Source: a virus
Taxonomy: Duplodnaviria > Heunggongvirae > Uroviricota > Caudoviricetes
Length of the DNA stretch: 64,000 nt
Reading direction: 5' to 3' (one strand)
IMG/VR virus record: IMGVR_UViG_3300006899_000574
Shown: positions 1-64,000 of the stretch, piece after piece
Layout: each line of letters opens with the position of its first letter
Position numbering within the stretch: the stretch's first letter is position 1
The notes under the pieces: model-generated
Seen by the model: only the letters and a program-made list of their open reading frames with translations
What the model was told of the DNA's origin: nothing
Database searches by the model: none
Position numbers and translations under genes: made by a program

Positions 1-121
1 CCGCATGTTCGATGATCAATTCGCGCGTAACTTCGACTTCATCGCCGAATAACGTCTGAAATAATTTCAATTGGTCCTCACAGGCCTGGAGTTTTTGTAG
101 TTGTTCGTATGTGATTTTCAT
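1..121 (-). CDS. hypothetical protein, 3' end runs off the window (start ATG at 121-119 overlaps the upstream stop as ATGA)
   Basis: Hand translation of the minus strand gives MKITYEQLQKLQACEDQLKLFQTLFGDEVEVTREIIEHA...; translational coupling to the FliN-like ORF. Confidence 0.3.
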   Translation of the reverse strand, partial: MKITYEQLQKLQACEDQLKLFQTLFGDEVEVTRELIIEHA

Positions 122-489
122 TTCTGGCCCTGCGGAGATTTCCACACCATACTGAACGGCACGAGTTCGTAAATGCTCTGGTATTTAATGCGTTCGTCAG
201 GTGGAATAAGAGATGTAACCCTAACTCCGTAGTGGTCCCTGTCTGCCACGACTTCCCCCTGGGCATAGGGCATGCCGTTGAGTCGGATAAGAACTGGAGT
301 CCCTGCGGGTTGCTGTAGCATTACCAGAGATCCGTCTCCCAGAAGTTTGATTTGTTCCAGCGTGAGATCCGCTGTGCCCATCTCCACGGAGATACGGACC
401 GGCATGGCATTGAGTTGTGCGTCATTCATGGCACACAGCATGAGAAGAGACGCGGAGTTGTCAAGATTTTTCTGCGACACGTCAAGCAC
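118..489 (-). CDS. SpoA (surface presentation of antigens) domain protein, FliN / SctQ-C like
   Basis: C-terminal LTLEQIKLLGDGSLVML..PVLIRLNGMPYAQGEVVADRDHYGVRVTSLIPPDER matches the FliN/YscQ SpoA fold consensus; 123 aa. Confidence 0.65.
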   Translation of the reverse strand: MLDVSQKNLDNSASLLMLCAMNDAQLNAMPVRISVEMGTADLTLEQIKLLGDGSLVMLQQPAGTPVLIRLNGMPYAQGEVVADRDHYGVRVTSLIPPDERIKYQSIYELVPFSMVWKSPQGQK

Positions 490-652
490 GGATTCTCGTC
501 AGAACTGCGGCGCACTTCTCGGAGCACGTAAAGGTTGGACTGAGGTTTCCGCAGATCAGACACGCCCAGGGCTGGGGTCTGGTATAGGCGCGGCGGATTG
601 GATACAGGAGTCTCTTTTTGATAGGCGACTTTCTATGTCTTCAAGAAGGACG

Positions 653-1183
653 TCAAGAAAAATCTGGGAGCACGGCTCGAACGTGCCTACGATAGGCCCT
701 GCCATGTCCTCTATTCCTACCTTTGTAAGTAGACGTCAAACTATGACAATTTGGACATAAGAGGGTCAGATTGTCCTCCACATTATTTAAGTGGTTCCCA
801 TCTATATGGTCTATCTCCAGTGGAATTTTCTGTGTATATGGATTCCTTTCGGACCACCCACATCGGGAACATTTCGCATGATACTTCTCAAATAGATACC
901 TACGTATCATGGACGATACTTGAGAAGCGGTATCTGGTGCCCGGAGGCCTGTCTCATGTCCTGAGTGCCATTTACGTATATACTCGGAATATTGGTGATC
1001 AGCCTGACATTTGTTGGAGCAAAATTTAGGGTTAGCTGTGACACTGAGACACGTCGGGCAAGTTGTGGAAAATGATTTCCTTCGGGTCGGAACTTGATTG
1101 TTTACAGTGGCCGCACAAGAGTGGGAACAATAAAGTCTTTGCTTTTTGGTAAGCGCTTTGGTACAGCATTTGCACGTTGCCAT
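653..1183 (-). CDS. HNH homing endonuclease
   Basis: EIDHIDGNHLNNVEDNLTLLCPNCHSL HNH motif with flanking Cys pairs (zinc-binding). Confidence 0.75.
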   Translation of the reverse strand: MATCKCCTKALTKKQRLYCSHSCAATVNNQVPTRRKSFSTTCPTCLSVTANPKFCSNKCQADHQYSEYIRKWHSGHETGLRAPDTASQVSSMIRRYLFEKYHAKCSRCGWSERNPYTQKIPLEIDHIDGNHLNNVEDNLTLLCPNCHSLTSTYKGRNRGHGRAYRRHVRAVLPDFS

Positions 1184-1234
1184 CCTACGTTAGGAGATGA
1201 TGGGTTAGAGGAGACTACGATAAGGTAGCGTCTG

Positions 1235-1267
1235 AAAACAAAAAAGGCCGGGGTTTCAGTCCCGGCC
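1235..1267 (-). terminator. rho-independent terminator (minus strand)
   Basis: GGCCGGG-gtttcagt-CCCGGCC hairpin preceded on the plus strand by an A-run (a T-run on the minus strand). Confidence 0.55.
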
Positions 1268-1373
1268 TTCCAGAAGATCAAGTGCAGATCGCTCTACATT
1301 GCTTCTCCGGGAAGGCGTGCGGTATCCTCGGCATTCGCCGTATTCTGGAACTGAGCAGTGCGGTCCCGGTGCA

Positions 1374-1643
1374 TCATGTGTCATTAGTAGAGTTGCTGTG
1401 CGCCATGTCAACTCCGATTTCTCTGTTTTCGTATTCGTACTTCTTCAGATAAAAAACCATATCCGTTGGCGCGAGCATGGGCTGGGGCTGGATGTCTTCT
1501 TGTGTGGGCGCGGGGTAATCGGGCTTCCACAAGTCGGGGTCAGTCGGGTAGTCCTGCACTCTGACGTATGCTTCTCGATAGACCTTACCGCGCTTGCGAT
1601 GCAGATACAGGCCATTCTTGACTTCAAGCCGGGGGCCCGGCAC
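1374..1643 (-). CDS. hypothetical protein
   Basis: 89-aa ORF, minus-strand operon context. Confidence 0.3.
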   Translation of the reverse strand: MPGPRLEVKNGLYLHRKRGKVYREAYVRVQDYPTDPDLWKPDYPAPTQEDIQPQPMLAPTDMVFYLKKYEYENREIGVDMAHSNSTNDT

Positions 1644-1690
1644 GCGTGCGACTGAGAACTGTGCTTCCCCCTCTGGCCACAGTGGTTCGT

Positions 1691-1882
1691 CTACGGGAAC
1701 GAAGTCTTTTCTGTGAGTGTGACGGGGATCTTCGCAAGGGCGGCAGTGATGGCCGCAAGACAGCCGCCGCAGTATTCTACGTTGCCTTCATAGGTGCCTG
1801 CGGGAGGCTTGTAACCGCTGTAGGACAGCAGTGCGGTATAGGGTTTGCCGCAGTGCTTACAGTTGCATTTCGCCAGTCTCAT
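1691..1882 (-). CDS. small zinc-ribbon protein (start trimmed to MRLAKC)
   Basis: CNCKHCGKPY ... CGGC four-Cys arrangement. Confidence 0.35.
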   Translation of the reverse strand: MRLAKCNCKHCGKPYTALLSYSGYKPPAGTYEGNVEYCGGCLAAITAALAKIPVTLTEKTSFP

Positions 1883-1886
1883 GCTC

Positions 1887-2336
1887 TTACCTCCGGAGGA
1901 TGCGCCACCACTTCTGCAGTGGTCGCCACCAGGGCTCTGCCGGTGCAACCGGAGGCGGGAATTTTGTGTCCGCCTCTCGGACTATGCTTTCAGCCGTCAG
2001 GCGCTGAAGCGTCTCCCTCTGTCTTGCCTCTTCTCTGGCGTCGTATAGGAGTTCCTCCAGAGTCGACATCAACTCGCGCTCTGCCCTGCAGTTGATCTCC
2101 ACTACGGAGTCAAAGAGGGCCTTGAGTCTCTTGTCTTCCGTCAGTCCAAGAATACGCAGGGCCTCATATACATCGGCACCCCACTCTGTGATGACTTCGC
2201 TGAGGTGTTCACACAACGGACTTTGTATGCTGGACTGGATTCTGCTGTAAATCAGATGTATTTCGTGGGCGGACAGAGCGCGCGCTTTCCGCTCGCTGGA
2301 TTTCCGCTTGCTGGTCTTCTTCTTGTTGGTCTTCAT
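1887..2336 (-). CDS. hypothetical protein
   Basis: 149-aa ORF; its start codon overlaps the stop of the phosphoesterase gene (ATGA). Confidence 0.45.
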   Translation of the reverse strand: MKTNKKKTSKRKSSERKARALSAHEIHLIYSRIQSSIQSPLCEHLSEVITEWGADVYEALRILGLTEDKRLKALFDSVVEINCRAERELMSTLEELLYDAREEARQRETLQRLTAESIVREADTKFPPPVAPAEPWWRPLQKWWRILRR

Positions 2337-2923
2337 TCGTCGCCCTCGTATGTGTGATGGTCATGAGTTGTGATGATCCGTGTCGCCATGACTTTTACTA
2401 CGTGCTCCAGATTCACGGGATACAGACTGTGGCAGTCAACGCCGACGTCCATGACCTTGCGCAGGTAGTAGTCACCTTTCAGCGTGCCATGGCTGTGTCC
2501 GTGGAGACAGATGGCGCCACGATGATGCTTGTTCCACACCAGCATCGGAAAATGACAGACCTCAAACTCATGGCCCAGGGCTTTGAACCACATGAGATTC
2601 TCATTTCGCTGGAACAGCTTCCTGTAGCCGCGCTTGCGGTCGTGATTGCCCGTCACGAGAATCTTCTGGCCCTTCAGCCTCTTGAAGATTTCCTTACTGC
2701 GTTCTTCGTTGTGAAAGCTGAAGTCACCGACGTGATACACGGTGTCACGCTCTCCGACGCAGGAGTTGTAGCGGCCAATGATGTCGTCGTCATGTGCCGC
2801 AAGCGCCTGGCGGAGTTCATCTTCTCCCCAGGTATCGCCGGGTTCCAGGGCACGGAGATAGCCACGCAGGACCGCCATCTTCTTGTGGCCGAAGTGCTGA
2901 TCAGAAGTTGCCCAGATATTCAT
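2333..2923 (-). CDS. calcineurin-like metallophosphoesterase
   Basis: SDQHFGH (DxHxG), VTGNHDR (GNHD) and HGHSHG (GHxH) motifs. Confidence 0.7.
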   Translation of the reverse strand: MNIWATSDQHFGHKKMAVLRGYLRALEPGDTWGEDELRQALAAHDDDIIGRYNSCVGERDTVYHVGDFSFHNEERSKEIFKRLKGQKILVTGNHDRKRGYRKLFQRNENLMWFKALGHEFEVCHFPMLVWNKHHRGAICLHGHSHGTLKGDYYLRKVMDVGVDCHSLYPVNLEHVVKVMATRIITTHDHHTYEGDE

Positions 2924-2968
2924 ACTGCGGAAATCTCTCCTATCGAAATCAGCCCGGCGCCGATGCGT

Positions 2969-3226
2969 TCAGACCTGACACAGCCTGTGCGGGGGAAACT
3001 GCATGAAGAATACATACCGCCAGACGCCGCAGAGTTCGTCAAGTCTATGTCCACGATCTAACAAAAATCTTCTGCACATCTCTACTACTAGAGGCTCTTC
3101 CAGCGGCTCCAGTAGAAGGCTCCCATCGTGGCCGATAGTAGATTTGGGGGTGAAGTAACGGAACTGCCGCACGACCTGCGATTCCGGGAAGCAGAAATAC
3201 GTGTATTCTGACAAGGGCGTGATCAT
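2969..3226 (-). CDS. hypothetical protein (start at internal MITPL, ATGA overlap)
   Basis: ORF; coupling geometry with the upstream gene. Confidence 0.3.
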   Translation of the reverse strand: MITPLSEYTYFCFPESQVVRQFRYFTPKSTIGHDGSLLLEPLEEPLVVEMCRRFLLDRGHRLDELCGVWRYVFFMQFPPHRLCQV

Positions 3227-3693
3227 CTTCTGCCTTCGTGCTGGTCCAGCACCTGCCTGGCAAGGTCTCGCTGTTCCTCGCAATAGGCGATGTAGGATTG
3301 CAAAACGTCAGACGTGATGGGCGTGAGGCTTTTCATCTTCACATCGAGACGCTCTACCCCGGACTCGCGCAGAGCGCAGAAGGCTCCAATGCGTGAGTGC
3401 AGGACCATGACGTTATGTTGTTTTTGCAAGTCGTCGCGGTTGAGTTCGGAGTTGTAATCGTATATCTGTTTTTTGACCTGGTTCCAGATCGCACGAAGTG
3501 TCCAGTGTTTTGTGAGGTCGATTTTCACATAAATGCTACCGCACAGCGGTTCGTGATCCATGTTGGTTGCGCCGCTCCACAGAACAGCGGTCTTCTCCCG
3601 CTTGCTGATCTTGAACCCCATCCAGCGCAGGATGAGTGTTATCTCCTCTTGAGACGTGCGGCCGGCTATCTTGATAAGCTGTTTCATTGTCAT
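3223..3693 (-). CDS. hypothetical protein (start at MTMKQ, ATGA overlap with the AAA gene stop)
   Basis: ORF plus coupling geometry. Confidence 0.4.
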   Translation of the reverse strand: MTMKQLIKIAGRTSQEEITLILRWMGFKISKREKTAVLWSGATNMDHEPLCGSIYVKIDLTKHWTLRAIWNQVKKQIYDYNSELNRDDLQKQHNVMVLHSRIGAFCALRESGVERLDVKMKSLTPITSDVLQSYIAYCEEQRDLARQVLDQHEGRR

Positions 3694-5009
3694 GTCTTGA
3701 TTTTCTCCCACAGCAGTTGTTGCGCCACGTCTCGACACATCTCCTGGAACTCCGCCCCCGACATCCCTTCGCCTTTACTGATAAGATCCTCAAACCAGGT
3801 CTGATGCTCGTCTCCAAGAATTTTCCTTACGATAACCATGCGACCTTCGCGAGACGGAAGAGGGAAGTCGAGCACACGATCAATGCGGCCCGGACGTATC
3901 AAGGCGGGGTCGATGGCAGACTCGTCATTCGTTGTCATCATGGTCAGCACTCCATGCCGTGCTCGGGCTCCATCCAGCACATTCAGCAGGCAGTCGAATG
4001 TAATGGGATTCAGGTCTCCACGGGCCTGCGTATTGACCCTGCCATGGAAGATGTTATCGATGTCTTCAAAAACTGCTACGATTGTCTGGTCTGATGTATA
4101 ACGCTCCCATAGCAAGACCAGATCCGCATTTGTCATAGAACCTAAATCAAATACGATGAGAGGCAACTGCAATGTCTGAGCCAGTGCCCGAATGAAACTT
4201 GTCTTGCCATTCCCGGGTGCGCCCTTCAATAGAAAACCGCGCTTCCAGGGGATGTCGCGAGCCGCATACCAGTCACGGTGGGCGAACCAGAATTTCACTT
4301 CCTCGATCGCCGTTCGCATATCATCTGTCATCGCCAGACTGCACTCAATGGTAAGTCGGTTCTGATCTGCTGGCTGAACGTCCTCGCGGCGATAAGTTAC
4401 AGGAAACAATGTGTTTCCATCGGCGGTAGTGTCTTCCGGTTCTTGGGAGTCAGGCGATTTTGAACCTTTAGTAGAAGGGGAGTTAGCACGTCCTAGCGGA
4501 ACGTTCAGATTCCCGCCTCCAAGACTACCTGTGACTGTGCGTGTCGTGAACCGGCTGATAGCCATATCAGCACTGTCCAGATCCTCCTGAATCTCCCGGA
4601 GCATGCGATGCACGCCAAATCTCAGGGGTCGAAAATAGTACAGACGCGTATGCCCATAATCTCCGTCCGCCAACACGGAAAAAATCCAGGGCGCGCGCCG
4701 AGACAGATGTAACACCGGTAAGTACGTGGTTCTTAGATGATACAAGAATGCACTCACCAGTTTCTGCGTGGGCTTGTAAAACACGCGCCTGGTAAAAACT
4801 CTTGGAGGACTCAAGGAGAATCGGTAGGACGTCGCGCAGAGATACCGGAGAATAGCATTTGCGTCTCCTGAAACCTGCATCTCGGCGATGACAATTGCTA
4901 CTACTTTGCCTGCCCACAGGAGCATCTTCTCCCTGGCGGCGACCATCACAGTCAGTATGCCTCCAAGCCCCGCAGTTGCGGCGAGCGTTGAAAAATCAAT
5001 CGGTCCCAT
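3690..5009 (-). CDS. AAA+ ATPase with N-terminal transmembrane segments (BCS1-like architecture)
   Basis: Walker A GAPGNGKTS, Walker B VFEDID, second region of homology PALIRPGRIDR; hydrophobic N-terminus. Confidence 0.8.
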   Translation of the reverse strand: MGPIDFSTLAATAGLGGILTVMVAAREKMLLWAGKVVAIVIAEMQVSGDANAILRYLCATSYRFSLSPPRVFTRRVFYKPTQKLVSAFLYHLRTTYLPVLHLSRRAPWIFSVLADGDYGHTRLYYFRPLRFGVHRMLREIQEDLDSADMAISRFTTRTVTGSLGGGNLNVPLGRANSPSTKGSKSPDSQEPEDTTADGNTLFPVTYRREDVQPADQNRLTIECSLAMTDDMRTAIEEVKFWFAHRDWYAARDIPWKRGFLLKGAPGNGKTSFIRALAQTLQLPLIVFDLGSMTNADLVLLWERYTSDQTIVAVFEDIDNIFHGRVNTQARGDLNPITFDCLLNVLDGARARHGVLTMMTTNDESAIDPALIRPGRIDRVLDFPLPSREGRMVIVRKILGDEHQTWFEDLISKGEGMSGAEFQEMCRDVAQQLLWEKIKT

Positions 5010-5226
5010 TTATCTCTCCTGTTGTCAAAATACTCAGTGCTTGCTGTGCGTCGCCGTCAGACGCAAACCACGCCTGTAGGATGTCGATCTCCGGTCTCCC
5101 GGTCTGCTCCTTGAGTCTGTGGATACTTGCGTTGGCGCGGTTGACGGCCTCGTGATAAGCATTGCGCTGGTCCTCTGCAACGCGACGTCGAAGCCAGTGT
5201 TCGGCTTGTTCGTAGATATCAGTCAT
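4996..5226 (-). CDS. hypothetical protein
   Basis: 76-aa ORF. Confidence 0.3.
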   Translation of the reverse strand: MTDIYEQAEHWLRRRVAEDQRNAYHEAVNRANASIHRLKEQTGRPEIDILQAWFASDGDAQQALSILTTGEINGTD

Positions 5227-5492
5227 GACTCGCGCTGGGTTCCAGCGTCAGCGCAATCCTGGTGCGTACGGAATTTTGCCACACCCAGGCATACCATTGC
5301 CCGTTCTCCAGCCAGATGATCTTCTGGACCCCCGGCTGATCCCAGGCCGCCCTTACGGAATCCGGAAGTGATACGCGGTGTCCACATCCGCCGCAAAACT
5401 GCGTAGCCCCGCTCCTGCCAGACCAGCGAGAGCTTCTCGTAGGTCTCAAGTCTGGCTTCTTGTTGTTGAATAAAGAACGGTGAAAGGCTCAT
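5223..5492 (-). CDS. hypothetical protein (start at MSLSPFF, ATGA overlap with the ThyX stop)
   Basis: ORF plus coupling. Confidence 0.35.
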   Translation of the reverse strand: MSLSPFFIQQQEARLETYEKLSLVWQERGYAVLRRMWTPRITSGFRKGGLGSAGGPEDHLAGERAMVCLGVAKFRTHQDCADAGTQRES

Positions 5493-7393
5493 GATTTTTT
5501 CTCCAGAATCTTCCTGAATTGTACTACCCCAGCAGGTAGATTGCCTGACATCCATGGGTCAAGAACAATTTTCTTGTCAACTCCCCAGTCGCTACGCGGG
5601 GCCAGCCAGAACGCCAGGTCGGGATGCATGACCTGCATTTCAGCCGGTGAGTTCCCTGACACACAAGTTTTTCCATTTCTACGAACAATGAGTAACCCAG
5701 TCGAAACTGTGGCACAGTAGACCTCTCCTGTATATTTGATCTTAGAGAAGTTCTTACGTAGATGTCTGGAGTCGTTGAGGATCGACGAGGGCCTACGGCA
5801 CAGATTTAAGGAGAACACGGGTTGGGACTTGTGTGAACGTCGGTGTCGGTTCCCTTGTCGTAACGAAAAATTGTATCCATGTAGTGCCCCCAAGGTTTGG
5901 ATCTGATCTGCTAGTTTCGGACTAGTAGTCGCATACGTCCAAGTGTGCCTTTTGATGCTTCCGTCGGAATTTTTCAAGCCGTCCATCAGTGCGTGAACAA
6001 ACTCTGGAGAAGACTCATATATCCCATCAGGGAGACATTTTTGCCGATTGATATCATATAGCAAAGTATGGAATTCCTTAGCGAGACCGTCTCTCGCAAC
6101 CCAATAGGTGTTGTAATGCGGTTTTTCTACTAACTCAAAATTCAGGGTCTTACATATTGCGCGCAGATACGCAATTTTGCGAGGTTTCTTCAAATGGAAA
6201 GTTAACCTGCGGCCTCCGTGTTGCCCTATATCACGGGGGACACTCCCATCTCCAAGAAAAAATCCAACCAGTTTACCGAACTGGGGGTCGTCCTCGCTCC
6301 ACATCAAACAGTCTACATAGTTTGCTTTGGACGTAAGCGCGCAGTTGAGCATTTTTAAAGGAGAGGCCACGACTACTTCAAAAGGCGATTTTGCTACCCT
6401 TTCATTTGCAGGCCTGAGAGAGAAAACCTGACTCCCCCAAGGTTTTGAGGCATAGATCTGATGAGAGGGAGTGATCATCAAATTAAACCGGTGCGAAACT
6501 ATATGATACATCTCTTCATTGATCAGGCTATAGGACAGGAGTTGAGCTGGCCGTTCGAACCCCTGAAATTTTGAATCCCGAGGGTCCACGGTAGCTAAAC
6601 TATCATTTGTCTGAACGTTAGGCCACTTGATGAACCCTCTAGTTGTAAGCACCTCTGTCTCCGCGTCATAACAGGCGTGGATCGGCTGACTGCCGACGAG
6701 CTTCTGGTAGGTCCAGAGGTCATCTGCTATGGTGCTGGGCTTGTTGTTGCGCAGATACGAAACCCTCGCACAGCGTGCCACTGATGTCCGGATGTCTTGC
6801 AGGATCTCCGGTACGTTCTTTTCTACATACAATCTGTACGCATGCGTACGGCGGTCATCCACGTAGGGCAGGTGGATTTCGCGACGTGTCGGCGTGCTTA
6901 CGGCGAACGCATCGGCCATCTTCCGGGCCAATATCTGCATGTCGTGCTGGGCATCGCCATGGAGTCTGAGGTTGAAGAAGTTCTGTAACCCCGGAAGGCC
7001 AGTCGTCATTACAACTCTGACGTAGAGAAAGGGCTCCAGGAGCCTGTTGCAGATTTCCTTGTGGACCCCGAGTGCGTGCAGACATCCGGCGAACATCTTC
7101 GCACAACGCATGGCGGCTTTCCATGTCAGCCTGGCGACGGCATCCCGCCAGCCCGTCATATCAGCCCGAGGTTGCATGCCGGGGCCATTGACGGGGAACT
7201 CCGCCGGCACGTAGCAACAGCTCAATAGCAGAGTCTTGTGTGGCACTGCACGAGATGACGCCGCCGAGCGCGAGAACGTTCTGTGCGTATTGAGTTGCGC
7301 CAATAGGAAGCGCGGGAAGCACAGCTCGAACGTCAGAACGCGGACGCCATTGATGCTGGAGTCCAGGATGAGCTTTGCAGACGTCACGTTCAT
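5489..7393 (-). CDS. thyX: flavin-dependent thymidylate synthase ThyX, interrupted by an intein
   Basis: N-extein FELCFPRFLLAQLNTHRTFSRSAASSRA and NFFNLRLHGDAQHD align to the ThyX core (T. maritima [29 protein letters not shown] / NFLNLRADSHAQWE); the intein is described in the next feature. Confidence 0.6.
   Translation of the reverse strand: MNVTSAKLILDSSINGVRVLTFELCFPRFLLAQLNTHRTFSRSAASSRAVPHKTLLLSCCYVPAEFPVNGPGMQPRADMTGWRDAVARLTWKAAMRCAKMFAGCLHALGVHKEICNRLLEPFLYVRVVMTTGLPGLQNFFNLRLHGDAQHDMQILARKMADAFAVSTPTRREIHLPYVDDRRTHAYRLYVEKNVPEILQDIRTSVARCARVSYLRNNKPSTIADDLWTYQKLVGSQPIHACYDAETEVLTTRGFIKWPNVQTNDSLATVDPRDSKFQGFERPAQLLSYSLINEEMYHIVSHRFNLMITPSHQIYASKPWGSQVFSLRPANERVAKSPFEVVVASPLKMLNCALTSKANYVDCLMWSEDDPQFGKLVGFFLGDGSVPRDIGQHGGRRLTFHLKKPRKIAYLRAICKTLNFELVEKPHYNTYWVARDGLAKEFHTLLYDINRQKCLPDGIYESSPEFVHALMDGLKNSDGSIKRHTWTYATTSPKLADQIQTLGALHGYNFSLRQGNRHRRSHKSQPVFSLNLCRRPSSILNDSRHLRKNFSKIKYTGEVYCATVSTGLLIVRRNGKTCVSGNSPAEMQVMHPDLAFWLAPRSDWGVDKKIVLDPWMSGNLPAGVVQFRKILEKKS
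5651..6673 (-). mobile_element. intein with LAGLIDADG homing endonuclease inside thyX (about residues 241-581)
   Basis: Block A CYDAETEVLTTRG, block B TPSH, two LAGLIDADG motifs (LVGFFLGDGSV, HALMDGLKNSDGSI), block F/G VYCATVSTGLLIVRRNGKTCVSGN followed by Ser. Confidence 0.55.
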
Positions 7394-7605
7394 CTTGCCT
7401 CCTTCTGCGCCAGCGCCGCTATTACTTTTTCTTTTAACGGTTGGAATCTTATATCCTGTTTATTCAGGATGTAGTTCTCATGATGAGACTCGCCGTCAAA
7501 ATGAGGCGTGTCATGGATTTTGTGCATCTTCTTCAGATACGTCCGTAACCGCGCTTCAGACATACGGGAAATCTCGACATCAGTAACAATACGCACGGTC
7601 TTCAT
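7390..7605 (-). CDS. hypothetical protein
   Basis: 71-aa ORF, ATGA coupling on both sides. Confidence 0.4.
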   Translation of the reverse strand: MKTVRIVTDVEISRMSEARLRTYLKKMHKIHDTPHFDGESHHENYILNKQDIRFQPLKEKVIAALAQKEAR

Positions 7606-7973
7606 CTTGATATCTCTACGGCGGCTCGATAGGCCTCAGCGATTTCACGCAGACTGTAGATATCCAGTGGGTTTTCTTCCTGTGCTCCTCTTGCAGTCAA
7701 CATCCTCGGTCTGACGATCTGTTCGATGGCTTCCGTAGTAGGAAGTATCTCAAAGCCCTCGCCCCAGGTTTCGTCGTTGATGTCATCCAGTTCGACGAAG
7801 TTAAACTCATACTTGAACGCCTTCCAGGCGAGATCGGAACTGCTCTCCCATTGCGGCCACTCGTCGTCTTTGCTGACGAACTGCTCGTAAGTGATGGGCG
7901 GCGTGATTACAGGCAAGTCTTTCAGTTTGACGACTCTGCCCTTGAACTTGTCTTCATATGTATTGTAAGTCAT
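7602..7973 (-). CDS. hypothetical protein
   Basis: 123-aa ORF, coupled. Confidence 0.45.
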   Translation of the reverse strand: MTYNTYEDKFKGRVVKLKDLPVITPPITYEQFVSKDDEWPQWESSSDLAWKAFKYEFNFVELDDINDETWGEGFEILPTTEAIEQIVRPRMLTARGAQEENPLDIYSLREIAEAYRAAVEISR

Positions 7974-8461
7974 GCTGGTTTGTCCGTGGATTTCTCCTCT
8001 GAAGTCCGCAGAGCCGGCCAGGGGTATCGTTTATCATTTCCAAGTTCGTCTAACGCCGCTTGTAAGGCGTCGCGCCGGGCAAAATATATCTCTGTGTTTG
8101 TCCGATTCTTAGAATAGCCGCAACATATGTAAGTTTCTCCTACATGATTCAGGTTTAAGTAGTAAGGGTAAGGCACACGGTCGAGATTAGGCGGGTTCAG
8201 CTTATCTGCGTAGTAGCGAATAATCGCCCACGCGATGGCATGCTTGCTGGCCCAGATAACTTGCGCTCGGGTTGTATAGGCCCAGCGCAGGCCGAGTTGC
8301 GGCCCTGTATAGCCGAGACTCGGGTCCAAAAGAAAGCCCGGCACATACCCGGGTGCCCCCCAGGGTAACTCCAGTGCGGGGCTCTTCATCATCAGCCGCT
8401 GGAGTTCCTCCTGTATGTCTTGCAATTGTTTCTGAAGCTCTGCGATTCGTGTTGAGTCCAT
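7970..8461 (-). CDS. hypothetical protein
   Basis: 163-aa ORF. Confidence 0.45.
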   Translation of the reverse strand: MDSTRIAELQKQLQDIQEELQRLMMKSPALELPWGAPGYVPGFLLDPSLGYTGPQLGLRWAYTTRAQVIWASKHAIAWAIIRYYADKLNPPNLDRVPYPYYLNLNHVGETYICCGYSKNRTNTEIYFARRDALQAALDELGNDKRYPWPALRTSEEKSTDKPA

Positions 8462-8464
8462 CTT

Positions 8465-9346
8465 TTACTCCTCGATGACATGCTTGCCGTAGAGCGCAAT
8501 CAAAATCTCCCACCACTTGCGCTTCCACAACGGAAGCCTTTCGCCCACGTGTGTGGCGATCTCTTTGATCTCTCTGGCAGAGAAGAGGTAGAAAACGGTC
8601 GTAGGTTGTTGCACGGGCTCCGAGTGCTCTTGCAGGATGAGTCTCCAGGGATGTATACCGGACTCCACCAGGCCCCGGTATGGCCCTCCTGTGATTACCA
8701 GTTGTCGGAACGTGCGGTGAGCGGGCGGTGGATCTATTTTGACAGGCTGGACTTCCACCCAGGCGTGAGCAAGCAGTTGCGTCGGGTAACTCGTGCGAAC
8801 AATGCGTAATACGTTTTCCGCAGTCACATTACCTTCGGGGGTGACTTTTGATACCGACTCCTGGTGATACTTGCGCTGGTTTTCCAGCAGGGTTTGTGCA
8901 ATGCGCTGTCTTTCGGCTTGACGCTCTGCGCGCCTGCGCTCCTCGTCCTGCCGACGTTCTGCGGACATCGGGACAACAGTGCCCTGGCGTGAGAGCAGGT
9001 GGAAATCCGGTAGTCCGAAACCAAAATTGCCGTCGTTATCCAACTCGACGAATTGATCATCGACGGAAGTCGCAAAGTTTCCGATAAACTCGGGTGTGAT
9101 ATCCGAGTGCTGGAGGGACTCCGTTGGCCAGTAATAGTAGAAACCTCCGATCTCGAATTCAATTTCTTCGGCTGTCTCCGCAGAGGTATCCCAGTGGACA
9201 CTGACCTCGTGGTCTTTGACTGTACGCAGACACAAGCCGTCGCTGTCAATATTGAAAGCCACTCCATTGATCACGCCGGCGTTAATACTGCCGCGCTTGA
9301 TGGCGCCAAAGATGCGCTTACTCGGGTAGTTGATGTCGTCTGGCAT
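8465..9346 (-). CDS. hypothetical protein
   Basis: 293-aa ORF. Confidence 0.5.
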   Translation of the reverse strand: MPDDINYPSKRIFGAIKRGSINAGVINGVAFNIDSDGLCLRTVKDHEVSVHWDTSAETAEEIEFEIGGFYYYWPTESLQHSDITPEFIGNFATSVDDQFVELDNDGNFGFGLPDFHLLSRQGTVVPMSAERRQDEERRRAERQAERQRIAQTLLENQRKYHQESVSKVTPEGNVTAENVLRIVRTSYPTQLLAHAWVEVQPVKIDPPPAHRTFRQLVITGGPYRGLVESGIHPWRLILQEHSEPVQQPTTVFYLFSAREIKEIATHVGERLPLWKRKWWEILIALYGKHVIEE

Positions 9347-9401
9347 GTCGTCCTCCGGGCGAGCGAGGCTTCAGCGTTTCCCGAAGCCCCACTCTGTGTT
9401 C

Positions 9402-10214
9402 TTACTTAATACCGATGAACGGCAGAGGCGCTTGTTCTCCGAGATAAATAGGCATGACACCGTTCCATTTCTTGATGGCTTCCGCCTGATTCATGACGCG
9501 CAGATACTCCAGAGTCTGGCCTCCGGAGCTTTGAGTGCGAAGCCTGTTGGCTTCTGACTCTCCTCGTGCGCGTGCAATGTTGGCTTCTGCTTCTGCCTTG
9601 GCGGCCTCGGCATTTTGTTGCGCCTTCATCTTGTTGTTGAGCGCTTCTTGAACTTCTTCGGGCGCCTGAATGCGGCCGAGGATCGTGACGTTCTCGACGT
9701 CAAACCCCTCAGCAGAGACGGCTTCTTTCACCATACGGTTCACGCGTGCGATGAATTCAGTCTTCTTGGGACCATTGATTTCATCGTATGCCATCGTGGA
9801 GGCCGCTTGATTGAACTTGTCCTGTACGATGTTTCGTAGATAGACATTGGTGATGAAGTCCATGCCGTTGCGGTGACGCTGGAAAATAGCAGATACAGAT
9901 TCCTTTCTGATTGAATACGATACGCCCACATCAACCTTCAGGCTCAAGCCGTTGAAGTCGTTGAAACGAATGGCCTCGTCTCCTGGGTTGCCGTCACTAC
10001 TGTCTGCTGACCATCGCACGGTTTGCACGAAGATCGGAAACGTGTAGAGTTCTGTATTCCAGCTCGGCCAGTAGCGCCCCACACCAAGAACCTCCTGGTC
10101 CACTCCTTTATCACCTCCCAGCTTGTTGACTCTGATGCCAACGTACCCGGGCTCCACGTAATTGCAAGCCGACAGCATGACTGCTGTCATCAGCAATAGA
10201 ATTGATTTTCTCAT
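9402..10214 (-). CDS. SPFH / band-7 family lipoprotein (HflC/prohibitin-like)
   Basis: Lipoprotein signal MRKSILLLMTAVMLSAC; SPFH core followed by an Ala/Glu-rich coiled coil (KMKAQQNAEAAKAEAEANIARARGESEANR). Confidence 0.7.
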   Translation of the reverse strand: MRKSILLLMTAVMLSACNYVEPGYVGIRVNKLGGDKGVDQEVLGVGRYWPSWNTELYTFPIFVQTVRWSADSSDGNPGDEAIRFNDFNGLSLKVDVGVSYSIRKESVSAIFQRHRNGMDFITNVYLRNIVQDKFNQAASTMAYDEINGPKKTEFIARVNRMVKEAVSAEGFDVENVTILGRIQAPEEVQEALNNKMKAQQNAEAAKAEAEANIARARGESEANRLRTQSSGGQTLEYLRVMNQAEAIKKWNGVMPIYLGEQAPLPFIGIK

Positions 10215-10465
10215 TTTGAATCCTCCTCTGGTTTCAGAAATTTGTTATAGATCCAGTAACCCGCCCCCACTGCCCCGAGGATCAGTAGCAGTGCTGGCCA
10301 GACGAACGACAGCACGCTTAACGCCACGGAGCCGATAACCAGTCCGCCGCCTAACTCCACGGCGTCAATCTTCTTCCGGTCGTAAAGACGGAGAAGCAGG
10401 ACAGTGCCGCCTGCAATGGTGGACACTCCGGTTATGATCGCTCCCATCAGCCACCACCAGGGCAT
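10211..10465 (-). CDS. small integral membrane protein (start taken at internal MPWWW)
   Basis: Two to three hydrophobic helices; ATGA coupling. Confidence 0.4.
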   Translation of the reverse strand: MPWWWLMGAIITGVSTIAGGTVLLLRLYDRKKIDAVELGGGLVIGSVALSVLSFVWPALLLILGAVGAGYWIYNKFLKPEEDSK

Positions 10466-10650
10466 CAGGGGCTCTCCCGAAAGAATTTCCGCACTCGGCC
10501 TGCGATCCACGCAATCGCGAGGTAAACCAGAACGATAATAATTCCGGCTCCCGCAACCACAAATTCCGTCTGCTGAGAAGATATGAGTTCGGGCAGGACC
10601 AGGCCCACCAGTATCAGGAGCCCGATTGTCAGTAACAAAATTTTATGCAT
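10465..10650 (-). CDS. small membrane protein
   Basis: 61 aa with two hydrophobic helices. Confidence 0.4.
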   Translation of the reverse strand: MHKILLLTIGLLILVGLVLPELISSQQTEFVVAGAGIIIVLVYLAIAWIAGRVRKFFRESP

Positions 10651-11206
10651 GTGACACCTCCTCTTGGGAGCCGGCGGCCAGTCTGCGGCTCGCGAGTTCC
10701 TGCATTTCTTCCGGTGTTAATTTCGTAACCGGGTGTTCTGCGGCAAACTTCTTGATGGCTTGCGCTAGGTGCCTGCCCTTGGACTTTGCACTCAGCATCT
10801 CCTGGTAATGCTCGTTTGAAACGTTGCTGTATCGATAGACGTGTCCGGAGCGGAATTCCACAAACAGTGTGTTGGCTTCGTGGGCGATGGCCCTGATGTT
10901 GCTGGACTGTACTTCTGTGAATTGAATCATTTGTCCAAACCTCTTTTTTTCTCTTTTTTTCATCCACCAGTCAAAAGCTCTTGCAGGCGGAAAAAATTGG
11001 CGACGCACTACCAGCTTGAGCAGAATAACGGGCAGTATGAGAAACCAGATCAAAGCGAGCATTACATTCTGCTCGTAGTCAATACCACCTCCGTCTCGTC
11101 GCCACCAATCGTAATTTTGGAGATCCAGATAGCAGATCACCCAGTAACCCAGAGTGTAACCTGCCGCATAGATGACGACGATGATAGCGACAACAAGCGC
11201 AGTCAT
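10643..11206 (-). CDS. membrane protein with C-terminal KTSC domain
   Basis: VQSSNIRAIAHEANTLFVEFRSGHVYRYSNVSNEHYQEMLSAKSKGRHLAQAIK fits the KTSC consensus; the N-terminus is hydrophobic. Confidence 0.6.
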   Translation of the reverse strand: MTALVVAIIVVIYAAGYTLGYWVICYLDLQNYDWWRRDGGGIDYEQNVMLALIWFLILPVILLKLVVRRQFFPPARAFDWWMKKREKKRFGQMIQFTEVQSSNIRAIAHEANTLFVEFRSGHVYRYSNVSNEHYQEMLSAKSKGRHLAQAIKKFAAEHPVTKLTPEEMQELASRRLAAGSQEEVSHA

Positions 11207-11466
11207 CACGGCTCCACCACGCACACAATGCTCGTGGCTTCGAAGATATAGAAATTCTTGCCCTCGACTGTGATCGTCGCCATCCTGGCGCCGCGTGCCC
11301 ACATCACTCTGTCTCCAACCGCGATGCCTTCCACTTCTTGCCCTACCGAGACCACGGTAGCAACCCGGGTTTCGTCGGGCTGTAACTCCACGATTCCCGA
11401 TGCCCGTGTGTGTTCGGTCTTTACTTCATCCAGTTCCAGGATGACTCTCTTACCCAGTGCTTGCAT
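11206..11466 (-). CDS. GroES-like co-chaperonin (Cpn10 / T4 gp31-like)
   Basis: 86 aa; the pattern LGKRVILELDEV...ASGIVEL...ATVVSVG...VGDRVMW mirrors the GroES beta-barrel layout. Confidence 0.5.
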   Translation of the reverse strand: MQALGKRVILELDEVKTEHTRASGIVELQPDETRVATVVSVGQEVEGIAVGDRVMWARGARMATITVEGKNFYIFEATSIVCVVEP

Positions 11467-11478
11467 TTGTGTATCCTC

Positions 11479-12933
11479 CTACTGCATGCGGAAGGCTCCC
11501 TGGATGGCGTTGATCATTGACCGCTGGCCATTTGCATACAGGAGACAACTGCTGTGAAGCCAAGAAGATGCGTGACCCTTTGTGTAGTCAAGATTTAATC
11601 TTGTTGTGGTGCCCACCACCCAGAGCGGTGACAGGATCTGTGGAGAGTGGAAGTGCCCGCAGATCGCCGGCCCAATGTTGCGCAGACTCTGCACGCCGCC
11701 ACGACTGCCGTTGGGGCCCTTGTCGCCGTGGCTTGCAAGCTGAATGCCGCAGACCTTGTAGTCCTGGTCGCGGCGCAACCACGTCGTCTTTTCGTCTTTG
11801 AAGCCCCGCTCCTTCAGGAACCACTCGATGGGATTGGAATGTCCGCTGAACATTGCTTCCAGCATGCGGTTACCGATGCGCAAGTTGTGGTCTTCCTTGA
11901 AGTGCTTGAGTGCCAGGATATGACGGTCCAGGAATTCGTTGTGGTTGGAGGCCACCATGAGGAACTCCGGTTTGGGAAACTTCCTTCTCCATAACTCCAG
12001 CGTGCTCTGCACGGCTTCGATCTCGGTCTCAATGCTTCTGAACTTCTCGGGCCTGCTGAGTCTCGCCACGACGTTGTGCTCCAGATGGTGGTTGGTAGAC
12101 AGCTGGTCAGCGAAGTCGTGAAACGCGATCCTGCGGGGCTTCACAAGCGCCGCGAGTTCTTGCCAGGCGAGGACCGCCATGGGGTCTTCACTGCCAACGT
12201 GGTAGTCGCCAATTACGAGAGCCTCCACTACAGCAGGCTTCCTCGTGTTTTCGACATAATAGGTTTCGAGATCATTGAAGCCACCGCTTTCATCCGCCTG
12301 GATCTGCCGGACGTGGAACAACACATTGTCCTCTACCTCCACGATGAGGCCGCCTACGACGTGGTCCTGCTCCGCCAGCATCCCCGCTCGTGTGCGGGCG
12401 TAGTTGTCGGCTACCGTGATGGCGCCTGTAGACAGCAGGAGATGCGGAGTGGCGAGATTGCTCACGGGCGTTGTGCGCATGTGCTGTTTGGGGTGCGCGA
12501 CGATCAGCGAGCGGTCTTTCTGACCCAGGCGGTCGAGTCCCAGGAGCGGCTGTTGTTGCTGTGGATACAGCATGAGATCCAGCGCCTTCAGGTTGGAGTT
12601 CAACACGTAGTCACTGACGAAGTGATTGGCGAATTGCTGAAGCTCCCGTGGATACATCTGGTTGGTCTTCGAAACCCCGCGCATCGGCAGGATAACGAGC
12701 TGTGCCTGTCTGTGCTTGCAGTAAGCCTGGGCTGTAGCAAAAAAGGCGTGATGCAGGGCCTGGCCGCCTACGGCCGATGCAAGGAGATAACGGCGGCGAG
12801 ATTTTCTCCGGCTGTCGTCTCGACTGACGTCAAACTCCTGACGACTGAAAGGCTGATCTTCTACTGGGATGTCTTCTGATTGAGGGGTAGGCTTCTTGTT
12901 GGAGATTGTCGATTTCGGCTTCTTCCCGCGCAT
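11479..12933 (-). CDS. calcineurin-like metallophosphoesterase (SbcD/Mre11-class fold, function unknown)
   Basis: VIGDYHVG, ASNHNEF and ICGHFHSP motifs. Confidence 0.55.
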   Translation of the reverse strand: MRGKKPKSTISNKKPTPQSEDIPVEDQPFSRQEFDVSRDDSRRKSRRRYLLASAVGGQALHHAFFATAQAYCKHRQAQLVILPMRGVSKTNQMYPRELQQFANHFVSDYVLNSNLKALDLMLYPQQQQPLLGLDRLGQKDRSLIVAHPKQHMRTTPVSNLATPHLLLSTGAITVADNYARTRAGMLAEQDHVVGGLIVEVEDNVLFHVRQIQADESGGFNDLETYYVENTRKPAVVEALVIGDYHVGSEDPMAVLAWQELAALVKPRRIAFHDFADQLSTNHHLEHNVVARLSRPEKFRSIETEIEAVQSTLELWRRKFPKPEFLMVASNHNEFLDRHILALKHFKEDHNLRIGNRMLEAMFSGHSNPIEWFLKERGFKDEKTTWLRRDQDYKVCGIQLASHGDKGPNGSRGGVQSLRNIGPAICGHFHSPQILSPLWVVGTTTRLNLDYTKGHASSWLHSSCLLYANGQRSMINAIQGAFRMQ

Positions 12934-13017
12934 GCGTCCTCCGCACTTAACGTGCGTTTACTACACACAACTAGCGGAATCTCTGATAGCCTGTCAACGC
13001 ATATCTGTTGAAATTGT

Positions 13018-13758
13018 TTAGTTTTTTTTACGATCTGGTGTGTATGTGATCATCGCGCTCACCTGGTCGTCGTGCGCATCTCCGTAGATCACGCCATCTG
13101 AGGCCACGATCAAGTTGTCGCCAGGATTCAAAGACATCGATAACGGCATCAGTGAGATGTCCTGTTTGCCAATGATAATGTGGTGCGTCGGTAGCTCCTC
13201 CACGGGGCCGCCGGTGCACCGCTGGACGAATAATCTGTCGATACCGCCGGCATACAACACCTGTCCATCTGCGCGTAACCACATCACCAGAGCCAGGGCT
13301 TCTCCGCCATTTTCTCTGCCGATATCATACAGTCCGCGATTCATGGCCTTGAGGATTTCTACCGGGTCTTTCTCCCGTAGCGCGAGGAACACCACCAGAC
13401 ATGCAAAGGCCCCGGGGAACACATTCTCGCCATGACTGATGACGTCGCCCGCCACCACGAGCAGATCGCCGCCGGGGATTTCCTTGATGCGGAAAAAGTC
13501 TCCGCCCGGTAGCTGAGTGCGCGCACTGCTCCGAATATAGCAAAAAGCCGTGTAGTTGGAATAGGAGGACAGATCCTCGGGCTGAAGAAGAGACTTATGC
13601 GCCCCCGACAGCAGGGACAGCGCACGCAGGCGCTGAGCGTCGGGCAGTAATGCGGGTGACACGGGCGTCGTGCTGGCACTTGAGTCCCCAGCCGTTTTCG
13701 AGAATAGAGATAAAACCGAATCCACCCCTCTCTTTACTGCGCTCCAGAATTTTTCCAT
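13018..13758 (-). CDS. PP2C-family Ser/Thr phosphatase (SpoIIE/RsbU-like)
   Basis: GDVISHGE (DVSGHG-type motif) ... ASDGV; fold length fits a PP2C domain. Confidence 0.6.
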   Translation of the reverse strand: MEKFWSAVKRGVDSVLSLFSKTAGDSSASTTPVSPALLPDAQRLRALSLLSGAHKSLLQPEDLSSYSNYTAFCYIRSSARTQLPGGDFFRIKEIPGGDLLVVAGDVISHGENVFPGAFACLVVFLALREKDPVEILKAMNRGLYDIGRENGGEALALVMWLRADGQVLYAGGIDRLFVQRCTGGPVEELPTHHIIIGKQDISLMPLSMSLNPGDNLIVASDGVIYGDAHDDQVSAMITYTPDRKKN

Positions 13759-14032
13759 TTTGCTTCTCGTCCACTACCTGCTGAGCCGTGTCTATCTTTT
13801 GTGCTATAGCAGGCCCCATAGTAGTGTCGATCTCAGAAATAACCTCACTGCCGTTGACCTCGATTTCCCCCTTTTCTCCTGCTTTTGCTATATTCGAGGC
13901 CAGCTCAGCGGCAACGTAACGGGTATCCAGAGCAGTGTGAGGGAAGTCCCGGATCGTGCGTTGCATGTCCTGTACATCGGAGATTCCGTCAATACGGAAT
14001 CTCGCACGGTCACCTGATTTCCAGAGTAACAT
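13595..14032 (-). CDS. probable N-terminal region of the PP2C gene, separated from it by a +1 frame change at a T5 run (13750-13754)
   Basis: Removing one T from the T5 run joins ...VVDEKQNGK to FWSAVKRG... in frame; the 3' overlapping tail of this ORF is low-complexity. Confidence 0.35.
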   Translation of the reverse strand: MLLWKSGDRARFRIDGISDVQDMQRTIRDFPHTALDTRYVAAELASNIAKAGEKGEIEVNGSEVISEIDTTMGPAIAQKIDTAQQVVDEKQNGKILERSKERGGFGFISILENGWGLKCQHDARVTRITARRSAPACAVPAVGGA

Positions 14033-14600
14033 TGGACTCTTTCCCCTCTTCTGGTTTGAAATAGCTCAAGAGCTTCTGCTGGTCTTCACTGCACACCACC
14101 GTGATGGCCGGTAGCTTACGCGCTTTGGAATCTATGATGGAGATGATAGGGCTTGTGATGTTGGCGTTGACGAGGTTGATGTGAGTTTGCGTGCTCCACT
14201 GATCTTCGAGCTTCTGGTAGCCTTCGTCGCTCACGCGGTCACTGCCCCACATATCGCCGAAGATGAAGATCGCGCCTCGTGGTACCGCAAAGCCGATGTA
14301 GTCTCCCGGGCGGTCTCCCACGGGCTTTGTCCAGGCACACTGGATGGCCTGCAAGGCGGCTTCGTGCTCGCGCTTCAGCGCCTGCAACTCGGCTTCCAGT
14401 GCAGTGAGTTTCTGTGCGTGATCTCCGGCCTTGCTGATTTCCAGCGGGCCGAGTTTAATACTGGCTGAAGTCCGCAGGATCTTCCAGACCGCTACTCCGG
14501 CAACCACTACGGCGGCCAGCATGACGATCGAAGTAACCCGGGCCCCCCATGCTGAGATCATTACGTCCCAGAAAGCTTCCGGCATGCCCACAGATTCCAT
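14010..14600 (-). CDS. membrane-anchored hypothetical protein
   Basis: N-terminal TM helix followed by a coiled-coil segment. Confidence 0.45.
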   Translation of the reverse strand: MESVGMPEAFWDVMISAWGARVTSIVMLAAVVVAGVAVWKILRTSASIKLGPLEISKAGDHAQKLTALEAELQALKREHEAALQAIQCAWTKPVGDRPGDYIGFAVPRGAIFIFGDMWGSDRVSDEGYQKLEDQWSTQTHINLVNANITSPIISIIDSKARKLPAITVVCSEDQQKLLSYFKPEEGKESNVTLEIR

Positions 14601-14620
14601 CCTGAGGTTAGTGCGGACGG

Positions 14621-16627
14621 CTATTGGATTTGCATCACTTTGAATGCCTGTCGTGCGGCATCTATCCGTTTGCGGAAATCGACGTCCGCAAAATCCGGCT
14701 TCTTGCCGCTGGCCTTATATGCCAGGCGCGTCTGTTGCTGTTCATAGCTCACCGATGGCATGTAGCCGACTTTGTGTATGCTGAAGGCGGCGTGTGCCAT
14801 GGCATCACTGACGTCCTTTGCGTGAACTCCGCATTTCGAATTCTCGAAGTCACCTCTGTAGTCGTTGACTCTCATGCCCTTGCTGTGATCAATCTTCTCC
14901 GGGCCCCTTTTGTTCTTTGCTCTCGTGCGGTAGAGGCTGTCGAGATTGTTCCTGACGAAAACATTGGGCCCCACTTTGAGTCTGCCGCTGAGCATTCTGG
15001 AGTAGAGCTGTGTATAGGGCTGGATGTCGATATCCACCGAAGACCTTACGGCATTGATGTCGTTCCTCACCAGATACTGGATGAGGTTGGCGCTTTGGTA
15101 CTGGTCAACACTGACCTGCTCGATGTGAACTCTGCCTTTGTCCCGGAGATCACGGATGAACATCTGGATGGCTTCGAGGTTGATGCCGTTGGGGCCCGGT
15201 GCCACCGCAAATGCGAAGTCGAAGATCGTCGTGGCGGTACCATCTTCCATTTGTTCCTCGTGAGCCATGGCGATGCCTGCGACGTCTCCTCGAACGCTGG
15301 TTGCCAGATCCACTCCGATGTAGCGCGGCGCTGACGGCGCGCGGATCAGCGACAGATCAACTCCGTTCCCTTTTGAAAAGAACAGGTGGCTGACGGCGTT
15401 CCAGATCAAATCCTCCGGGATGGACTTGCTGTCGGCCACAACTGAGGCTTCGACGTTGGGAAGCGTGGGGTCGAAGATCGACGCAATCAGACTGCGTTGT
15501 TGCAGGAACTTGCTCTCGCTGGTGGCGGGCTGGCCCGCGATGTCTTTGATGGACTTCAGCAAGTTGTCTTCAAAAGCCTGTTTGACATCAATTGGAGGGG
15601 ATACCACCAGACCGGGGGCGTAGTTGTGTTCCTCTCCGGGTTCCAGGATACGAGCGGGAGTCTCGCCATCCCCCACGCAGACATGGAAGACCTGGGAGTT
15701 GTCTTTGTGGTATGCGGGGAAAAACTTCTCACAGAGTTCCGGAGCATCCCACTGCTTGCGCCAGCGGAAGTATACCTCTGGCCGGTATTGCATCTTGCTG
15801 ATGATGTGCTGTTCGATCTGCGACTCCGCCAGGTTTGCCGACGTATCCAGCAGTGTGAACGCCAGGTAGTTGTTGCCAACAGTGCCTCGAATACGACTGA
15901 CGGTATCGGTGTAGATGCGGAAAATCTGCTCCTCGGTGGCCCCGGCTTTCTCGATAAAGAAGCCGATCTCTGAGATGAAGGCGCAGATGATGTTGGCGCC
16001 GATGATTGACAGCGCGTCGTCATTACCCGTCACGAGTTGCAGGCCAGATGCCAGCGTGATCTCCCCGACTCTCGCGGCCTCTGAATACACGATGATGTCG
16101 TCTCCAGCGGCTTCCTGCTCTTCTCGCACGTTGTCGCGGAAGTGTGTCTTCTGGAACCTCGGGCTCTGCTCTAGAATCTCGAACAGCGGCTGAATGTAGA
16201 GTTCATACACCTTCTCATACTTGAAGCTCATCAAGTAGATGGAAAGCGCGGAGGTTGAGATCAAATTGTAGGCCCCCGCCATGCTGGTAAGGTGGTGCAT
16301 GTAGACTATGACATACGCCATGAGCAGGACAGATCCCACGCTTTTTCCCATACGGACAGCGCCGTATAACGCCACCTGCGAATACTTTCCGCTGAGGATA
16401 TTACAGAAGTCCTCCTTGACGTGTGCAAAGAGTTTGTTGGCCACTCCCTCCGGAAGCCAGCCGTTGCGGGGGTCGAGGAACTCCTCCGGGCTGGGGGGCG
16501 GTTTGCGAAATGTGTGTCCCTGCAACTGGCGGAGCAACGCAGTGTTGCCGCCGAGGATCTCCTTCACTGCCTGCTGTTCGACGGCACTGAGCTTGTTGAA
16601 ATCAGCGGCAAGATTTTCTGGCAACAC
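14621..16627 (-). CDS. terL: terminase large subunit
   Basis: Walker A-like ATPase GAVRMGKS, C-terminal nuclease-like YIGVDLA..D; 668 aa, a gp17-like size. Confidence 0.85.
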   Translation of the reverse strand: MLPENLAADFNKLSAVEQQAVKEILGGNTALLRQLQGHTFRKPPPSPEEFLDPRNGWLPEGVANKLFAHVKEDFCNILSGKYSQVALYGAVRMGKSVGSVLLMAYVIVYMHHLTSMAGAYNLISTSALSIYLMSFKYEKVYELYIQPLFEILEQSPRFQKTHFRDNVREEQEAAGDDIIVYSEAARVGEITLASGLQLVTGNDDALSIIGANIICAFISEIGFFIEKAGATEEQIFRIYTDTVSRIRGTVGNNYLAFTLLDTSANLAESQIEQHIISKMQYRPEVYFRWRKQWDAPELCEKFFPAYHKDNSQVFHVCVGDGETPARILEPGEEHNYAPGLVVSPPIDVKQAFEDNLLKSIKDIAGQPATSESKFLQQRSLIASIFDPTLPNVEASVVADSKSIPEDLIWNAVSHLFFSKGNGVDLSLIRAPSAPRYIGVDLATSVRGDVAGIAMAHEEQMEDGTATTIFDFAFAVAPGPNGINLEAIQMFIRDLRDKGRVHIEQVSVDQYQSANLIQYLVRNDINAVRSSVDIDIQPYTQLYSRMLSGRLKVGPNVFVRNNLDSLYRTRAKNKRGPEKIDHSKGMRVNDYRGDFENSKCGVHAKDVSDAMAHAAFSIHKVGYMPSVSYEQQQTRLAYKASGKKPDFADVDFRKRIDAARQAFKVMQIQ

Positions 16628-16734
16628 CTGGTATTAGGGAATTTGTTTGACAGCTCGGTGTGCTGTCGTTGTAGTGCAAACCATGAATCAAGACGCAATC
16701 AGCTTCGGAACCTACCGGGGCTTCCACATCACGC

Positions 16735-17052
16735 ATGACAGAGACCCTCCGCGCATCCGTGGATCTGCACTACAAATCCCGGCTCACGGCCAGAGAGCAG
16801 AAAGTCTTTCGACTTACCCGCGAAGGAAAGCTCCAGGCTGGGAAGCTCACCAGCTACATCTCGCGAAAAAGCACATGGCGCGACGGACAGGACTTCACTT
16901 TTCGGGTTCTCTGGGGCACAAGTAAGGCCGCCTGTCAGGAAGGCTATCTTCAATCGTGCATCGACGAATTCTCCTGGAGATTTTCAAATCGAAAAAACGA
17001 GAATATTTTCCACGATTACATGAAGCGGACGGTGCTTGTTAAAACAGCGTAA
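16735..17052 (+). mobile_element. IS1595-family (ISXO2-like) transposase C-terminal tail remnant, copy 1
   Basis: YLQSCIDEFSWRFSNRKNENIFHDYMKRT matches the IS1595 Tnp C-terminus (Y.dEFxFRxNxR). Confidence 0.5.
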
Positions 17053-17056
17053 GAAA

Positions 17057-17611
17057 CTATCTAAATTCATCAATTCCGATGGGTATTGCTTTTGAAGAAT
17101 GGACACGAACTTGATTTATGCGACCGTAAGTATCTTCTACTTTTGGATGCACAGGCAAATCGCTTCGTCCGCCAAATCTGTTCCTATCATTCTTCCTGTA
17201 ATGCTCCCAATCTGGGCCATCGTCTGGTTGTAGATCGCTTTTTCTTGCTTTGAAAACAAGAAATACAGGATCACGCCCAGCGTGAGCTAAGTATGTTCCA
17301 AGACCATTCTTAGAACCAAGAAAAATAAACTGCCCAAGTGGATTCTTCCACACAGATTTTTCTGTTGCAACATCTCTATTCCAGCCAGAATCCAAAATTG
17401 CCTGAGCGTTCTCTCTGCTTGTCGCATGGTATAGAGCTACATAATTATCATCTGGAATGCTGGCTAATCGTTTCCAGTTTCCATTTGGATCGATTGCACC
17501 GTCAATGATGTAGTACCTACCAAAATCATCGTGTTTTTCAATTCGAGAAAAATTTGCTTCATACAGCGATCCGCCGCTCTCATAAAGCCTTTGCAATTCT
17601 ACCAGACGCAT
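17057..17611 (-). CDS. putative H-Y-E class ADP-ribosyltransferase fold protein (PARP/Tpt1-KptA/DarT-like); cargo 1
   Basis: VALYHATSRENAQAILDSGW resembles the HG(S/T)...IL..G NAD-binding motif of PARP/Tpt1/DarT; N-terminus MRLVELQRLYESGGSLYE is shared with the ORF at 18583-18957. Confidence 0.45.
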   Translation of the reverse strand: MRLVELQRLYESGGSLYEANFSRIEKHDDFGRYYIIDGAIDPNGNWKRLASIPDDNYVALYHATSRENAQAILDSGWNRDVATEKSVWKNPLGQFIFLGSKNGLGTYLAHAGRDPVFLVFKARKSDLQPDDGPDWEHYRKNDRNRFGGRSDLPVHPKVEDTYGRINQVRVHSSKAIPIGIDEFR

Positions 17612-17681
17612 ACCTGTATCTTTAGTGATCTGAGGCGATTCTAATGCGTCATAAGCCTGTGTACACTGAGGGATAATTCCG
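17612..17681 (-). promoter_or_regulatory. conserved upstream region of cargo gene 1, including a candidate sigma70-like promoter (TGTACA-16-TAGAAT) and the GGGATAATTCCG motif
   Basis: About 85% DNA identity to the region upstream of cargo gene 2. Confidence 0.3.
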
Positions 17682-17682
17682 T

Positions 17683-17707
17683 AAAAAAAAGGCGGAGGTT
17701 ATCCGCC
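17683..17707 (-). terminator. rho-independent terminator
   Basis: GGCGGA-ggtta-TCCGCC hairpin with an A8 run on the plus strand (T8 on the minus strand). Confidence 0.5.
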
Positions 17708-17733
17708 TCTTGAACAATGGACCGCTCTGCCTG

Positions 17734-18348
17734 TCAGCCGTAGATGACCTCCCCGAAAATCGAGAGTTGCAGTGCGACATCCGCCATAACGGCATCCCAG
17801 TCTCCGGCGTCGTAGAAGCTCGCGGGAGCATCGCCGCGCCACTTACCGTTCTGGATCATGAGGTGGTAGAGTTCGAGGCCCTTGGCGAAGCTCGCGTAGG
17901 TCACCGTCCAGAGCTTCAAGCCCGTCCGCTCATCGGTTTCCTCAACATGCTGGGCCACAGACGCTTTGTAGTCCATAAACTGATCTACTGTGGTCATGTC
18001 CTTTGTGGCGTCTGCGCAGGAGGAGCACAGGCACAGCGCAACGTCGGCCCAGGGCTGACCGTCGCTCCCCTTGCAATCCGAAAGCGGATGTGAGTGGTAG
18101 AGCGAGCCTCCGGGCTCATCAGCGGCGTCTTTACCGCAGGCATAACAGGTGAATTCCGCCCCCAGAGTCTCCTGATCGTGGAACTTAAATCTGCCTTCGC
18201 CTTCGTAGGAGAACTCTGTGCAGATCATGCAGAAACTGTATTCCGGGTAGTTCTCCATGACGTCTTTCGCGAGCTGGAGATAGGTCATGCCTCCCTGACG
18301 TTCTTCCGCAATGCGCTGATCAATTGTTTTTGTCGCTGTTGTTTCCAT
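17734..18348 (-). CDS. Cys-rich hypothetical protein (possible zinc-binding)
   Basis: 204 aa; CMICTE, CYACGK and CLCSSCAD clusters; bracketed by an inverted GGGATAATTCCG pair. Confidence 0.5.
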   Translation of the reverse strand: METTATKTIDQRIAEERQGGMTYLQLAKDVMENYPEYSFCMICTEFSYEGEGRFKFHDQETLGAEFTCYACGKDAADEPGGSLYHSHPLSDCKGSDGQPWADVALCLCSSCADATKDMTTVDQFMDYKASVAQHVEETDERTGLKLWTVTYASFAKGLELYHLMIQNGKWRGDAPASFYDAGDWDAVMADVALQLSIFGEVIYG

Positions 18349-18402
18349 GGAGACACCATATCCCCCGGCACAAAGTTGTCAACACAAAATGCAAAAAAAA
18401 AA

Positions 18403-18414
18403 CGGAATTATCCC
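18403..18414 (+). repeat. GGGATAATTCCG motif in inverted orientation (also at 17670-17681 and 19028-19039)
   Basis: Exact 12-mer three times within 1.4 kb. Confidence 0.6.
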
Positions 18415-18419
18415 GAAAC

Positions 18420-18572
18420 ATGAAGCGTGGGATTATCGGCTCGTATCACCACATCAGCCCGAAGTACCTGCAAGCATACATCGACGAATTTTCCTGGAGG
18501 TTCAGCAATCGGAAGAACGAGAACATCTTTCACGATTTTATGAAGCGAACTTTGCTGGCTACTGCGGCGTGA
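18420..18572 (+). mobile_element. IS1595-family transposase C-terminal tail remnant, copy 2 (50 aa)
   Basis: MKRGIIGSYHHISPKYLQAYIDEFSWRFSNRKNENIFHDFMKRT is the canonical IS1595 Tnp tail. Confidence 0.55.
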
Positions 18573-18582
18573 ACTGGTTTGG

Positions 18583-18957
18583 TCAGTTTACAGTATGATT
18601 TCCAGAGTTCAGTTCGTCCATTTCGGTACCTTCTTTGATCTCAAGTTTATGTTTTCGTGCTATTGTTTCAATAGCTTTTTTCTGCACCTTATTCAAGTGA
18701 TCCCATCTCATTCGCAACCACAGTTTTTTATCATTGGTAATGATGAAATCACGCCAGCCAATGGCTCTCGCATCTGCTCTTATTGAATCATGAAGATTAT
18801 CATTTTTATCTCGATTAAGAATTGTAAAAGCACCAAGACGATGATTCTCCCATTTTGACACTTCACCTTCTGGTGAAAGCCAGAACGATTCATAAGTAAA
18901 AGATTCATACAATGATCCGCCACTCGCATAAAGTCGTTGTAGTTCTACCAGTCTCAT
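18583..18957 (-). CDS. hypothetical protein; cargo 2 (N-terminus shared with the ART-like gene)
   Basis: MRLVELQRLYASGGSLYE then divergent sequence; 124 aa. Confidence 0.5.
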   Translation of the reverse strand: MRLVELQRLYASGGSLYESFTYESFWLSPEGEVSKWENHRLGAFTILNRDKNDNLHDSIRADARAIGWRDFIITNDKKLWLRMRWDHLNKVQKKAIETIARKHKLEIKEGTEMDELNSGNHTVN

Positions 18958-19039
18958 GTCCTTTGTATCTTTAGTAAACAGGCAGGCGATCCAGTTCGAT
19001 CAGACGACATAACTGGATGTACTCTGCGGGATAATTCCG
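18958..19039 (-). promoter_or_regulatory. conserved upstream region of cargo gene 2 with the GGGATAATTCCG motif
   Basis: Duplicate of 17612-17681. Confidence 0.3.
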
Positions 19040-19072
19040 AAAAAAAATCCCCCGGCTGTGACCCCGGGGGAT
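19040..19072 (-). terminator. rho-independent terminator downstream of the capsid gene
   Basis: TCCCCCGG-ctgtga-CCGGGGGA hairpin with an A8 run on the plus strand. Confidence 0.55.
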
Positions 19073-19097
19073 TGCTCAAGTAGGCTCTTCAGAGGGA

Positions 19098-20654
19098 TTA
19101 CTTGATGTTGTTGATTTGCAGGAGCTTGATGAAGCCCGGCTGAATCACGTTTTCGCCCTCAACATGCGCGAGGACAACTTCACGATACATCTGTGGGTAG
19201 TCCAGACCAGCACTGAGTTCTGTCAGTGTGCCGAACGCCAGAGACGGTTCGCCTTCTTCTTGCGCGTTTTTGTATACACAAATCGCTTCTCCAGAAGATG
19301 AAGTTCCCGCTACTGTTGTGGAGTGACTTGGAGTCACGTAGACGTCGATGTCCGCAAGTTTACCCGCGAGATAGGAAGCGCCAACCTTCTGTTGAGAAGA
19401 AGCGGATTTCCACTGGAGGTTCTTACGGAAGTAGTTCACGGCTTTCGGGTTGCCCACGATTTTCGTGATCTCACCACGTTGCAGTGCATCGAAGATATCG
19501 CCACCGATGTTATCGATGGTTGTCAGGATACGCTGAGCGTGGTTAAAGTCGTTGTCGTCGTTTCCACTTGCCGGATCTGCGTCGAACACATATGGAGTGC
19601 TCTGTCCCGCTACGCGTCTTGCGAGCTGGAAGGCTTTGAAGTCACGGCGTTTTGCCATCTCGTCGCCTGCGCGCTTGATGATCTGCTCGTCGAAGTCGCC
19701 GAGTCCAGTGGTCTCGAACGTCAGTTCGGACATCTTGGAGTAAGCGATGCGAATCGGATGCATCATGAGGTGGAATGGACGCTTGTAGACTTTCAGCTGA
19801 ATGTCGTTGTAAGACGAGTAGTTCGCGCTGTTTTCTGCATCCCATACTGCCTGCGCACGGATTTCAACACCAAGTGCTGGAGCCGTAGTCAGAGTCACAG
19901 AGAATGTTCCCGCTGTGTAGCTCACGGTTCCCGAAGACACAGTGGCTGTTGTGCCGCCGCTACCGTTCGGAGTTCCGATGAGGTTTCCCGCACCGTCGTC
20001 TGTGCCCACAAACGCATTACCTACAACGATTTGCACGCTGTGTGGCTTGATATTTGTAGGAGAGAATGTTCCTGTGAACGTTGTAGTCGCGCCGTCACCT
20101 GTGGAAGGTGTGCCGTTGATGGTCTGGAAAGCTCCGCCGTAATCCGCAGTTACTGCGCCGTAATCGTAGATACGATTGCCAGCTGTAGCGCCGCGAATAG
20201 ATGTTCCGTAGACTCCGTCTACATAGAAGAGCGCGTCGTTTACAGACGTAAGTGCCCATTCTGTGAAGACGTCAGCACGGTTGCTGTTCGCCACGCCGAT
20301 GCGGACGATGCGCAACACGTTCTCTGGAGACGTGCCGAAAGCCGAGGAGATTTGGGTTCCGGATTCCCGGATGTGAAGCATGTGTCTGCGCTGGTTTTCC
20401 AGGAGCAGTGCTGTGTTCCGTGCAATGGTAGGAGACTTGGCGTAAACGCTTTCCAGATATTGTCCTTCTGGTCTGCGGTTCCATTCTTCTACAAGACGGT
20501 CCAGAGCTACAATGCGTTTTTCGATGTACTGCTCGCGAGACGCGGCAGGACGATTTTCAGTCAGTGACTGCTGTGCAGGAAGTCGGCGTCCGTGCTTGTA
20601 GGCAACGGGTGCTGGGAGACGACCGGCAACAGGCGCATTTCTGAGTCGTTGCAT
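19098..20654 (-). CDS. putative major capsid protein
   Basis: 518 aa; the ORF is bracketed by strong terminators at 19040-19072 and 20792-20826 (the upstream one separates it from the scaffold-like gene); Gly/Thr-rich insertion domain; lies downstream of a scaffold-like gene. Confidence 0.5.
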   Translation of the reverse strand: MQRLRNAPVAGRLPAPVAYKHGRRLPAQQSLTENRPAASREQYIEKRIVALDRLVEEWNRRPEGQYLESVYAKSPTIARNTALLLENQRRHMLHIRESGTQISSAFGTSPENVLRIVRIGVANSNRADVFTEWALTSVNDALFYVDGVYGTSIRGATAGNRIYDYGAVTADYGGAFQTINGTPSTGDGATTTFTGTFSPTNIKPHSVQIVVGNAFVGTDDGAGNLIGTPNGSGGTTATVSSGTVSYTAGTFSVTLTTAPALGVEIRAQAVWDAENSANYSSYNDIQLKVYKRPFHLMMHPIRIAYSKMSELTFETTGLGDFDEQIIKRAGDEMAKRRDFKAFQLARRVAGQSTPYVFDADPASGNDDNDFNHAQRILTTIDNIGGDIFDALQRGEITKIVGNPKAVNYFRKNLQWKSASSQQKVGASYLAGKLADIDVYVTPSHSTTVAGTSSSGEAICVYKNAQEEGEPSLAFGTLTELSAGLDYPQMYREVVLAHVEGENVIQPGFIKLLQINNIK

Positions 20655-20791
20655 ATAGTAACCTTTTGGTTTGTTTGATTGAGGGCCGAACTCACTCTCT
20701 CAGCCTGCGAGCCTTGGTCCGAAAATCTTAGCCGGGCTGTCGGATTCAGCCCCCTTGCGCTTTTAGTGTGGGAAGATTTCAGAGATCAGGG

Positions 20792-20826
20792 CAAAAAAAA
20801 AGCCCGGGGCAACCCGGGCTTTTCGT
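20792..20826. terminator. bidirectional rho-independent terminator
   Basis: A9-GCCCGGGG-caa-CCCCGGGC-TTTT. Confidence 0.55.
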
Positions 20827-20836
20827 CTGCCGACAT

Positions 20837-22699
20837 TTACAGTCGGTCTCTGAGCCAGGATGGTCGATTCGCCGCCCGGCTGGACTCCGTGAAGCTGGTT
20901 CCACTGTCTTCGCTGGCGCGAATCACGGGGTCTTCACCATTCCTTGTCATGGCTTCCACTACGCGCACGGCTTCGAACAACGTCTTGCTGTTCAGCACGG
21001 CATCGCGATGGCGCTGGAGTGCGGGGTATTCTGCGGCTTTCTGCTCGTAGAAGCTCCGGATCTCGTTGCGCACCACGGACTCCTTGATTCCCTCAGCAGG
21101 CGCTTTGCGAGAAGCAGAGTTTGCGCGCTCACCCATTGTGTAGCCCCGAGAACTTGCCTGACGGCGCATGGCGGGACTTGCGGTCTCCTGTCCCTTGCCT
21201 TCGGAATTTTCCTGCGGGAACCTGGGGTTAACAGCACGCGGAGCCCCGATGACTTCCGCATACGGATCGTCTTCCAGGCCGGCTTCGCGCAGTCTGTTGC
21301 GAAGGATAGCAATGCTCTCCTCTGCGACTGCGAGGTCTTCCGTGAGGTTGGTCACGCTGGCCACGAGCTTCAACACATCGCCTTCCATAACCATGCGGTC
21401 TTTGAGGGATTTCTTGATGTCGCCGTCGCGAGCCTCAAGTTGTTTCACCAGGAATTCGTTGTCGGCCACGAGTTCGCGGTTTTCGCCTTCGTAGACCTTG
21501 TTGTCTTTGGAGATTTTGTTGATTTCCTTCTCGTAAATCTGAAGATCAGCGTCTTTGATTTTTTCGTTGAGCTTGTATTTGGCTTCATTGGCCTTGAAGG
21601 TCTCGATGGACTCCGCCATGTCGTCAACTACCTTGAGCTTGTCCAGAGTCTCTGGAGTTCCGCCCAGGCGTTCGATTACCGCCACCATCTGCTTGTTGGC
21701 CTTGCGGGCTTCCACCAGCATCTGCTCGGCAAGAGCGAGTTTTTTTGCCGTGCCCTGGAGCGCTACCTGAGCGTCCTGACCCTTGAGAGCGGCTTCGCTG
21801 ATTGCGGCTTCCAGTTGCTCGCGGGCTTCTGCGATCTTCTGGCGTTCAGCCGGCATGCTTTCGACTACGACCGCAAAGCCTTTGAGGTCTTCGAAACGCT
21901 CTGTGAGTTCTTGCAGATCGCCGGACTTCAGAGCTTTGTTTGCGAGCTTCACGCGCTCGGATGTCTGGTACTTTGCATTGCCTTCAAGCAGTTTTACTTG
22001 ATCCATATTATTGCTGTTCCTCGCTTCTGATTTAGAAGTACTTCTGTCATTAGTATTTTGATTTTCCCGAAATCCCGTGTTTTCACCGAGATTTGCGATG
22101 GTTGCAAATACTCCCTGACTGGGCTGAAACACGCAGTCCGTGCGCTCATAGATGAAGGTCTCGGGATCAACAACTCCCTCAAGGATGAAGCCGTTGGCGT
22201 CGTAGTAGTTCTCCTTGATCTGGCCGAATCCCACTGTTGACAGCCCCACGCCTTTGGCGCCGGCTTGCAGGGTTTCGAGGATGAGCTTGCCGATGGGGCC
22301 CACGAGATACCAGTCCACGTATCCACATTCCTCTCCCAGCCTGGCGTTGTGGAAGACGCCGCAGATGCGCTCCATACTGCCGTCGCCGCTGTGCGGGTGG
22401 TAGTTGGTGTTCTCCAGTGGATGGTCGCAGAACGACAGACTGCCTTCGATGGTCTCCAGCACGCGTTGCCATAGCTCTCTGAGATACGTGCGGCCGTTGC
22501 GGTTGCGTGTGAACCTCGTGAACGGCACGTTGCGTACGATTGCGAGTGCCTGGTATTTGCCCTGCGTGCCTTCAGTCAGGACTCCGGGCTCACAGCGTTC
22601 AATGGTTACTCCGGTGTCGCCAAGGCTCACCTGAGATGATTCTACGAGCACGCGTAAACCGAGTTTAGCCGCTCTGGACTCCAGATATGTGGTGGTCAT
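20837..22699 (-). CDS. putative prohead scaffolding protein with long coiled coil (N-terminal globular domain, possibly a protease)
   Basis: About 300 aa of heptad-rich E/K/A/L sequence in the centre; position just upstream of the MCP. Confidence 0.4.
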   Translation of the reverse strand: MTTTYLESRAAKLGLRVLVESSQVSLGDTGVTIERCEPGVLTEGTQGKYQALAIVRNVPFTRFTRNRNGRTYLRELWQRVLETIEGSLSFCDHPLENTNYHPHSGDGSMERICGVFHNARLGEECGYVDWYLVGPIGKLILETLQAGAKGVGLSTVGFGQIKENYYDANGFILEGVVDPETFIYERTDCVFQPSQGVFATIANLGENTGFRENQNTNDRSTSKSEARNSNNMDQVKLLEGNAKYQTSERVKLANKALKSGDLQELTERFEDLKGFAVVVESMPAERQKIAEAREQLEAAISEAALKGQDAQVALQGTAKKLALAEQMLVEARKANKQMVAVIERLGGTPETLDKLKVVDDMAESIETFKANEAKYKLNEKIKDADLQIYEKEINKISKDNKVYEGENRELVADNEFLVKQLEARDGDIKKSLKDRMVMEGDVLKLVASVTNLTEDLAVAEESIAILRNRLREAGLEDDPYAEVIGAPRAVNPRFPQENSEGKGQETASPAMRRQASSRGYTMGERANSASRKAPAEGIKESVVRNEIRSFYEQKAAEYPALQRHRDAVLNSKTLFEAVRVVEAMTRNGEDPVIRASEDSGTSFTESSRAANRPSWLRDRL

Positions 22700-22729
22700 A
22701 CCTGAAGTTAGTGAAGACCGTAGTTGGCT

Positions 22730-23113
22730 TCAGGCCTGAAGCGTGCAGGGAGTCGTCATCAGAGATGAGAAGCTCAAGGCATGTGCGGTGACGTTTCGGA
22801 GGCCGCGCAGTGCTTGTTGTTGCCGCAGGCGGCCCGAGGGGTTCATGGAGTGCAACACCACAACAGCGGGGCACAACAGTTCGTGCGCCTCCATCCACAA
22901 CGTGACTTCGTAACCGGTGTTCTCCACCCTGGTCACCATGACTTCACCACCGAGATCGTGATCGAGAAACGCGATGTCGAAACTCTGGGACGTCAGTGCC
23001 TGTATGGCTTCAGCCGCTGTGTGAACAAAGACAACGTCGTGTCCGGGCGTCAGCCATCTGCTGAAAGCCCGGTGCCGGTTGTCATCATCGTCAAGAAAAA
23101 GGATGCGCATCAA
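22730..23113 (-). CDS. stand-alone CheY-like receiver (REC) domain protein
   Basis: ILFLDDDD acidic pocket, phospho-acceptor FLDHDL, VVLHSMNP; 127 aa. Confidence 0.55.
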   Translation of the reverse strand: MMRILFLDDDDNRHRAFSRWLTPGHDVVFVHTAAEAIQALTSQSFDIAFLDHDLGGEVMVTRVENTGYEVTLWMEAHELLCPAVVVLHSMNPSGRLRQQQALRGLRNVTAHALSFSSLMTTPCTLQA

Positions 23114-25305
23114 TCTTTCAGCGGCTTCTGCGCGTCTCTCATCATGGAGTTGATTTTCATTCTGGCTTCATGCCAGGAGTTGGCTTTCGCCAGGGGTTCC
23201 GCACCTCTCATGGACTTGTCGAAGATGCCGAACTTCCCGCCGGCAAGCATGCGGATTTCCATTACCTGACGTGCGAGTTTCTCCTGGACTTTCTCGCCTG
23301 CCTTCTCGGCTGATTGAGTCTCAACCACGCGCTGGAGCTGAAACAAGGGTTCTCTGGTTTCGGCGTCATTGATGCCGATGTCGTTCTCCCCCAGGTCTTC
23401 GACTTCGATCTGATGGGCTTTGACGTCACGCCTCAGCTCACCTGCGGCAATCAGGATGTCAACGAGCTGTTGCTCTTCTTCTTCTGTAATGCCCATCGCC
23501 ACTTCTGGAGGAAGTTCTACGAACCTGCCGGTATGATGCGCGTCATTGACTTCAAAACCTTCTTCTGCATTTCCCCAGACATCAAGCCAGATGACTTCCC
23601 ACCGGTTGTTGCCTTCTGTGGATTCCCGGATACCTCCTCCTGCGGGCTGAGTGCTTACGTCTACAGACACGTAGTAGTAGAGATCGCCGCCTTCGTCTTG
23701 CAGAACGTCTTCGATCATCCCCTCTAACTCATCTGCTTTGTCTTCATAGACATCGTCGGTTTCTGGATCTATAAACTCTGGATTTTCCGCCAGGATTTCG
23801 TCGCGAATTTGTGTTTTCAACTCCTCCACTGCGGATGAAGATGCGCCAGCGCTTGCGGCTTCTGTTGCGATTGCGGACTCGATCTGACTTAAATCCCAAT
23901 CATCTGAAGCCAGTTGATCAAGTGCGTCTTCCAGAGCGTCTTCAAATGTGTCTCCGGCTCCAGTTGCGGTGTCCTCCATATCGGAATGCGCGAGACCGTG
24001 GCCCCGGAAATATTGCGCGTGATCAATTCCGTGATCGTGGATGACATAGCTACGAGCTACTTTGCCTTCTGTGGATTCCTGAAGCATGGAGGTGCCATTA
24101 GAAATGCGAGAGATGATGTCTTCAGCAACATTGAAGAGAGTTACGTCCAGTCCTTTCACTTGTGGGCGAGGAGAACCCACCTCCTTGTAAACCGTTGCCA
24201 GAGCGGGATCATCTGTAGGGCCTACGCCATGATTGAGGATCGGACCCATTATTACCAACCACAGTGCTCGATCATCTACGTCCTGGAGTTTGCCCAGGTT
24301 TTCGGAGCCAATTTGTTCTGCAATTTGTCTCACGAGTTCTTCGACTGGCGCAATGTAACTATCTATGTCAATCCCGTGTTCTTGCAACCCTATAGGCACA
24401 GTTTCCGTAATGTCTTCCTGAGACCTGACAAAATCGGATAGCGCGTCATGGTTTTCGCGTTCCAGCGCATCCGCTACCGACATAGAAATAAGATCGCGTG
24501 CTACTTCTTTGATCAGTAAGGATGATCCTTCTACGGATTCCTGAAGCGAGGATGGATCATCACCAGAGAGTCTGTCTCCGTCTTCGTTAACCCGCGCGCC
24601 GGAGGGAACCATGTCCCGCTTCAATTGCGAAGTGATGGAGGTCCGAGCTTTCTGGAACCCGCGTCCATTTGCTGACATCTTCGGAGCGCCTGCAATCTGC
24701 CACTGGTAAGTATCACCCTGTTTGGAGAGGTTGATATCAATGCCGTAGTCATCCAGAACTGCGGAGAGTTGCTTGAAGTTTTTTGCCGCGTTCATGCGGG
24801 CTTCGAACTCAGCGGGGTCAATTGAACTCAGTTGTTGCTGAACATGCGTCAGTGACTCGTTCCATCGCGGGGCCGGAGACTGTGCCACTCTAGCGGATTC
24901 CATCATGCCGTCTTCTGCTTCGCCCTTGCTGGAGTAGATGACGGTGTCGTTTTGCATATGCTTTGCGGCGAGATCAGCGGCCTCGTAGCCGTCGCCTACG
25001 CTGGAGGAGGCCTCGGAGTTCGTGAAGCTCAGAAGGTCTTGTGCTATGGCCGCAGGGAACGTGGCCTGCACGATGTCCATGCCTTCATCTACCCCGGCCC
25101 AGTAGCTGGGGGATCTTGCGGCGTCGTTGTCGCTGACGCCATACAGGTAGCCGTCGCCGATGTAGCAGAGGTAGAGTTGAACGGTTTGACCTGACTCAAG
25201 ATTTTCCACCACCTGGCGTTCTTGTAGCACGCGCTGAGCGCCGGCTACAGCACGAAGGTATCTCTGGTATTGAGGATCACGGGGGTCACGAGTAGAGGGA
25301 GTCAT
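23110..25305 (-). CDS. large highly acidic hypothetical protein (portal or virion protein candidate)
   Basis: 731 aa, D/E-rich; positioned upstream of REC, scaffold and MCP. Confidence 0.45.
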   Translation of the reverse strand: MTPSTRDPRDPQYQRYLRAVAGAQRVLQERQVVENLESGQTVQLYLCYIGDGYLYGVSDNDAARSPSYWAGVDEGMDIVQATFPAAIAQDLLSFTNSEASSSVGDGYEAADLAAKHMQNDTVIYSSKGEAEDGMMESARVAQSPAPRWNESLTHVQQQLSSIDPAEFEARMNAAKNFKQLSAVLDDYGIDINLSKQGDTYQWQIAGAPKMSANGRGFQKARTSITSQLKRDMVPSGARVNEDGDRLSGDDPSSLQESVEGSSLLIKEVARDLISMSVADALERENHDALSDFVRSQEDITETVPIGLQEHGIDIDSYIAPVEELVRQIAEQIGSENLGKLQDVDDRALWLVIMGPILNHGVGPTDDPALATVYKEVGSPRPQVKGLDVTLFNVAEDIISRISNGTSMLQESTEGKVARSYVIHDHGIDHAQYFRGHGLAHSDMEDTATGAGDTFEDALEDALDQLASDDWDLSQIESAIATEAASAGASSSAVEELKTQIRDEILAENPEFIDPETDDVYEDKADELEGMIEDVLQDEGGDLYYYVSVDVSTQPAGGGIRESTEGNNRWEVIWLDVWGNAEEGFEVNDAHHTGRFVELPPEVAMGITEEEEQQLVDILIAAGELRRDVKAHQIEVEDLGENDIGINDAETREPLFQLQRVVETQSAEKAGEKVQEKLARQVMEIRMLAGGKFGIFDKSMRGAEPLAKANSWHEARMKINSMMRDAQKPLKD

Positions 25306-25341
25306 GCTGGTTTAGTCTCCTTCTGCCGCTGGAGATCGTAG

Positions 25342-25650
25342 TCAGAACAGCAGAGATTCCCTTATAGCCTGACACGTATTTATGTCAAGCGAGAAAAACA
25401 ACAGGCCCTGGATCTTGGCGTCATTGCATTGCAACACCACCCAGCCGGCTTTCCAGTCCCAGGCCTTGACGTCACACCGAAAGCCATTGAGCGCGTGAGC
25501 CGGAGACAGCTTCTTCGTGCCCGCCATTGCGGGGATACATTCTCCTGTCTTTCCGTTGAACACAAACCAGTCGTGATTGTCCTGGGGTTCCTCCTGAGCG
25601 CTGAGGGCCATAGGCCACAACAGCGCCAGGGTAAGAAGCAGGGCTTTCAT
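25342..25650 (-). CDS. small secreted protein
   Basis: Signal peptide MKALLLTLALLWPMALSA. Confidence 0.45.
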   Translation of the reverse strand: MKALLLTLALLWPMALSAQEEPQDNHDWFVFNGKTGECIPAMAGTKKLSPAHALNGFRCDVKAWDWKAGWVVLQCNDAKIQGLLFFSLDINTCQAIRESLLF

Positions 25651-27251
25651 TACTTTCGGACCTCGCGGAACTTGGCGTGACGGCTGGACTCTGTCTTACT
25701 GAGCAGTTTGTTTAAGACAGAACGGACTTTCTTCACGGCCATAACCAGGCGATCTTCAAGATTATTGACTGCACCTTCATTCTTTTGAATGATTGCTGTC
25801 CATTGCGGTAAGCGAGTGCTGGGTAACGCTTCCAGACTGTATCGCATCTCGCCTCCTGGTAGCTTCTGAATTTTGACGTCCAGTTCGACTGGAGCAAATC
25901 TAGGCCCTAGCCCTGAAGGCTGAATCTGAATGCTCATGATCGCGAATGGCAGACCGAGTTCCTTGTTATGGCCTGCACTCTTTAACTCAAAGCTGACGTC
26001 GTCCTCGTTGAAAAACGTACGCTCCAGAAAGTCGATTGCGTTATCCAGGTCGATATAGAGCGTATCCACTGGAGACGCTTCCCGGAACTTGAAGCGGTTC
26101 TTCACAAGAGCGTCGTAGATGTCCTTGCGGCTTCCCGACGCCAGGCGAACATCCTTACCGTCTGGAGTCTTTGTCCAGAGGTCGAGATATCCGTAGGAGC
26201 CAGCGAGACGGAAGTCGGAGCCCTCCGCATTGAACCTCGCGATCATGTCTTCGAGATCGGCTTGTGACACCCGGCGGTTCTCCTTCAGATCCTCGGGGTA
26301 GTCTACGATGAAGTAAGCGGTTCCCTGTGGTTGGAACTTCAGCTTCGCTGTGGTGAGAACAGATTTGACTTTGTCCGCCCAGGTCTTCTCTTCCGCTTGC
26401 TCCAGTGCTTCTGCGGGCTTCACAACGGCTTGCTTATCGGTGTTGGGCTCCACAATTGCCTTGAGGTTCTGGGGGCCAAGGAGACCAGAGATCCGGTTCT
26501 GAAGCGCAGTGACTTTCTTGTCATCGGCTTCCTGGAATCCGCTCCAGTCATCACTACCTGCTGGAAGTGTGCGCTGAGCCGCGCCACCTCTACTGCGGTT
26601 CTTCTTGTGGATGAAGTTCATGTAGAAGTCCTTGAGTTCCTGCACGGCCCTGGGGTCTGCGGCGATCTCCGGAATCGACTTGTGGTGTGCGGCATCTGCA
26701 TTTCCGTTGGTCTGGATGCCCACTGCGCGGTTGGCGCCTTTGGAAATCGTTACGCGCCAGTTGCCATTGACATCGAATCCACTGTCGTGGATGTAGAATC
26801 CGTCGCCAATGTCTGTGCTCCGGCGTGCTTCTCCGATCCACTTCGCGGCACGACTTCCTCGCGGATACGGAGCATGGCCGCCAACAGAGGGCCTCCGTGC
26901 TTCTGCGTCGTATTTGGCATCCAGACGCTTCCGTTTCCGATCCCAGTTCAGGGCCTGTCCAGCCGGGTATTCTTCGCTGGTCTCCCAGCGGCCATTGTGT
27001 AGAACCTCTACCGTAACCTGGTTGTTGTAAGGCGCGCCATCGGCTTTCTTCATGCGCGACAGCCACACACGAGTCCTGCCATCATCAAACTTCAGATTGT
27101 CGGCCTGACTTTGACTGAGAGTAGGCATGGCACGGAGTTCATCCAGAGTGTAGTGACTGTGTTGGCCTTCGATAAGCTTGCGTTCCTGGAGTGCCCAGAG
27201 TTCGTCTTTAAGGGGCTGTTGGAATTCGGACGACAGATGACTGAAGTTCAT
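25650..27251 (-). CDS. hypothetical protein
   Basis: 533-aa ORF. Confidence 0.5.
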   Translation of the reverse strand: MNFSHLSSEFQQPLKDELWALQERKLIEGQHSHYTLDELRAMPTLSQSQADNLKFDDGRTRVWLSRMKKADGAPYNNQVTVEVLHNGRWETSEEYPAGQALNWDRKRKRLDAKYDAEARRPSVGGHAPYPRGSRAAKWIGEARRSTDIGDGFYIHDSGFDVNGNWRVTISKGANRAVGIQTNGNADAAHHKSIPEIAADPRAVQELKDFYMNFIHKKNRSRGGAAQRTLPAGSDDWSGFQEADDKKVTALQNRISGLLGPQNLKAIVEPNTDKQAVVKPAEALEQAEEKTWADKVKSVLTTAKLKFQPQGTAYFIVDYPEDLKENRRVSQADLEDMIARFNAEGSDFRLAGSYGYLDLWTKTPDGKDVRLASGSRKDIYDALVKNRFKFREASPVDTLYIDLDNAIDFLERTFFNEDDVSFELKSAGHNKELGLPFAIMSIQIQPSGLGPRFAPVELDVKIQKLPGGEMRYSLEALPSTRLPQWTAIIQKNEGAVNNLEDRLVMAVKKVRSVLNKLLSKTESSRHAKFREVRK

Positions 27252-27294
27252 AGAGGTTTAGTGCGAACCCTCATCGTGATTTGTCACGCCCTTT

Positions 27295-27606
27295 TTACAA
27301 AGTGTCCCTGCACCAGGCCTTTCTTAATCGCGAGTTGCAGAGCCTGTTGGCCGGGGCGAGCAGATTGTCTTCCTGGCGTGGGGCCGGCAATCTGGCGCCG
27401 TGCTTTCGCAGATAGTCGTCATCGCTGACGCCTGATGTGCGCGGCGAAGCTAGTGGATTTTTGGACGCCAAGTTCTGAAGATTGGTTGGCGTATGTTTGT
27501 AATCCATTACGCCTTCGCGTAGTGCGCGCATCTCGCGGTCAGTATCTCCCTCGCGAAGGAAACGCATGTCTGCGGCGTATCTGGAGTCGATCATAGTCTC
27601 TCTCAT
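27295..27606 (-). CDS. hypothetical protein
   Basis: 103 aa; ATGA coupling. Confidence 0.3.
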   Translation of the reverse strand: MRETMIDSRYAADMRFLREGDTDREMRALREGVMDYKHTPTNLQNLASKNPLASPRTSGVSDDDYLRKHGARLPAPRQEDNLLAPANRLCNSRLRKAWCRDTL

Positions 27607-29096
27607 ACGTAACGCGCAAGTTCGCCAAATACCCAGCGTTTGGCATCATAGCCGTCAATCTGCCAGTATTCTCCGGGCTCAACCCACTCATCGCCGTCTT
27701 CGAAGCCTTGCGGCTCGTCGGTCATTACTTCTCCGGTTTGCTCGTCGTAATAGACATCGAAGATATTGGCGTCTGCCCATTCCTTGACAATTGCCGTGTT
27801 GCTCTGGAAGGTGCCCTCTCCGGCGGAGGGACCGTGCATGAGATTGGCGCTGGCGTTTGCCCAGGCCTGCTGGACTTCTTCTGGCATTTTCGCTGTGAAG
27901 TACGCCACGACGTCTTTCTTCAAGGTGTCCTGCGCGCTCTCGGTGAGAGATGACATGATTTCGCTCACGTCATCAGGGGAATACAGAAATCGATAGAGCC
28001 CTTTTGAGGCCTGCTCCATAAGTGTAACGCCCTTCAGAAACTGTTCTGAAGTTGCCTGATAAACGGTTTCCAGCTCACTTACATAAGTGGGCTGTGAGGT
28101 GGCGTCTGCCAGATGTTTCTCAGCGGTTGCCGCCAGGTCTCCAAATTTCTGGACCGCGTCTGCTGTGCGCTTCTGTAAGGCAGGGACATCTGCATGAGCC
28201 TCCACGTATCGCGCCTTGCTTTGGACCATGAACAGTGTGCGACTTTCCTCTACTTTGGTGTCCTGCACGCTCTCAGTAAGTTCCTCTTCGTCATCAAAAC
28301 TATCGAGGACTGCGTACAGTCCCTTCACGTCTTCGGATGGATACCAAGTCCACAAGTTGGATTCTTCCTGAACAATCATGTCGTGCCCGTAGGTTACTTC
28401 CACGGAGAGAAATGCTGAAGAAGTACTTCCACCGGGCGTAGAGACACTGTCGGGAAGTGGCTTGCGAATCCAGCCGCCACTCACTACGAAGCCATGCGAC
28501 TCAGCATGGGTGATGCGAATAGTCTGGCTGAACTTCTTTGTGGTGAGTTGCTGTTCGCTACGCATTTTCTGGCGCAGTTCTTTCACAACTTCAGGATGTA
28601 ATTTGACTTTGATGGTGCCGAGGTCAATCTCGTCGTTCCTCTCGTCTTCTGAGGAGATTGAATCGTTGTAAGATATCAGTTGGATTTCTCCTCGCATGGA
28701 GTAAGTGTCGGGTTTACCAGCTGGCGTGAGGTGCGCTTTGAAAAACACCTGGACGCCGGCACCGCCGCCTTCCTGTAATTTTCCTTTGGCTTCCACGTAT
28801 CGCGCCTTGCTTCGGACATCCACAACCTCCGAGAAGCCCCGCATGGCGGCGATCTCAAAGCCGTGCTGAAGGGACTCCAGAGTTGCGATCTTCTGGCCCC
28901 TGGCATTGAAAGCCTGCCGGCCGTCGATAAACAGCGTGCGACTTTCCTCGACTTTCTCCGGAATATCGGCGCCGGCTTTACGCGCCATGGTGAGGCCCGC
29001 CGCCAGGCGTTGCTCGGGCTTCATTTTCTTCCCGTGCTTGCTGTGTTTGAGATGAGAGATGTTTTTCCCCGGATCGCGGGAGGCTTGGAATGGCAT
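27603..29096 (-). CDS. hypothetical protein
   Basis: 497-aa ORF. Confidence 0.5.
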   Translation of the reverse strand: MPFQASRDPGKNISHLKHSKHGKKMKPEQRLAAGLTMARKAGADIPEKVEESRTLFIDGRQAFNARGQKIATLESLQHGFEIAAMRGFSEVVDVRSKARYVEAKGKLQEGGGAGVQVFFKAHLTPAGKPDTYSMRGEIQLISYNDSISSEDERNDEIDLGTIKVKLHPEVVKELRQKMRSEQQLTTKKFSQTIRITHAESHGFVVSGGWIRKPLPDSVSTPGGSTSSAFLSVEVTYGHDMIVQEESNLWTWYPSEDVKGLYAVLDSFDDEEELTESVQDTKVEESRTLFMVQSKARYVEAHADVPALQKRTADAVQKFGDLAATAEKHLADATSQPTYVSELETVYQATSEQFLKGVTLMEQASKGLYRFLYSPDDVSEIMSSLTESAQDTLKKDVVAYFTAKMPEEVQQAWANASANLMHGPSAGEGTFQSNTAIVKEWADANIFDVYYDEQTGEVMTDEPQGFEDGDEWVEPGEYWQIDGYDAKRWVFGELARYV

Positions 29097-29111
29097 GTAG
29101 CTTTAGTGGGC

Positions 29112-29140
29112 AAAAAAAATGCCCGCTATGTCTAGCGGGC
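29112..29140 (-). terminator. terminator hairpin (first of about four hairpins in the 29097-29277 spacer)
   Basis: A8 run then GCCCGCTATGTCTAGCGGGC. Confidence 0.4.
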
Positions 29141-29277
29141 GGAGACAACATCCCCGGGGTCGTAACCCCGAGGGGACCGGAGAATCTCCGGCGACGACAG
29201 CAGAAACCCCGGCGTGGAATTTCGCGCTCCGCACCATAGCGCGGAGGTTTTCAGATCATTAGGAGTAGGAGGCGCCC

Positions 29278-30075
29278 TCATTCCCAGTCAGGCTTAGACC
29301 CCCGCCAGGTTAACACACACGTCATGGCAATCAGCAGGCCCGCAAGTCCGTGCTGGAATTCACTGCGTTGTTCCACTGACAACCAGATGGGGTCGCCGGT
29401 CTGGTCAGACTTCCTGACGTGGAAATCTCTCATCCGCTGGCCGCAAAACATAGTGTGACCGAGATCAAACTCCAGGCCCAGCCGCTGGCATTCGGAGTCC
29501 AGTGCGTCAAGCGATGTCAACAAGGCCTCCGCTGGCAACTGACTCTGCGATACCGCCCGGTAGGCGGCTACCAGCTTCTGGGGGGCGAAGTCCGCATAGT
29601 CACAGAGTTCCTGCAACAAGCCGGACTCCTGCAATGCGTGCAACTTATCTATGTGACTGGGCTTTCCGGGTTTGCTCATTTCTTCGCCGACTCCTTTCCA
29701 CGGGGAAGCCTTCCCGTGGACTCGTAATAGAGTCGCGCGCGGCCGCAGGCCTGCCCCTGTACGGATTTCTCGCTGAAGCCCGCGCAGTCCCTGTAGCCTG
29801 CGCCATTCATAGACTTCGAGTTGAGGCTCACAGGTAGTCACGCGCAACTTCAAGGAATGGTCTGCGCACTCATCAATGATGTCTTCTTTCTGCTCCAGCT
29901 GAGCCGCTGAGGTTTGCAGTGATGACGTCTGAGTCTTCACACAATCCAGAATCCACTGGCGCCGTGATATCACGCTGTCAGCTGTCTCGGTTTCCCTGCA
30001 AGTCAAAGCCGTTGCGGGCTCCTCTTGACAGGTTATGCACAGCGCAAGGAACACAATCAGGGAGAAAGATTTCAT
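29278..30075 (-). CDS. secreted hypothetical protein
   Basis: Signal peptide MKSFSLIVFLALCITC; several Cys residues. Confidence 0.5.
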   Translation of the reverse strand: MKSFSLIVFLALCITCQEEPATALTCRETETADSVISRRQWILDCVKTQTSSLQTSAAQLEQKEDIIDECADHSLKLRVTTCEPQLEVYEWRRLQGLRGLQREIRTGAGLRPRATLLRVHGKASPWKGVGEEMSKPGKPSHIDKLHALQESGLLQELCDYADFAPQKLVAAYRAVSQSQLPAEALLTSLDALDSECQRLGLEFDLGHTMFCGQRMRDFHVRKSDQTGDPIWLSVEQRSEFQHGLAGLLIAMTCVLTWRGSKPDWE

Positions 30076-30557
30076 TTCGGCTCTCCTGCTGAGGAACGTC
30101 TCGCTCTCCCACGCTTGACCTTCACTACGGGGCCCGGTACGGACTGGGATTCTTCTACCGGCGAGTTATACTTCGCCCTGACTTTTGCCTGCGCCCAGTT
30201 CCTCTTTATCCAAAGAAGAAACTCCCTGATCCAGCCAGGGAAGAAGTCTTTCACTAGGAGCACGGCGAGTAGTGCAAGGACCGACATGCTGAAGATCAGG
30301 GTGGCAACGATTGGTAGCAAGAGCACTCTGAGGAGAAGAAACTCCAGCCAACCCGAGTCTCCGCAATTGGGGCACTTTAGCTCGCTCCCCATGTATTCTA
30401 CGGGGATCAATATCCCGATATAGAGCCAGAGCCACCAGGTCTCCCTGAGTTTCTGCTCTGCGAAATAGATCACTGCTCGTAACAGACTGTAATCACGCTT
30501 CATTACTCTTCTCCTGCTGTGCTCTGAGGGGCCCACAGTTCGTGTCATGGGTTTCAC
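30072..30557 (-). CDS. integral membrane protein
   Basis: Multiple hydrophobic helices. Confidence 0.45.
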   Translation of the reverse strand: MKPMTRTVGPSEHSRRRVMKRDYSLLRAVIYFAEQKLRETWWLWLYIGILIPVEYMGSELKCPNCGDSGWLEFLLLRVLLLPIVATLIFSMSVLALLAVLLVKDFFPGWIREFLLWIKRNWAQAKVRAKYNSPVEESQSVPGPVVKVKRGRARRSSAGEPK

Positions 30558-30986
30558 TCATTGAGGTTCTCCCGGATAGACAGTATCGTAGTTTTCCAGA
30601 TATATCGAAAATCCCGCCTCGTTATCTCCCTCGTCAAGACCGCGATTCAAACTGCGATGCTTTGTCATAACAAAGGAGTAATAACCATGAATCTCACTGG
30701 ACGAATCTTCAGGAAGAACGATAACATTTGTCGCAACCACGGGAAGCGGCAACCTGAGTTCGCTTTTCTTGTAGCACGCCAGCTTTCTGACATAGGTCAT
30801 CACACGGGGCGAGACTTCGATATTCGCAAAGAGCGGGTAAGCAAAAGGCTGATGGTATCGAATCCTACCCAACAGAATTTCGAAAGCCTCCATCAAAACA
30901 GCGTATAGCTTCTGCGCATGGCTGAAGTCGTTGTCCTCGCCTGCCGCCTTGAAGTCCACATCAAATGTGTAATGGTAGTGCTTCAT
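30558..30986 (-). CDS. hypothetical protein
   Basis: 142 aa. Confidence 0.45.
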   Translation of the reverse strand: MKHYHYTFDVDFKAAGEDNDFSHAQKLYAVLMEAFEILLGRIRYHQPFAYPLFANIEVSPRVMTYVRKLACYKKSELRLPLPVVATNVIVLPEDSSSEIHGYYSFVMTKHRSLNRGLDEGDNEAGFSIYLENYDTVYPGEPQ

Positions 30987-31297
30987 GATTTATATCTCTG
31001 CACTACGAGATCACGATCGAGAGACTCTGGCAGAGGACACCACTTAGGCAGTGTATCGTTGTCATAAAACTTCGTGACATTCTTGTCACGACGGGAACCC
31101 GGTAATCCACAAAAGACGTGTTCCGGGTCTATGATACGAAAGGGACAGTTGGAGCAAGAGGAGATCGAGAAGGGCGATGATATGGTAAGCGACGGTTCTC
31201 CTGCGGGCTCCTCGGTGTTGTAGCCTTCCATCATGCCGCTTACCCAGCGTTGCTCCTTCTGGAGCAAGCGCAATAGGAGTTTACGGATTGCTTTCAT
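30983..31297 (-). CDS. Cys-rich hypothetical protein (start at MKAIRK, ATGA overlap)
   Basis: CSNCPF..C..C pattern. Confidence 0.35.
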   Translation of the reverse strand: MKAIRKLLLRLLQKEQRWVSGMMEGYNTEEPAGEPSLTISSPFSISSCSNCPFRIIDPEHVFCGLPGSRRDKNVTKFYDNDTLPKWCPLPESLDRDLVVQRYKS

Positions 31298-32022
31298 CGG
31301 CGATCTCCTTCCTTGATTTCTTCGAAGACCACTCTTTCCACAATCCCAAAGCCGCATGCGGCGTTGAGAACTGTGAGATCGGAGTTGCCCACAATGCGGT
31401 CGCGAAACAATTTTTCTACTTCTTCCGGGGTGACGTCGATACCTCCCACAAGTTTACCCGGTATGCGAAAACGAGGAGTCAGTCTGTCGTCATGGGTAAC
31501 GGATACGTATCCAAACAACTGTGCCAGCTCCTGCGCCGAGTCTGCAATGGTTTCCCGATCGATCTGCTTCAGCACCACGTCTGAAACCCTGTGTGTTTGT
31601 GTGAACATTTTGTTTTCTCCTTTATTTTTTGTTTCAGATAGATTAAGGTTCGCGTCAGATGGCGCATCCTCAATGAGGTGCCAGTCACCGCTGAGATAGA
31701 ATGTACCTCGTTTGCTCTCTGCGCGGAACAGCTTCATGGTAGCTCTGTTATACCAGAGCTGTCCGGGTTTGAATTCTATGCGTGGGAGGGATAGTAATTG
31801 CCACACCTCCGATTTCGTGGGGACTTCGAAGACCAGCGCGCCGCCTGCTGGAGTAGGGTGGCCATAGCTACCACCAAGTCGCATGATAGAGACCTCGGAT
31901 AAAACTAGCCATATCACATCGAGAGTAAGCTCGTCATAACGGGAGTGCTTGACGATCTCCCGCCAGACCTGACCGACTTCGACTTTATCAGGACGAGGCG
32001 GGAGGTGAGAGGTGTAATCCAT
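31294..32022 (-). CDS. hypothetical protein, paralogue of 50911-52032
   Basis: Shared VGQVWR N-terminus and FGY..(8-9 aa)..PGKLVG.(1-2 aa)..VTPE...LFR.RI block. Confidence 0.5.
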   Translation of the reverse strand: MDYTSHLPPRPDKVEVGQVWREIVKHSRYDELTLDVIWLVLSEVSIMRLGGSYGHPTPAGGALVFEVPTKSEVWQLLSLPRIEFKPGQLWYNRATMKLFRAESKRGTFYLSGDWHLIEDAPSDANLNLSETKNKGENKMFTQTHRVSDVVLKQIDRETIADSAQELAQLFGYVSVTHDDRLTPRFRIPGKLVGGIDVTPEEVEKLFRDRIVGNSDLTVLNAACGFGIVERVVFEEIKEGDRR

Positions 32023-32059
32023 GCGGACACCCTATCTCCGCCGTGGTTTTTTGTCAACC

Positions 32060-33067
32060 CTATTTCAGTTTGCTCTGGATGTCCTTCAGAAGCTGTCCGG
32101 GATAGCGAGTGAGCTTGGTTGTCATCGCCATGCCGTGCTTGCAGAGATTGGCGCCGCGCGGTTGTCCACTGCGCTGAGCCCAAACTGGATCAGGAATGTT
32201 GGTCTTGTAGATCGCTGTATTGGTCTGTGTGTTCTGATACTTCAGCATAAAGTGCCAGGCAGGACACGAGCAGAAGAACTGCACGTCGCAGACTTTGAGG
32301 AAGTCCTTAAACTCCTCCAGAGTTACCTTGCGCCAGTCCTCAAACCAGGATTTAAAATCTACGAAGCGCACTTCGAGTGTGTAAGCCGAAGTCGCTCCTT
32401 TTGGGTTTCCTTGAAAATCCAATTCGTCGGCACTGAATTTCCTGGTAGGCTCTGCGAGGAAATACGCTATCCCCAATAGAGGATCAAAGTTCACGAACTG
32501 CAAGCCGCGCTCCATCACGCCCTTGATCTTACGACGCTCGCCTGCGGTGCGCTTGATGACTTGATTGACGCGCTTCTGCAAGTCGTATATCGTGAACTCC
32601 TCGATCTTCTTGATCTCTGTGTAGTAGATGGGGTTCTCCAGAAGATGTGAGGCGGCGATCCTCGCGGCGGTCAGCCACTCCTCACTGCCTCGGCCCGGAA
32701 TTACGTCCAGGTCTCCTGCGGTGTCGCCGTGCTCCTTCAATTCTGCCATGATGCCTTGCCAGAGCTGAGCCAGCGAGATGTCGGCGTAGGCCGGCCCCAG
32801 GGTGTCGCGGAGTTGTCTTGCGTCTTCGAGTGTGGGAGCCCTGCGAAACGCTGGCTCCCCGGGGTCATCTGCAACTACGTGACGACTGAGGATCATGCCG
32901 TTGGTGAGGCCCACCATGTAGTCGTCGTAGTTCCAGTTGCCGTCGCGGAGCTGGACCTTCAGGAGTTCATCCAGAGAATTCAGGTCTTCCCGGGTCTTGA
33001 ATAAGCCCCTGGGTTTCTGTTTGCCGACAGAACTCATTTTCTGATTTCTTTTACGATCAGGTAGCAC
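32060..33067 (-). CDS. hypothetical protein with C-terminal SWIM-type zinc finger
   Basis: CSCPAWHF...CKH (CxCxnCxH). Confidence 0.4.
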   Translation of the reverse strand: MLPDRKRNQKMSSVGKQKPRGLFKTREDLNSLDELLKVQLRDGNWNYDDYMVGLTNGMILSRHVVADDPGEPAFRRAPTLEDARQLRDTLGPAYADISLAQLWQGIMAELKEHGDTAGDLDVIPGRGSEEWLTAARIAASHLLENPIYYTEIKKIEEFTIYDLQKRVNQVIKRTAGERRKIKGVMERGLQFVNFDPLLGIAYFLAEPTRKFSADELDFQGNPKGATSAYTLEVRFVDFKSWFEDWRKVTLEEFKDFLKVCDVQFFCSCPAWHFMLKYQNTQTNTAIYKTNIPDPVWAQRSGQPRGANLCKHGMAMTTKLTRYPGQLLKDIQSKLK

Positions 33068-33333
33068 ACCAGCATGCAGACAACGAAGACCCAGCCTCCT
33101 GACTGCGCAGTAGTGGAGACGAACTCCAGAACTTCTTTGCCTACGCCAATCAAGAACTTGATGACACCAAAGCGTCCGATAGTCACGGCGTCTGCTGTTA
33201 TCATCACAAGCGTCGCGGCTACTGCGATTTCCTGCGGCGTATCAAGGCGCTTGATCTGCGCTGTTGCCCAGTCAAGAACGGTGTGCAACATTACTTCGAG
33301 TTTCGCACCTACGGCTTTCAGTTTTTCCATCAT
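33034..33333 (-). CDS. small membrane protein
   Basis: 99 aa, hydrophobic. Confidence 0.4.
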   Translation of the reverse strand: MMEKLKAVGAKLEVMLHTVLDWATAQIKRLDTPQEIAVAATLVMITADAVTIGRFGVIKFLIGVGKEVLEFVSTTAQSGGWVFVVCMLVCYLIVKEIRK

Positions 33334-33356
33334 AACAACATCACCTCTCTTCTGTC

Positions 33357-33758
33357 TTAGTCGGGTTTGAAGAGGCTCAACTGCTCCCGGGGTTGTGTAA
33401 CGGCTTTCTTCATCGCTGACTGCGGTGCCACGGCATCTGGCTTGCTGTTGGGCTCCGGGGCGCCGACAAGCTCGGGTTGCACGTCCTGTCCGGATTTGCT
33501 CGCAATTCCGGCGCCGGACAGCGCCGCCACAGCCGCATCTCGTTTGCTGTCGTCGTAGAACACGAAGAAAACCTTGTCGTGTACGTTGCGCTCCTCGTCA
33601 GCACTGCCAATGAGCTGGCGTGCGGCTCTCTTGTCTTCAAGATCAACTCTGATGTAGAAACGATCTCTGAAGTCCTGCACGGACTCCTTGCGACTGCCGC
33701 CGTTGGCTTCGAAGACGGGTTTGTAATCTGCTGGTGGTTTTCCCGGAGAGTAGTTCAC
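33357..33758 (-). CDS. hypothetical protein
   Basis: 133 aa. Confidence 0.45.
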   Translation of the reverse strand: MNYSPGKPPADYKPVFEANGGSRKESVQDFRDRFYIRVDLEDKRAARQLIGSADEERNVHDKVFFVFYDDSKRDAAVAALSGAGIASKSGQDVQPELVGAPEPNSKPDAVAPQSAMKKAVTQPREQLSLFKPD

Positions 33759-35443
33759 GCCGCTTCCTCGTCTGCTTTGGGCTTGAGTTCCACGATGTTG
33801 GCGTCTCTGTCGTGCGCGCGGTTCATCGCCTGGATCTGATTCAGGATGATCTTGCGGAATTTCTTGCCAACGCGCTGTGCGATCTGCTGGCCCTCTGGAG
33901 TCTGTCTCCAGTTACGGAACCTCTCGTCAGCGGCATCAAGAGTCTCGTCTTTCTGCACGTAGGGGGAGAACTCCGGAAACTCGGGGTTCTCTGCCCGGGC
34001 TTCTTTGACAGTGTCTTCGATCATCAGCGCATATTCATCGGCAAGCAATACGAAGGTCCGGAAGTCGAACTGCTTGAGTTCTCCCTGGTCGGAGAACTTC
34101 TTGAGGATGTTGCGGATGCCAGTCAGCACAACAGGTGGCAGGTGCGGCAGGTCGTTGCTCTGAATCTTTGGCAGGATATCCCGGAGTCTGTCGAACAGCT
34201 GATCCAGCGAGAGATAGAGTCCGTAAGACGCCGAGCGCGTGCGGATGGCGTCGTCGAAATCCCTGGGAGTGAGGTTGGTGGTGATCACCATGCGGCCGGA
34301 GTACCAGAAGCTGTCGGGCAGGATGAAGCCGTTGATCTCCGCAAAGCCCGACTTACTGCCGGAAGACAGTCGGCGGAACTGCTTGTTATCGGTGACGATC
34401 TTCATCAATGGGTTGGACTTCGACAGGAAGTAGTCGCCTTCGTCGATGAATGTCGTAGCGGCGTTGCTGACATAGCACTGGAAGTAGAGGTCTTCATTGG
34501 ACATCTCGTTTGGAGCTTCCATCCAGCCATTCTCCTGGTGGTAGGGTTGCTTGGCGTCGTCGCCGCTGAGCTTCTTGAGTTTCTCCACGGGATCGCTTGC
34601 GGTCTTCTTGACGCGAGTTCCGTGACCTTCCACGTCGTCTAACGTAAGTTCATATCCATAGAGCTGATCCTTCAGGACGTCCTTCACCTTCTCCAGAGCT
34701 TTGTTCTTGAGATCGGCATCGGTTTCCGGAACCAGTGTGTCTTCTTTTCTCGACAACGTGTAGTTGTGCAGATAACGTGTGTAGAGATTACGGGCTTGAT
34801 CTCGTGCCTGGTTGGCGGCCATTCTGACCTTGAAGTCCTCGGGATCAAATGCGATGGATTGTTTGAGACGTTTGTGGATTTCCGCACTGCTGGTCTCTGC
34901 TCCGCACTCCGCAAGCAGAGCTTCGCGTGCCGCAATCGACTTACCCACGCCAGCCTGGCCGTATAGTACAAACAGCTGTTGCTTGCCAAGGCCTCCTGCT
35001 CCTCGAAGGAACAGTCGTATCTTGCGCTCGGCATCCTTGAAGACATCGCTACCGCGCAAAATGTCCTTCGCATAGGCGTCGGATTTCAGAACAGGAAGCT
35101 CGGGCTCGACTGCGGCATCCTTTGCGGCGGCTTTTTGTTTTCCCAGGAGGTTGTTCACAAACCCCGAAACCCCCGATGCTTCAGTGATCTTGCGGGTGGC
35201 AACACGCTGGCCGTCCTGGAGTTCGGCGATCCTGAATGGCGTTCTGCCATGCGGAAGGAAGTCCACCGCGACCTTCCGACCTTCGCAGAGAAACACCACG
35301 CGGTTGAAGTCGGTATCGCCGCGATAGCTGTGCAGGCTGTGGCCGCCGGATACTCGCCCACGGTAGCCACGCAATATCTGTCTTGCGGCTTCAAGCTGGG
35401 TTTGACTGAGATCGCGGGTTGCGCGGTGAAGATTACGTGCCAT
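33755..35443 (-). CDS. P-loop NTPase of unknown function
   Basis: Walker A GQAGVGKS. Confidence 0.55.
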   Translation of the reverse strand: MARNLHRATRDLSQTQLEAARQILRGYRGRVSGGHSLHSYRGDTDFNRVVFLCEGRKVAVDFLPHGRTPFRIAELQDGQRVATRKITEASGVSGFVNNLLGKQKAAAKDAAVEPELPVLKSDAYAKDILRGSDVFKDAERKIRLFLRGAGGLGKQQLFVLYGQAGVGKSIAAREALLAECGAETSSAEIHKRLKQSIAFDPEDFKVRMAANQARDQARNLYTRYLHNYTLSRKEDTLVPETDADLKNKALEKVKDVLKDQLYGYELTLDDVEGHGTRVKKTASDPVEKLKKLSGDDAKQPYHQENGWMEAPNEMSNEDLYFQCYVSNAATTFIDEGDYFLSKSNPLMKIVTDNKQFRRLSSGSKSGFAEINGFILPDSFWYSGRMVITTNLTPRDFDDAIRTRSASYGLYLSLDQLFDRLRDILPKIQSNDLPHLPPVVLTGIRNILKKFSDQGELKQFDFRTFVLLADEYALMIEDTVKEARAENPEFPEFSPYVQKDETLDAADERFRNWRQTPEGQQIAQRVGKKFRKIILNQIQAMNRAHDRDANIVELKPKADEEAA

Positions 35444-35468
35444 TACGGCAATTAGTTACAAAGCAGGC

Positions 35469-35921
35469 CTACGGAAACCAGGTGTGAGGCCTGGGTTTAT
35501 TCTTGTCTCTGCCCTTCCCTCGCTTTCCGTGGATAACACGGAGCGGGTCAAAGCCCGTAAGCCGGGCACGAAGCTTATCTATAAACGCAGTGGGAGCGTT
35601 CTCCCGACGTATGCGCTCGATCTCCGCCTGCCCGGGTTTGATGTTGGGGTTGATCTTCAGCAGATCATCCAGCGTGGTGGCAAGAGTTGTGGCGCGGTAG
35701 TCCGGCGGCGGCTCAACTTCCCAGGAGCCGTCCGGAAGCACAGTGATTTTCTCAAAGCTGTCTACCGCGTCTTTCAGGCCCCAGAAGTTTGCCACGAAGA
35801 AGTGGGTTTGCAGGAACCTCAAGAACTCCCAGTAGGGCAGAGTATCTGGAGACTCCATGTCAGATGTCTGGTACTGCACAAGCCCGCCTCTGGGCATTTG
35901 CTGGCAGATGATGTATTCCAT
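35469..35921 (-). CDS. hypothetical protein
   Basis: 150 aa. Confidence 0.45.
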   Translation of the reverse strand: MEYIICQQMPRGGLVQYQTSDMESPDTLPYWEFLRFLQTHFFVANFWGLKDAVDSFEKITVLPDGSWEVEPPPDYRATTLATTLDDLLKINPNIKPGQAEIERIRRENAPTAFIDKLRARLTGFDPLRVIHGKRGKGRDKNKPRPHTWFP

Positions 35922-35925
35922 CTGC

Positions 35926-36291
35926 CTATACGTCGGCGGACGCCAGACGCTCTGCGAAATTCCCGTTGATCTTCGCCTTGAGATACTTCTTCACCTGAGT
36001 CTCGCGGCCCGCCAGGGTGTCGTGGAGCACGCTGGATACCAGCGTGTTGGGCTTGACGAATATCTGCTCCGCGACTTCGAACTCGCCGTTCTGTAGCGGA
36101 ATCTTTTCGTAGGCCAGCTTGAAGTCCCCGAAGAACGGGATGCTGACCTGGTTGGTGCCGCGCTGAATGTTCTGCGACAGTTCGAAGAGTAGTGCCATGA
36201 ATACGGAGTTGACCTGTGCCTGCGTGAGACGCGTCGCAATGCAGACAGACTCCACTACGTGTTTTTCGAGATCGTTCAACTTTATCGTCAT
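35926..36291 (-). CDS. hypothetical protein
   Basis: 121 aa. Confidence 0.45.
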   Translation of the reverse strand: MTIKLNDLEKHVVESVCIATRLTQAQVNSVFMALLFELSQNIQRGTNQVSIPFFGDFKLAYEKIPLQNGEFEVAEQIFVKPNTLVSSVLHDTLAGRETQVKKYLKAKINGNFAERLASADV

Positions 36292-36566
36292 CTGCTCCCC
36301 GAGCCTCAGCTCTTCAGTTTATCGAGTTTGCGAAGCCCGCCGTCGTCTTCCTGTACCAGCCGGATCTCACTCTGTGCCTCGCGTTCCCGCAGGGCCCGAA
36401 GCTCGTCCTCGCTGATCTCCCGACTCTGATCGCCTTCTTTCAATACAATTCCCATGGCACATTAGGCCGACTCCCGGCTTTCATGTCTCCCCAGGCTACC
36501 ACGGCCTGACTTGCATTTCATGTTATTTTTATCGACGCCTGTGACTTTTTTCTTCAGGTTGACGGT

Positions 36567-36944
36567 ATGCGTATTCACAAAGACCTGGGGACGTGGTTCG
36601 GACTGTCCTACGCCTCCTTCTGCGTAATGCCTCGCGTGCTTATGGAGGACATGCCAGAGACCTGGCAACAACGGATGGCGGAATTGCTCCACGAATTTGA
36701 TCATGCCTTCGATGGGCATGCTTTCACGGAATTGACGGGAATCGACGGATGGCAGGTGCGCGCTACGGCGCGCAGGAAACTAGTCTCTATCCCTTCTTCC
36801 CTGAAGAACTACCGCCATCCGGAGATGTCATTTATCCAGAAGATCCGCCATACGCGCTATTGGAAGGCACAGGATTACCTGGCGCGACGGCGAGCAAGGA
36901 AAGAGGGAGAGCCTCCGCAGGCGGACAGCTCTCCCTCGGTTTGA
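36567..36944 (+). CDS. hypothetical protein (isolated plus-strand gene)
   Basis: 125 aa; divergent from the minus-strand block. Confidence 0.45.
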   Translation: MRIHKDLGTWFGLSYASFCVMPRVLMEDMPETWQQRMAELLHEFDHAFDGHAFTELTGIDGWQVRATARRKLVSIPSSLKNYRHPEMSFIQKIRHTRYWKAQDYLARRRARKEGEPPQADSSPSV

Positions 36945-37035
36945 GAGGATATATCATTTCTTCATATAGCTACCCTCCTCCCCGCATGGGGCACTTGCGA
37001 CTATATAACTGCCTGCTATTTTTGTCAAGATTTTT

Positions 37036-37248
37036 TCACAGGGAGACAACCACCCAGGGGCGCTTGATGCCAATCAGGAGTTCATCTGCGTGCCTGTCAC
37101 AGAGGCGGGTTTCGGTACGCAGGCCGTCCTCATTGAGATAGCGAATTTTCCAGCGTGACTCGTGGGTGCAGTCGTAGTCAAAGCACTGGTCGTTCTCCAG
37201 CTTCTTGTGGAGCTGTGACATCTTGAATTTTCGTTTGTTTGCGCTCAT
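37036..37248 (-). CDS. hypothetical small protein
   Basis: 70 aa. Confidence 0.3.
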   Translation of the reverse strand: MSANKRKFKMSQLHKKLENDQCFDYDCTHESRWKIRYLNEDGLRTETRLCDRHADELLIGIKRPWVVVSL

Positions 37249-37420
37249 CTCGGGTTCCTGTGAAGAGTAAATCTGCCAGTCTGCGGTTGGCTTCGCAAAT
37301 CTCTGCGGGGGTTAATGCAAGCCAGAGCCGATCCAGTAAATCATTTACTCTGTCTCGCTCATCATCGGGCAGATTGCGACTACGAAATGTCAGCGCGACG
37401 TATTTGTCTACTCTGGTCAT
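37178..37420 (-). CDS. hypothetical protein
   Basis: Start trimmed to MTRVDK, ATGA coupling. Confidence 0.3.
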   Translation of the reverse strand: MTRVDKYVALTFRSRNLPDDERDRVNDLLDRLWLALTPAEICEANRRLADLLFTGTRDERKQTKIQDVTAPQEAGERPVL

Positions 37421-38034
37421 GCTCTGCCCCGCAGATTGAACAGGATTTTTTTGATCATACGTGATTGGTTCCGTTTGTAGAACTGCCGGAACTCCGTTGA
37501 GCTGTAAAGCCATTTTACAACTGCGGATTCGGTTTTCAGTTTCCCCTGGGCGCGACGGCGCAGGATGTCTATGAAGAAGTCCTGCGTCCAGGGCTCGACC
37601 TCATCGCGGTCGTTAAAATACGCCCGTGTGCGCACCAGAGTGTCGCCTCCATAGGGCCGTGAGGCCTCCTCATCTTTGCGCGCCAGCAAGAACTGCACGA
37701 TGTGAACGAGTTCATGTGCAAGGATCTGCACGCGCCGCGCTCTACGTCTGACAAAGAACCCCCGGTACAGGATGATCTCGTGTTCCAGGGTCTCTGCTGT
37801 CCACCAGGACTGCTCGACGTCCGGCTTCACGACGATGCGGAATTTTTCCCGAAGGTTCCGGAGCCTGCGCGTGCGATCGGGGATCTTGCGCTTTGTGCGC
37901 CGCAGATAGGCGTCGAACAGCTCGCGGAACCCCGTGTCTTCGAAGGGCCGGATGACTGCGGTTTTCCTGAACTCCAGCATGTCGTAGATGCGCTCCGGCA
38001 TCCCGGTATCGACTCCCAGCAGGAACTTGGACAC
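37417..38034 (-). CDS. putative zinc metalloprotease (HExxH)
   Basis: ILAHELVHIVQF. Confidence 0.45.
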   Translation of the reverse strand: MSKFLLGVDTGMPERIYDMLEFRKTAVIRPFEDTGFRELFDAYLRRTKRKIPDRTRRLRNLREKFRIVVKPDVEQSWWTAETLEHEIILYRGFFVRRRARRVQILAHELVHIVQFLLARKDEEASRPYGGDTLVRTRAYFNDRDEVEPWTQDFFIDILRRRAQGKLKTESAVVKWLYSSTEFRQFYKRNQSRMIKKILFNLRGRA

Positions 38035-38062
38035 GGCAGACCTCCGCCGCTAGCCAGGCTTT

Positions 38063-40285
38063 TCAGGAGTCCAGACTGGGGTCCGGAGACAGGGTATCCG
38101 GAGGGATGGTGGGTTCCCCCTCCCCTCTGGCCGCGTATGTCTCACGGTATTGCTGGTCCCGGGCTTCGCGGTTCTCCCTTAGTTTGCGGTCCCTGGCCTC
38201 TTTGGCCTCTCTGAGCTTGGCGCTACGCTTCTTCAGGACGTCGATATACTCACGCTTGCCGTCTTCCAGGGGATTCTCAACCTCTTGGCCGAACATCCAC
38301 ATATCGCGTTTGTGCGCGGCCAGGCGGTGCTCTTCAGTCAGCCTGGCGATGCGCTCATCCTTGAACTGCCACAGCATTTTGGGATCGAAGCCCCCCACGG
38401 GTTTGTTGCGCGAGGAATAGAAGTGCCGGCCGCCTATACTGCCCTCAGACATCACGCGGTTCTTGGCTTTGAAAACTTCTTCACTCACGGCTTCGTTCAA
38501 GATCACGGGGTCAACGGTCTCGAAGAACTTGCGGATCTGTTTCTGCGTCGGCCTTCTGCTTCTGGTGCTCTCCTGCGCTTCGCCGCCGAGTCCCAGCGCT
38601 CCGGCTTCTTCCGGCGGCTGTTCGCCTTCAGGAGCTGGAGTTTCTCCAGGTGGCGGGGCTTCTGCGCCGCCCGCAGGTGCAGGGCCTCCGCCGCCTCCGC
38701 CTCCCAGGGGTTCGCTTTGTGGCGCCGGAGCGCCGCCTGCGGCCGGCTGGTCACCGAGATCAATGCGGGACACCAGAGCGGAGTTCATCCAGCGCTTGAT
38801 GGTGTCGCCGTCCCATGGCAGGATCTTGGTAAGCACCTGCCGCACGAGATCCGGAGGAAGCAAGGCATTGGGGTCGCCAACAATACGCTGGCCAACCATA
38901 TCAAAGATTTTGTTGCTGAGGTCCAACAGGTCACCCTGCGCGCCGATCATGTCGCGGTCAATCTGTGACTCGGGGTACGGCATCGTCAGCTGGAATTCAA
39001 TTTCTTCTTCCTTGAATTTGCCGCTGAGGATGAGATGAATCTTGTCCATCTGCGAAATGCCTTCGAGAAGGATTTGCTGGACTCTGTAGACGCGTCTTCC
39101 GAATGGCCGGAACTGTTGTGCCAGAGCGTATCCCGAATTTCCGAAGCTTCCTTTGTTGGCATCGAGGAAACTGCGTGGCAAGCCCGTAGCCATGTCGAGT
39201 CCGTCCAGCAGGGCCTCGATGTCATCCATTCTGCCGAGGTCGATGTCAGGCGTCTCCTGCGTGTAGTCGTAGAGGCCTTTGATTGTAACAACGTGTTCTC
39301 CTACTCCGGGCTCTTCTTTTCTGCTGTCCAGCATACCTGACTGCTGAAGAAGATTCACGAACCTCACGGCATGCGCTAGTTTGTCGCTGGGCGGCACATT
39401 GGGGAGATCAATTTCGTGCTTGAAGATTGGAAACCTGGCGGATCTCGCGGCTACCTGAAGCGTCATCGCGGCGTCGTATTGACGATAGGGAGCGATGGCG
39501 TGCAGAAACATCGGCTGACCGAAGGGCGCAAAGGGGCTGTTGTTGATGAGATTGCGGAAATGAATGAACTTCCATGGCGGCAGAATGAAGTCTCCTACCT
39601 GGAATCCGAACAGGTAGGTTTCGAGATATGTCTCGACATTCGTGGTCTTCAGCACGTTGTCAATCAGCATCTTCATCTTCTGTGAGTTCGTCATGCGATA
39701 GATGTTGGATTTCGTGTCTTTGATCTTCTGCCTCAAATGATGAGCGCTGAACTCAATGCGGTCCACGAGATCGAAGATATTGATGGGGATGATCTTGGAG
39801 ACTCCGGTGTCGTTGGTCCCCAGCACCCAGCCGTGATTTCCGTACTTGACAATACTATCTGCGGCATCGGGGATGTGCTGTTCGAGGCCGATGTTGTCGT
39901 GGTGCTCCAGAAGAAAGTCTCTTACTCTTGGACTTGCGTCTACGCCGATGGTCTTGAAATTCGCATCAGCCTGATAGGATTCATCTCTGGTGATGTCAAT
40001 CCCGCGCGACAGGATCGGACTGTTGAGATAGATCATGTCGATGTCGCTGTACAGCAGTTCGCGGTTCTCGAAACTCGCGGCGTCGTCATGACAGCTGTTC
40101 ATCCAGTAGTCATAGAACTTCTGTGTCTGTGGCGGCAGGTCGAAAAACGTAGTATGGCCAACATTGTTGCCGTCAGTCGTCTTCTGCGTGGGGCGCAGTT
40201 CGTTGCGGCTCTTGTCCAGCCCGAGGTTGAAAAACTTGAAAATGCGGTTCAGGATTGTACGCTTATTTTCAACAGAGGCCATTGA
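38063..40285 (-). CDS. large hypothetical virion protein (portal candidate) with Gly/Pro-rich linker
   Basis: About 740 aa from MASVENK; low-complexity GGGGGGPAPAGGAEAPPPG; charged C-terminus. Confidence 0.45.
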   Translation of the reverse strand, partial: SMASVENKRTILNRIFKFFNLGLDKSRNELRPTQKTTDGNNVGHTTFFDLPPQTQKFYDYWMNSCHDDAASFENRELLYSDIDMIYLNSPILSRGIDITRDESYQADANFKTIGVDASPRVRDFLLEHHDNIGLEQHIPDAADSIVKYGNHGWVLGTNDTGVSKIIPINIFDLVDRIEFSAHHLRQKIKDTKSNIYRMTNSQKMKMLIDNVLKTTNVETYLETYLFGFQVGDFILPPWKFIHFRNLINNSPFAPFGQPMFLHAIAPYRQYDAAMTLQVAARSARFPIFKHEIDLPNVPPSDKLAHAVRFVNLLQQSGMLDSRKEEPGVGEHVVTIKGLYDYTQETPDIDLGRMDDIEALLDGLDMATGLPRSFLDANKGSFGNSGYALAQQFRPFGRRVYRVQQILLEGISQMDKIHLILSGKFKEEEIEFQLTMPYPESQIDRDMIGAQGDLLDLSNKIFDMVGQRIVGDPNALLPPDLVRQVLTKILPWDGDTIKRWMNSALVSRIDLGDQPAAGGAPAPQSEPLGGGGGGGPAPAGGAEAPPPGETPAPEGEQPPEEAGALGLGGEAQESTRSRRPTQKQIRKFFETVDPVILNEAVSEEVFKAKNRVMSEGSIGGRHFYSSRNKPVGGFDPKMLWQFKDERIARLTEEHRLAAHKRDMWMFGQEVENPLEDGKREYIDVLKKRSAKLREAKEARDRKLRENREARDQQYRETYAARGEGEPTIPPDTLSPDPSLDS

Positions 40286-40314
40286 GGTCTTAGTGAGGCC
40301 TCCGGGAATCACGA

Positions 40315-41634
40315 CTAGACGAGGTCTTGCTGTATTTTTGCGAGCGTCCGGGTGCCGGTGTTGATTTTCATGCCACTTCGCACGAGTTCCATCTGCGTCA
40401 TCAGCAGACGCTGGTCTCCGGTGAAGACATGCCGGCTCGCGCCGATCAGCCATTTGCCGGCGTACATGGAGTGCTTTCCGGAGGGCCCTTTGATGTCGAT
40501 TTCCATCGTGCGGCCCGCAACAGCTTCCTGGTTGAAATGCACGACTGCCCGCAGACGGTGCGCGGTGAGCGCCGACAGGTGCCGGCTCGCCATCCAGCCT
40601 TCGTAGTTCTTCTGGTGGTTCTTGTTGTCCAGGACGCCATAGGTCTCGATGTTTCTGAGGAGCCCGAGATCGGTGTTGCGCACCATGTAGGTGCGATCGC
40701 TGGTGCCGATTTCCCGGGGCTGAACCGTGGGCGCCACGTAGGATGTCTTCGGAGTGGCCTCGACCAGCTCATAACCGCCATCCGGCCGCAGGGCGTAGAA
40801 TTGCGACCGATACACGCTTTCGCCAAAGGGAACGCCGGCGTGAACCACACCGTATTCCTGGATCTGTGAGGTGTCGAGTTGTCGGTCAGGCGTGATGCTC
40901 ATCTTGTAGCGCAGTTGCGGCATGACCTTCTGGCTCTCCAGATTCTTCAACGAATCAAAGTAGAACTCTCCCCGAAGATTTATGAATGTCAGGTAGGGGC
41001 TGTTGTTGGAGTTCACGGCGATATCTGCATGTCTGGCGAGAAATTCGAAATCGAATTCGTTGCACTGATACCAGAGATCGGAGTTCAGGATGCCCCCGGG
41101 ATTACCCAGGCCGTCAATCTGTACTTTGGAGAAATCGTAGTCAGAAACGATGGTGTTGATGACGGTCTTCAATGGTGTGCCGAGAGCCGACGCACTGCTG
41201 TAGCCAAAACTTCGACTATGGCCGCCATCTAGCTTGCGGTAGCGCGACAGCAGTGTCCACAGCTGAGATCCGGAGATGTGATCGGAAGCCACGGTATCGA
41301 GAATCTCTGAAGTCGCCCAGTAGAAGTCGTGGCTGATGCTCTGGTTGTAGCGCAGTTTGCCGAACATCACGCCGAGATTCAGAGACTCGATGAACGGCCA
41401 GTTCTCTGCCAGCTCGCCGGTGGCGTCCCGCAGAAGCAGGGTGCCGTGCGGAAACGGGAAGCCATCGGCCCTGTAGATGCTGTCGGAGAACGACGCCTCG
41501 GTAAAAAGACCTGCCTCTCCATCATTGAAGAAGAAGTAGTCGGGGTCGTCGATAAATCCAAACCGCGCGCCGGTGCCTATGCGTAGCGTTGCGCCCTGCG
41601 CGTTGAGCTGTGTCTTGGGAGTGTTGACGGGCAC
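40315..41634 (-). CDS. hypothetical structural protein
   Basis: 439 aa. Confidence 0.5.
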   Translation of the reverse strand: MPVNTPKTQLNAQGATLRIGTGARFGFIDDPDYFFFNDGEAGLFTEASFSDSIYRADGFPFPHGTLLLRDATGELAENWPFIESLNLGVMFGKLRYNQSISHDFYWATSEILDTVASDHISGSQLWTLLSRYRKLDGGHSRSFGYSSASALGTPLKTVINTIVSDYDFSKVQIDGLGNPGGILNSDLWYQCNEFDFEFLARHADIAVNSNNSPYLTFINLRGEFYFDSLKNLESQKVMPQLRYKMSITPDRQLDTSQIQEYGVVHAGVPFGESVYRSQFYALRPDGGYELVEATPKTSYVAPTVQPREIGTSDRTYMVRNTDLGLLRNIETYGVLDNKNHQKNYEGWMASRHLSALTAHRLRAVVHFNQEAVAGRTMEIDIKGPSGKHSMYAGKWLIGASRHVFTGDQRLLMTQMELVRSGMKINTGTRTLAKIQQDLV

Positions 41635-41640
41635 CTGGTC

Positions 41641-42183
41641 TTAGGGCTCAGGCTGACTCTGGGCGTAGTGTCGCCGCAACTCCTGTAACTCCTCGCGCAA
41701 AGCCGAGAATCGCTGGTTGTTGAGATGCGCCTTCAGGCTCCAGATGCGCATGGCCGCCAGATGGTAGAGATGCGCCTTCATATCCGCAGGCAGTGGCACT
41801 GCGTTGCGGTTCAGCTTTGCCTGGCGCTCCCAGCGCGCGACGCATATGCCGCGAAAATCTCTTTTCACAGAGATGATGCCGGCCCGCTCCGGGACATCAG
41901 CGCGGACTTTCTCCATTACGTCTTCCGGCATGGCATACGACAACTTGCGGAGATAGATGCTGTCGTGGCTGTGGTTTTTCTTCAGGTCGGCGCGGAAGTC
42001 CGCAACGCTGATCTTGAGTTCGATCTCCGCAAGGTAGCCGCTGTCGGGATTCAGCACCACGAGATCACACTCGTGCCGAAAGCCCAGTCCCCAGGAGACG
42101 TTGGGTACGATGGTCTGACGACGGTAACCTATGAGGCCAACGACGGCCAGCTCAAGCTCAGGAGTTGAGATTTTCTTCCGCAC
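41641..42183 (-). CDS. hypothetical protein
   Basis: 180 aa. Confidence 0.45.
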   Translation of the reverse strand: MRKKISTPELELAVVGLIGYRRQTIVPNVSWGLGFRHECDLVVLNPDSGYLAEIELKISVADFRADLKKNHSHDSIYLRKLSYAMPEDVMEKVRADVPERAGIISVKRDFRGICVARWERQAKLNRNAVPLPADMKAHLYHLAAMRIWSLKAHLNNQRFSALREELQELRRHYAQSQPEP

Positions 42184-42259
42184 TGGCCGTCAGTTCTGGC
42201 GCCATAATCCGCTCTGGCAATCGGTTTTTGAAGCCGGTATCTGCCGGGACTAACACGCT

Positions 42260-43378
42260 GTGGCTGAAAGATACTACCCGGATTCCGACCAGACTCCTCA
42301 GATCGTAAAACTCGTGCTTTACCGCGTGTTGCTGTTCGTGGCCGAAGTGCTGTATCCATCTGAATACGACCCCAGCAATCCCGACTGCCGGGCCAACAAG
42401 CGCGTCATGGCGTCGTCCATGCAGGGCGGCAATGACTTCCATATGAGAAGAAGCGTGGAGGCCAACGCGCTGGACCCCATACAAACTGCCGTAGCACAGT
42501 TCGACAACTTCATGCAAAACGACGTCTTCCCCTTCACGGCCTACAGTGTGGCGGAAGAGCAAGACGGTGAGATCAAGAACTGGCTGGCGCAGAGCGGCAC
42601 GGTATGGATTGACGAGATCGGCCGCTATGGCGGCGCAATCCACCGAACCATCACGTTTCCCATGGTGACGTTCTTCGCGCGCGAAGCCGATTACCACACG
42701 GCTATCAACGCACTGCGCTTCAGCAACTCCGTGCTGACAAGACTCGATGTGCCAATTGTGTTCAATAAAGAACTCGATGCCGTGAGCCCGCAGAAGCAGG
42801 CCAAACGGCTGTCGAAATTTCCTATCGACATCAGCATCGAAATCTCCCAGGGAGACTATGCCTACGACTTCCAGGCGTATCTAACGAAGAACAAAATCTG
42901 GGACGTCAAGCATGACATCAAGATACGCTTCTACGATCTGAACTTCGGCGCCTACCTGGCAGATCAAACGATCAACGACATCATGTTGAACCTCTGGGAA
43001 ATGCACACCGGTGCGGCGGATCTGCTGACGTTCAGCACAACGATCGACTCCCAGCAACCCGTGCTCACAAGTTCCAATCCGGCGAACGGCGCCACAGCTG
43101 TTGTTGTGAACCCCGCGAGCATCGACTTTGTCTTCAGCCAGCCCATGGACATGGCGGCACTTGTGAAAATCGCCACCGTGAGCCCTGCTATCGAAGCCGA
43201 TGTGAGCTACAGTGATGACCACCTCACGCTGTCCTACGTGCCGCAGGAAAATCTCCTCGCCAGCACCACCTACACCTTCACGTTCCCCGGGCCCTCCGGC
43301 AACAAGAAGGGCACGACGAACTACTGGGGCAGGCCGGTTGCAGACAGTATTGTCGTTGGCTTCAGCACGGCACCGTAG
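42260..43378 (+). CDS. hypothetical protein with C-terminal bacterial Ig-like (Big/SbsA-type) domain
   Basis: TIDSQQPVLTSSNPANGATAVVVNPASIDFVFSQPMD... Confidence 0.5.
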   Translation: MAERYYPDSDQTPQIVKLVLYRVLLFVAEVLYPSEYDPSNPDCRANKRVMASSMQGGNDFHMRRSVEANALDPIQTAVAQFDNFMQNDVFPFTAYSVAEEQDGEIKNWLAQSGTVWIDEIGRYGGAIHRTITFPMVTFFAREADYHTAINALRFSNSVLTRLDVPIVFNKELDAVSPQKQAKRLSKFPIDISIEISQGDYAYDFQAYLTKNKIWDVKHDIKIRFYDLNFGAYLADQTINDIMLNLWEMHTGAADLLTFSTTIDSQQPVLTSSNPANGATAVVVNPASIDFVFSQPMDMAALVKIATVSPAIEADVSYSDDHLTLSYVPQENLLASTTYTFTFPGPSGNKKGTTNYWGRPVADSIVVGFSTAP

Positions 43379-43391
43379 CGGACTAACAAGC

Positions 43392-43673
43392 ATGTCAACT
43401 GTGCGAATCCACTCACCTCTCTATGAATACGACAGCCGCCAGGGGCAGGACGTCATCAGCACACAGGTTCTTGACATCCGCAGAAACAAGAAGCGAGCCA
43501 TTACCATGACACGCGCGGATTTTGAGAACGACGACAGTCTGCGCGGCATTCTGCAAAGCAACAGCATTCTCGACAGCAGTGATGAAGAGATCCAGATGAC
43601 AAGGCCGACAGACAACAGCGCCGATGTTCGCGAAGGCAATGACCTCATCCTGCGGGTGATCAGAACGACATGA
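43392..43673 (+). CDS. hypothetical protein (start at MSTVRIH)
   Basis: The ORF follows the stop of the preceding gene. Confidence 0.35.
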   Translation: MSTVRIHSPLYEYDSRQGQDVISTQVLDIRRNKKRAITMTRADFENDDSLRGILQSNSILDSSDEEIQMTRPTDNSADVREGNDLILRVIRTT

Positions 43674-44251
43674 AGTCAGCTCTGGACAAACTCTCCGCCT
43701 ACCTGGCACCGGCTATCCGCACCATGGGCGACTTTGAGATCGACCTCACGGGAACCGAAACCTGTGTGGTGCGCATCAAGAAAGAAACAGTAGACGCCTG
43801 GGCAGGCAACTCATCGGAACACGGCAAGCGCGATGTCTTTGGCGACGCCGATGAGCGCGCAGTGGGCGCCGCAATCATCGACAACATCATCATCAACTAC
43901 AACGGCTACGATAAGATCGAAGCCTTCGGAAAAGCCCCGGGGAAAACCAGTCCGCGCCTGAATGTGAAAGACCCGGAGAAGCCCATCGAATTCCTTCTGC
44001 GGATCTCGGGTCAATACCTGGAGAACCCCGTGAGCCTGGGGGAAGGTGATCTGCTGGTGGATCACTTTATAGACGAACGCGGTGCCGCAATTCCCGTGTA
44101 CCTCCAGGTGGGTCCGGTGTCAGCGAGCTTCTTTGCCAAGCACCTCGTGGCAAAGCAAGGCGTTCTGGTGCCCTACCACGGCAGGATGGAGAAATCCATA
44201 CGCCAGGCAATTGAAGTCTACGTCAGGAAGATCCGCGCCGGCCTGCTGTGA
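43670..44251 (+). CDS. hypothetical protein
   Basis: 193 aa, ATGA coupling. Confidence 0.45.
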   Translation: MKSALDKLSAYLAPAIRTMGDFEIDLTGTETCVVRIKKETVDAWAGNSSEHGKRDVFGDADERAVGAAIIDNIIINYNGYDKIEAFGKAPGKTSPRLNVKDPEKPIEFLLRISGQYLENPVSLGEGDLLVDHFIDERGAAIPVYLQVGPVSASFFAKHLVAKQGVLVPYHGRMEKSIRQAIEVYVRKIRAGLL

Positions 44252-44290
44252 AATAAAAAAGCCGCGCCTTGTGGGACGCGGCTTTTTGCG
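44252..44290. terminator. bidirectional terminator between convergent genes
   Basis: AAATAAAAAA-GCCGCG-ccttgtggga-CGCGGC-TTTTTG. Confidence 0.55.
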
Positions 44291-44309
44291 AAAGTAAGAA
44301 AAAAAGCGC

Positions 44310-44729
44310 TTACGCTCCTTCTTCCTGGGAGACGTCCTCCAGAATACTGCGCGCGACTTCATACCAGTCAACCTGGCTGAGACCGGCATTCATCAGATCC
44401 TGATAGACGCCTGGAAGTTCCGGCAACTCAGCGTCTGTGTCGTAGTGTGACTTCAGCTGATCGGCAAGCACGCCTTCTGCTTCTCTGCCTTCGTGTGCGG
44501 GGTCATCCATGTTAGCGAGAACCGCGCGAGCTTCTTCCAGCCAGAATTCATACGTCTCACGGCCGTCGTAGTTGCCACCTACCTCCATGGCCATGACCCA
44601 GGTTTCGTAATTTTTCCAGCCGTTGTAGCTCTGATCGTTTTCCTTGACCTTCGCCGCTGGTGCGTTTGCCTGGGGCTTACGCGGTGCTGATCCAGATGGT
44701 TTTACGTGACGTCTTTGATGAACTCTCAT
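44310..44729 (-). CDS. acidic hypothetical protein
   Basis: 139 aa; NGWKNYETW motif. Confidence 0.45.
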   Translation of the reverse strand: MRVHQRRHVKPSGSAPRKPQANAPAAKVKENDQSYNGWKNYETWVMAMEVGGNYDGRETYEFWLEEARAVLANMDDPAHEGREAEGVLADQLKSHYDTDAELPELPGVYQDLMNAGLSQVDWYEVARSILEDVSQEEGA

Positions 44730-45469
44730 TCCTGCTCTCCTTCGTCTCCGGATTCTTCGTCGCCTTCTTCCTCTTCGTCTTCAGACTCCTCTTCGCCTTC
44801 GGATTCGTCGCCTTCTTCAGACTCTTCCTCTTCTTCGCCTTCCTTGGACTCTTCTTCGACTTCGTCGAGAAGTGCTTTGCGCTCTTCATCGCTCAGGGAC
44901 TTCAAGAATTCAATTGCCTCTACGCGCTGGCTTTCCTGCTCGGCGTCTTCTTCGCCTTCTTCGCCTTCTGCGCCGGGCTCGCCTTCCTGTCCTTCGGGAG
45001 CAAGGTCTCCGGTCTCGGACTCCATGCCCACTCCGATGTCCTGGTCGTCGGAAAGAAAGTCATCCTGCTGATCGAGGTCAAAGTCCTCAGCGTGTTGCTC
45101 CACCAGAACGTAGCGCTTGCCTGCGGCTTCAATCATGGGAAGCTCGCCCTGGTGCTTCATGCCCGGCATGCCGGGATAGTTGCGAACCTTTGTCGCCATG
45201 GCGGACTGGTATTTATGGGGCTTGAGTTTCACACCGGGGCGCGGACTGCGGTTACCGGTTTTTGCTCGGGTCTGGACCGTGGCGCCAGTAACGGCACGTT
45301 TTTCCGCCGAACCCTTCTTGCCGAAGTTTGAGGCGTCGGCGCCCGTGCCGGCTTTGTCTTTGCCGTCTACGGTGTAAGAACCGACTCCGGCTTCTTTGTA
45401 GAAGCTGAGGTTCTCCGACAGCTTGCCGCCAGCAAACAGAGATATCCAGGTAGTAAGAACAGGTTTCAT
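44726..45469 (-). CDS. hypothetical protein with poly-acidic C-terminal tail
   Basis: About 70 C-terminal residues almost entirely E/D/S/G. Confidence 0.5.
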   Translation of the reverse strand: MKPVLTTWISLFAGGKLSENLSFYKEAGVGSYTVDGKDKAGTGADASNFGKKGSAEKRAVTGATVQTRAKTGNRSPRPGVKLKPHKYQSAMATKVRNYPGMPGMKHQGELPMIEAAGKRYVLVEQHAEDFDLDQQDDFLSDDQDIGVGMESETGDLAPEGQEGEPGAEGEEGEEDAEQESQRVEAIEFLKSLSDEERKALLDEVEEESKEGEEEEESEEGDESEGEEESEDEEEEGDEESGDEGEQE

Positions 45470-45501
45470 ATACTGGGATTAGTGACGCCGGGGCGTTGAA
45501 A

Positions 45502-45915
45502 TCACTTCTTCTTTTTCTTCTTTTTCTTCGCGGTAGTGATCCTTACCACGCCGCCGCTGTTTTCCGGCACGGCTCCAATGCTCGCCGACACCTGCACGCC
45601 GTCTTCCAGAAGCTCTTGCACGCCGGCATCAGACGTCAACCAGCGCTCCACTACGGACTTCAGGCCGCGCCTGAGATTCAATACATCCTTCAGGCTGGTG
45701 TCGGGCCCCAGGATCTCCCTGACCTCTGGTGACCGCCATTCGATCTCAAACTGCCGCAGAGCCTCACGTCTCACTGCCTCGTCGTCAGTGGTGTCTACTC
45801 CCTTGCGGCCTTGAAGCTGGTCGATGACGTCCGTCAGTAATTGCTCCGTGGTCATGGAGTTGAGATGCTGAAGCGCATCGCTGTAGCCCGGGTAGTGTGT
45901 TTCTTCTGCCGTCAT
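45502..45915 (-). CDS. hypothetical protein ending in a K9 tail (AKKKKKKKKK)
   Basis: C-terminal lysine run encoded by CTTCTTTTTCTTC repeats. Confidence 0.4.
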   Translation of the reverse strand: MTAEETHYPGYSDALQHLNSMTTEQLLTDVIDQLQGRKGVDTTDDEAVRREALRQFEIEWRSPEVREILGPDTSLKDVLNLRRGLKSVVERWLTSDAGVQELLEDGVQVSASIGAVPENSGGVVRITTAKKKKKKKK

Positions 45916-46283
45916 GGAGTGTTAGTCCCGAGCATCAGTAACGCCGTGGAGGTTTTGACTCGCGTGCGGCAATTCCTGCAAGTCTTATAGAATTCACCGG
46001 GCTTGATTTTATGAAAATCGGGCTTGTGACAACACAAGGGCTTCGGTAATGGATTCGGACAGCCCCGAGCCTCTCTCGTCATGCAAACAAGTCTGAGACT
46101 CTTGTGGTAGCTCGTATAGCCGCGACCAGGAGAATACGAACCTTTGTCTTGATGGACATGCAGACAACTGCGATGCAGGCAATGCACATCGCAGACCTCC
46201 ACGTCACCTCTCTCGTGTCTGACAATCACTCTATCGGCCTCCACTGTGATGGGTAGTGTCTCCAGCCCTCGACGTCTGTCCAC
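45912..46283 (-). CDS. Cys/His-rich hypothetical protein
   Basis: 123 aa. Confidence 0.4.
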   Translation of the reverse strand: MDRRRGLETLPITVEADRVIVRHERGDVEVCDVHCLHRSCLHVHQDKGSYSPGRGYTSYHKSLRLVCMTREARGCPNPLPKPLCCHKPDFHKIKPGEFYKTCRNCRTRVKTSTALLMLGTNTP

Positions 46284-46549
46284 TGAACTCCATCGTAATC
46301 GGCTGTAAAGGGCTCATACCATCCGCCGGAGGTTTTGCCCACGCGCACCAGAACGGTTACACAGATCATGTTGGCAGTCGGAGGCTCGGTCTCGCAGTCT
46401 CGCCACCTCAATTTGTCGCGTTCGGCATCCAGCGCGGCCAGCAGTTCTCCTCGGTGTAAGTGAATGTCCCAATGAGCGGCATGAGAGCGTAAGCCGTGCT
46501 CTTGATGATGCGCGTGGGCTTCTCGGATTTCCTTCTCACGTTTTGTCAT
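46226..46549 (-). CDS. hypothetical protein
   Basis: 107 aa. Confidence 0.35.
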   Translation of the reverse strand: MTKREKEIREAHAHHQEHGLRSHAAHWDIHLHRGELLAALDAERDKLRWRDCETEPPTANMICVTVLVRVGKTSGGWYEPFTADYDGVQWTDVEGWRHYPSQWRPIE

Positions 46550-46848
46550 CTTCTATGATCTCCCCGGGGGTCATTCTGTCCCTCTGTTCCGAAAAAATCG
46601 TTATTTAACATATCGTCCAGTATATCGTTAAGGCTCTCGAACCAGCACTGTCTGCGATCGTTGTCCCCATCTGCGATCTGCTTCGCTATGTTATCCAAAA
46701 CTTTTCTGTAGTTCTTCCCATTGATCTTCATGTGTGAGCCTCTCGTCCTCCCATTACTACCATCATAAATGCGCTGTCGAGATTCCAAGGTCTGAGAAGA
46801 TAATCTGATACTCCGCTTCCGACAACGGCCAGAGATCCCTGAAATCAT
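46546..46848 (-). CDS. hypothetical protein
   Basis: 100 aa. Confidence 0.35.
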   Translation of the reverse strand: MISGISGRCRKRSIRLSSQTLESRQRIYDGSNGRTRGSHMKINGKNYRKVLDNIAKQIADGDNDRRQCWFESLNDILDDMLNNDFFGTEGQNDPRGDHRR

Positions 46849-47101
46849 CTCGACTGAGATTTTTGGCCGCGAAATAGGCCAGCAGAATGGCGGGTTGTCG
46901 GAATAACGGATTGCTGGAGTGACGGATTACGACTTTGTCCCAAATCCACGAGTGATCTGCGCTGAACATCTGAAGTTGATCTGCGGTCGTGAGTCCAGAG
47001 ACAAACTCCAGAAGCAAGTCATTGAGCACGTTGGGGTCCGCCGGTAGAGCGGACATTTTTCCGTATAGCTTTGATAGAAAATCCATCATCTCGACCTTCA
47101 T
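46763..47101 (-). CDS. hypothetical protein
   Basis: 112 aa. Confidence 0.4.
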   Translation of the reverse strand: MKVEMMDFLSKLYGKMSALPADPNVLNDLLLEFVSGLTTADQLQMFSADHSWIWDKVVIRHSSNPLFRQPAILLAYFAAKNLSRDDFRDLWPLSEAEYQIIFSDLGISTAHL

Positions 47102-47355
47102 TTACGGATCTCCTCTGCCACGCCCATTGCTATCAATTTCTCTGCAAGAGTTCGCGTGAAATAAAACTCCACTCCAGCCGCAACCAGCTTCCTACCTGAT
47201 TCTCCCAGGATGCCGGTCAGAAATATCGCTTCCGGGTCGGTAATGCGTATCCGCAGGGGGTCGCGAACTACTGCACGGCGGGAAAGTTCTTCGGGGACCA
47301 CCATGAAATCGAGTTCTATCATTTCTCCAGATCCTTGCGCCAGCATCAAAGTCAT
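47098..47355 (-). CDS. hypothetical protein
   Basis: 85 aa. Confidence 0.4.
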   Translation of the reverse strand: MTLMLAQGSGEMIELDFMVVPEELSRRAVVRDPLRIRITDPEAIFLTGILGESGRKLVAAGVEFYFTRTLAEKLIAMGVAEEIRK

Positions 47356-47525
47356 TTACGGGCCTCCCACCTTCTCATCGTAACCGGAACCCCTGAAGCC
47401 GGGCATCCCTTGGTGCAACACTTGACAGTCTCATCCCAGGTGTCCCAGCGGTAAGGTCGTTTACCGCAGAACGGACACAGTTTTGCATTCAGCACTCGAT
47501 CATTCTTGTCTGTTTGGATCTTCAT
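47352..47525 (-). CDS. small zinc-ribbon protein (57 aa, below the ORF-track cut-off)
   Basis: Hand translation MKIQTDKNDRVLNAKLCPFCGKRPYRWDTWDETVKCCTKGCPASG... Confidence 0.3.
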   Translation of the reverse strand: MKIQTDKNDRVLNAKLCPFCGKRPYRWDTWDETVKCCTKGCPASGVPVTMRRWEARK

Positions 47526-48513
47526 ACAGTCCTCCTACTGGGATAAATTCCACAACCCAGACCCACGGGTTTGATTCCCATGATGCGCGATCTTTGTTGA
47601 TTGAATCCCACAGCGCACGAAAGGCTCCGGTAGCTGTCGCATACCCATGCGGTGCGCCGCCAGCAAATCCATAAGCCAGACCGTCCTGCCACGGCCAGGA
47701 CACCAGACCTTCAGCTAATGCATCTTTTTCGCTGATGTCCTGCAAGCGCTCCATTCTTACGTCAGTGATTTCTAACGTTATGCGGGATGCCCAGCGAGGC
47801 GAACAATCTATTCTATTATCGAAAGGAATCCATGTCTCATTCTTCAGTATGCGGGCTATCGTCTTGGGTGATAGATTATATTCTTTCGAGAGAGTCCATG
47901 CGCTTTTACCGGACACCCGCATTTCTTCAGCCTTTTGCATGGTGCATTTAGCATTATGATGGTCTTCATGGATTCCTCGCCCATGGGCTTTTCTGTCCAA
48001 CCAATTGCTTTCGTAATTACCCCAGTCAAGGTTTTCCGGGGCGTTGTCCAGCCTGTCCCCACTCAGATGGCGAACGCATGGCTTAACTATTGACTTTGGT
48101 GCTGGTCCATACCATGCCTCACATACAACAACATGGACACTTACGTTTACGTCTGCGCCACCTTTTCGAAGAGTAGTTCGCTCATACCCAGAGTTCGAGA
48201 TATGTGATTTTATTGGTTTCCAAATGCCTGTAGATTGCGACCACAATCGTCCTTTAATATCTGCCGCATACTTAGCATCGTAACCGGTTAAGACCATCGC
48301 TGGGATCAGACGATCGCCTTGCTGGCCGTAAGGGCAGACGATGCGTGAGCCCAGACCGTGATTAAACCTGTCTACCTCGTCATTGAAATAGCCATCATCT
48401 GCGATCCGCCGCGTCTGCGTCTTGCGTCCTTCGAGAATTGCGCGGACCATCGGCCCGGAGAATAAGATTGGTCGTTCCTTCATTTCGAAGGATGCTCCTT
48501 CGCACGGACACAA
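47500..48513 (-). CDS. ASCH-domain protein interrupted by an in-frame HNH endonuclease domain
   Basis: N-terminus ILFSGPMVRAILEGRKTQTRR and C-terminus ITLEITDVRMERLQDISEKDALAEG...VWVVEF form an ASCH fold; the central VHVVVCEAWYG...VRHLSGDRLDNAPENL is an HNH_3-type nuclease. Confidence 0.55.
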   Translation of the reverse strand: MCPCEGASFEMKERPILFSGPMVRAILEGRKTQTRRIADDGYFNDEVDRFNHGLGSRIVCPYGQQGDRLIPAMVLTGYDAKYAADIKGRLWSQSTGIWKPIKSHISNSGYERTTLRKGGADVNVSVHVVVCEAWYGPAPKSIVKPCVRHLSGDRLDNAPENLDWGNYESNWLDRKAHGRGIHEDHHNAKCTMQKAEEMRVSGKSAWTLSKEYNLSPKTIARILKNETWIPFDNRIDCSPRWASRITLEITDVRMERLQDISEKDALAEGLVSWPWQDGLAYGFAGGAPHGYATATGAFRALWDSINKDRASWESNPWVWVVEFIPVGGLYEDPNRQE

Positions 48514-48683
48514 TCTATCCCTGTCTCAGTCATCAACTTCCAAAATGCCGCGTCTATAGCTTGATCTTGAGTCCAATTGTTGTCCCGCATGATCTGCTCT
48601 TTCAACATCCACGACACTTCAGCACGAAGCCTGCGAGACCACTCCACAAACTCTTGCTTCTCAAACGCAACATACTGTTTCAT
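48480..48683 (-). CDS. hypothetical small protein
   Basis: 67 aa. Confidence 0.3.
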   Translation of the reverse strand: MKQYVAFEKQEFVEWSRRLRAEVSWMLKEQIMRDNNWTQDQAIDAAFWKLMTETGIDCVRAKEHPSK

Positions 48684-49023
48684 TTCGGGTTCTCTCTCTC
48701 TTCATCATCGTGGAAAAGGCCTCTGCGAATCTCTGGTCTCTGATATTCCGCGCATCTCTCAGAGATGCCTCGATGTCGTAGTGTGCAACCCGCTTCCTGC
48801 TTTTCTGTAGCGTATAGCCGTGGCTCGCCATGAACCAGAGAAAGCAGTCTACGGTGTAGATATGCGCGTCTACCCAGGTGACAGCGTTGATCGAGGTCTC
48901 CGAGGCTTCACTTTTATACGCTTCATGTATCGTCTTGAACAAATCCTTCTGGTCGTGGAAGTCCCGCATGAATTTTGGCAGATACTCTCCGCTCTGCCTC
49001 CAGGCTTTATTGTCGTTGCTCAT
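48661..49023 (-). CDS. hypothetical protein
   Basis: 120 aa. Confidence 0.4.
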   Translation of the reverse strand: MSNDNKAWRQSGEYLPKFMRDFHDQKDLFKTIHEAYKSEASETSINAVTWVDAHIYTVDCFLWFMASHGYTLQKSRKRVAHYDIEASLRDARNIRDQRFAEAFSTMMKRERTRNETVCCV

Positions 49024-49382
49024 GACTCTCGGCGAAGCACAGGAATACGCTCCATTACCTGCGGGGAGATTACGGATACGGTTTCAAGCGCGCTGTCGAA
49101 CAGACTCTGCTGGGCCTCGCGCTGTTCCCTGCGAGTCATCCTGCGCGGCGGGCGCGGGCCCATGATGAAAACTGACTTGCGCAACTCCAGGATGCGATCT
49201 TCGTAATCGCTGTAATCGGCACCGTGGAACGCAACTATCATGTCCACAAGGGCGATGTCCGCCTGGCAGGTGATGACGATGAAATCCAATGGCTGTCTGG
49301 CCACAACTGCGGGCAGAGTGGAGCGGATCTCCCGTCTGGCGTCCGCTGTCAAAAGTTCTGTTGTAACGACTCCGATGAGCAT
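49020..49382 (-). CDS. hypothetical protein
   Basis: 120 aa. Confidence 0.4.
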   Translation of the reverse strand: MLIGVVTTELLTADARREIRSTLPAVVARQPLDFIVITCQADIALVDMIVAFHGADYSDYEDRILELRKSVFIMGPRPPRRMTRREQREAQQSLFDSALETVSVISPQVMERIPVLRRES

Positions 49383-49454
49383 AAAGTTCTCCTTGTGTAA
49401 GGGATACTACCGGCCCACCTGTTATTGTCAAGCAGGAAAAGAAAGAAATTTCCT

Positions 49455-49922
49455 CTACTCGTTGTCCCGGACTGAGGAAGCCCGGTCGATGTAGAGCACG
49501 CCATCGAGATGGTCGATTTCGTGCTGGATCACGGTGGCATCCCAACCCGTCAGTGTTTCACGGCGGTGCTCCCCCAGAACATCGTAGTACATGAGGTCTA
49601 CGGTCTCCCGCCGCCTCACCCAGCCGTGCTTGCCGGGAACCGATAGGCAGGCTTCCCAGTTTCCCATCAGCTCGCCGCTGATTTGCGTGACCACGGGATT
49701 GACGTAGACATATGCCTTGTCCGCTCGAACGACAACCACAACACGCAGGAGTACGCCGATCTGCGGCGCCGCGAGACCAATGCCGCCGGCGTTTCGCATG
49801 ACTGTAATCATGTGGGTCGCCAGGCGCATGAGCGGCGCACCGAACCAGGGCCGCGCTACCTCTACGGCCTGTCGTCTGAGAGTCGGATGCTCAGAACTCA
49901 GGATGATGTTACTGTAAGTCAT
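49455..49922 (-). CDS. def: peptide deformylase
   Basis: GIGLAAPQIG, EACLSVPG and HEIDHLDG motifs; start taken at MTYSNIIL. Confidence 0.8.
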   Translation of the reverse strand: MTYSNIILSSEHPTLRRQAVEVARPWFGAPLMRLATHMITVMRNAGGIGLAAPQIGVLLRVVVVVRADKAYVYVNPVVTQISGELMGNWEACLSVPGKHGWVRRRETVDLMYYDVLGEHRRETLTGWDATVIQHEIDHLDGVLYIDRASSVRDNE

Positions 49923-50344
49923 GGACTGCGGTTCCAGACGAACAGAAGATCGAGTTTGGTTTGTTTCCAGTCTGAGCCAGTAGAGCGATACGGAGTGGAG
50001 ACGCCGCACAACGTGTTGGCGCACTTGATGCGTAAGCCCTTCCAGAAACTTTCGTCATACCGGGCATCGCACCCGCAGTGCTTGCAGGGGCTCGGGCGAG
50101 AATAGTCTGCGGGTGTCGGGGAATCTTTCCCGAGGCTCTCTGCTCGCAACTTCCAGTGGTCGCGGGCCGTCTCCAGTTCGAGGATTACATGCCCGATGCG
50201 GAGTCTCGTGGTCAATGACAGCGGCGACAGGTCCAGATACCTGTTGAGCGCTTCCAGTGCGGCTTGCTCTTTTTCCGTGAAGAGCCGCAACCTGCGGTCG
50301 TAATCACGGTCCACCATTTCGTCTTCATTTAGAGGTGTATTCAT
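49919..50344 (-). CDS. hypothetical protein (start at MNTPLNE)
   Basis: ATGA coupling; C-terminal CKHCGC...C..C. Confidence 0.4.
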   Translation of the reverse strand: MNTPLNEDEMVDRDYDRRLRLFTEKEQAALEALNRYLDLSPLSLTTRLRIGHVILELETARDHWKLRAESLGKDSPTPADYSRPSPCKHCGCDARYDESFWKGLRIKCANTLCGVSTPYRSTGSDWKQTKLDLLFVWNRSP

Positions 50345-50706
50345 TCCGGGTTCTCCCTGTCGGCATAGATTCGCTTGTTGATGATGTCTTGCTGATATCT
50401 GCGCAGAGCGTCCGACGTATTGATAACATAACGGAGCATCTTCTTGCGGTCTGCTCTTCTGCACTGCCGGAATGGTTTCCCATATACCAGCGATGCCACT
50501 TGAAGCTCACTTTTAAGAATCTGTTTGCAGGAGAGTTCCCGCATAAACATCGATATGACTTCCGCCGGTAGTCCGTCAGGCGCACTACAGAACTTCGTGG
50601 CCTGCGGATGCATGTCGCGAATCAGCGCCTTCTCTTCAGGAGATAGGATCAGCATAATGGGCTGATCGTTGGAATCATAGATTTTATTTCCGATTTTGAC
50701 TCGCAT
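50341..50706 (-). CDS. hypothetical protein
   Basis: 121 aa. Confidence 0.4.
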   Translation of the reverse strand: MRVKIGNKIYDSNDQPIMLILSPEEKALIRDMHPQATKFCSAPDGLPAEVISMFMRELSCKQILKSELQVASLVYGKPFRQCRRADRKKMLRYVINTSDALRRYQQDIINKRIYADRENPE

Positions 50707-50914
50707 CTCTCACCCTCTGCACTGCTTCCTGTCTTACAACTACATCGCATAGATACAAATCATAGACGGCACACCTGTTCGCTTCTCGCATGGCATGCTC
50801 ATAAAAACGATCCGTGATCCGTAACTGTCTGCGAGTGGTGCGCAGACGTTCCGCTGTGCGCTGGCGCGCTTCTGCATTCCAGAACGTGTCTCCGCGAACC
50901 GCGATTCGTTTCAT
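50684..50914 (-). CDS. hypothetical small protein
   Basis: 76 aa. Confidence 0.3.
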   Translation of the reverse strand: MKRIAVRGDTFWNAEARQRTAERLRTTRRQLRITDRFYEHAMREANRCAVYDLYLCDVVVRQEAVQRVRDASQNRK

Positions 50915-52032
50915 GAGAGGTCGTCCTCAAACTCCAGTGTTCCGAGATCCTCTGGAGCACGGGGGATCAGGATGTGCTGAGAGAGGATCTCCTTGATACG
51001 CTCCCGCGCACGATTGACAGACAGCGAAACCTGGGCTGGGGCCTTGCTGTAGCAGTCCTCCTCTACTCCGGTAAGGAGGTGAAGAATCTCGTCAGCGGGC
51101 TTGTCGAGTCTGCTGTCGCGGCCACAGCGGCCACAGCGATAGCCAGCGGTATAGAAGGCCTGACCGCAGTTCTTACAGGTGTAAAGGTAGCTACTGCTTG
51201 GTGACACAAAGCGACCTCCAGTAAGAACGCCGCACTCGATGGCGAAGGTGATAACGTTTGGATCGCCTTCTGTAATACGCTTACGGAAAAGCTCTTTTAA
51301 GGATTCCGGAGTGACTTCAAATTCTCCTACCAGTTTCCCGGGAGTGCGAAAATAAATCTTCCCGTCCACTTCTTCTCCGGAATATCCGAATGCATTTGCC
51401 AGTGAGTCGTATCTGGCTTTGATGATAGAAGGCTTGACATCCTCCAGTGTTACTTCCGTGATCTTTAGTCTGTTCATGTTGTCTTCTCCAGTGTTGTTTA
51501 AGGCGTCATTTTTCCAGAATTCAAGTGGCAACCCCGCAAGTTTCAATAATTGCTCCCGGTAAGCAGAGATATCATCGAAAGACGAAGTATCATCCGGGGC
51601 GCTCTCTACTCGTAGAGACGCCTGTCCGCGCATTTCGTTCTCCGTTGCCTCTCCAAGATATCTCAGGAATTCAAGAGGCTGTTGTAAATGAGTTCGGCAG
51701 TGGTTTTGCAACGAGGTCTCTGAATACTGATCAAGAGGAAGTTGTCCCTCGGGAAGCTTCGGGTAACAGGAGTGATCAATGGTGAATTCTACCCAGTTAC
51801 CGCAAGAGCCGGGCCGCCATTCCCATCTCTGCCCCGGTCGTAGTTTGCCGTCCCACTCAGAGAGGAGGTAGTGGTCCTGCAAATTCTGGAGCAGATCAAA
51901 ATCATATACTTCTCCCTCATTGTTGCGGAGTTTAGGAACACCAGTTCTGCCAAACCCCACAATCAGCCAGTCCTGCACGGGAGGCGAGTGGGTTTTGTAT
52001 CTCCATACCTGACCAACTTTCAATTTGGCCAT
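50911..52032 (-). CDS. hypothetical protein with C-terminal zinc ribbon; paralogue of 31294-32022
   Basis: KVGQVWR...FGYSGEEVDGKIYFRTPGKLVGEFEVTPESLKELFRKRI; CKNCGQ...CGRC. Confidence 0.5.
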   Translation of the reverse strand: MAKLKVGQVWRYKTHSPPVQDWLIVGFGRTGVPKLRNNEGEVYDFDLLQNLQDHYLLSEWDGKLRPGQRWEWRPGSCGNWVEFTIDHSCYPKLPEGQLPLDQYSETSLQNHCRTHLQQPLEFLRYLGEATENEMRGQASLRVESAPDDTSSFDDISAYREQLLKLAGLPLEFWKNDALNNTGEDNMNRLKITEVTLEDVKPSIIKARYDSLANAFGYSGEEVDGKIYFRTPGKLVGEFEVTPESLKELFRKRITEGDPNVITFAIECGVLTGGRFVSPSSSYLYTCKNCGQAFYTAGYRCGRCGRDSRLDKPADEILHLLTGVEEDCYSKAPAQVSLSVNRARERIKEILSQHILIPRAPEDLGTLEFEDDLS

Positions 52033-52036
52033 CTGA

Positions 52037-52696
52037 TCAGTCCTCGACCTTCATTTGTCCTATCAGGTCAAAGTCAAACAAGCTCGCGTCCTCCACAAGC
52101 TGGTCGAACTCTTCGATGCGGGCTTCCGCATAACGCTGAACAAGTTTTCGCGCGGCCTGAATGACTGCCACATCTACCGACTTCAGTACGTAGAGGATAT
52201 CTCGATGATCCTTTTCGCGCCCCGCGATTATCTTCATTGTCAGCAGGACTTCTGGTGCGACCACTTTTACCAGTGCGCCGTCCAGAGACATTGCGCGAGC
52301 ATCAGCTATGCCCTGACGAGACAGGGAGTCGCTGGCAATAGCGATGTCTACTTCCTGCGTGGCGTCAGCGGGTCCGCTGGTCCCATAGGCAAACACCAGC
52401 CAGGATTTCCCGTCAAAGTCATTGTGGCGCATAAAGACGAACCCCTGTGCGCGCATTGCCGCAGATACAAACTCTACTTCGGTATCGCTAACCAGCAGGT
52501 CCATGTCATTCCTGGAGATCGTTCTGCGTCCGCCGGAATACAGCGAAACCGCACCTCCTCCAATCAAAGCATAGGAGAGCCCCTGAATTGCTTGAAGCAA
52601 GGCCGCGACTATCTGAGGCTGTGCTGTGTATTCCAGAAGTCGATAAAGAAGAGCGGTCTCTTGTCGCTCTGAGATCCTGAAGTTCATTCGTCTCAT
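52037..52696 (-). CDS. nucleotidyltransferase-fold protein (AbiEii/DUF1814-like)
   Basis: LIGGGAVSLYSGGRRTISRNDMDLLV (GGxAL...R.S.D.DL pattern). Confidence 0.4.
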   Translation of the reverse strand: MRRMNFRISERQETALLYRLLEYTAQPQIVAALLQAIQGLSYALIGGGAVSLYSGGRRTISRNDMDLLVSDTEVEFVSAAMRAQGFVFMRHNDFDGKSWLVFAYGTSGPADATQEVDIAIASDSLSRQGIADARAMSLDGALVKVVAPEVLLTMKIIAGREKDHRDILYVLKSVDVAVIQAARKLVQRYAEARIEEFDQLVEDASLFDFDLIGQMKVED

Positions 52697-52744
52697 AGAA
52701 ACAACTATATCTCTCGTAGAGATTTTGTCAACACTTTCCCGAAG

Positions 52745-53074
52745 CTAGTAGAAAAGATCGAGGTAGAGCGTGGGGTCCGCTTCTAGTTGCTTCAACAGAT
52801 ATGTCCAGCGATCCATGTTGTGGATAGAAAATTCCGGATGCCGGTATAACGCCTCCCACACGGTTTCAAAATTCCTTGGGCGCCAGATCGACCCCAGCTC
52901 CCCTTCGGCCTTGATCTCAGAGTTGCCGCCGCGACATACCTCACACAACCAGTCATAGAACTCTTCTTCCAGAGCGCATATCGACACCGGCTCCGCCAGA
53001 ACAAAGTTTCCCCGGGAAAATCGAACAAGTTGTAGTTGCATAAAAAACCTCCTCTCCGGGAGGTTTCCCGCCAC
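52745..53074 (-). CDS. hypothetical protein upstream of the NTase (possible cognate partner)
   Basis: 109 aa; R-x6-H (YRHPEFSIH) weak HEPN-like motif. Confidence 0.35.
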   Translation of the reverse strand: MAGNLPERRFFMQLQLVRFSRGNFVLAEPVSICALEEEFYDWLCEVCRGGNSEIKAEGELGSIWRPRNFETVWEALYRHPEFSIHNMDRWTYLLKQLEADPTLYLDLFY

Positions 53075-53120
53075 GGAGAGTAGTGAAGTGACCCAGCTAA
53101 ACTCAAACGTTGAAAGAGGA

Positions 53121-53417
53121 CTACCGCCGGGATTTTCTGCCCTGTCGCGCCGCCCTTTTGGCGATGCGTTTCTGGCTCAGGGTTTTGACAGCTGGCTTGC
53201 GGGACACCGCTGGAACAATCGGCTCGCGACGAAATTCGGACCACAGTAAAGTCGGGAAGTTCTGAAATCTAACCGCCTGCACAATGTGCCGGTAGCGCCC
53301 GTCTTCTCTGGTTTTCTGTACACGCGCGAGAGTAGACGACGCCGCTGTGTATTCCAGCGCAAATGACCGCTCGTTCAACCGCTTCCACAGGCGCCGTGCG
53401 AATGCCCTGGCTCTCAT
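53121..53417 (-). CDS. basic hypothetical protein
   Basis: K/R-rich C-terminus. Confidence 0.35.
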   Translation of the reverse strand: MRARAFARRLWKRLNERSFALEYTAASSTLARVQKTREDGRYRHIVQAVRFQNFPTLLWSEFRREPIVPAVSRKPAVKTLSQKRIAKRAARQGRKSRR

Positions 53418-53773
53418 TGGGCAACCTCCAACGGAGAGCTGTCGCGCGATGCCGTCCCCATTTGCTCCAGCAACCATGCTTTCTGCAAAATCAGGTAGCA
53501 CAGTGCGTCTCCAAATTTTTCATCGATCACCGCAGGCGTGGCTGGCGTAACTCCTGTAGTGATGTCGTAAATGGATGTCCAGTGCTTGCGCGCCATACCC
53601 ATGAGAGCTTGACCCGGGGAATCGTCTGAGCCCATGGGGAACTGCTTATGAGCATTCTTGAAATTGTGCAAGACATCTCGATCTGTCGCGTATTCCCCGC
53701 GCTTAGCGCGCATGGTTGTATTGATTAGATTCAGAGTGTTGTCCAGTATCGCATTGAACTCGTCTACCTTCAT
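53414..53773 (-). CDS. hypothetical protein
   Basis: 119 aa. Confidence 0.4.
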   Translation of the reverse strand: MKVDEFNAILDNTLNLINTTMRAKRGEYATDRDVLHNFKNAHKQFPMGSDDSPGQALMGMARKHWTSIYDITTGVTPATPAVIDEKFGDALCYLILQKAWLLEQMGTASRDSSPLEVAQ

Positions 53774-54543
53774 GCTTTTGCCCTCCCCGGTTTGTCTAAG
53801 ATTTCCATGACCTTCTGCGTCTCGTGTTGAAGAGACCTGACGTCGTCCTCAAACAACAAGGGCAGACAATGTCTGTCCAGCAACGCAAAAATCCCCCGAG
53901 ACCACGCCCTGGATTTCTCCAGCTCAACGTTGGAGAGGAAAATCGTTCGGCGACCGTTGGAAAGACGACTTCGCAACATCCTGTCCCAGGCCGCAATCAT
54001 TTTACTTCGGTTCTGATATAAAAACGACTTGGTTTCATCAAAGACTTCGTCGATGATCAGCAGGTCCACCAGCTCTGCCGCACGCAGATCCTGCTTGAGA
54101 TCCTGTGCTTCATATGAGAAGCTCTCATGGAAGAGGAGCGCGAGGTCTCCGGCCAGCACGTAGCGCACACTCAGGCTGGCTTTCAGAAACCCCCGGCCGA
54201 TAGCGCATGCCACGCTGGTCTTCCCGCTGTTATTTGGCCCCCAGAGATACAGGGATTTCTTCTGTACTGCGGGGTCGTGCAGATGGCGGATGTAGTTCAT
54301 GGCCCGCAGGAAGCTCTGCTTCGACTTCACAAAATTCTTACGGATGTCTACAAATTCCAGATTGTGATACTCGCGCGGGATGCCGCTCTTCTCTAAGAGA
54401 GATTTGTAGAATTGCTTTGGGGGATTGAAGTTCGGGTTCCGCGCGGAGTAGGTCTCGCCAGTGGCGGGATCAATTTCGTAGATGTAGGGCTCATCAGATT
54501 TTGTCCGGGATGCTGTAGTCATATTTGATTCTCGCGAGTGCAA
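53770..54543 (-). CDS. DnaC/IstB-like AAA+ helicase-loader ATPase
   Basis: Walker A LWGPNNSGKTS, Walker B LLIIDEV. Confidence 0.55.
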   Translation of the reverse strand: MHSRESNMTTASRTKSDEPYIYEIDPATGETYSARNPNFNPPKQFYKSLLEKSGIPREYHNLEFVDIRKNFVKSKQSFLRAMNYIRHLHDPAVQKKSLYLWGPNNSGKTSVACAIGRGFLKASLSVRYVLAGDLALLFHESFSYEAQDLKQDLRAAELVDLLIIDEVFDETKSFLYQNRSKMIAAWDRMLRSRLSNGRRTIFLSNVELEKSRAWSRGIFALLDRHCLPLLFEDDVRSLQHETQKVMEILDKPGRAKA

Positions 54544-54925
54544 AGTTCATACGTTCAGGACTGATCTCGTTCTTCCCTCTGGCCAGGCTGGCTTCAGGAA
54601 CCGGGATCTCCTTGCCGTTGATGGTAATAGTACTGGCCGGCAGGTAAACACATTTCCAGTCGTTGCTTAAGGAGTTGACTGTCGCACGGTTCACCGGCGC
54701 ATTCTGCTGGCGAAGAACCCAGGACACATACATGAACCAGATGTTGCGCTGAATGTCCTCTATTTCTTCCGTGCGCTTGGATAACTTTACCTCGAAGCTC
54801 AACAGCCCTGGCTCATCGACCAGCTTCATGATGTCGGCAATCGTGTCCTCGGTCAGGAACGCGAGATCCAGAATCAGCCGCTGTTTCTCCAGATCAAATT
54901 CACGTCCTGCGGCATGAATCTTCAT
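54494..54925 (-). CDS. hypothetical protein
   Basis: 143 aa. Confidence 0.4.
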   Translation of the reverse strand: MKIHAAGREFDLEKQRLILDLAFLTEDTIADIMKLVDEPGLLSFEVKLSKRTEEIEDIQRNIWFMYVSWVLRQQNAPVNRATVNSLSNDWKCVYLPASTITINGKEIPVPEASLARGKNEISPERMNFALARIKYDYSIPDKI

Positions 54926-55554
54926 CTCTCTTCTGCCGCCTTGATGAAAGTTGAATTGAGCAGGATAAAATCTCTTCGTTCGCGCTCATCCTGAATCTTC
55001 CGCACGGCCTTGAGAAACATGATCACGGGTTGATGTGCGATGCGGATCTCTTGCCTGTCGTCATCTCCAGTGAAACTGCGAGCCAGCAGGAACTTATCAT
55101 TCATCCAGATGAACATAATACGGCCGGTCTCAATTCGTGGCACCTCACGCTTTTGATTGAAGATATCTTCAGCGTGGATCTCCCCCGAGCGCACCATCTC
55201 GGCAAGTTCGGCGGCATCCAGCAGAACAGCAACTGTTTCTCCAGTGTCTACACGATAATGCGGGAACCGGTCCTCAAACGCCGATGTGAGTTTCTGGTGT
55301 ATGTCCTCAGGAGCCGGATTGTCTTGCAGATTGATGTCGTACGTATAGGGGCCTACATTGCACCGGATCACTCGATTGCTGTTGTCATAGGTGGTTACCA
55401 GTGGAACCGGGAAGCCGCTGACACATCGCTTGACTTCGTGCGCCACGCTTTGCAGGTAGTCGCGATCCAGTCCGCGCCTGGAGTTGAGGTATGCCTCATC
55501 CGATAGCCAGGAGTTTTTCGGCGGCGTTTCTTCTGGTTTGCCGTGTCGTGTCAT
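54922..55554 (-). CDS. hypothetical protein
   Basis: 210 aa. Confidence 0.45.
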   Translation of the reverse strand: MTRHGKPEETPPKNSWLSDEAYLNSRRGLDRDYLQSVAHEVKRCVSGFPVPLVTTYDNSNRVIRCNVGPYTYDINLQDNPAPEDIHQKLTSAFEDRFPHYRVDTGETVAVLLDAAELAEMVRSGEIHAEDIFNQKREVPRIETGRIMFIWMNDKFLLARSFTGDDDRQEIRIAHQPVIMFLKAVRKIQDERERRDFILLNSTFIKAAEER

Positions 55555-56648
55555 TTGCGGAACCCCATCACGAAATAAAAATTCTCATCATCTCGATGTA
55601 TCCGTGTGGCATGAATGTGGTGCCCGGGATCACGAAGATGGAATACGATGTTTCCACTCCCTTTCTTCAGGGCGCCTAACGCTCGTTTAAGATACAGGCC
55701 CGGAATTGCTCTATCGAAACCAGTCAGCGCGTCGAGATCCCCGCTGGCCTGTAACTGCTCGGACGCGAATGATTTCGAGCTTCGATGCTCCAGTGCTACA
55801 CCTTCCGGCCTGATCGTCAGAAACAGCTGGTGGTCCATGCTTTTGTCTGCGGCCACCAGCAAGCGCGTAAGTGCAGTGACAGTGCTGTCGTATGAGAGAC
55901 ACAGTCTGGATGGATGATCGAATATCTGTCTGCGCTCGTCAGCCGGCGTGTTCTGAATCGCAAGAGTTTGCCGAAGTGGAAACCAGAATTCCATCCCTTC
56001 GGCACTGAAGTTTTGTATCACGGTGTCTGCGGCTCGCAGGTAGTTCACCGTCACGGACTCCGTGAGTCCCAGAGCCGCCAGGGTCTTGATAATCTCCACG
56101 CCGTATAATACGGGTTGCGCCACCTTGTGCCCGGTATGTTGCCTGACTACAGCCAGTGTGCGGCTGTCGCTGGCAATAGCGGTTTCGTCGCAGAACAGCG
56201 CGACACCGGCATAGCCATGCGTTTTTCCGGTAAACGGTAACAGGTCTGCAAGGCTCTTCACGTCGGCCAGATGGTCGGTCTGGAACGGCACCAGAGTCTC
56301 CAGAACATCACATAACGACTTCTCGGGGTAGCGCATCTTGAAAGCCGGCATGCTGTAAGTGGCTCCGGAGAACTTCAGATCGCGCACCCCCAGCGTCACC
56401 AGCTCCTGGTGCGCATCAGTCAGTCGGCTCAAGGAAGCCAGGGTGGCTACCGGATAGATGGCTTCGAACGGCGTAGCGGTCTCATGCGGCGCGGTGTAGC
56501 GCACGATCGCCGCCGCAGACAGCAGTTGAATTTGCAATTGCTGTTCGGTTACTCGAACACGGATACGATTGTGATGAGCCTGTAGCTGATCCGCCAGGCG
56601 CGACATCACAGCTACCACTCGTGCCAGAACTTCTGCTCGGATTTTCAT
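55551..56648 (-). CDS. hypothetical protein immediately downstream of the SbcC-like gene (not Mre11-like; clamp-sized)
   Basis: 365 aa; no DxH/GNHE phosphoesterase motifs. Confidence 0.45.
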   Translation of the reverse strand: MKIRAEVLARVVAVMSRLADQLQAHHNRIRVRVTEQQLQIQLLSAAAIVRYTAPHETATPFEAIYPVATLASLSRLTDAHQELVTLGVRDLKFSGATYSMPAFKMRYPEKSLCDVLETLVPFQTDHLADVKSLADLLPFTGKTHGYAGVALFCDETAIASDSRTLAVVRQHTGHKVAQPVLYGVEIIKTLAALGLTESVTVNYLRAADTVIQNFSAEGMEFWFPLRQTLAIQNTPADERRQIFDHPSRLCLSYDSTVTALTRLLVAADKSMDHQLFLTIRPEGVALEHRSSKSFASEQLQASGDLDALTGFDRAIPGLYLKRALGALKKGSGNIVFHLRDPGHHIHATRIHRDDENFYFVMGFRK

Positions 56649-58516
56649 TCCACAACCTCCCCGTTGCGTAACTCCACAACATGGGCCCCAAAGTCGGAGA
56701 CCAGCATGTCAACGGTGTCCTGCCGATGCGTCACAATGATCCACTGCTTGACGCCTGGAGCGAAAGCCACCGCATTGGCGAACAGTCTGGCACTGTTGCT
56801 TTCAGTCGTGCTGGCGTCAACTTCATCAAGAATGATGAATTCCGACCCCTGCAATGCGCAGAGCGCGAGCCGGAACGCCATGGAAAGGATCTGTCGGTAG
56901 GCGCCGCCCAGCAAAACAGCTGGCGTGAACTGGCCGTCTCCACTGCTGAAGAAGAACTCCACGCTCTTATGGTCGCGCTTGATGCTCACGCGATGGTCGC
57001 TAAACCTCGCGAAGAACTCATTCATACGTTTCTCCACGAATGCCAGGCCAGACTCCAGCAGGTAGGCACTGAACTCTTTCTCCAGCAGGCCACGGGATTT
57101 TTCCGCCACTGTCTGGGCCTGAGTGAGTTCCTCCAGTTCCGCAGTCTTCAGCGTGATATCTGCGGCATTCCGCAGGCGCTGTTTCTCTTGCGCGAGGTTG
57201 AAGTCCAGTGCGGCTCTTACCTCGCGTTCGAAATCCCGATAGGCACGGGCACGCGCTTCCAGTTTACGATAGCCTTCGATATCAAATTCCGGCGGCGGGG
57301 GATAGGATAGAGGCTCCTGAGTTGGAGCACCTCCGGGGTCGGGAAGCGCTTGTAATTCCTTGCGCAGTTTCTCCAGCTCAACCTGTGCTTGTTGAATCAC
57401 GGCCCGCACCTGCTGATTCTTAACGTACGCCGCGCGCAGGGTCTTGATCTCCGCACTCAGAACTTTCACCCTGGGTTGCAACACCTGGAGTTCCGAGCGA
57501 AGCTCCTCAACCTGCTTTTGCAACGGCAGGGGATCGCCGATGTAGTCCTGCGCGCACTGCGAGCATTTTCCGGAGGCGATGAGCTTGAGCTTCGTTTCAC
57601 ATGAAACGATCTCTGACTGGATCTGCTGTATGCGCAAGGTGGCTGTGCGTTCTTCTGTTTCCAGAGGCTGGACATCCGCTATCGCAACCAGCTTGACTTT
57701 CTCCGACGCCAGCAGGGAAGCCTTCGATGCCACGGCGTCCTGGGCTTTTTTGTAAGCACGGCACTGACTGTCGTGCGCCTGCCTGGCTTTCTCAAACTCC
57801 TGTCGCTTCTGGTCTACGGCCGCAATGGCCTTTACGTGTTCTTCTCTGAGTTTCAGATACTCTTCGTAGGCCTTCTGCGCTTCCTGAAAGCGATCGATCA
57901 CCTGTGGGTCTTCCCGGGACTCCGGGATCTGCATGTCGTCAAACCGCATGGCCTGAAGGGTCTTCAGGACCGCCCGGGCTTCGGACGCATTGTCTTTGCA
58001 GGTCTTGGCACGGGCCTTCAGGAGTTCAACTGCCTTGCTTACGGTGTCCATCCCCAGTACGGACTTCAACCGCTGAAGACGTGGCGCGGCGTCATCAAAG
58101 ATGACGGATGTCGTGCGATGCTGGAGCGCAATGCTTCCGTACAGTGCGAGGTCTGTATCCATCAAGGTACCGAGAATCTCATTCACTGCTGTGGCGCCTT
58201 CGGCCAGCAACTCTCCGTTGCGCGAAAGAGTTTTTTTGGTGCGCTCAACACCGGCCTGGAGGTACAGCGCGTAGTCAGCTCCGTCTTCGACGAAATCTGT
58301 CTCTATCTCGTAGGTTTTTGCTCCACTGCTGTCATTGACGAAATCCGCCAGATTGGACTCGGCGTAGCCAGTGACAGCCAGGGTGAGCCCCTCAATGGAG
58401 GAAGTTTTCCCGCTGTTGTTGTCCCCGCGCAAGACGTTCACGCCTGGCCGGAGGAGGATGTTTACCTCCCCCGGAATGCGTTTGAATCTCCGCAGACTCA
58501 GGCGACGGAAGATCAC
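56645..58516 (-). CDS. Rad50/SbcC-like ABC ATPase with zinc hook
   Basis: N-terminal Walker A GDNNSGKTS; central coiled coil with GKCSQCAQ (CxxC hook); C-terminal signature and Walker B FIILDEVD. Confidence 0.7.
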   Translation of the reverse strand: MIFRRLSLRRFKRIPGEVNILLRPGVNVLRGDNNSGKTSSIEGLTLAVTGYAESNLADFVNDSSGAKTYEIETDFVEDGADYALYLQAGVERTKKTLSRNGELLAEGATAVNEILGTLMDTDLALYGSIALQHRTTSVIFDDAAPRLQRLKSVLGMDTVSKAVELLKARAKTCKDNASEARAVLKTLQAMRFDDMQIPESREDPQVIDRFQEAQKAYEEYLKLREEHVKAIAAVDQKRQEFEKARQAHDSQCRAYKKAQDAVASKASLLASEKVKLVAIADVQPLETEERTATLRIQQIQSEIVSCETKLKLIASGKCSQCAQDYIGDPLPLQKQVEELRSELQVLQPRVKVLSAEIKTLRAAYVKNQQVRAVIQQAQVELEKLRKELQALPDPGGAPTQEPLSYPPPPEFDIEGYRKLEARARAYRDFEREVRAALDFNLAQEKQRLRNAADITLKTAELEELTQAQTVAEKSRGLLEKEFSAYLLESGLAFVEKRMNEFFARFSDHRVSIKRDHKSVEFFFSSGDGQFTPAVLLGGAYRQILSMAFRLALCALQGSEFIILDEVDASTTESNSARLFANAVAFAPGVKQWIIVTHRQDTVDMLVSDFGAHVVELRNGEVVE

Positions 58517-59181
58517 CGCAGATCCTTACGAAGCGCGTTGATACGCTTGTGGTCCTGCTTGATGACGGCCTGAAGCGCCACGATCCTCTCTTCATTGACT
58601 GCGATGCGCGTGGTCAATCGCTGAATCATGGTCTGCGGAGACACGACGTTTTTCACTGCCCGAAGTTTGCCATGCGCGGTCATGATGAAGTGACTCTCGG
58701 GGATCTTGTGTTCCTTGATGAGTTGAGCGCGTATGCTCTCCACGATTTTTGGATATACGCCGCATGCTCTGGCAATCGGCCGGTTTCCCTGCATGTAATA
58801 CTCCATGAGCATAGCTCTAACGAGCCCGCGCTTGCTCTCAATGGTCATCTGCCGGCGATGAGTATTTTCCGTCGCCGCAAAGAATGCTCTTTGTTCGCCT
58901 CCGGCGATTTCTACTTCCTCACATGGAAGTTTGATCCCGGCTTTAATGGCGCCCTCACGTCGCGTCCAGCCCGACAAAATGAAGAACGTGTTGTCCTTGA
59001 AATATCCCTTGACCGAGTCTCTTACGCGGCCTTCGCGTGCGATCGACTCAAAGATCGACTCCTTGTCTTCGGGCGCAGTTGGCATGGCCTTCTGGATGCG
59101 GGCGAGTTCCGGCGCGAGCCGACACTTCGCGGGATCTAGTAGAAAGACCTTGCGTGTTTCAGTTTGTGTCTTGGTTGTCAT
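58513..59181 (-). CDS. ParB-like nuclease N-terminal domain protein (tentative)
   Basis: FFILSGWTRREGAIKAGIK resembles the ParB/Srx motif. Confidence 0.35.
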   Translation of the reverse strand: MTTKTQTETRKVFLLDPAKCRLAPELARIQKAMPTAPEDKESIFESIAREGRVRDSVKGYFKDNTFFILSGWTRREGAIKAGIKLPCEEVEIAGGEQRAFFAATENTHRRQMTIESKRGLVRAMLMEYYMQGNRPIARACGVYPKIVESIRAQLIKEHKIPESHFIMTAHGKLRAVKNVVSPQTMIQRLTTRIAVNEERIVALQAVIKQDHKRINALRKDLR

Positions 59182-59386
59182 TTACTTGCTCCTTATTTCG
59201 CTGAGACTTCAGGACCAGCGGTTTGACATATCCGCTCTGCCTGTATTGCTTGCTCAGAAAACTCTTCTGAATGTTTTTACGAAATTGTTCCGGTGTCAAG
59301 CCGGATTTTCGTTTCTCTCTGTGTTTCATCAGTGACCCTCTTCTATAATTTGGCTCGTCCTGACAGATAGGCGATGTAATCCTCAT
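59159..59386 (-). CDS. hypothetical small basic protein
   Basis: 75 aa. Confidence 0.3.
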   Translation of the reverse strand: MRITSPICQDEPNYRRGSLMKHREKRKSGLTPEQFRKNIQKSFLSKQYRQSGYVKPLVLKSQRNKEQVNDNQDTN

Positions 59387-60311
59387 CTGTCAGTAAAAAT
59401 CCTGCGGCGGCGCGGTGCCCACCGCCACCATACTGGCGCGCGATGGTATTGACGGCGACATCGGGCCGTGATGTGCGAAGACTGAACTGATTGCGGTCGT
59501 TATTCAGCATGAGCTTCACACACGCATAGTCGGCCTCAAGGAACTCCTGCTGAATCAGATAGGCCATCAACGATGCCTGTGCGCGTTCCGCTTCTATGTA
59601 GACATAGGGCCGGCCGGAGCGATCTTCTTTCATAACAGCAGTGCGCTTAACGCGCTTAAAGGACTGATTTTCTTTCTGACGAGCATTGTGAATGATGTAA
59701 TCCTCAGCATCTGTGAAATACCACTCGTCCTGGAATCGGACTTTCTCCAGCTGGGTTTCTACGAAACGATTCAAACCGTCCGGATTGCGATCCGTGTAGA
59801 AGTACAGGATGTTGTTGAGATCCAGCGCCGCGCGAAAATCCGGACTGCCCGACTGCCAGGTGTCGTAGACCTGAGTGAGTTCTACCAGACGACGTAACAC
59901 GGGGTTTGTGTCGTCCGCCATCCAGTTGTATACCAGCATTGCGCTACAGTGCTCCGCCGACCAGAAGACGTCGGGACTCTGGAGAATTTCTGGCGCACGA
60001 GGATGGTGATCCCAGAGCCAGAGGCGAGATTTATTCTGTCGGTCACGTAGATCACTCCAGTGCTCGGGCGTCACGCATAGATCCACGAAGCCGATGCTTC
60101 CATAGCCCACAAGAGAAGAGCTACGCACCACCTCATCTACCTCGGCGGCATGAGTCTGTATGATCTCGCATGGCATGCAGAAATACTGGAAGCACAAACG
60201 TCCCACTGTGCCGTCGAGATCACTGTCGCAGAACAACAGTGTTTGCGTATAAAATCTGCCGTTCATCGTCTGAGAATCAGGGCGACTCGTCTTCTGACGC
60301 ATGGTCTTCAA
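59343..60311 (-). CDS. DHH/DHHA1 phosphoesterase (RecJ/NrnA-like)
   Basis: FCDSDLDG (motif I), LWDHH (DHH) and GGGH (DHHA1). Confidence 0.7.
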   Translation of the reverse strand: MKTMRQKTSRPDSQTMNGRFYTQTLLFCDSDLDGTVGRLCFQYFCMPCEIIQTHAAEVDEVVRSSSLVGYGSIGFVDLCVTPEHWSDLRDRQNKSRLWLWDHHPRAPEILQSPDVFWSAEHCSAMLVYNWMADDTNPVLRRLVELTQVYDTWQSGSPDFRAALDLNNILYFYTDRNPDGLNRFVETQLEKVRFQDEWYFTDAEDYIIHNARQKENQSFKRVKRTAVMKEDRSGRPYVYIEAERAQASLMAYLIQQEFLEADYACVKLMLNNDRNQFSLRTSRPDVAVNTIARQYGGGGHRAAAGFLLTDEDYIAYLSGRAKL

Positions 60312-60645
60312 GGCGAGCAGACTGAGAAGGTTTCGAATTGAAACGTATATTACTGGCTCGCAGGGCCCAGCTGTATTGCCTCTTGCCCTCCTGGTCCTGC
60401 CAGGACCGCTGAACCATGCTCCCCGTTACCGTCACGGAACTGCCTTTTTTCAAATACTGTGCGGCCGCTTCTCCGGGCTTCCCCCAGACCTCAACCTTGA
60501 AATACGAAACATCTGGCTTATCTGACCACGATCTGAGATTATTGGCAACAGTGAAGTTGCAGACCGCCGATGAGCTGGAGACGTGTTTGTATTCCGGGTC
60601 GGCCGTCAGATTTCCGTCGATGACGATGAGGTTCAGGTTTTCCAT
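60277..60645 (-). CDS. ssb: single-stranded DNA-binding protein
   Basis: OB fold resembling bacterial SSB (LIVIDGNLTADPEYK...FKVEVWGKPGEAAAQYLKKGSSVTVTGSMVQRSWQDQEGKRQYS); acidic C-terminal tail. Confidence 0.65.
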   Translation of the reverse strand: MENLNLIVIDGNLTADPEYKHVSSSSAVCNFTVANNLRSWSDKPDVSYFKVEVWGKPGEAAAQYLKKGSSVTVTGSMVQRSWQDQEGKRQYSWALRASNIRFNSKPSQSARLEDHASEDESP

Positions 60646-60680
60646 GAACGCACTTATGTCCCGGAGACCTGGGTTGTCTA

Positions 60681-60839
60681 CTTCTTTTTGTCGAGTTCCT
60701 GAGCTATCCGGGATGACAGCCGTTGCAGGAAATCACTTTCGCGGAGCAGTTTTCGAGCTTTGACTTCGTCATCGACATGGTCCTTGATTTCGGCAAAGAT
60801 GCAGTCCAGCATCTCTTCAAATACTTCATCTTTCATCAT
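60681..60839 (-). CDS. small acidic hypothetical protein (52 aa, hand-found)
   Basis: MMKDEVFEEMLDCIFAEIKDHVDDEVKARKLL...; ATGA coupling with the upstream stop. Confidence 0.25.
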
Positions 60840-61123
60840 ATCTTGTGCTTCGCCTCGCGCTTCTCGCGCTCTGCCGCACGTAGTTCGAGATACTCCAGTC
60901 GATCCGCAACTTTTTTGCTGAAGCCTGCGATAAATTTGTCATCCGTAAGAATACCGTGAATCAGGCTCTTGAAGATGTAGTAGGTTGCTACAGTGCCCCC
61001 CACAATTTTCAATGCCTTCACCACACCGGCCGAGAACTCCTGCAACCGCTCTGGTTCTCGGATCTCATCGCGGATGCACGCTTCTACAACGGACCTGATT
61101 TCTTCGCTACGCATGCCTTGCAT
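60836..61123 (-). CDS. hypothetical protein
   Basis: 95 aa. Confidence 0.4.
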   Translation of the reverse strand: MQGMRSEEIRSVVEACIRDEIREPERLQEFSAGVVKALKIVGGTVATYYIFKSLIHGILTDDKFIAGFSKKVADRLEYLELRAAEREKREAKHKI

Positions 61124-61126
61124 TAG

Positions 61127-61996
61127 TTACCGGGTGGGAATTTGGAGTCCGCCTCCTCGCTCGAAGACATCCGGGGTATCGCCGACATCAACGCCTCGAT
61201 TCGGTGCCTGCGCTGTTCGGCGGGCCTTACTTTCGGCGCTGGTTTGTTTTGCGCGTTGGAATTTTTTTTTTACTCTGGGACTACGAACGGGAGCAACCTG
61301 AAGTGCGGGAGCATTCTCCTGATGAGGTTCCTCCTCATCAGGCTCCCCCACGGGAGTCGTTTCCACATATACTTCGGGGGAGACCGTCGTTACGGACTTC
61401 TCTCTCAAGTCCTTCATGCCGGCACGCTGTAATTTACGTGCATCCCTTACGGCCTTCTGCTCAGCCAGCCTGCGTTGCTTGGCCTCCTGAATGCGCAACG
61501 ACATCTCCTCGGATTTCAGACGCTGGTGGAATTGTGATCTGAGAGACGACATCGTGATGATCATGATTGGCAACACCACAGAAAACAACAGGGACGACAA
61601 AATCTTGAGACCGTCGATCATCTGCACGTCTTTCCACACCAGCTGTTGAACGTCCGCGATGTTGGCGAGCGTATAGGATGCATTGCCGTAGAAGTTGACG
61701 ACGGTAAAAAATCCCAGGGACCAGTAGAGCCCCTGCGCACTCTCTCCTCTGCGCTTGCGGTCAGCGATACCGGAGGAGATGAACAACACTCCGGATTCCA
61801 CCGCGATGGCGAAGATCCATGCGGTGAGCCCCGGCGGTAGCCAGCCCTCGGCGACTTCATACGCCGCAACAGCTACTGACAGGTGATAGAGTGACACCGC
61901 CAGAGCGGAAATCAGCGACACCACCATGCCCCAGTATAGCCACCAGGTTGTGCGCAGAGACGAAGGCGATACAGAGAGAGCGACTTTCTTTGCCAT
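61127..61996 (-). CDS. membrane protein with basic cytoplasmic tail
   Basis: Five to six hydrophobic helices, then a K/R-rich region. Confidence 0.45.
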   Translation of the reverse strand: MAKKVALSVSPSSLRTTWWLYWGMVVSLISALAVSLYHLSVAVAAYEVAEGWLPPGLTAWIFAIAVESGVLFISSGIADRKRRGESAQGLYWSLGFFTVVNFYGNASYTLANIADVQQLVWKDVQMIDGLKILSSLLFSVVLPIMIITMSSLRSQFHQRLKSEEMSLRIQEAKQRRLAEQKAVRDARKLQRAGMKDLREKSVTTVSPEVYVETTPVGEPDEEEPHQENAPALQVAPVRSPRVKKKFQRAKQTSAESKARRTAQAPNRGVDVGDTPDVFERGGGLQIPTR

Positions 61997-61999
61997 AAC

Positions 62000-62398
62000 T
62001 TATTCCTTGGGCAGATACTTCTGCTGTTCCTGGATGATCTTCCTTACCAGCATGTCGGCCTGCGCTCCTCGGGTTGTGATGTCGAGCTTATGCGCGATTT
62101 CCAGTAACTCCTCGCGCGTCATTACGCCAAGCTGGTCTCTGGTGTAAATGATCGTAGGCGGCGTGAGCGCTGGAGTGGCGTACACCTCTCCCGTGAAGGG
62201 GTCAAACTCCTGCATCTCAACAAGCCCTTTTGGATTGTTCAGAGACCTGACGTGTTTTGTCAGGCGATCAATTCGGGTTCTTGAGATAAGCCACTCCGTC
62301 TGACTCAGGTTGGTGCCATCAACTCCCATACGAGAAGCCGGAGCCATGCCGTCATCTCTGAGTTTGTAACGATAATAAACAGTTTTGCTGTTAGCCAT
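62000..62398 (-). CDS. hypothetical protein
   Basis: 132 aa. Confidence 0.45.
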   Translation of the reverse strand: MANSKTVYYRYKLRDDGMAPASRMGVDGTNLSQTEWLISRTRIDRLTKHVRSLNNPKGLVEMQEFDPFTGEVYATPALTPPTIIYTRDQLGVMTREELLEIAHKLDITTRGAQADMLVRKIIQEQQKYLPKE

Positions 62399-62413
62399 AG
62401 AGAGTTAGGAAGA

Positions 62414-63544
62414 CTACCAGCTATCGTCTGCGAGGAATCTATCCATTTCCTCAAGGCTCCGCCGCAAGGCCTCGTCTTCATGCGCCTGCAAAGTGTCTCG
62501 GGGAGCGTTCACCATTACAGCATGCCCCCCAAAAGGATCGTCCCAGCCCTCCCAGTCGTCATCGGCCGGCGGCAGAGCGGCGGATTCAGGAGCCTGTGCG
62601 GCCTTACGACTGCTCGATATATCACTCTCTTTTTCGTCATGCTTTTTGAAAGCCGTTGATTTCCACTGCATGCCTGAAGGAGGTGTAGGTGATTTTTCAG
62701 ATTCTCTGCTTCTGAAAGCTTTCGGTACACGTACACTTCTTGTGTTTGTCCAGTTTTTCGCGATTAGGAACAACATCTTTTTGTTTAAGAGTTTGGTACC
62801 AGTACGTGTGGTGGAATAGATTTTGTCCGCGTGCCGGTAGAGCCGATCCGCAAGCTCCGCCAACATTTCTGACTCGCAGGGCGCGAAATACTGCCGGGCG
62901 TAGCGGTAACCTTCTCCCCAGCACCAACCCTGCTTGTTGTGTTTGATCTGGTGATGAAACAGGACTGCCGTGAGCAGAAGGTGCTCCTCGCGGCAATCGG
63001 TGTGTAAATCATGGTATTCGTTGATGCGCTTGTGGAATTCCAGACCGAGCATCACATCATTCTCCAGCGCTCGCGCCTTGACTTCTCCGATGCGAGCCTC
63101 AACATCTGCCCTGATTGATCGCGGATTGCCTGCGTAGACGTGTCTGGCTTTCCCCACAATTTCGCAGGCCCTCAGATACAACGATCGGTTCTTCGTGTCG
63201 TAACGACGGTGCCCTGGCCGACCATATCTGACACATAGCAGATCTACGATACGCTTGAGGTTGTGTTTGTCGGACTCGCTGAGGAGCTTGATGTTGGACA
63301 CGAACTCTCCGGAAAATCCGGATGATTGGAATGGTCCCGGGATGCCGGGCATCGGGGCCAGTTGCTTACCAGGTGATTGTTTGCGGCGCCTGTCTTCTTC
63401 GTCCTCGGGATCGGGGTCTGGAAGAACGCGGAGTTCTCCGGTTTCCGGGTCCACCTCATTGAGGCCATCGCATTGAGGCTCGTCAAGGTGAGCGGGCCGT
63501 AATCGCTTGAGCTTGAGGGAGTAAGGACTCACGGAAGGAATCAA
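62414..63544 (-). CDS. hypothetical protein
   Basis: 376 aa. Confidence 0.5.
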   Translation of the reverse strand: MIPSVSPYSLKLKRLRPAHLDEPQCDGLNEVDPETGELRVLPDPDPEDEEDRRRKQSPGKQLAPMPGIPGPFQSSGFSGEFVSNIKLLSESDKHNLKRIVDLLCVRYGRPGHRRYDTKNRSLYLRACEIVGKARHVYAGNPRSIRADVEARIGEVKARALENDVMLGLEFHKRINEYHDLHTDCREEHLLLTAVLFHHQIKHNKQGWCWGEGYRYARQYFAPCESEMLAELADRLYRHADKIYSTTRTGTKLLNKKMLFLIAKNWTNTRSVRVPKAFRSRESEKSPTPPSGMQWKSTAFKKHDEKESDISSSRKAAQAPESAALPPADDDWEGWDDPFGGHAVMVNAPRDTLQAHEDEALRRSLEEMDRFLADDSW

Positions 63545-63758
63545 AGTTACTACCAGCGCCTGGTGTCAAGTTCTTTTACTGCAATAGCAAACTCTTAAAT
63601 GAAATTCTGCAAGCCACGCGCATTTCCAGGGGGTTTTCACGAAGATCAGCTCTATTCGCGAGCAAACGCTTTTATGAGTTGACGTCGGGTAGAATTGTTC
63701 CGCTACTAACACCGTGGACTCATGATGAGTTCAACTTTAACACAGGAGGTGGGCAAGA

Positions 63759-64000
63759 TGTCCACAACACAATCACAGGAACAGCTCCTGGCCAAATTCA
63801 AGGCCGCCGCTGATCAGAAAAAACAAGCCGAGGCTGAATCGAACAAAAAGTCAGAACAGCCGAAGGATAAAAACACAGATCGCACCAGAATTTCTGTGCT
63901 ACCAATCCACCACGCCGACCACGCCAAGGAGTTCACGACGTTTCGAATCCTCGGGCTTCCGGCATCTGTCCGCGAACTCCCTACGGATGCCAAACGTATC
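63759..64000 (+). CDS. hypothetical protein, 3' end runs off the window (start of a plus-strand block)
   Basis: Good RBS AGGAGGTG 6 nt upstream of the ATG; MSTTQSQEQLLAKFKAAADQKK... Confidence 0.45.

Follow-up and report, generated by a model that had tools for sequence, protein, structure and literature searches.

What has placed two genes with the same beginning and unrelated bodies between the terminase and capsid genes of a tailed phage? The locus lies in a 64-kb stretch of DNA (hereafter, the window) of a novel, roughly 73-kb, virulent-looking phage. An earlier note on this DNA had described two cassettes of one architecture, each with a constant 5′ module (an end motif, a UTR and 18 codons) followed by an unrelated body, and all the features it described are found where it had placed them, between terL and the capsid gene. 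It had also stated that the arrangement was not a described system. On this point we differ, as a passenger convergent with a transposase remnant, together with terminal inverted repeats and an apparent target duplication, gives the architecture of an IS1595-family transporter IS or mobile insertion cassette, and the locus probably represents two independent, old insertions of related elements of this kind, now decayed. To our knowledge, insertion sequences (ISs) are uncommon in virulent phage genomes, and there are few clear cases of an IS delivering a retained accessory gene to a phage structural module.

Native genes and terminators around the cassettes

The left flank is the large terminase gene terL (14621..16627, minus strand; GC 54-59%), whose product aligns in tblastn, over 85% of its length, with annotated large terminase subunits at about 25% identity. 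It is followed by a spacer of native GC (16628..16944; 52-54%), the site of the absent left end of cassette 1. Neither an IRL-like motif (up to 4 mismatches) nor an A-run is present in this spacer, and Pfam and PHROG searches with it returned no family match. A chimeric plus-strand ORF (16735-17052) has its first ~70 codons beginning there. On the right, the major capsid protein gene (19098..20654, minus strand; phrog_1014) is also native, and its product is 28% identical to a “major head protein” (E 1e-8). Beyond it, a minus-strand gene (20837..22699) encodes a probable prohead protease, with a T4 gp21/S77-like N-terminal domain, fused to a coiled-coil scaffold. The protein itself has no direct Pfam match; the assignment comes from its similarity to the “head maturation protease” of QdP_Psa3 (BLASTP 5e-5), whose aligned region matches Pfam Peptidase_S77 (5.6e-12), and from a two-sequence profile for which T4 gp21 (5jbl) is the top PDB match, at a weak E of 0.15.

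Between the two insertions there is a Cys-rich 204-aa gene (17734..18348, minus strand), whose product matches phrog_2355, of unknown function (1e-7). It had been counted among the cargos, but its GC (57-60%) is native. A promoter-like site of its own, TTGACA-16-TATGGT at 18382-18355, agrees with the consensus at 10/12 positions and is putative. The terminator of this gene (17683..17712, minus strand) is a hairpin with U8, whose U/A8 run is the probable insertion target; it folds at -16.2 kcal/mol (z = -2.5). The capsid gene likewise ends in a hairpin with U8 (19040..19073, minus strand; -21 kcal/mol). Both hairpins had been taken for parts of the cassettes. They fold well, are unlike in sequence, cannot be aligned with each other and stand outside the repeated unit. 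As both cassettes occupy the T-tracts of these terminators, the hairpins are native parts of the phage that probably served as insertion targets, not cassette components.

Anatomy of the cassettes

Both cassettes have the layout of a transporter IS, namely a transposase stub, a convergent passenger and a right terminal inverted repeat, and they share the same orientation, about 1.35-1.5 kb apart. The stubs are on the plus strand, while the genome is almost wholly transcribed from the minus strand. Stub 1 (16945..17052; YLQSCIDEFSWRFSNRKNENIFHDYMKRT...) is recognised as the C-terminal remnant of an IS1595-family transposase by its homology to stub 2, with which it shares 75% DNA identity and 78% protein identity. 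Stub 2 (18421..18572, within a plus-strand ORF at 18324-18572) comprises the last 50 codons of the transposase. It matches Pfam DDE_Tnp_IS1595 (1e-9; 39 bits, with a cut-off of 27) at profile positions 121-152 of 153 as well as annotated IS1595 transposases (tblastn), and its counterpart in a 304-aa transposase is residues 259-304. This stub begins 6 nt past the left repeat, corresponding to an internal deletion of ~258 codons. A tblastn search of 16400-19200 with two full transposases detected no transposase part beyond the stubs. Only the last 32-50 residues of the domain thus survive and neither cassette holds a functional transposase, so that, though the homology is certain, the cassettes are derivatives of IS1595 and not autonomous members of the family.

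The cassettes end in short repeats of 12-13 bp. The right repeat of cassette 1, IRR1 (17670..17682; GGGATAATTCCG(T)), is complementary at 13/13 positions to 18402-18414, and the left repeat of cassette 2, IRL2 (18403..18415; CGGAATTATCCC(G)), is complementary at 13/13 to 19027-19039, that is, to IRR2 (19027..19039; (C)GGGATAATTCCG). The motif GGGATAATTCCG occurs three times in the window, always at this locus, a number that none of 100 shuffles reached. Its presence before each promoter region had been correctly reported, but the third, inverted copy (18403-18414), directly ahead of stub 2, had been missed, and the motif is an IS terminal repeat, not a promoter element. Cassette 2 (18403-19039; 637 bp) has kept both repeats, while cassette 1 has kept the right one and lost the left.

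Target duplications are 8 bp long in the IS1595 family (ISfinder). Cassette 2 is flanked by an A10 run (18393..18402), the putative left copy of its target-site duplication, and an A8 run (19040-19047), the putative right copy, which is part of the capsid-gene terminator; the two are direct, not inverted, relative to each other. They are compatible with an 8-bp duplication, the length of which cannot be measured in a homopolymer. Runs of at least eight A are rare in the window, and three of the five found there adjoin an IS repeat.

The constant 5′ module and its leader

Each passenger gene starts inside the right end of the IS, so that the constant module consists of the terminal repeat, a UTR/promoter region of 58-70 nt and the first 18 passenger codons; the ATGs lie 70 and 82 nt from the IS end. 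The 5′ UTR and putative promoter of cargo 1 (17612..17669, minus strand) align with the corresponding region of cassette 2 (18958..19026, minus strand). A sigma70-like TGTACA-16-TAGAAT upstream of cargo 1 matches the consensus at 9/12 positions; it is putative, a consensus match only, and promoter-like matches here are weak and not above shuffles (4 found and 2.8 expected).

The 18-codon leaders, leader 1 (17558..17611, minus strand; MRLVELQRLYESGGSLYE) and leader 2 (18904..18957, minus strand; MRLVELQRLYASGGSLYE), are identical at 17/18 residues, with the common form MRLVELQRLY[E/A]SGGSLYE. DNA identity, originally put at ~85%, is lower: 81% in the leader, 79% in the motif block and about 75% when all of the aligned 5′ region is counted. 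Eight of the ten nucleotide differences between the leaders are synonymous (binomial p = 3e-4; pS 0.62, pN 0.049, dN/dS about 0.04). This pattern indicates that the leader is translated and under purifying selection as a peptide, in agreement with the earlier expectation that the shared 5′ segment is translated. No other protein in the window carries it. The leader ends in L-Y-E, the boundary between constant and variable sequence falls exactly after this E18, and the leader contains three [LI]xE motifs, one of them at residues 16-18, when the genomic rate is 0.012 per position (p = 8e-4).

The two cargos

Cargo 1 (17057-17611, minus strand) encodes 184 aa including the leader. Its body, residues 19-184 (17057..17557), is an ART-fold domain of the type found in polyvalent phage proteins. 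The protein has the fold of the ADP-ribosyltransferase superfamily, and the earlier description of it as ART-like was correct. Cargo 1 itself has no Pfam match and is not detected by the PF18760 model. Among 20 members of its family, three match PARP (best 0.0018) and one matches DarT (0.3). Compared with the PDB, the family profile finds Tpt1 at 0.014, on the HxT motif, and against four ART-PolyVal segments it reaches a weak hhalign probability of 30%. The catalytic triad of the superfamily is H-Y-E or R-S-E; in the cargo-1 family, H62, A63, T64 and Y107 are invariant, and the third motif, INQVR, has an invariant Gln167, not Glu.

The leader is absent from all 26 homologues of cargo 1, whose matches begin at residues 19-98. 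The carrier proteins contain ART-PolyVal, NUDIX and GNAT domains and belong to the polyvalent-protein class (PMC5512222). Cargo 1 is the leader fused to an ART-fold domain that is otherwise found inside giant polyvalent proteins of phages and mobile elements, and it may ADP-ribosylate a host target.

Cargo 2 (18583-18957, minus strand; 124 aa including the leader) has a body (residues 19-124; 18583..18903) for which Pfam, PHROG and PADLOC searches gave no match, and BLASTP finds nothing significant between the two cargos past the leader. A 79%-identical homologue, P0003, lies in an operon on an unrelated contig of 42% GC, adjoining a tRNA-like sequence identified by eye; this context contains no IS parts and differs from that of cassette 2. 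Nucleotide identity between the two genes is 72% in the leader but reaches 98% in the 54 nt that follow it (Fisher p = 0.0065). Cargo 2 belongs to a small phage-like gene family that natively bears a diverged leader.

Age, composition and variation of the locus

The cassettes are foreign in composition: their GC is 38-43%, against 54% for the phage, and they form the two lowest-GC islands in the window (0.38-0.41). They are also old, as synonymous sites in the leader have almost reached saturation and those in the stub (pS 0.83, pN 0.116), where differences are overwhelmingly synonymous (binomial p = 1e-6), have reached it. Both leader and stub are conserved at the protein level despite this synonymous divergence. 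To call the cassettes duplicated, as had been done, is therefore misleading; with such leader and stub pS values, they are two old, separately diverged members of one family.

Three JGI samples yielded contigs of identical sequence, and cassette 2 recurs in a Logan run, so the arrangement is not an assembly artefact. The suggestion that cargo varies in the interval between terL and the capsid gene is borne out to the extent of some population-level variation. A Logan contig, L007, matches this locus at 99.6% identity through cargo 2, breaks within stub 2 at window position 18494 and then enters another UTR-plus-leader. This contig records ongoing decay or rearrangement at the locus and, because its junction contains no IS repeat, at least some of this rearrangement arose by recombination rather than by transposition.

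The collections searched contained no full-length parent element that carries this repeat, stub or leader, and a cognate full-length transposase was found neither there nor in the window. Consequently, membership in IS1595 rests on the remnants and on one distant comparator, to which the stub is 43% identical.

Origin of the locus

Under the explanation that we favour, each element would have inserted into the oligo-T stretch of an intrinsic terminator, in one case behind the capsid gene and in the other behind the 204-aa gene. The 8-bp target duplication would regenerate the T-tract, and the upstream terminator would therefore remain intact, while the passenger would end up co-directional with the late genes of the phage. 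Most of each transposase gene would later have been deleted, leaving both terminal repeats and the last 50 codons in cassette 2, and only the last ~35 codons and the right repeat in cassette 1. What remains would be non-autonomous mobile insertion cassettes, with the passenger gene as their selected content. The constant 5′ module would correspond to the right end of the IS, behind whose leader the passenger body was exchanged, and the cargos would be expressed late, from an IS-borne promoter. If so, the locus offers a concrete route of gene gain, by which a T-tract is entered, the terminator is repaired by the duplication and a passenger arrives with its own 5′ region, and it also displays the later decay of the transposase.

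Other histories have to be considered. The shared architecture and orientation of the cassettes and their short separation would also follow from a recent tandem duplication within the phage, after which one body was replaced, but near-saturated and saturated synonymous sites contradict this, each copy adjoins its own terminator T-tract, the two are separated by a gene of native GC that has a terminator and a promoter-like site of its own, and cassette 2 has its own repeat pair and apparent flanking duplication; such a history is scarcely credible. A modular accessory locus intrinsic to the phage, recombining at conserved promoter/terminator repeats as promoter/stem-loop (PeSL) cassettes do, with the IS stubs being incidental, is the model of the earlier note in its pure form. 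It would account for the constant 5′ module with unlike bodies, for the sharp break in identity between cargo 2 and P0003 at codon 18 and for the repeat-less junction of L007, and PeSL-mediated shuffling has been documented in the hyperplastic regions of T4-like phages (PMC2839356, PMC4122927). However, the stem-loops are not conserved between the cassettes, the repeated unit contains transposase coding sequence under protein-level selection, and the inverted motif at the far end of cassette 2 and the direct A-run flanks are not predicted by promoter/terminator cassettes. As, additionally, the window contains no copy of the motif or leader outside this locus and the cassettes have foreign GC, we consider this origin improbable.

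The insertion of transporter ISs, taken alone, leaves unexplained why an 18-residue leader is under strong selection while the bodies behind it are replaced. A complementary reading is that the leader is a capsid-targeting propeptide like the CTS of T4 internal proteins, a suggestion prompted by its L-Y-E end and by the T4 gp21-like protease that the phage probably encodes. The cargos would then be made late, packaged in the prohead core, trimmed after Glu18 by that protease and injected with the DNA, cargo 1 being an Alt-like injected ADP-ribosyltransferase and the cassette a vehicle for swapping injected effectors. Beyond the selection on the leader, its three motifs and its exact boundary, the gene that lies upstream of the capsid gene encodes a protein whose N-terminal domain is related to a Peptidase_S77 (T4 gp21 family) protein, the cargo genes lie within the head module on the late-gene strand and the cargo-1 domain family occurs in polyvalent proteins predicted to be packaged (PMC5512222). 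Proteases of the gp21 type cleave C-terminal to Glu, T4 Alt being cut at ITE-6 and LTE-619, and in SPN3US the first 15 residues, which contain motifs of this kind, are the same in the ejection-protein paralogues gp53 and gp54 (PMC5694885); T4 internal proteins are diverse, defence-countering proteins of which the CTS is the sole common part (PMC3012670). By contrast, the protease assignment is weak for the protein of the window, no other protein there shares the leader, cargo 2 has LYA in place of the middle LYE and P0003 has LVD in place of LVE, and LxE motifs arise easily in L/E-rich amphipathic helices. Moreover, a leader bound to the assembly of one phage fits poorly with a transposon backbone at synonymous saturation, unless the element family is phage-resident. 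On balance, we hold the propeptide to be possible, if rather unlikely.

A phage-resident lineage of IS1595-type transporters could also have become a plug-in for injected effectors, the right end supplying both promoter and a propeptide cleaved after L-Y-E by a gp21-like protease, with bodies such as polyvalent ART domains swapped in frame. This combination is doubtful. If true, the packaged and injected content of a phage could be changed either when an element transposes into a terminator T-tract or when recombination occurs at the leader. If the leader is a portable capsid-targeting signal, transposons would be tied to the way in which phages diversify the effectors they inject; if it is not, the locus is instructive but ordinary IS debris.

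Comparison with known systems

The closest known systems are the IS1595-family transporter ISs (tIS; Siguier, Gagnevin and Chandler 2009, as cited in PMC11891212). As a comparator we used a complete 1665-bp IS1595 element on the Ca. Megaera polyxenophila plasmid AP017966.1. Its inverted repeats of 38 nt start with CGCAATCATCCC, which agrees with CGGAATTATCCC at 10/12 positions, and an unambiguous 8-bp duplication, TACTTTTT, flanks it; it encodes a transposase of 304 aa and, convergent with this, a passenger whose ATG lies 74 nt inside the IS end. The cassettes share with it a homologous transposase C-terminus, the repeat tip, a passenger that runs towards the transposase gene from a start codon 70-82 nt within the right end, and T/A-rich flanks consistent with an 8-bp duplication. 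They differ in that the transposase is cut to 35-50 codons, which leaves the elements non-autonomous, in that one cassette has no left end, in their residence in a phage structural module and in their phage-type passengers with a common leader, to which the N-terminus of the Megaera passenger is unrelated. In mobile insertion cassettes (MICs, e.g., MIC231 of the Bacillus cereus group; PMC3129680, PMC6199540), IS-type repeats enclose a passenger without a transposase, a description that cassette 2 fits exactly; however, its ends are IS1595-derived rather than of IS231 or Tn3 type, and a transposase stub is still present.

The likeness to the internal proteins, Alt and CTS of T4 lies in a short conserved N-terminal peptide on unrelated small proteins, one of them an ART (PMC3012670, PMC5694885), in the hydrophobic-x-Glu end of the leader together with a probable gp21-type protease, and in a locus that varies between close relatives. 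By contrast, the leader has no sequence similarity to the T4 CTS, and the cargo genes here ride on IS remnants. As in PeSL systems (PMC2839356, PMC4122927), each small accessory gene has a terminator hairpin and a conserved sequence close to the promoter ahead of it, and there are signs of modular shuffling, but the hairpins next to the cassettes are non-homologous native terminators, and the conserved unit takes in some coding sequence, IS repeats and the remnant of a transposase. The repeated stem-loop with an early promoter that characterises PeSLs is not seen, as the hairpins are unalignable and the repeat is confined to one locus. Finally, cargo 1 resembles ART-PolyVal (PF18760; PMC5512222) in its ART fold, in the pattern of its HxT, aromatic and “NQ[IV][KR]” motifs and in that its domain occurs in the same giant proteins, beside ART-PolyVal, NUDIX and GNAT. 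It differs in being a separate 184-aa protein with a foreign leader, and an ART-fold domain of the polyvalent-protein class exists here as a free-standing gene.

IS1595 Remnants at the Cassette Ends

Two cassettes lie between terL (14621-16627, minus strand) and the capsid gene (19098-20654, minus strand), and every element that the earlier note had listed there is present in the window. Cassette 2 (18403-19039, 637 bp) is enclosed by a perfect 13-bp inverted repeat and contains a transposase remnant, or stub (stub 2, 18421-18572, plus strand), and cargo 2 (18583-18957, minus strand). Stub 2 matches the Pfam family DDE_Tnp_IS1595 above the gathering score (1e-9), as well as annotated IS1595 transposases by tblastn, and is a bona fide IS1595 transposase C-terminus. 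Stub 1 of cassette 1 (16945-17052, plus strand) is 78% identical to it; this cassette keeps its right repeat (17670-17682), UTR, passenger (cargo 1, 17057-17611, minus strand) and the last ~35 transposase codons, and its left end is gone. The 317 bp that separate cassette 1 from terL are native in GC, and nothing recognisable was found in them. Within them, the first ~70 codons (16735-16944, plus strand) of a chimeric ORF leading into stub 1, also of native GC, contain a LuxR/sigma-r4-like 'LTAREQKVFRLTREGKL...YISRKST' pattern, recognised by eye only, and gave no Pfam match.

Additionally, the 12-mer GGGATAATTCCG, previously counted twice, occurs three times in the window, a number reached in 0/100 shuffles; the additional copy lies at 18403-18414 in inverted orientation, 6 nt before stub 2. 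Runs of at least eight A are scarce (only five in 64 kb), and three of the five touch a repeat. As the A10 and A8 that flank cassette 2 are direct on both sides while the motif is inverted, we read them as a target duplication and reject their inclusion in the inverted repeat. The remaining runs on this strand (20793-20801 and 29112-29119) are unoccupied candidate terminator T-tracts of minus-strand genes and, should the element favour oligo-T tracts, could serve as additional targets.

The hairpins near the cassettes had been taken as part of the repeated unit. Each has a U8 tract directly downstream and folds into a good terminator (-16 and -21 kcal/mol), and the two do not align with each other; they are native terminators, of the Cys-rich 204-aa gene located between the cassettes (17734-18348, minus strand; -16 kcal/mol) and of the capsid gene (-21 kcal/mol), respectively. 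The 204-aa gene, formerly listed as cargo, is rejected as such on account of its native GC; both cassettes are the lowest-GC islands of the window. This gene (phrog_2355, unknown function) lies just upstream of terL, where one could look for a small terminase, and its product has an N-terminal HTH-like 'GGMTYLQLAKDV'; tblastn found no homologue of it in phage records.

Age and Selection

The DNA identity of the shared segments, first given as 85%, was measured at about 80%. Nei-Gojobori counts, with binomial tests against neutral expectation, gave a pS of 0.62 and a pN of 0.049 (p = 3e-4) for the leader, the first 18 residues common to both cargos, and a saturated pS of 0.83 and a pN of 0.116 (p = 1e-6) for the stub. 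Consequently, the duplication proposed earlier does not hold if a recent one is meant; the cassettes are distant members of one element family, whose stubs evidently diverged while still within working transposases. The leader has a dN/dS of ~0.04, with 8 of its 10 differences being synonymous, a bias that rules out constraint at the DNA level (e.g., a transposase binding site) and marks the leader as a translated peptide under strong constraint.

An ART-Fold Passenger and an Exchanged Body

Structure prediction placed cargo 1, earlier called ART-like, in the ART fold; cargo 2 has no detectable family or fold. An AF2 model of cargo 1 from a 20-sequence alignment reached a pLDDT of 91 (46 in an earlier run with two sequences), and its named structural neighbours are nearly all ADP-ribosyltransferase folds. 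Foldseek searches of PDB and viral libraries agree, with a phage 'ART-PolyVal-like' protein and phage Tpt1. Support at the sequence level, though weak, points the same way: PARP, DarT and Tpt1 were matched at the HxT motif, and hhalign gave 30% for the cargo-1 family against ART-PolyVal; the invariant residues of the family are H62, A63, T64, Y107, D130, D134, W135 and Q167. We regard cargo 1 as demonstrated, at the level of the predicted structure, to be an ART-fold passenger. PADLOC, PHROGs and PDB sequence searches returned nothing for either cargo, and what looked like repeats of cargo-1 residues 20-64 in two other proteins (P0016 and P0020) was dismissed as summed 4-5-bit matches.

A search of 1.84 billion representatives detected 26 relatives of the domain formed by residues 19-184 of cargo 1, and the leader is absent from all 26. 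Several relatives lie inside proteins of 1,500-5,000 aa; ART-PolyVal was present in four of the four carrier proteins scanned, with NUDIX, GNAT or sigma-70 domains also in some. Their domain content places the carriers among the polyvalent proteins of phages and conjugative elements, a class for which packaging and injection are predicted (PMC5512222).

For cargo 2, a 79%-identical homologue (P0003) was found in an unrelated contig of 42% GC, where its gene overlaps the stop of the upstream gene and adjoins a tRNA-like sequence (by eye), with no IS parts. The P0003 N-terminus (MKLVDLRQICESNKSLYE) carries the leader in a diverged form. By ancestry, the leader therefore belongs to the cargo-2 family, and cargo 1 is an in-frame chimera of a cargo-2-family leader and an ART domain. 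The two genes are 72% identical over the leader, 98% over the next 54 nt and 87.5% over the body, or remainder, overall (Fisher p = 0.0065). As the identity is also heterogeneous elsewhere, with one 54-nt block at 74%, this break is suggestive, not proven, of a leader/body boundary that behaves as a recombination breakpoint. Two degenerate back-translated patterns of the leader gave 0 matches in viral and metagenome collections, which is weak evidence of its absence elsewhere, as these collections lack the window's own contig.

Variation at the Locus

Cargo had been expected to vary between fixed flanks. The interval itself is not fixed, according to thin evidence from short contigs, and no related phage is close enough for the intervals to be compared. 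Contigs of two further JGI samples match the window without a difference over the stretches they share with it. One of the two (L006, JGI 3300045330; 1067-1110) departs from the window within the 204-aa gene, at codon 17 (window 18299), into METTATKTIDQRIAEER and a premature stop, followed by unrelated sequence whose end, GGGATAAC, resembles the IS repeat tip; the divergence could reflect another insertion, a rearrangement or the end of an assembly. A Logan contig (L007, SRR8797213) is 99.6% identical through cargo 2 and then has a different arrangement (922-966), in which stub 2 is cut after 78 nt (window 18494) and a third UTR-plus-leader follows at a junction without an IS repeat: 18 diverged nt precede 27 nt shared exactly with the UTR and leader of cassette 1 (window 17622-17596), where the contig ends. 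These two contigs show that recombination, and not only transposition, acts on the interval.

The window (54% GC, with almost all long ORFs on the minus strand) is a circularly permuted form of a 73,074-bp JGI metagenome contig; the two are 100% identical, and the contig end lies within terL at window 15093. By its divergence, the phage is novel among tailed phages: there is no DNA match to the window among 50,697 phage records, tblastn gave only ~25% identity of terL to annotated large terminases and 28% of the 518-aa protein to a 'major head protein', too distant for an interval comparison, and no IMG/VR relatives of terL or the capsid protein were found. Exact-protein look-ups returned mostly matches from the same contig, and an Rfam search found nothing real. 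The gene at 11479-12933 (minus strand) is a strong homologue of the T5 A1-type 'DNA transfer protein', with a metallophosphoesterase region (phrog_1745, 1e-94); the phage shows no further relation to T5 at the DNA level.

Origin of the Cassettes and Role of the Leader

The most likely origin is two transporter-IS insertions into terminator T-tracts, followed by the loss of most of each transposase gene, a reading that fits the whole anatomy of the cassettes. Insertion into a T-tract would duplicate it, so that the upstream terminator survives; a predicted promoter in the IS right end would drive the passenger in the direction of the late genes (only cassette 1 has a promoter-like match, 9/12, and such matches do not exceed the number in shuffled sequence); and the transposase, being dispensable, would decay. 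Passengers would be retained for a benefit to the phage, plausibly host modification by ADP-ribosylation. Sequence analysis, in our view, establishes that the cassettes are IS-derived and of foreign composition, that native terminators were the targets and that the leader is translated and conserved.

The retention of an 18-residue peptide with its body exchanged is unexplained by the IS model. One coherent reading, which we consider rather unlikely, is that the leader is a capsid-targeting propeptide; the low estimate reflects its dependence on motif logic and on a transitive protease assignment. Upstream of the capsid gene lies a 620-aa gene (20837-22699, minus strand). The N-terminal domain of its product matches, at 5e-5, a 'head maturation protease' from Pseudomonas phage QdP_Psa3, which has Pfam Peptidase_S77 (T4 gp21 family) in the aligned region (5.6e-12). 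A two-sequence profile had T4 gp21 as its top PDB match, weak (E 0.15) and colinear, and the 620-aa protein had no direct Pfam or PHROG match; it has the appearance of a prohead protease domain of the gp21 type (Peptidase_S77) joined to a long coiled-coil scaffold. Such proteases cut after Glu, T4 Alt is an injected ART processed at ITE-6, T4 internal proteins have only a capsid-targeting sequence in common, and the N-terminal propeptide is identical between SPN3US ejection-protein paralogues (PMC5694885, PMC3012670). The leader, MRLVE-LQRLYE-SGGSLYE, has three [LI]xE motifs, where the genome-wide frequency is 0.012 per position (p = 8e-4), and the constant/variable boundary falls exactly after E18. 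It is the protease link, these motifs, this boundary and the T4 and SPN3US parallels that make the propeptide reading coherent. Between this gene and a 731-aa portal-like gene, 22730-23113 (minus strand) encodes a 126-127-aa protein with a cREC_REC (PF20274) receiver-like domain.

Comparison with Known Elements

The parent element should have CGGAATTATCCC at both ends and a complete transposase ending in ...IDEFSWRFSNRKNE. A stub search of viral contigs found nothing, a word-indexed protein search gave no candidate, and a genome-contig scan gave a single Chloroflexota transposase fragment of 46% identity. The latter (L011, MAG DAOUIX010000027.1, 1396-1614) is an isolated IS1595 C-terminal fragment of 72 aa (...EWRFSNRKNE...) with the rest of the gene absent, so that such stubs evidently persist elsewhere too. 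Among seven distant IS1595 transposases found by plasmid tblastn, only that of a Ca. Megaera plasmid (AP017966.1) has clean ends; the Treponema, Methylocystis and Bacteroides loci had no clear repeats in a quick scan.

The Megaera element is a complete IS1595-family element and was used as the template. Its repeat tip, CGCAATCATCCC (38-nt IRs), is 10/12 identical to CGGAATTATCCC of the window; its passenger is convergent with the transposase, as those of the window are with the stubs; its passenger ATG lies 74 nt from the IS end, compared with 70 and 82 nt; and its target duplication, TACTTTTT, is 8 bp, with which the A-runs are compatible. By contrast, its transposase is complete (304 aa), and the window has only the last 35-50 codons. 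Because stub 2 aligns to residues 259-304 of the Megaera transposase, cassette 2 is probably an internal-deletion derivative. In IS terminology, the cassettes are now mobile insertion cassettes (MICs). Consequently, what had been put forward as an undescribed system is better seen as a known kind of element, remnants of an IS1595 transporter IS or MIC, in an unusual place and with an unusual cargo.

What the first reader, a model, noticed from the sequence alone, without database searches (positions are those of the whole stretch)
16735..18572. IS1595 transposase tails conserved at protein level despite synonymous DNA divergence
The two tails both encode IDEFSWRFSNRKNENIFHD(Y/F)MKRT. Their DNA differs at many third positions, and one Ser codon even switches family (TCA versus AGC). 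Almost every difference is synonymous, which is the signature of purifying selection on the peptide. Neutrally decaying IS relics would not show this, and a recent gene conversion would make the DNA identical. Copy 2 is a 50-aa ORF consisting only of the canonical Tnp tail (GSYHHISPKYLQAYIDEFSWRFSNR). The tail may have acquired a function of its own or be part of a recombination module.
Basis: seen in the sequence. Interest (0 to 1): 0.6.

Follow-up and report, generated by a model that had tools for sequence, protein, structure and literature searches.

The report
Truncated cargo-carrying IS1595 transposons in phage
The two conserved "transposase tails" are leftover 3' ends of two related, gutted IS1595-family transposons that each carry a small unknown gene and landed in terminator T-runs of a phage genome; their silent-site divergence was most likely inherited from full-length transposase ancestors, so it does not show that the tails do anything themselves.

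Summary
The two 35-codon tails (16945-17052, 18465-18572) differ at 28/108 nt but at only 7/35 residues (pS 0.83, pN 0.12; 0 of 20,000 random-mutation trials did as well). They match only positions ~240-291 of a 299-position IS1595 transposase profile, and nothing else in the window resembles a transposase.

Each tail is one block of a larger repeated unit: tail (+), a convergent ORF on the minus strand (184 aa, 124 aa), a shared 18-19-aa N-terminal leader, a conserved 70-82-nt 5' region, and a terminal repeat GGGATAATTCCG.
- Copy 2 is a bounded 637-bp element (18403-19039) with exact 13-bp inverted repeats and an A8 target duplication.
- Copy 1 has lost its left end. A GC break at 16944/16945 marks the junction.
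- Both right ends abut the U-tract of a phage terminator.
- Complete metagenomic relatives have the same repeat type (N5-TATCCC), 8-bp A/T-rich duplications and cargo genes.

Relic-relic, relic-full and full-full pairs from other loci show the same saturated-synonymous, low-nonsynonymous pattern. That pattern therefore comes from the transposase's own history and does not indicate stand-alone function.

Verdict: ordinary IS debris in an unusual place, a phage, with one curious shared cargo leader. Interest is low to moderate.

The parts
18403..19039 (.). Element 2: a complete non-autonomous IS1595-family derivative (637 bp). Order: left repeat, transposase tail, convergent cargo ORF, right repeat.
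   Evidence: Exact 13-bp inverted repeats CGGAATTATCCCG / CGGGATAATTCCG sit at both ends. They are flanked by A8 on each side. GC is 41.9% against 53.8% for the window.
18403..18415 (+). Left terminal inverted repeat of element 2 (CGGAATTATCCCG).
   Evidence: The 12-mer occurs 3 times in the window against 0.17 expected. It is the same repeat type as the complete relatives L009, L008 and L022 (N5-TATCCC).
18395..18402 (.). Left copy of the 8-bp target-site duplication (AAAAAAAA, within an A10 run at 18393-18402).
   Evidence: Read directly from the sequence. Relatives make 8-bp A/T-rich duplications: TCAATATT, TTAAAAAA, AAAAATTT.
19040..19047 (.). Right copy of the 8-bp target-site duplication. 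It is also the U-tract of the terminator of the capsid-like gene (19098-20654) on the minus strand.
   Evidence: The hairpin at 19046-19073 plus U8 folds at -26.4 kcal/mol.
18420..18572 (+). Tail copy 2: a 50-aa ORF equal to the last ~50 residues of an IS1595 transposase.
   Evidence: PF12762 at E = 1e-9. Matches positions 240-287 of the 299-position transposase profile. Best full-length relatives are 55-61% identical.
18583..18957 (-). Cargo ORF of element 2 (124 aa, function unknown, GC3 0.29), with the shared N-terminal leader MRLVELQRLYASGGSLYE.
   Evidence: No hit in Pfam, PHROGs, PADLOC or PDB.
18958..19039 (-). Conserved right-end non-coding block of element 2. It holds the ACTAAAGATACA motif and the right repeat at 19027-19039.
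   Evidence: About 78% identical to the right end of element 1, with 3 indels.
16945..17681 (.). Element 1: a left-truncated derivative (tail, cargo ORF, right end). The left repeat and its target duplication are lost.
   Evidence: Homology to element 2 and to transposases begins at 16945. GC jumps from 57.6% to 38.9% at 16944/16945. No left repeat is found between 16300 and 17060.
16945..17052 (+). Tail copy 1: 35 codons plus the stop. It is fused in frame to 70 phage-like codons (ORF 16735-17052).
   Evidence: The 105-aa ORF has only itself as a database relative.
17057..17611 (-). Cargo ORF of element 1 (184 aa, function unknown, GC3 0.32), with leader MRLVELQRLYESGGSLYE.
   Evidence: One distant homologue of residues 40-180, P0002, lacks the leader. 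AlphaFold models are unreliable.
17612..17681 (-). Conserved right-end block of element 1. It holds a promoter-like TGTACA-16-TAGAAT, the CACTAAAGATACA motif, and the right repeat GGGATAATTCCG at 17670-17681.
17682..17712 (-). Flank of element 1: TAAAAAAA(A) plus the hairpin GGCGGAGGTTATCCGCC. Together these form the intrinsic terminator of phage ORF204, whose U8 tract abuts the IS tip.
   Evidence: -20.1 kcal/mol; a 10-bp stem followed by U8.

Best explanation
Two related transposons of the IS1595 family inserted independently into 8-bp A/T runs in a novel ~75-kb tailed-phage genome. They belong to the cargo-carrying 'transporter IS' type, with ends of the form N5-TATCCC. The A/T runs are the U-tracts of the intrinsic terminators that follow the capsid-like gene (19098-20654) and ORF204.

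The inferred parent layout is: left repeat, transposase gene, convergent cargo gene, right repeat. In both copies about 80% of the transposase gene has been deleted.
- Element 2 (18403-19039) lost an internal segment, from about 13-17 nt inside the left repeat to transposase codon ~240. It still has both repeats and its A8 target duplication, so it is a non-autonomous mobile insertion cassette.
- Element 1 (16945-17681) also lost the left repeat and the adjoining DNA. This fused 35 tail codons in frame to phage-like sequence.

The tails are passive remnants. They survive because the deletions stopped short of the cargo genes, whose stop codons lie 4-10 nt from the transposase stop codons. The saturated-synonymous, low-nonsynonymous divergence was laid down while the two lineages were still full-length, functional transposase genes. 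The same reasoning explains the protein-level conservation of the cargo leader and the DNA-level conservation of the right end.

Shown here: the transposase homology, the repeats, the target duplication, the terminator targets, the composition break, the family-wide dN/dS pattern, and relatives with the same end type and cargo.

Inferred: the order and independence of the deletions, that the divergence predates them, and that the cargo genes are what the phage retains.
For: 1. Only positions ~240-291 of a 299-position transposase profile are present, in two copies. No other transposase signal appears in any frame of the window.

2. The 12-mer GGGATAATTCCG occurs 3 times against 0.17 expected, exactly at the module boundaries. 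Element 2 has exact 13-bp inverted repeats plus A8/A8.

3. Complete relatives found through the tail have the same repeat register and 8-bp A/T-rich duplications.
- L009: GGCAGTTATCCC, duplication TCAATATT, 1609 bp, transposase carrying PF12762 and PF12760.
- L008: GGTAAGTATCCC, duplication TTAAAAAA, cargo of a C5 methylase and an NgoBV-type endonuclease.
- L022: CGTAACTATCCCC, duplication AAAAATTT, NYN-domain cargo.

4. Similar truncations recur elsewhere. L026 has the left repeat, about 60 nt, the tail (profile 248-290) and a convergent ORF. L028 has the left repeat followed by profile positions 208-294. Further tail-only relics are L001, L051 and L049.

5. The dN/dS control: relic-relic, relic-full and full-full pairs all show pS 0.5-1 and pN 0.05-0.15, like the window pair.

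6. Both elements are 41-42% GC in a 54% GC phage, with a sharp break at 16944/16945.

7. Both right tips abut the U8 tract of two different strong terminators, which implies two separate insertion events.

8. The truncation points differ (profile position 240 against ~257). Copy 1 has Cys at a near-invariant Tyr.

9. The cargo leader (pS 0.65, pN 0.07) and the right-end non-coding block (~78% identity) are conserved too. The tail is therefore not special within the unit.
Against: - No full-length transposase with a closely matching tail was found. The best are 55-61% identical among 1.84 billion representative proteins, and 51% in 185,579 reference genomes. The postulated full-length parents are therefore unobserved.
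- Both copies retain an uninterrupted tail ORF, and both lost roughly the same part of the gene. A single already-truncated ancestor would explain this equally well.
- The A8 duplication is low-complexity sequence and sits in a pre-existing T-run, so it is weaker evidence than a complex 8-mer would be.
- No empty-site relative of the phage exists in any collection searched.
- Expression of the tail ORFs was not measured.
Confidence: 0.72

Rival explanations
1. Both copies descend from one ancestor that was already truncated (left repeat, tail, cargo, right repeat), and that lineage has since spread and diverged. On this view the tail has been kept by selection after truncation. It could act as a small peptide, for example a C-terminal fragment that interferes with or regulates the cognate transposase. 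It could also be required in cis for mobilisation or for 3'-end formation of the cargo mRNA.
For: - Both tails are intact ORFs with no stop or frameshift, despite saturated silent sites.
- Both elements have the same architecture.
- L026 shows this architecture (left repeat, tail, convergent ORF) in an unrelated metagenome.
- No full-length close relative was found.
- All three repeat tips share the same 12-nt core, suggesting the elements remained mobilisable in trans.
- On the minus strand, the left repeat of element 2 plus T10 resembles a weak terminator for the cargo transcript.
Against: - The control shows the same dN/dS pattern wherever the tail is compared, so no post-truncation selection is needed to explain it.
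- The truncation points differ (profile position 240 against ~257).
- Copy 1 has lost its left repeat and carries Cys at a near-invariant Tyr.
- The tails lie antisense to all neighbouring genes. Copy 2 starts 17 nt from the tip, without the TTGAC -35 element seen in relatives' left ends.
- Neither tail ORF has a GGAG-type or ACTAA-type initiation signal of the kind used by the phage's genes.
- The substitution pattern is codon-aware in the plus frame, so a DNA- or RNA-level cis role is not what conserved it.
- The hairpin formed by the left repeat is very weak (-4.9 kcal/mol, z = -0.4).
Confidence: 0.15
2. The repeated blocks are native phage recombination or regulatory cassettes that mediate shuffling of small late genes between phages, comparable to the promoter-plus-stem-loop cassettes of T4-type phages. 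On this view the tail is a captured fragment that now serves only as a homology arm.
For: - Homology is confined to the two flanks: the tail on one side, and the leader plus 5' region on the other. The cargo bodies are unrelated (hhalign probability 0.5%).
- Both cargo genes carry the ACTAAAG motif that precedes many of this phage's large minus-strand genes.
- The modules sit in intergenic positions next to terminators.
Against: - The flanks are only 75-80% identical and are saturated at silent sites. That is poor substrate for homologous exchange, and it indicates protein-level constraint, not DNA-level constraint.
- The exact inverted repeats with an 8-bp duplication, and the same end type in genuine IS1595 elements, argue for transposition.
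- No further copies were found in the window or in IMG/VR.
Confidence: 0.05
3. The two copies arose by a segmental duplication inside the phage and then diverged in place.
For: The two units lie 1.5 kb apart in the same orientation and share the same block order.
Against: - Silent sites are saturated, yet the phage sequence between and around the units shows no matching duplication.
- Each right tip abuts a different terminator hairpin.
- The cargo bodies are unrelated.
- Element 2 has its own pair of repeats and its own target duplication.
Confidence: 0.03

Closest known systems
IS1595-family 'transporter IS' elements (IS copies with passenger genes; Siguier, Gagnevin & Chandler 2009, cited in PMC3129680). 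From my memory of ISfinder, the closest subgroup is the ISNwi1 type, with ends ggnnatTAT and 8-bp direct repeats.
   Same: - The transposase C-terminus matches PF12762.
- The terminal repeats have the form N5-TATCCC, as in the complete relatives L009, L008 and L022.
- Target duplications are 8 bp and A/T-rich.
- There is non-transposition cargo between the transposase gene and the right repeat.
   Different: - No catalytic or zinc-ribbon part of the transposase is present.
- The cargo is convergent with the transposase gene, whereas it is co-directional in L008 and L022.
- The carrier is a lytic-looking phage genome.
- Assignment to the ISNwi1 subgroup rests on memory of the ISfinder consensus and was not tested against ISfinder.
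Mobile insertion cassettes (MICs, e.g. MIC231 of Bacillus cereus; cited in PMC3129680)
   Same: IS-type inverted repeats and a target duplication flank a non-transposase coding sequence. No transposase is encoded. Such elements are presumed to be mobilised in trans. Element 2 fits this description.
   Different: MIC231 derives from the IS4-family element IS231. Element 2 also still carries a 50-codon transposase remnant. Trans-mobilisation has not been tested.
MITEs and partial IS copies formed by internal deletion
   Same: The ends are kept and the middle is deleted. L026 and L028 show the same kind of junction between the left repeat and the 3' part of the transposase gene.
   Different: At 637 bp, and with a 124-aa ORF that shows protein-level constraint at its N-terminus, element 2 is not a non-coding MITE.
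MPME1/MPME2, the ultra-small mobile elements of mycobacteriophages (PMC3029335)
   Same: Very small phage-borne mobile elements (439 bp). The description read here mentions a left inverted repeat (IR-L) and no transposase gene. They occur at different sites in closely related phages.
   Different: There is no sequence or family relationship. MPME insertions add a 6-bp sequence and do not make an 8-bp duplication, and no IS1595 remnant is reported for them.
Phage 'morons' (my own knowledge)
   Same: A small AT-rich gene with its own upstream signals is inserted between two phage genes, next to a terminator, and is transcribed in the same direction as the neighbouring genes.
   Different: Here the delivery vehicle can be identified as an IS1595-type transposon. 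Most morons have no recognisable mobility scars.

Membership tests
IS1595 family (as an autonomous insertion sequence) | Encodes a ~300-aa DDE transposase with an N-terminal zinc ribbon (PF12760) and a catalytic core (PF12762) | tested here: not met
   Only profile positions 240-287 and 248/257-291 of 299 are present. Nothing else in the window is transposase-like, in any frame. The elements are derivatives, not autonomous members.
IS1595 family (derivation from it) | Residual coding sequence homologous to the IS1595 transposase C-terminus | tested here: met
   PF12762 at E = 1e-9. Family profile E = 3e-20 and 5e-10. There are 1254 library hits at E <= 0.001; all 65 whose sequences were read carry this tail motif, and the ~300-aa ones among them look like full-length IS1595-type transposases.
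IS1595 family (derivation from it) | Terminal inverted repeats of the type used by related full-length elements | tested here: met
   CGGAATTATCCCG at 18403-18415 and its exact reverse complement at 19027-19039. There is a third copy at 17670-17681. The register xGxAxxTATCCC matches L009, L008 and L022. Element 1 has only the right repeat.
IS1595 family (derivation from it) | 8-bp target-site duplication | tested here: met
   AAAAAAAA flanks element 2 on both sides. Relatives show TCAATATT, TTAAAAAA and AAAAATTT. Caveats: the duplication is low-complexity, and it cannot be tested for element 1 because its left end is lost.
ISNwi1 subgroup of IS1595 | End consensus ggnnatTAT and frequent passenger genes (ISfinder, recalled from memory) | tested here: inconclusive
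   CGGAATTAT matches 8 of 9 positions of the remembered consensus, and cargo is present. ISfinder could not be queried, and literature searches for ISNwi1 gave nothing usable.
Mobile insertion cassette (MIC) | IS-type inverted repeats and a direct repeat flank a non-transposase ORF, with no functional transposase | tested here: met
   Element 2 (18403-19039) contains ORF124 and a 50-codon transposase remnant. Definition taken from PMC3129680.
Mobile insertion cassette (MIC) | Mobilisation in trans by a cognate transposase | not testable with these tools
   No cognate full-length element was found. An experiment is needed.
MITE | Small, non-coding, bounded by inverted repeats | tested here: not met
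   The element carries a 124-aa ORF whose first 19 codons show pS 0.65 and pN 0.07 against the paralogous copy, so it is coding.

The most novel reading that the evidence does not exclude
The two elements may be members of a phage-adapted cassette carrier that depends on a transposase supplied in trans. On this reading the conserved backbone is the left repeat, the transposase tail, then an 18-aa leader (MRLVELQRLYxSGGSLYE), a 5' region carrying the phage's own ACTAAAG pre-start motif, and the right repeat. Unrelated cargo bodies would be swapped in frame into the slot between the transposase stop codon and the leader. The unit would be delivered into terminator U-tracts so that it is expressed alongside the late genes. 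The leader would then be a functional tag, for example a virion-targeting or prohead-protease-processed propeptide ending in L-Y-E. The tail would be a maintained backbone component, either a regulator of the transposase or a recombination arm.
Probability: 0.1. Interest if true: 0.7.

Novelty: new member of a known kind. Interest (0 to 1): 0.3.

Why it matters
- **A general caution.** dN/dS between two pseudogene-like relics cannot show that the relics are functional, because it integrates their earlier life as working genes. The control on other relics and on full-length copies shows this directly for this family.
- **IS elements in phages.** Phages tolerate IS elements poorly (PMC3429520). 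Here there are two insertions that spare phage function. They sit in terminator U-tracts, which the target duplication regenerates. They have shed their transposase genes but kept small AT-rich cargo genes transcribed in the same direction as the phage genes. This is a plausible route by which transposons supply 'moron'-type accessory genes to phages.
- **A possible cargo slot.** Complete relatives with the same end type carry a restriction-modification system and a NYN-domain gene. If the shared cargo leader turns out to be a functional tag, the pair would point to a transposon-borne cargo slot.

Tried and rejected
**Phage relatives and empty sites.**
- megablast and blastn of the region against 50,697 phage records gave no match.
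- IMG/VR scans with ORF204 and with the capsid-like protein (19098-20654) found no relative.
- The only contigs found are the same phage: L052 is 100% identical over 11,960 nt and L002 is 99.9% identical over 935 nt. No population variation was available.

**Further copies of the tail or the elements.**
- IMG/VR scans with the tail, the repeat pattern and two degenerate leader patterns all returned nothing.
- The word-indexed protein search with the 50-aa tail found no candidate.
- The reference-genome scan found one 51%-identical relic in a Chloroflexota MAG.
None carries the leader or the exact repeat.

**Left end of element 1.** No match better than 9 of 13 to the repeat, and no TAAAAAAA, between 16300 and 17060. 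Three-frame Pfam and family-profile scans upstream of 16945 were negative.

**Cargo function.**
- Pfam, PHROGs, PADLOC and PDB sequence searches were negative.
- The AlphaFold models were too poor (pLDDT 34 and 47) to justify a fold search.
- I suspected an ADP-ribosyltransferase-like 'LYHATS' motif in ORF184 from memory, but nothing supported it.

**Homology of the cargo bodies beyond the leader.** BLASTP extends weakly, but hhalign without the leader gives probability 0.5%. Rejected.

**Other checks.**
- Rfam found nothing in the window.
- The window has no tRNA genes.
- I considered a composite transposon around ORF204 and rejected it, because the two repeat tips that flank ORF204 point towards it, so ORF204 lies outside both elements.
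Full report
**1. The observation**

A 105-aa ORF (16735-17052, + strand) and a 50-aa ORF (18420-18572, + strand) both end in IDEFSWRFSNRKNENIFHD(Y/F)MKRT.

The homologous stretch is 35 codons plus the stop (16945-17052 against 18465-18572). A codon alignment of that stretch gives the following:
- 28 of 108 nt differ, split 4/6/18 over codon positions 1/2/3.
- 7 of 35 residues differ. Six of these lie at the two edges.
- The Ser codon switch TCA/AGC is real.
- Nei-Gojobori counts are pS 0.83 (17.25 of 20.8 sites, effectively saturated) and pN 0.116.

When the same number of substitutions is placed at random, the mean is 17.8 amino-acid changes and the minimum is 11. None of 20,000 trials reached the observed 7. 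No other frame is conserved.

**2. What the tails are**

Pfam PF12762 (DDE_Tnp_IS1595) matches copy 2 at the very end of its profile (121-152 of 153, E = 1e-9).
- Copy 2 aligns to positions 240-287.
- Copy 1 aligns to positions 248/257-291.
- No other transposase-like sequence appears in any frame of 16000-19300 or of the whole window.

An exhaustive HMMER search of 1.84 billion representative proteins found 1254 hits at E <= 0.001. The best full-length ones (297-311 aa) are only 55-61% identical in the tail. The closest sequence to copy 2 is copy 1 itself, at 79%. The two tails are therefore sister sequences within a sparsely sampled IS1595 lineage, and each represents only the last ~15% of a transposase gene.

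**3. The larger structure**

Each tail is followed 4-10 nt later by a convergent minus-strand ORF: 17057-17611 (184 aa) and 18583-18957 (124 aa).
- The two ORFs share their first 18-19 residues (MRLVELQRLY[E/A]SGGSLYE) and nothing else. hhalign without the leader gives probability 0.5%.
- The leader is itself conserved at the protein level (12 nt differences, 2 amino-acid differences, pS 0.65, pN 0.07; 0 of 20,000 random trials).
- Upstream of each start codon is a 70-82-nt non-coding block, ~78% identical between the copies, that ends in GGGATAATTCCG.

That 12-mer occurs three times in the window against 0.17 expected: at 17670-17681 and 19028-19039 in one orientation, and at 18403-18414 in the other.

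The third copy lies 4 nt upstream of the copy-2 start codon. As a result, 18403-19039 is a 637-bp unit bounded by exact 13-bp inverted repeats (CGGAATTATCCCG ... CGGGATAATTCCG). It is flanked by AAAAAAAA on both sides (18395-18402 and 19040-19047). This is the anatomy of an insertion sequence with an 8-bp target duplication.

Element 1 (16945-17681) has only the right repeat.
- No left repeat or matching 8-mer exists upstream.
- Homology to transposases stops at 16945.
- GC jumps there from 57.6% to 38.9%.

The first 70 codons of the 105-aa ORF therefore look like phage sequence fused in frame to the tail by a deletion.

Both elements are 41-42% GC in a 54% GC genome. The cargo ORFs have GC3 of ~0.3, against ~0.7 for the terminase gene and ORF204 (0.57 for the capsid-like gene).

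**4. Where they sit**

The window is a phage.
- The ORF at 14621-16627 is a large terminase (about 25% identity to Vibrio phage terminases).
- A T5-type DNA transfer protein and a thymidylate synthase are present.
- There are no close relatives in GenBank phages or IMG/VR.

The same sequence occurs in two JGI metagenomes (L052, 100% identity; L002, 99.9%).

All neighbouring genes are on the minus strand. On that strand, each right tip directly follows the U8 tract of a strong intrinsic terminator:
- The terminator of the capsid-like gene (19098-20654) lies next to element 2 (hairpin 19046-19073, -26.4 kcal/mol).
- The ORF204 terminator lies next to element 1 (GGCGGAGGTTATCCGCC plus U8).

Two different terminators imply two separate insertion events. 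The 8-bp duplication regenerates the U-tract, so the phage terminators remain intact. The cargo genes point the same way as the phage genes, and the tails are antisense.

**5. Support from relatives**

Scanning metagenomes with the tail returned 48 IS1595 loci. Three complete elements have repeats in the same register as the window repeat, together with perfect 8-bp A/T-rich duplications:
- L009: GGCAGTTATCCC, duplication TCAATATT, 1609 bp. Its transposase carries PF12762 and PF12760, and ~660 bp of extra DNA follows the transposase gene.
- L008: GGTAAGTATCCC, duplication TTAAAAAA. Its cargo is a C5 DNA methylase and an NgoBV-type endonuclease.
- L022: CGTAACTATCCCC, duplication AAAAATTT. Its cargo is a NYN-domain gene.

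These are 'transporter IS' elements in the sense used for the IS1595 family (PMC3129680). In them, the left repeat runs straight into a TTGAC -35-like hexamer that lies upstream of the transposase gene. That hexamer is missing from element 2, whose tail ORF begins 17 nt from the tip.

Truncations of the same kind recur in other loci:
- L026 has the left repeat, about 60 nt, a tail (profile 248-290) and then a convergent open frame that runs off the contig.
- L028 has the left repeat joined to profile positions 208-294.
- L001, L051 and L049 are further 3' remnants with more than 1 kb of unrelated upstream sequence.

Many of the best library hits are short ORFs made of a tail fused to something else, including zinc-ribbon-plus-tail and HTH-plus-tail internal deletions (P0039, P0040). 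Because all of these were found through the tail, their frequency is biased upward. They do show that tail-only relics are commonplace.

**6. Does the dN/dS pattern imply a function for the tail?**

It does not. The comparison between two relics sums over their whole history since the common ancestor.

As a control I computed pS/pN over the 20 codons from YLQ for other pairs:

| Pair type | Pair | pS | pN |
|---|---|---|---|
| relic-relic | L026 / L028 | 0.78 | 0.06 |
| relic-full | L026 / L005 | 0.48 | 0.06 |
| relic-full | L028 / L034 | 0.78 | 0.05 |
| full-full | L009 / L012 | 0.65 | 0.09 |
| full-full | L005 / L034 | 0.79 | 0.12 |
| window pair | copy 1 / copy 2 | 0.93 | 0.09 |

The pattern is a property of this conserved transposase segment wherever it is sampled. 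The motif [LF]KRG..G.[YW]H..S.K.L..Y..E...R..NR.N is near-universal in the family.

Several further points argue against stand-alone function:
- The truncation points differ.
- Copy 1 has lost its left repeat and carries Cys at a near-invariant Tyr.
- Neither tail ORF has the GGAG-type or ACTAA-type pre-start signal used by the phage's genes.
- No plus-strand promoter-like site was found.

Within the unit, the cargo leader and the right end are just as conserved as the tail. That is what one expects if two functional sister transposons diverged first and were gutted later.

**7. Best explanation and rivals**

Best explanation, confidence ~0.72: these are two independently inserted, independently truncated, cargo-carrying IS1595-family derivatives. 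Element 2 is a mobile insertion cassette with intact ends. Element 1 is a one-ended relic. The tails are passive remnants that were spared because the deletions stopped before the adjoining cargo genes.

Main rival, ~0.15: a single already-truncated ancestor, so that the tail has been maintained since. What favours this rival is the failure to find any full-length close relative, the identical architecture of both copies and of L026, and the identical repeat tips. The points in section 6 weigh against it.

I rate a native phage recombination cassette (~0.05) and an in-place segmental duplication (~0.03) as unlikely. The reasons are the transposition scars, the different terminators at the two sites, the unrelated cargo bodies and the saturated silent sites.

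**8. What remains odd**

- Two unrelated cargo bodies sit behind the same protein-conserved 18-aa leader, with homology ending exactly at ...SLYE on one side and at the transposase stop codon on the other.
- Both cargo genes carry ACTAAAGATACA 10-13 nt before the ATG.
- The core ACTAA motif precedes at least 13 minus-strand ORFs of 92-739 codons (most over 120) by 6-23 nt (6-13 nt in all but one), including several of the largest genes.
- CACTAA occurs 8 times in the window, all on the coding strand, against 16 expected on both strands.

Either the elements circulate among phages or hosts that use this signal, or the cargo has adapted to the phage. These points feed the 'cargo slot with a functional leader' reading, which I rate at ~10%.

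**9. Verdict**

What is present is a known kind of object, partial IS1595 / MIC-type derivatives, in an uncommon host replicon. Phages tolerate IS elements poorly (PMC3429520), and small phage-borne mobile elements such as MPMEs are known but unrelated (PMC3029335). Novelty: new member of a known kind. Interest: 0.3.

Noticed in passing
window minus strand; starts at 14600, 17611, 18957, 22699, 25305, 27251, 29096, 35443, 40282, 45469 and others. An extra CACTAA at 20763-20768 has no long ORF behind it.: A short motif, (C)ACTAA(A/C/G), lies 6-13 nt upstream of the start codon of 12 of the 13 minus-strand ORFs found (23 nt for the thirteenth); these ORFs are 92-739 codons and include several of the largest genes. 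CACTAA occurs 8 times, all on the coding strand, which is fewer than the 16 expected by chance. Other genes (1-13 kb and 50-61 kb) use GGAG-type Shine-Dalgarno sites. The motif resembles the 3' core of T3/T7-type promoters (CACTAAAG), but the upstream bases are not conserved. It may be a late-gene initiation signal.
   Followed up: partly
window 17555-17611 and 18901-18957 (minus strand): The two cargo ORFs share only an 18-19-aa N-terminal leader (MRLVELQRLY[E/A]SGGSLYE; pS 0.65, pN 0.07) in front of unrelated bodies. P0002, the one outside homologue of the ORF184 body, lacks the leader. No copy of the leader was found in IMG/VR or in the fetched loci.
   Followed up: partly
L008 3007-6072: A complete 3.07-kb IS1595-family element with repeat GGTAAGTATCCC and target duplication TTAAAAAA. 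It carries a type II restriction-modification pair: a C5 methylase (PF00145, E = 2e-82) and an NgoBV-type endonuclease (PF09564, E = 5e-63).
   Followed up: yes
L022 ~5198-7996: A complete IS1595-family element with repeat CGTAACTATCCCC and target duplication AAAAATTT. It carries a NYN-domain gene and a 120-aa ORF of unknown function.
   Followed up: partly
L026 959-1460; L028 1178-1494: Independent internal-deletion derivatives in other metagenomes. In both, the left repeat is joined directly to the 3' part of the transposase gene. L026 is followed by a convergent open frame, the same architecture as window element 2. L009, L026 and L028 all have CAATATT immediately outside the left repeat, which suggests a target preference.
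   Followed up: partly
proteins P0039, P0040 and many of P0003-P0152: Many of the best matches to the tail in the 1.84-billion-protein library are 60-190-aa ORFs. They consist of a tail fused to unrelated N-termini, or are internal deletions (zinc ribbon plus tail; HTH plus tail). Fragmentary IS1595 tails are very common among predicted proteins.
   Followed up: no
window 17734-18348 (minus strand): ORF204 lies between the two elements. It has phage-like GC (56.6%), matches phrog_2355 (unknown function, E = 1e-7), and has a near-consensus sigma-70-type promoter (TTGACA-16-TATGGT, 18382-18355) and its own terminator. It sits between the outward-facing tips of the two elements, so it is not part of either.
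   Followed up: partly
window 14621-25305: On the minus strand the gene order is large structural genes, then the capsid-like gene (19098-20654), then ORF204, then the large terminase. The terminase therefore follows the capsid-like gene, which is an unusual order or an operon boundary. The two IS-derived elements occupy exactly this boundary.
   Followed up: no
L052 3297-3769 (= window 18389-18861): JGI's gene calls for element 2 differ from the reading supported here. JGI calls a 69-aa plus-strand ORF in another frame and a 92-aa minus-strand ORF that omits the leader. The codon-aware conservation supports the 50-aa tail frame and the 124-aa cargo ORF that includes the leader.
   Followed up: yes

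Follow-up and report, generated by a model that had tools for sequence, protein, structure and literature searches.

A predicted ADP-ribosyltransferase-fold phage protein of a rare family, carried on a decayed IS1595-type cassette

We report a small phage gene, found in a 64-kb stretch of DNA (the window), whose 184-residue product very probably folds like an NAD-using ADP-ribosyltransferase (ART), as judged from its structural model. Considered together with its conserved residues, its relatives and the anatomy of the surrounding DNA, the product is, on balance, probably a solo member of a rare ART family of the H-Y-[EDQ] class, and would act as an NAD+-using, mono-ADP-ribosylating effector borne on an IS1595-derived cassette.

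Results

The gene and its copies

The peptides quoted in the initial annotation, VALYHATSRENAQAILDSGW and FIFLGS, are residues 58-77 and 95-100 of this protein, whose reading frame starts with an ATG at 17611 and ends with a stop codon at 17057 (Table 1). JGI metagenome contig Ga0068518_1000008 (73,074 bp, 100% identical to the window) carries a gene for the identical protein, and a DNA copy of the gene, 99.9% identical, lies on a 935-nt contig of sample 3300045330, where a single nucleotide difference changes residue 97 from Phe to Leu. A contig of sample 3300005039 matches the neighbouring stretch at 100% identity, and lends no support to the ART gene itself because it stops ~50 bases upstream. 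Since metagenome copies exist, homologues are found (best E=1e-37 by HMMER) and the motif residues are invariant, we regard this as a real gene rather than a chance reading frame. The 184-residue query has no match in Pfam, PHROGs, PADLOC or a PDB sequence search. Among GenBank phages there is none to the query, to its closest polyvalent relative or to the family member P0016 (megablast or tblastn), and tblastn of three family members against 50,697 deposited phage genomes likewise gave no match.

Predicted fold and conserved residues

The AF2 model (pLDDT 85.5, pTM 0.80) is predicted to have the split beta-sheet of the ART fold, as in the Pfam clan ADP-ribosyl, and its top structural neighbours are PARP15, PARP13, PARP10, diphtheria toxin and ExoA, with which Foldseek against the PDB agrees. 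The TASOR pseudo-PARP is also among the structural matches, as are TreTu, TreX, Tne2 and RES, which are inter-bacterial conflict toxins or NADases, and Foldseek against BFVD returns Bacillus phage G paralogues and viral PARPs. The model thus bears out the ART fold for which the initial annotation had suggested a check by AlphaFold. The N-terminal leader is modelled as a separate, low-confidence helix and linker (pLDDT 55-60).

Conservation was read from two family alignments, of 20 and 17 sequences, in which phage, polyvalent and Bacillus-type members share, without exception, H62, A63, T64, A69, I72, Y107, D130, D134, W135, T161 and Q167. H62-A63-T64 lie on model strand 57-65 and are aligned by HMMER to the HGT of Tpt1, which puts the His of an H-x-[ST] NAD-binding motif on strand 1. 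For the strand-2 Tyr that would stack on nicotinamide, the model offers two candidates: Y107, which is invariant within G-L-G-T-Y and faces GKGIYFA, presumably the strand-2 sequence of PARP1, in a non-significant hhalign run; and the aromatic position 97, where most members carry Tyr, the query Phe and P0001 Leu. Q167 is predicted to stand just before strand 168-171, the pairing partner of the final strand (176-182), and is expected to occupy the position of the catalytic Glu, going by strand order rather than by structural alignment. In PARPs and diphtheria toxin we take that Glu to sit at the start of the penultimate strand, where Q167 stands, within what is presumably YNEYIVY in PARP1 as against INQVRVH in the window protein. 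These residue equivalences follow secondary-structure order and non-significant hhalign alignments; the run against PARP1 (approximate sequence) has a probability of 1.8% and that against diphtheria toxin (likewise approximate) one of 1.3%; both are statistically uninformative, and the latter alignment is probably spurious. The canonical catalytic position of the family holds no acidic residue, Gln being invariant there. The conserved His, Tyr and Gln fit an H-Y-[EDQ] class, in keeping with the class call of the initial annotation, whose own check asked for an H, a Y and a catalytic E, D or Q.

A rare family that recurs in polyvalent proteins

An exhaustive HMMER search of 1.84 billion representative proteins was needed because a word-index homologue search gave two proteins only, and even then the family proved rare, with 26 relatives, two of them spurious (P0014 and P0018, low-complexity repeat proteins with 9-19 repeat matches, were dropped). 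Among the relatives, phages and Bacillus-like bacteria supply solo proteins, and other members form a domain of "polyvalent" phage proteins of 1,511-5,074 aa that also hold ART-PolyVal (up to five copies), NUDIX, GNAT and sigma-70 domains, an architecture in agreement with that of virion-delivered polyvalent proteins (PMC5512222). ART-PolyVal, NUDIX or GNAT domains occur in eight giant proteins with the family domain, which adjoins ART-PolyVal in six of the eight; two proteins consist of ART-PolyVal and the family domain and nothing else, and the window protein is solo. None of Pfam, NCBIfam, PHROGs and PADLOC captures the family. No macrodomain gene lies beside the window gene, P0016, P0029 or P0031, and the gene neighbourhoods inspected hold no macrodomain, immunity or antitoxin partner gene that would point to a target. 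P0016 adjoins a CCA-adding enzyme gene, and no immunity gene adjoins the solo chromosomal copies in Bacillus-like genomes.

Sequence-profile links from the family to known ARTs all lie below family thresholds. The weak matches, to Tpt1/KptA, PARP13, Pfam PARP and DarT, always fall on the H-x-T...I..G motif, in agreement with the H-G-[ST]...IL..G likeness remarked on at the outset. The five best PDB matches of the family profile are all Tpt1 (E 0.014-0.3), on LYH[AG]T..N...I..G, and the NCBIfam KptA model matches eight of 20 members (best E 0.0027), with NF002013 scoring 13.4 bits against a cutoff of 231, below the Tpt1/KptA family threshold. The PARP13 match has E 0.13; Pfam PARP (PF00644) matches three of 20 members, below its gathering threshold (best E 0.002), and not the query; and DarT (PF14487) matches one of 20 (E 0.31), with no adjacent DarG to make up a DarTG pair. 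ART-PolyVal (PF18760) has no match at E<=1 to the query or any of 20 members. That the family is a divergent ART-PolyVal was rejected by hhalign against a 15-domain ART-PolyVal alignment, which gave a probability of 14.5% on strands 1-2 only. The STS and ExE motifs of the R-S-E clade are absent from the family alignment. By these profile comparisons, the family is not a member of Tpt1, PARP, DarT or ART-PolyVal. The initial annotation had also drawn novelty from the premise that known phage ARTs are of the R-S-E class; this fails because, among the protein-modifying domains that phage polyvalent proteins carry, H-Y-D ARTs in the form of ART-PolyVal are already described as the commonest (Iyer et al. 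2017, PMC5512222), and KptA- and PARP-like ARTs have been catalogued in phages as well (PMC9503650).

A decayed cassette and its sister

Only two islands of the window are clearly low in GC, and the ART ORF occupies one of them (41% GC against 54% overall; GC3 0.32 against 0.57-0.71 in neighbouring genes), between the genes for the major head protein (28% identity, E 1e-8) and the large terminase (25% identity, E 5e-23, both by tblastn against annotated phages). As we read the anatomy of this island, the ART gene is a passenger of a low-GC, non-autonomous, decayed IS1595-type cassette inserted at a terminator T-run (cassette 1, Table 1). The earlier suggestion of mobile hotspot cargo is thereby upheld, through the low-GC island, the IS1595 transposase remnant and the inverted repeats. 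We call the element non-autonomous because its transposase is down to 35-50 codons, and no full IS1595 copy or complete DDE transposase lies within the 64-kb window. In cassette 1 the remnant and the ART ORF run towards each other, and there is no left inverted repeat. This remnant is matched by residues 293-323 of a Leptospira IS1595 transposase (tblastn, E=5e-8) and is 75-77% identical in DNA to 18465-18570 in sister cassette 2, whose transposase copy matches Pfam PF12762 (E=1e-9); codon differences between the two remnants comprise 14 synonymous and seven non-synonymous changes. Exact-pattern scans for the cassette end and the transposase remnant found nothing in viral, metagenome and genome collections. 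Relatives were found with the transposase peptide only, the best from Leptospira (73% identity), where no clear inverted repeats could be defined.

The T-run of the 204-aa gene's terminator, abutting the end of cassette 1, is the presumed insertion target, and cassette 2 is arranged analogously at a terminator T-run, with a perfect 13-bp inverted pair between A10 and A8. A sigma70-like match (TGTACA-16-TAGAAT, 17665..17638) is present in cassette 1 and not conserved in cassette 2. The two leader copies share 81% DNA identity (direct repeat D2) and 17 of 18 residues; seven leader codons differ, six of them synonymously and one non-synonymously, and at this codon level the leader common to both cassettes shows the mark of purifying selection.

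Table 1. Features of the ART gene, its cassette and the sister cassette
Feature	Coordinates	Strand	Remarks
ART-fold protein ORF, 184 aa	17057..17611, stop codon included	minus	ORF list; identical protein on JGI contig; homologues; AF2 (predicted fold)
Leader MRLVELQRLYESGGSLYE, 18 codons	17558..17611	minus	common to unrelated 124-aa ORF of cassette 2 (18904-18957)
Predicted ART-fold domain, residues ~23-182	17066..17545	minus	beta-hairpin prelude (residues 23-41), then core
H62	17426-17428	minus	in ART core
F97	17321-17323	minus	in ART core
Y107	17291-17293	minus	in ART core
Q167	17111-17113	minus	in ART core, which also holds D130 and D134-W135
Cassette 1 5' untranslated region	17612..17681	minus	homologous to 18958-19039 of cassette 2
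Right terminal inverted-repeat core	17669-17681		minus-strand read CGGAATTATCCCT; 13-mer confined to cassette ends
Intrinsic-terminator-like hairpin and T8 of upstream 204-aa gene	17683..17710	minus	GGCGGAGGTTATCCGCC, then A8/T8 run
IS1595/ISXO2-family transposase remnant, last ~35 codons	16945..17052	plus	left part of cassette 1
Sister cassette 2	18393..19047	.	in T-run of terminator after major head protein gene
Cassette 2 left end	18403-18415 (inverted repeat)		A10 run, then 13-bp inverted repeat
Cassette 2 transposase remnant, 50 codons	18420-18572	plus
Cassette 2 orphan ORF, 124 aa	18583-18957	minus	same leader
Cassette 2 right end	19027-19039 (inverted repeat)		5'UTR, then inverted repeat, then A8 run

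A gene for a cREC_REC protein (Pfam E 6.9e-17) lies elsewhere in the phage genome, at 22730..23113. No phage relatives were found through the terminase and head protein in IMG/VR and JGI contigs. There is no prohead protease among 22 window ORFs scanned with Pfam or PHROGs and no RNA ligase or 2H gene among 30 ORFs scanned with Pfam, and the window holds no Rfam RNA family and no tRNA by ARAGORN.

Discussion

We favour a model wherein the solo protein would bind NAD+ through a pocket formed by H62, an aromatic residue and Q167, and would move a single ADP-ribose to a host macromolecule, either a protein or a nucleic-acid end, the modification then serving takeover or counter-defence. The gene, its family, the modelled fold, the conserved residues and the anatomy of the cassette are shown here, and NAD+ use, transferase activity, this target and the timing of the effector are inferred. 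The ART gene would be expressed from its low-GC cassette of non-autonomous IS1595-family origin, which would have landed at a terminator T-run in the interval that separates the major head protein gene from that of the large terminase. In giant phage polyvalent effectors, the same domain is found alongside several ARTs, NUDIX and GNAT domains as one of the modules. Counting against this model, no acidic residue occupies the canonical catalytic position, and replacing Glu by Gln in diphtheria toxin or PARP1 yields enzymes that are strongly impaired or limited to mono-ADP-ribosylation.

A Tpt1/KptA-like enzyme, placing ADP-ribose onto a phosphate and not onto a protein side chain, could instead remove RNA 2'-phosphates or cap the 5'-phosphate ends of RNA or DNA, and might work with the phage cREC in NAD+-dependent RNA repair, or in an end modification that counters host anticodon nucleases. 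Tpt1/KptA is indeed the best and most repeated sequence-level relative, its alignment extends into a hairpin of the N-terminal lobe, cREC is linked only to RNA repair and ADPr>P processing (PMC9503650), NUDIX domains are found in the polyvalent relatives and the neighbour of P0016 is a CCA-adding enzyme gene. Nonetheless we consider such an enzyme unlikely: the winged-helix lobe is mostly absent, as are Arg and His at the positions aligned to the IRA and GHS motifs, strand 2 holds Tyr or Phe and not the His of the H-H-h clade, 13 bits stand against a 231-bit cutoff, and the cREC gene belongs to the phage backbone ~5 kb from an ART gene that sits on an imported cassette, with no RNA ligase or 2H gene in the ORFs scanned. 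We also think it improbable that the domain is catalytically inactive, in the manner of PARP13 or the TASOR pseudo-PARP (both among its structural matches), binding NAD+, ADP-ribose or a host factor and, in polyvalent proteins, aiding a neighbouring catalytic ART-PolyVal. The invariant Gln in place of a catalytic Glu or Asp points that way, as does the adjoining ART-PolyVal in most of the giant proteins and in both two-domain proteins. At the same time, PARPs naturally devoid of the Glu still work as mono-transferases, and the active site looks to be under selection because H62, A63, T64, Y107, D130, D134-W135 and Q167 are strictly kept even in solo proteins without ART-PolyVal.

We give still less weight, and regard as very unlikely, an NAD+-degrading toxin (NADase), for which the toxin and NADase neighbours of the model would speak, or a dying passenger gene with no present role for the phage. 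The transposase is lost, cassette 1 is minus one inverted repeat and, the cassette being decayed, its cargo could be heading for loss; the lone nucleotide difference in the 935-nt contig even alters residue 97. However, two independent metagenome samples carry the ORF intact and in essentially the same form, the family-invariant residues are all kept, the leader of both cassettes appears to be under purifying selection, and the lack of an immunity gene beside the solo chromosomal copies argues against a potent toxin. We would rate as quite unlikely a joint reading in which the family is a new Tpt1-derived, Gln-using ART clade, whose Gln and Asp130/Asp134-Trp135 insert would ADP-ribosylate a nucleic-acid end or other non-protein target. 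Here the leader, conserved at the protein level through synonymous change, would be a phage-specific signal for capsid targeting or delivery, comparable to the targeting sequence of T4 internal proteins and Alt, and the IS1595-derived cassette would serve as a slot into which imported genes are plugged to become injected effectors. That the window protein is packaged in the capsid by way of its N-terminal leader is speculation.

ARTs are central weapons for both parties to the phage-host conflict, among them Alt, ModB, DarT, AcrIF11 and the ARTs of polyvalent proteins. The predicted fold and candidate active site (H62, Y107 and Q167, with D130 and D134-W135) annotate a recurring "dark" module of giant polyvalent effectors, one that Pfam, NCBIfam, PHROGs and PADLOC miss and for which tblastn with three members gave no match in the deposited phage genomes. 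The 184-aa solo version is compact and easy to express and test, and with its natural invariant Gln and Tpt1-like prelude it lends itself to the question of which substrates such ARTs modify. The cassette, in turn, suggests one concrete route by which phages acquire effectors, an IS1595-type element entering terminator T-tracts.

Comparison with known systems

Tpt1/KptA, of the H-H-h clade, is the nearest sequence-level relative, and shares with the family the LYH[AG]T..N...I..G NAD-binding motif, the C-lobe of the predicted ART fold and a beta-hairpin, 'DE.GRY', ahead of the H-x-T motif. Here the alignment reaches upstream into the 'DEkGRYei.g..' hairpin that closes the N-terminal lobe of Tpt1, but only this last hairpin is matched (model strands 23-41), and the family has no two-lobe architecture. 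Where Tpt1 reads 'IRARYGHS', HMMER aligns 'avdvd---gnw', and the region of the first Arg-His pair is absent; the IRA and GHS motifs we take to hold catalytic residues of an Arg-His-Arg-Arg phosphate-binding tetrad, which the family thus does not reproduce. Unlike Tpt1, the family has its invariant Gln and a 35-residue helical insert with the invariant D130, D134 and W135. The PARP/diphtheria-toxin group (H-Y-E) has the H-x-[ST] motif in common with the family, whose G-x-G-x-Y-[FL]-[AG] resembles the GKGIYFA of PARP1, but N-Q-V-R-V stands where PARP has N-E-Y-I-V, with Gln for the catalytic Glu, and the helical regulatory and accessory domains of PARP are missing.

ART-PolyVal (Tox-ART-HYD2 clade, H-Y-D), a domain of polyvalent proteins from phages and conjugative elements, is of the same superfamily and class, with its strand-1 His and strand-2 aromatic residue, and occupies the same niche, since relatives of the window protein lie in the same giant polypeptides and usually adjoin it. 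The family differs in having Gln for Asp, in its insert and C-terminal half and, in the window, in being a solo protein. The cassettes resemble IS1595 elements with passenger genes, or phage "morons", in their foreign base composition and position between a terminator and the next gene. In ISApl4, an IS1595-family element, the inverted repeats are perfect over 14 bp and the 8-bp direct repeats are A/T-rich, AAAAAAAA being one of them (PMC12561309); the A-run flanks of the cassettes are compatible with such duplications, which a homopolymer flank cannot prove. Unlike those elements, the cassettes retain only a stub of transposase, cassette 1 keeps a single repeat, and the two share a protein-coding leader ahead of unrelated cargo. 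The T4 proteins Alt, ModA and ModB are likewise phage-encoded ARTs, thought to modify host macromolecules, and Alt is delivered from the capsid, as has been proposed for polyvalent proteins (PMC5512222); they belong to the R-S-E clade, with Arg on strand 1, whereas the family described here has an invariant His.

Identification and relatives of the candidate

The open reading frame (ORF) put forward in the initial annotation as an ADP-ribosyltransferase (ART) was recovered exactly, and the two peptides quoted there are residues 58-77 and 95-100 of its product. Searches of Pfam, PHROGs, PADLOC and PDB sequences returned no match to this protein, GenBank phages yielded neither a DNA nor a protein match, and the sole NCBIfam match was RNA 2'-phosphotransferase (13 bits, E=0.04). 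An exhaustive HMMER search of 1.84 billion representative proteins gave 26 matches at E<=1e-3, two of which were repeat proteins and spurious; the family is rare. Its genuine relatives fall into two groups. Some are solo proteins, 140-200 aa long; the others are domains within giants of 1,511-5,074 aa, which by Pfam carry up to five ART-PolyVal domains along with NUDIX, GNAT and sigma-70 regions. Iyer et al. 2017 (PMC5512222) described this architecture for the 'polyvalent proteins' that phages and conjugative elements encode. The query-type domain directly adjoins ART-PolyVal in six of the eight giants, and two short proteins (P0010 and P0015) consist of just these two domains. Solo members were found on a phage contig, beside baseplate-like genes and a CCA-adding enzyme gene (P0016), in a bacterial island with a Cas3 gene nearby, on a Bacillus mexicanus chromosome and on a Rossellomorea plasmid, with no macrodomain, antitoxin or immunity partner evident around them.

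Metagenomes contain further copies of the locus. JGI contig Ga0068518_1000008 (73,074 bp) is 100% identical to the window over all stretches compared, and sample 3300045330 contains the gene at 99.9% identity, the contig from that sample differing from window positions 16888-17822 by a single nucleotide in 935, which changes ART residue 97 from Phe to Leu. In sample 3300005039, a contig matches the adjacent 4 kb exactly and ends ~50 bases before the ART gene. The 73,074-bp contig ends at window position 15093, inside the terminase gene, while the window reads on through; the window is hence a rotated or circularised form of that contig, and a complete genome of ~73 kb is suggested.

Fold and candidate active site

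Compared with PDB, the family profile matched Tpt1/KptA best throughout (E 0.014-0.3), aligned on LYH[AG]T..N...I..G. A second family profile again recovered Tpt1/KptA, in an alignment reaching upstream into the 'DE.GRY...' hairpin, plus PARP13; its single top match (E 0.081) was an unrelated pleckstrin-homology protein. Individually, 8 of 20 members match the NCBIfam KptA model (best E 0.0027), three match Pfam PARP and one DarT. The AlphaFold2 model, built from a 20-sequence alignment, is confident (mean pLDDT 85.5, pTM 0.80), with low confidence at residues 1-22 and in two loops. Foldseek returned ART families from PDB (PARPs, DT, ExoA), with weak E-values, and Bacillus phage G paralogues, phiRSL1 and giant-virus PARPs from BFVD. 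The scores are moderate, yet methods and libraries agree very strongly on a predicted ART fold.

Eleven residues (H62, A63, T64, A69, I72, Y107, D130, D134, W135, T161 and Q167) are invariant in phage, polyvalent and Bacillus-type members. In the model, the first core strand bears H62, and Q167 stands just ahead of the penultimate strand, the pairing partner of the last one; topologically, Q167 would thereby take the place of the catalytic Glu. The ART ORF product reads INQVRVH there, and PARP1 reads YNEYIVY. Y107 falls within a GLGTY[LI] motif resembling PARP GKGIYFA, although the hhalign alignment with PARP1 was non-significant. At residue 97 most members have Tyr, whereas the query has Phe and its near-identical variant P0001 has Leu; a helical insert of ~35 residues bears D130, D134 and W135. 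We infer from invariant H62, Y107 and Q167 that the family fits the H-Y-[EDQ] class defined by Aravind and colleagues (PMC9503650), Gln taking the third place, much as the initial class assignment had proposed.

The cassette and its leader

Only two pronounced low-GC islands occur in the 64-kb window, and the ART ORF lies in one of them, with a GC3 of 0.32 vs 0.57-0.71 for its neighbours. The islands house two cassettes with common ends and different cargo. One end retains an IS1595/ISXO2 transposase (Pfam PF12762, E 1e-9) reduced to its final 35-50 codons, on the strand opposite to the cargo, the two remnants sharing 75-77% DNA identity; the other consists of ~70 nt of 5' UTR and the first 18 cargo codons (73-81% DNA identity between cassettes). 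The 13-nt core CGGAATTATCCCG has three copies in the window, all at cassette ends: two as a perfect inverted pair around cassette 2, with A10 and A8 outside, and one with a single mismatch, followed by A8, at an end of cassette 1. Read on the transcribed strand, both A-runs form the T-tracts of hairpins of the intrinsic-terminator type, and the minus-strand order of transcription is head protein gene, terminator, cassette 2, 204-aa gene, terminator, cassette 1, terminase gene.

Shared ends, transposase remnant and inverted repeats point to the ART gene as the probable passenger of a decayed, non-autonomous IS1595-type cassette, which gives concrete form to the 'hotspot cargo' of the initial annotation. 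No complete transposase lies within the window, and the closest relatives of the remnants (73% identity) come from low-GC Leptospira. The remnants differ at 14 synonymous and 7 non-synonymous codons; their divergence therefore took place under selection, and this argues for two related elements over a recent local duplication.

Beyond residue 19 the two cargo proteins are unrelated. Their leaders are identical at 17 of 18 residues and differ in DNA at seven codons, six of them synonymously, which indicates that the peptide is under selection. The only homologue of the 124-aa cargo (79% identical) lies on another low-GC phage-like contig, L022, where the cassette ends are absent and the leader is more diverged (MKLVDLRQICESNKSLYES); the leader therefore belongs natively to the 124-aa gene family, and the ART ORF is a chimera of leader and ART domain. 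The leader contains L-x-E motifs and, speculatively, might be a delivery or capsid-targeting signal, by analogy with T4 internal proteins and Alt; no prohead protease was identifiable among the 22 window ORFs of this phage scanned with Pfam or PHROGs. Short amphipathic leaders of the form M-[KR]-x-hydrophobic...E also open other family members (P0016, MKSFKKFLLEE; P0002, MRLRALIEKEE).

Features of the window
Feature	Coordinates	Strand	Details
634-aa ORF	5489-7393	minus	ThyX (Thy1) thymidylate synthase domain and LAGLIDADG-like domain
246-aa ORF	13018-13758	minus	just beyond terminase gene; SpoIIE/PP2C-type phosphatase domain, Pfam E 4.5e-7
Large terminase	14621..16627		668 aa; tblastn vs annotated phages, 25% identity, E 5e-23
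Low-GC island	16901-17700		minimum GC 0.41 vs 0.54 overall
ART ORF	17611 down to 17057	minus	184 aa
Leader MRLVELQRLY[E/A]SGGSLYE	17558-17611 and 18904-18957	minus	18 residues
204-aa ORF	17734-18348	minus	between cassettes, GC-normal; phrog_2355 (unknown function, E 1e-7), weak zinc-ribbon matches
Low-GC island	18301-19100		minimum GC 0.39 vs 0.54 overall
Promoter of 204-aa ORF	18382..18355		sigma70-like, TTGACA-16-TATGGT, just past cassette-2 end
Cassette 2	18393-19047		50-codon IS1595 transposase remnant and orphan 124-aa ORF
Core copies, cassette 2	18403-18415 and 19027-19039		perfect inverted pair, A10 and A8 outside
124-aa ORF	18583..18957	minus	cargo of cassette 2
Major head protein	19098..20654		518 aa; tblastn vs annotated phages, 28% identity, E 1e-8
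cREC_REC ORF	22730-23113	minus	127 aa; 'cyclic-phosphate processing receiver', Pfam E 6.9e-17; between two large unannotated ORFs
Portal ORF	38063-40453	minus	T4-like portal domain PF07230
HNH ORF	47500-48513	minus	HNH endonuclease
ATPase ORF	56645-58516	minus	SMC/RecF-type ATPase (SbcC-like)

The phage is very divergent, since most remaining large ORFs in the window match neither Pfam nor PHROG; no relatives of it were found in IMG/VR or GenBank phages, nor through its terminase and head protein in JGI contigs. The T4-like portal domain and the head protein gene are ~18 kb apart. The 634-aa ORF, whose domains suggest a possible intein or homing-endonuclease insertion, coincides with a mild dip in GC at 5801-6200.

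Discussion

Overall, we believe, with moderate confidence, that the ART ORF product is a predicted NAD+-dependent mono-ADP-ribosyltransferase effector, the best-supported reading; polyvalent proteins deploy batteries of such effectors. Membership in the established families was rejected: PARP and DarT scores are below the family thresholds, ART-PolyVal has no Pfam match and reaches 14.5% hhalign probability in an alignment confined to the first two strands, and an R-S-E enzyme (T4 Alt, ModA, ModB) is set aside because strand 1 of the family bears His.

Among the main rivals, a Tpt1-like phosphate-directed enzyme draws on the recurrent Tpt1/KptA matches; the protein is no Tpt1 itself, as it scores far under that family's threshold and lacks most of the N-lobe and, from the catalytic tetrad, the aligned Arg and His. 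Such an enzyme would possibly cooperate with the phage cREC protein, cREC being tied to RNA repair and ADP-ribose cyclic phosphate processing (PMC9503650), and the two could be functionally linked. The pairing of nucleic-acid-directed chemistry with a leader-based delivery cassette we regard as improbable. The other main rivals are an inactive, NAD/ADPr-binding pseudo-ART that helps the ART-PolyVal domain it so often adjoins, and either an NADase or a passenger gene in decay.

Both the ART superfamily and the H-Y-[EDQ] class within it are already known, as is their use by phages (PMC5512222, PMC9503650), and therefore the initial argument that an H-Y-E-class enzyme would be unusual in a phage fails. 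What is new is a distinct family named by no profile library, the combination of a Tpt1-like prelude with an invariant Gln, the recognition that this family recurs, unannotated, as a module in polyvalent proteins, and an IS1595-derived cassette as the carrier of such a gene. The repeats and A-run flanks of the two cassettes are compatible with published IS1595-family elements such as ISApl4, whose inverted repeats are perfect over 14 bp and whose 8-bp direct repeats are A/T-rich, AAAAAAAA among them (PMC12561309).
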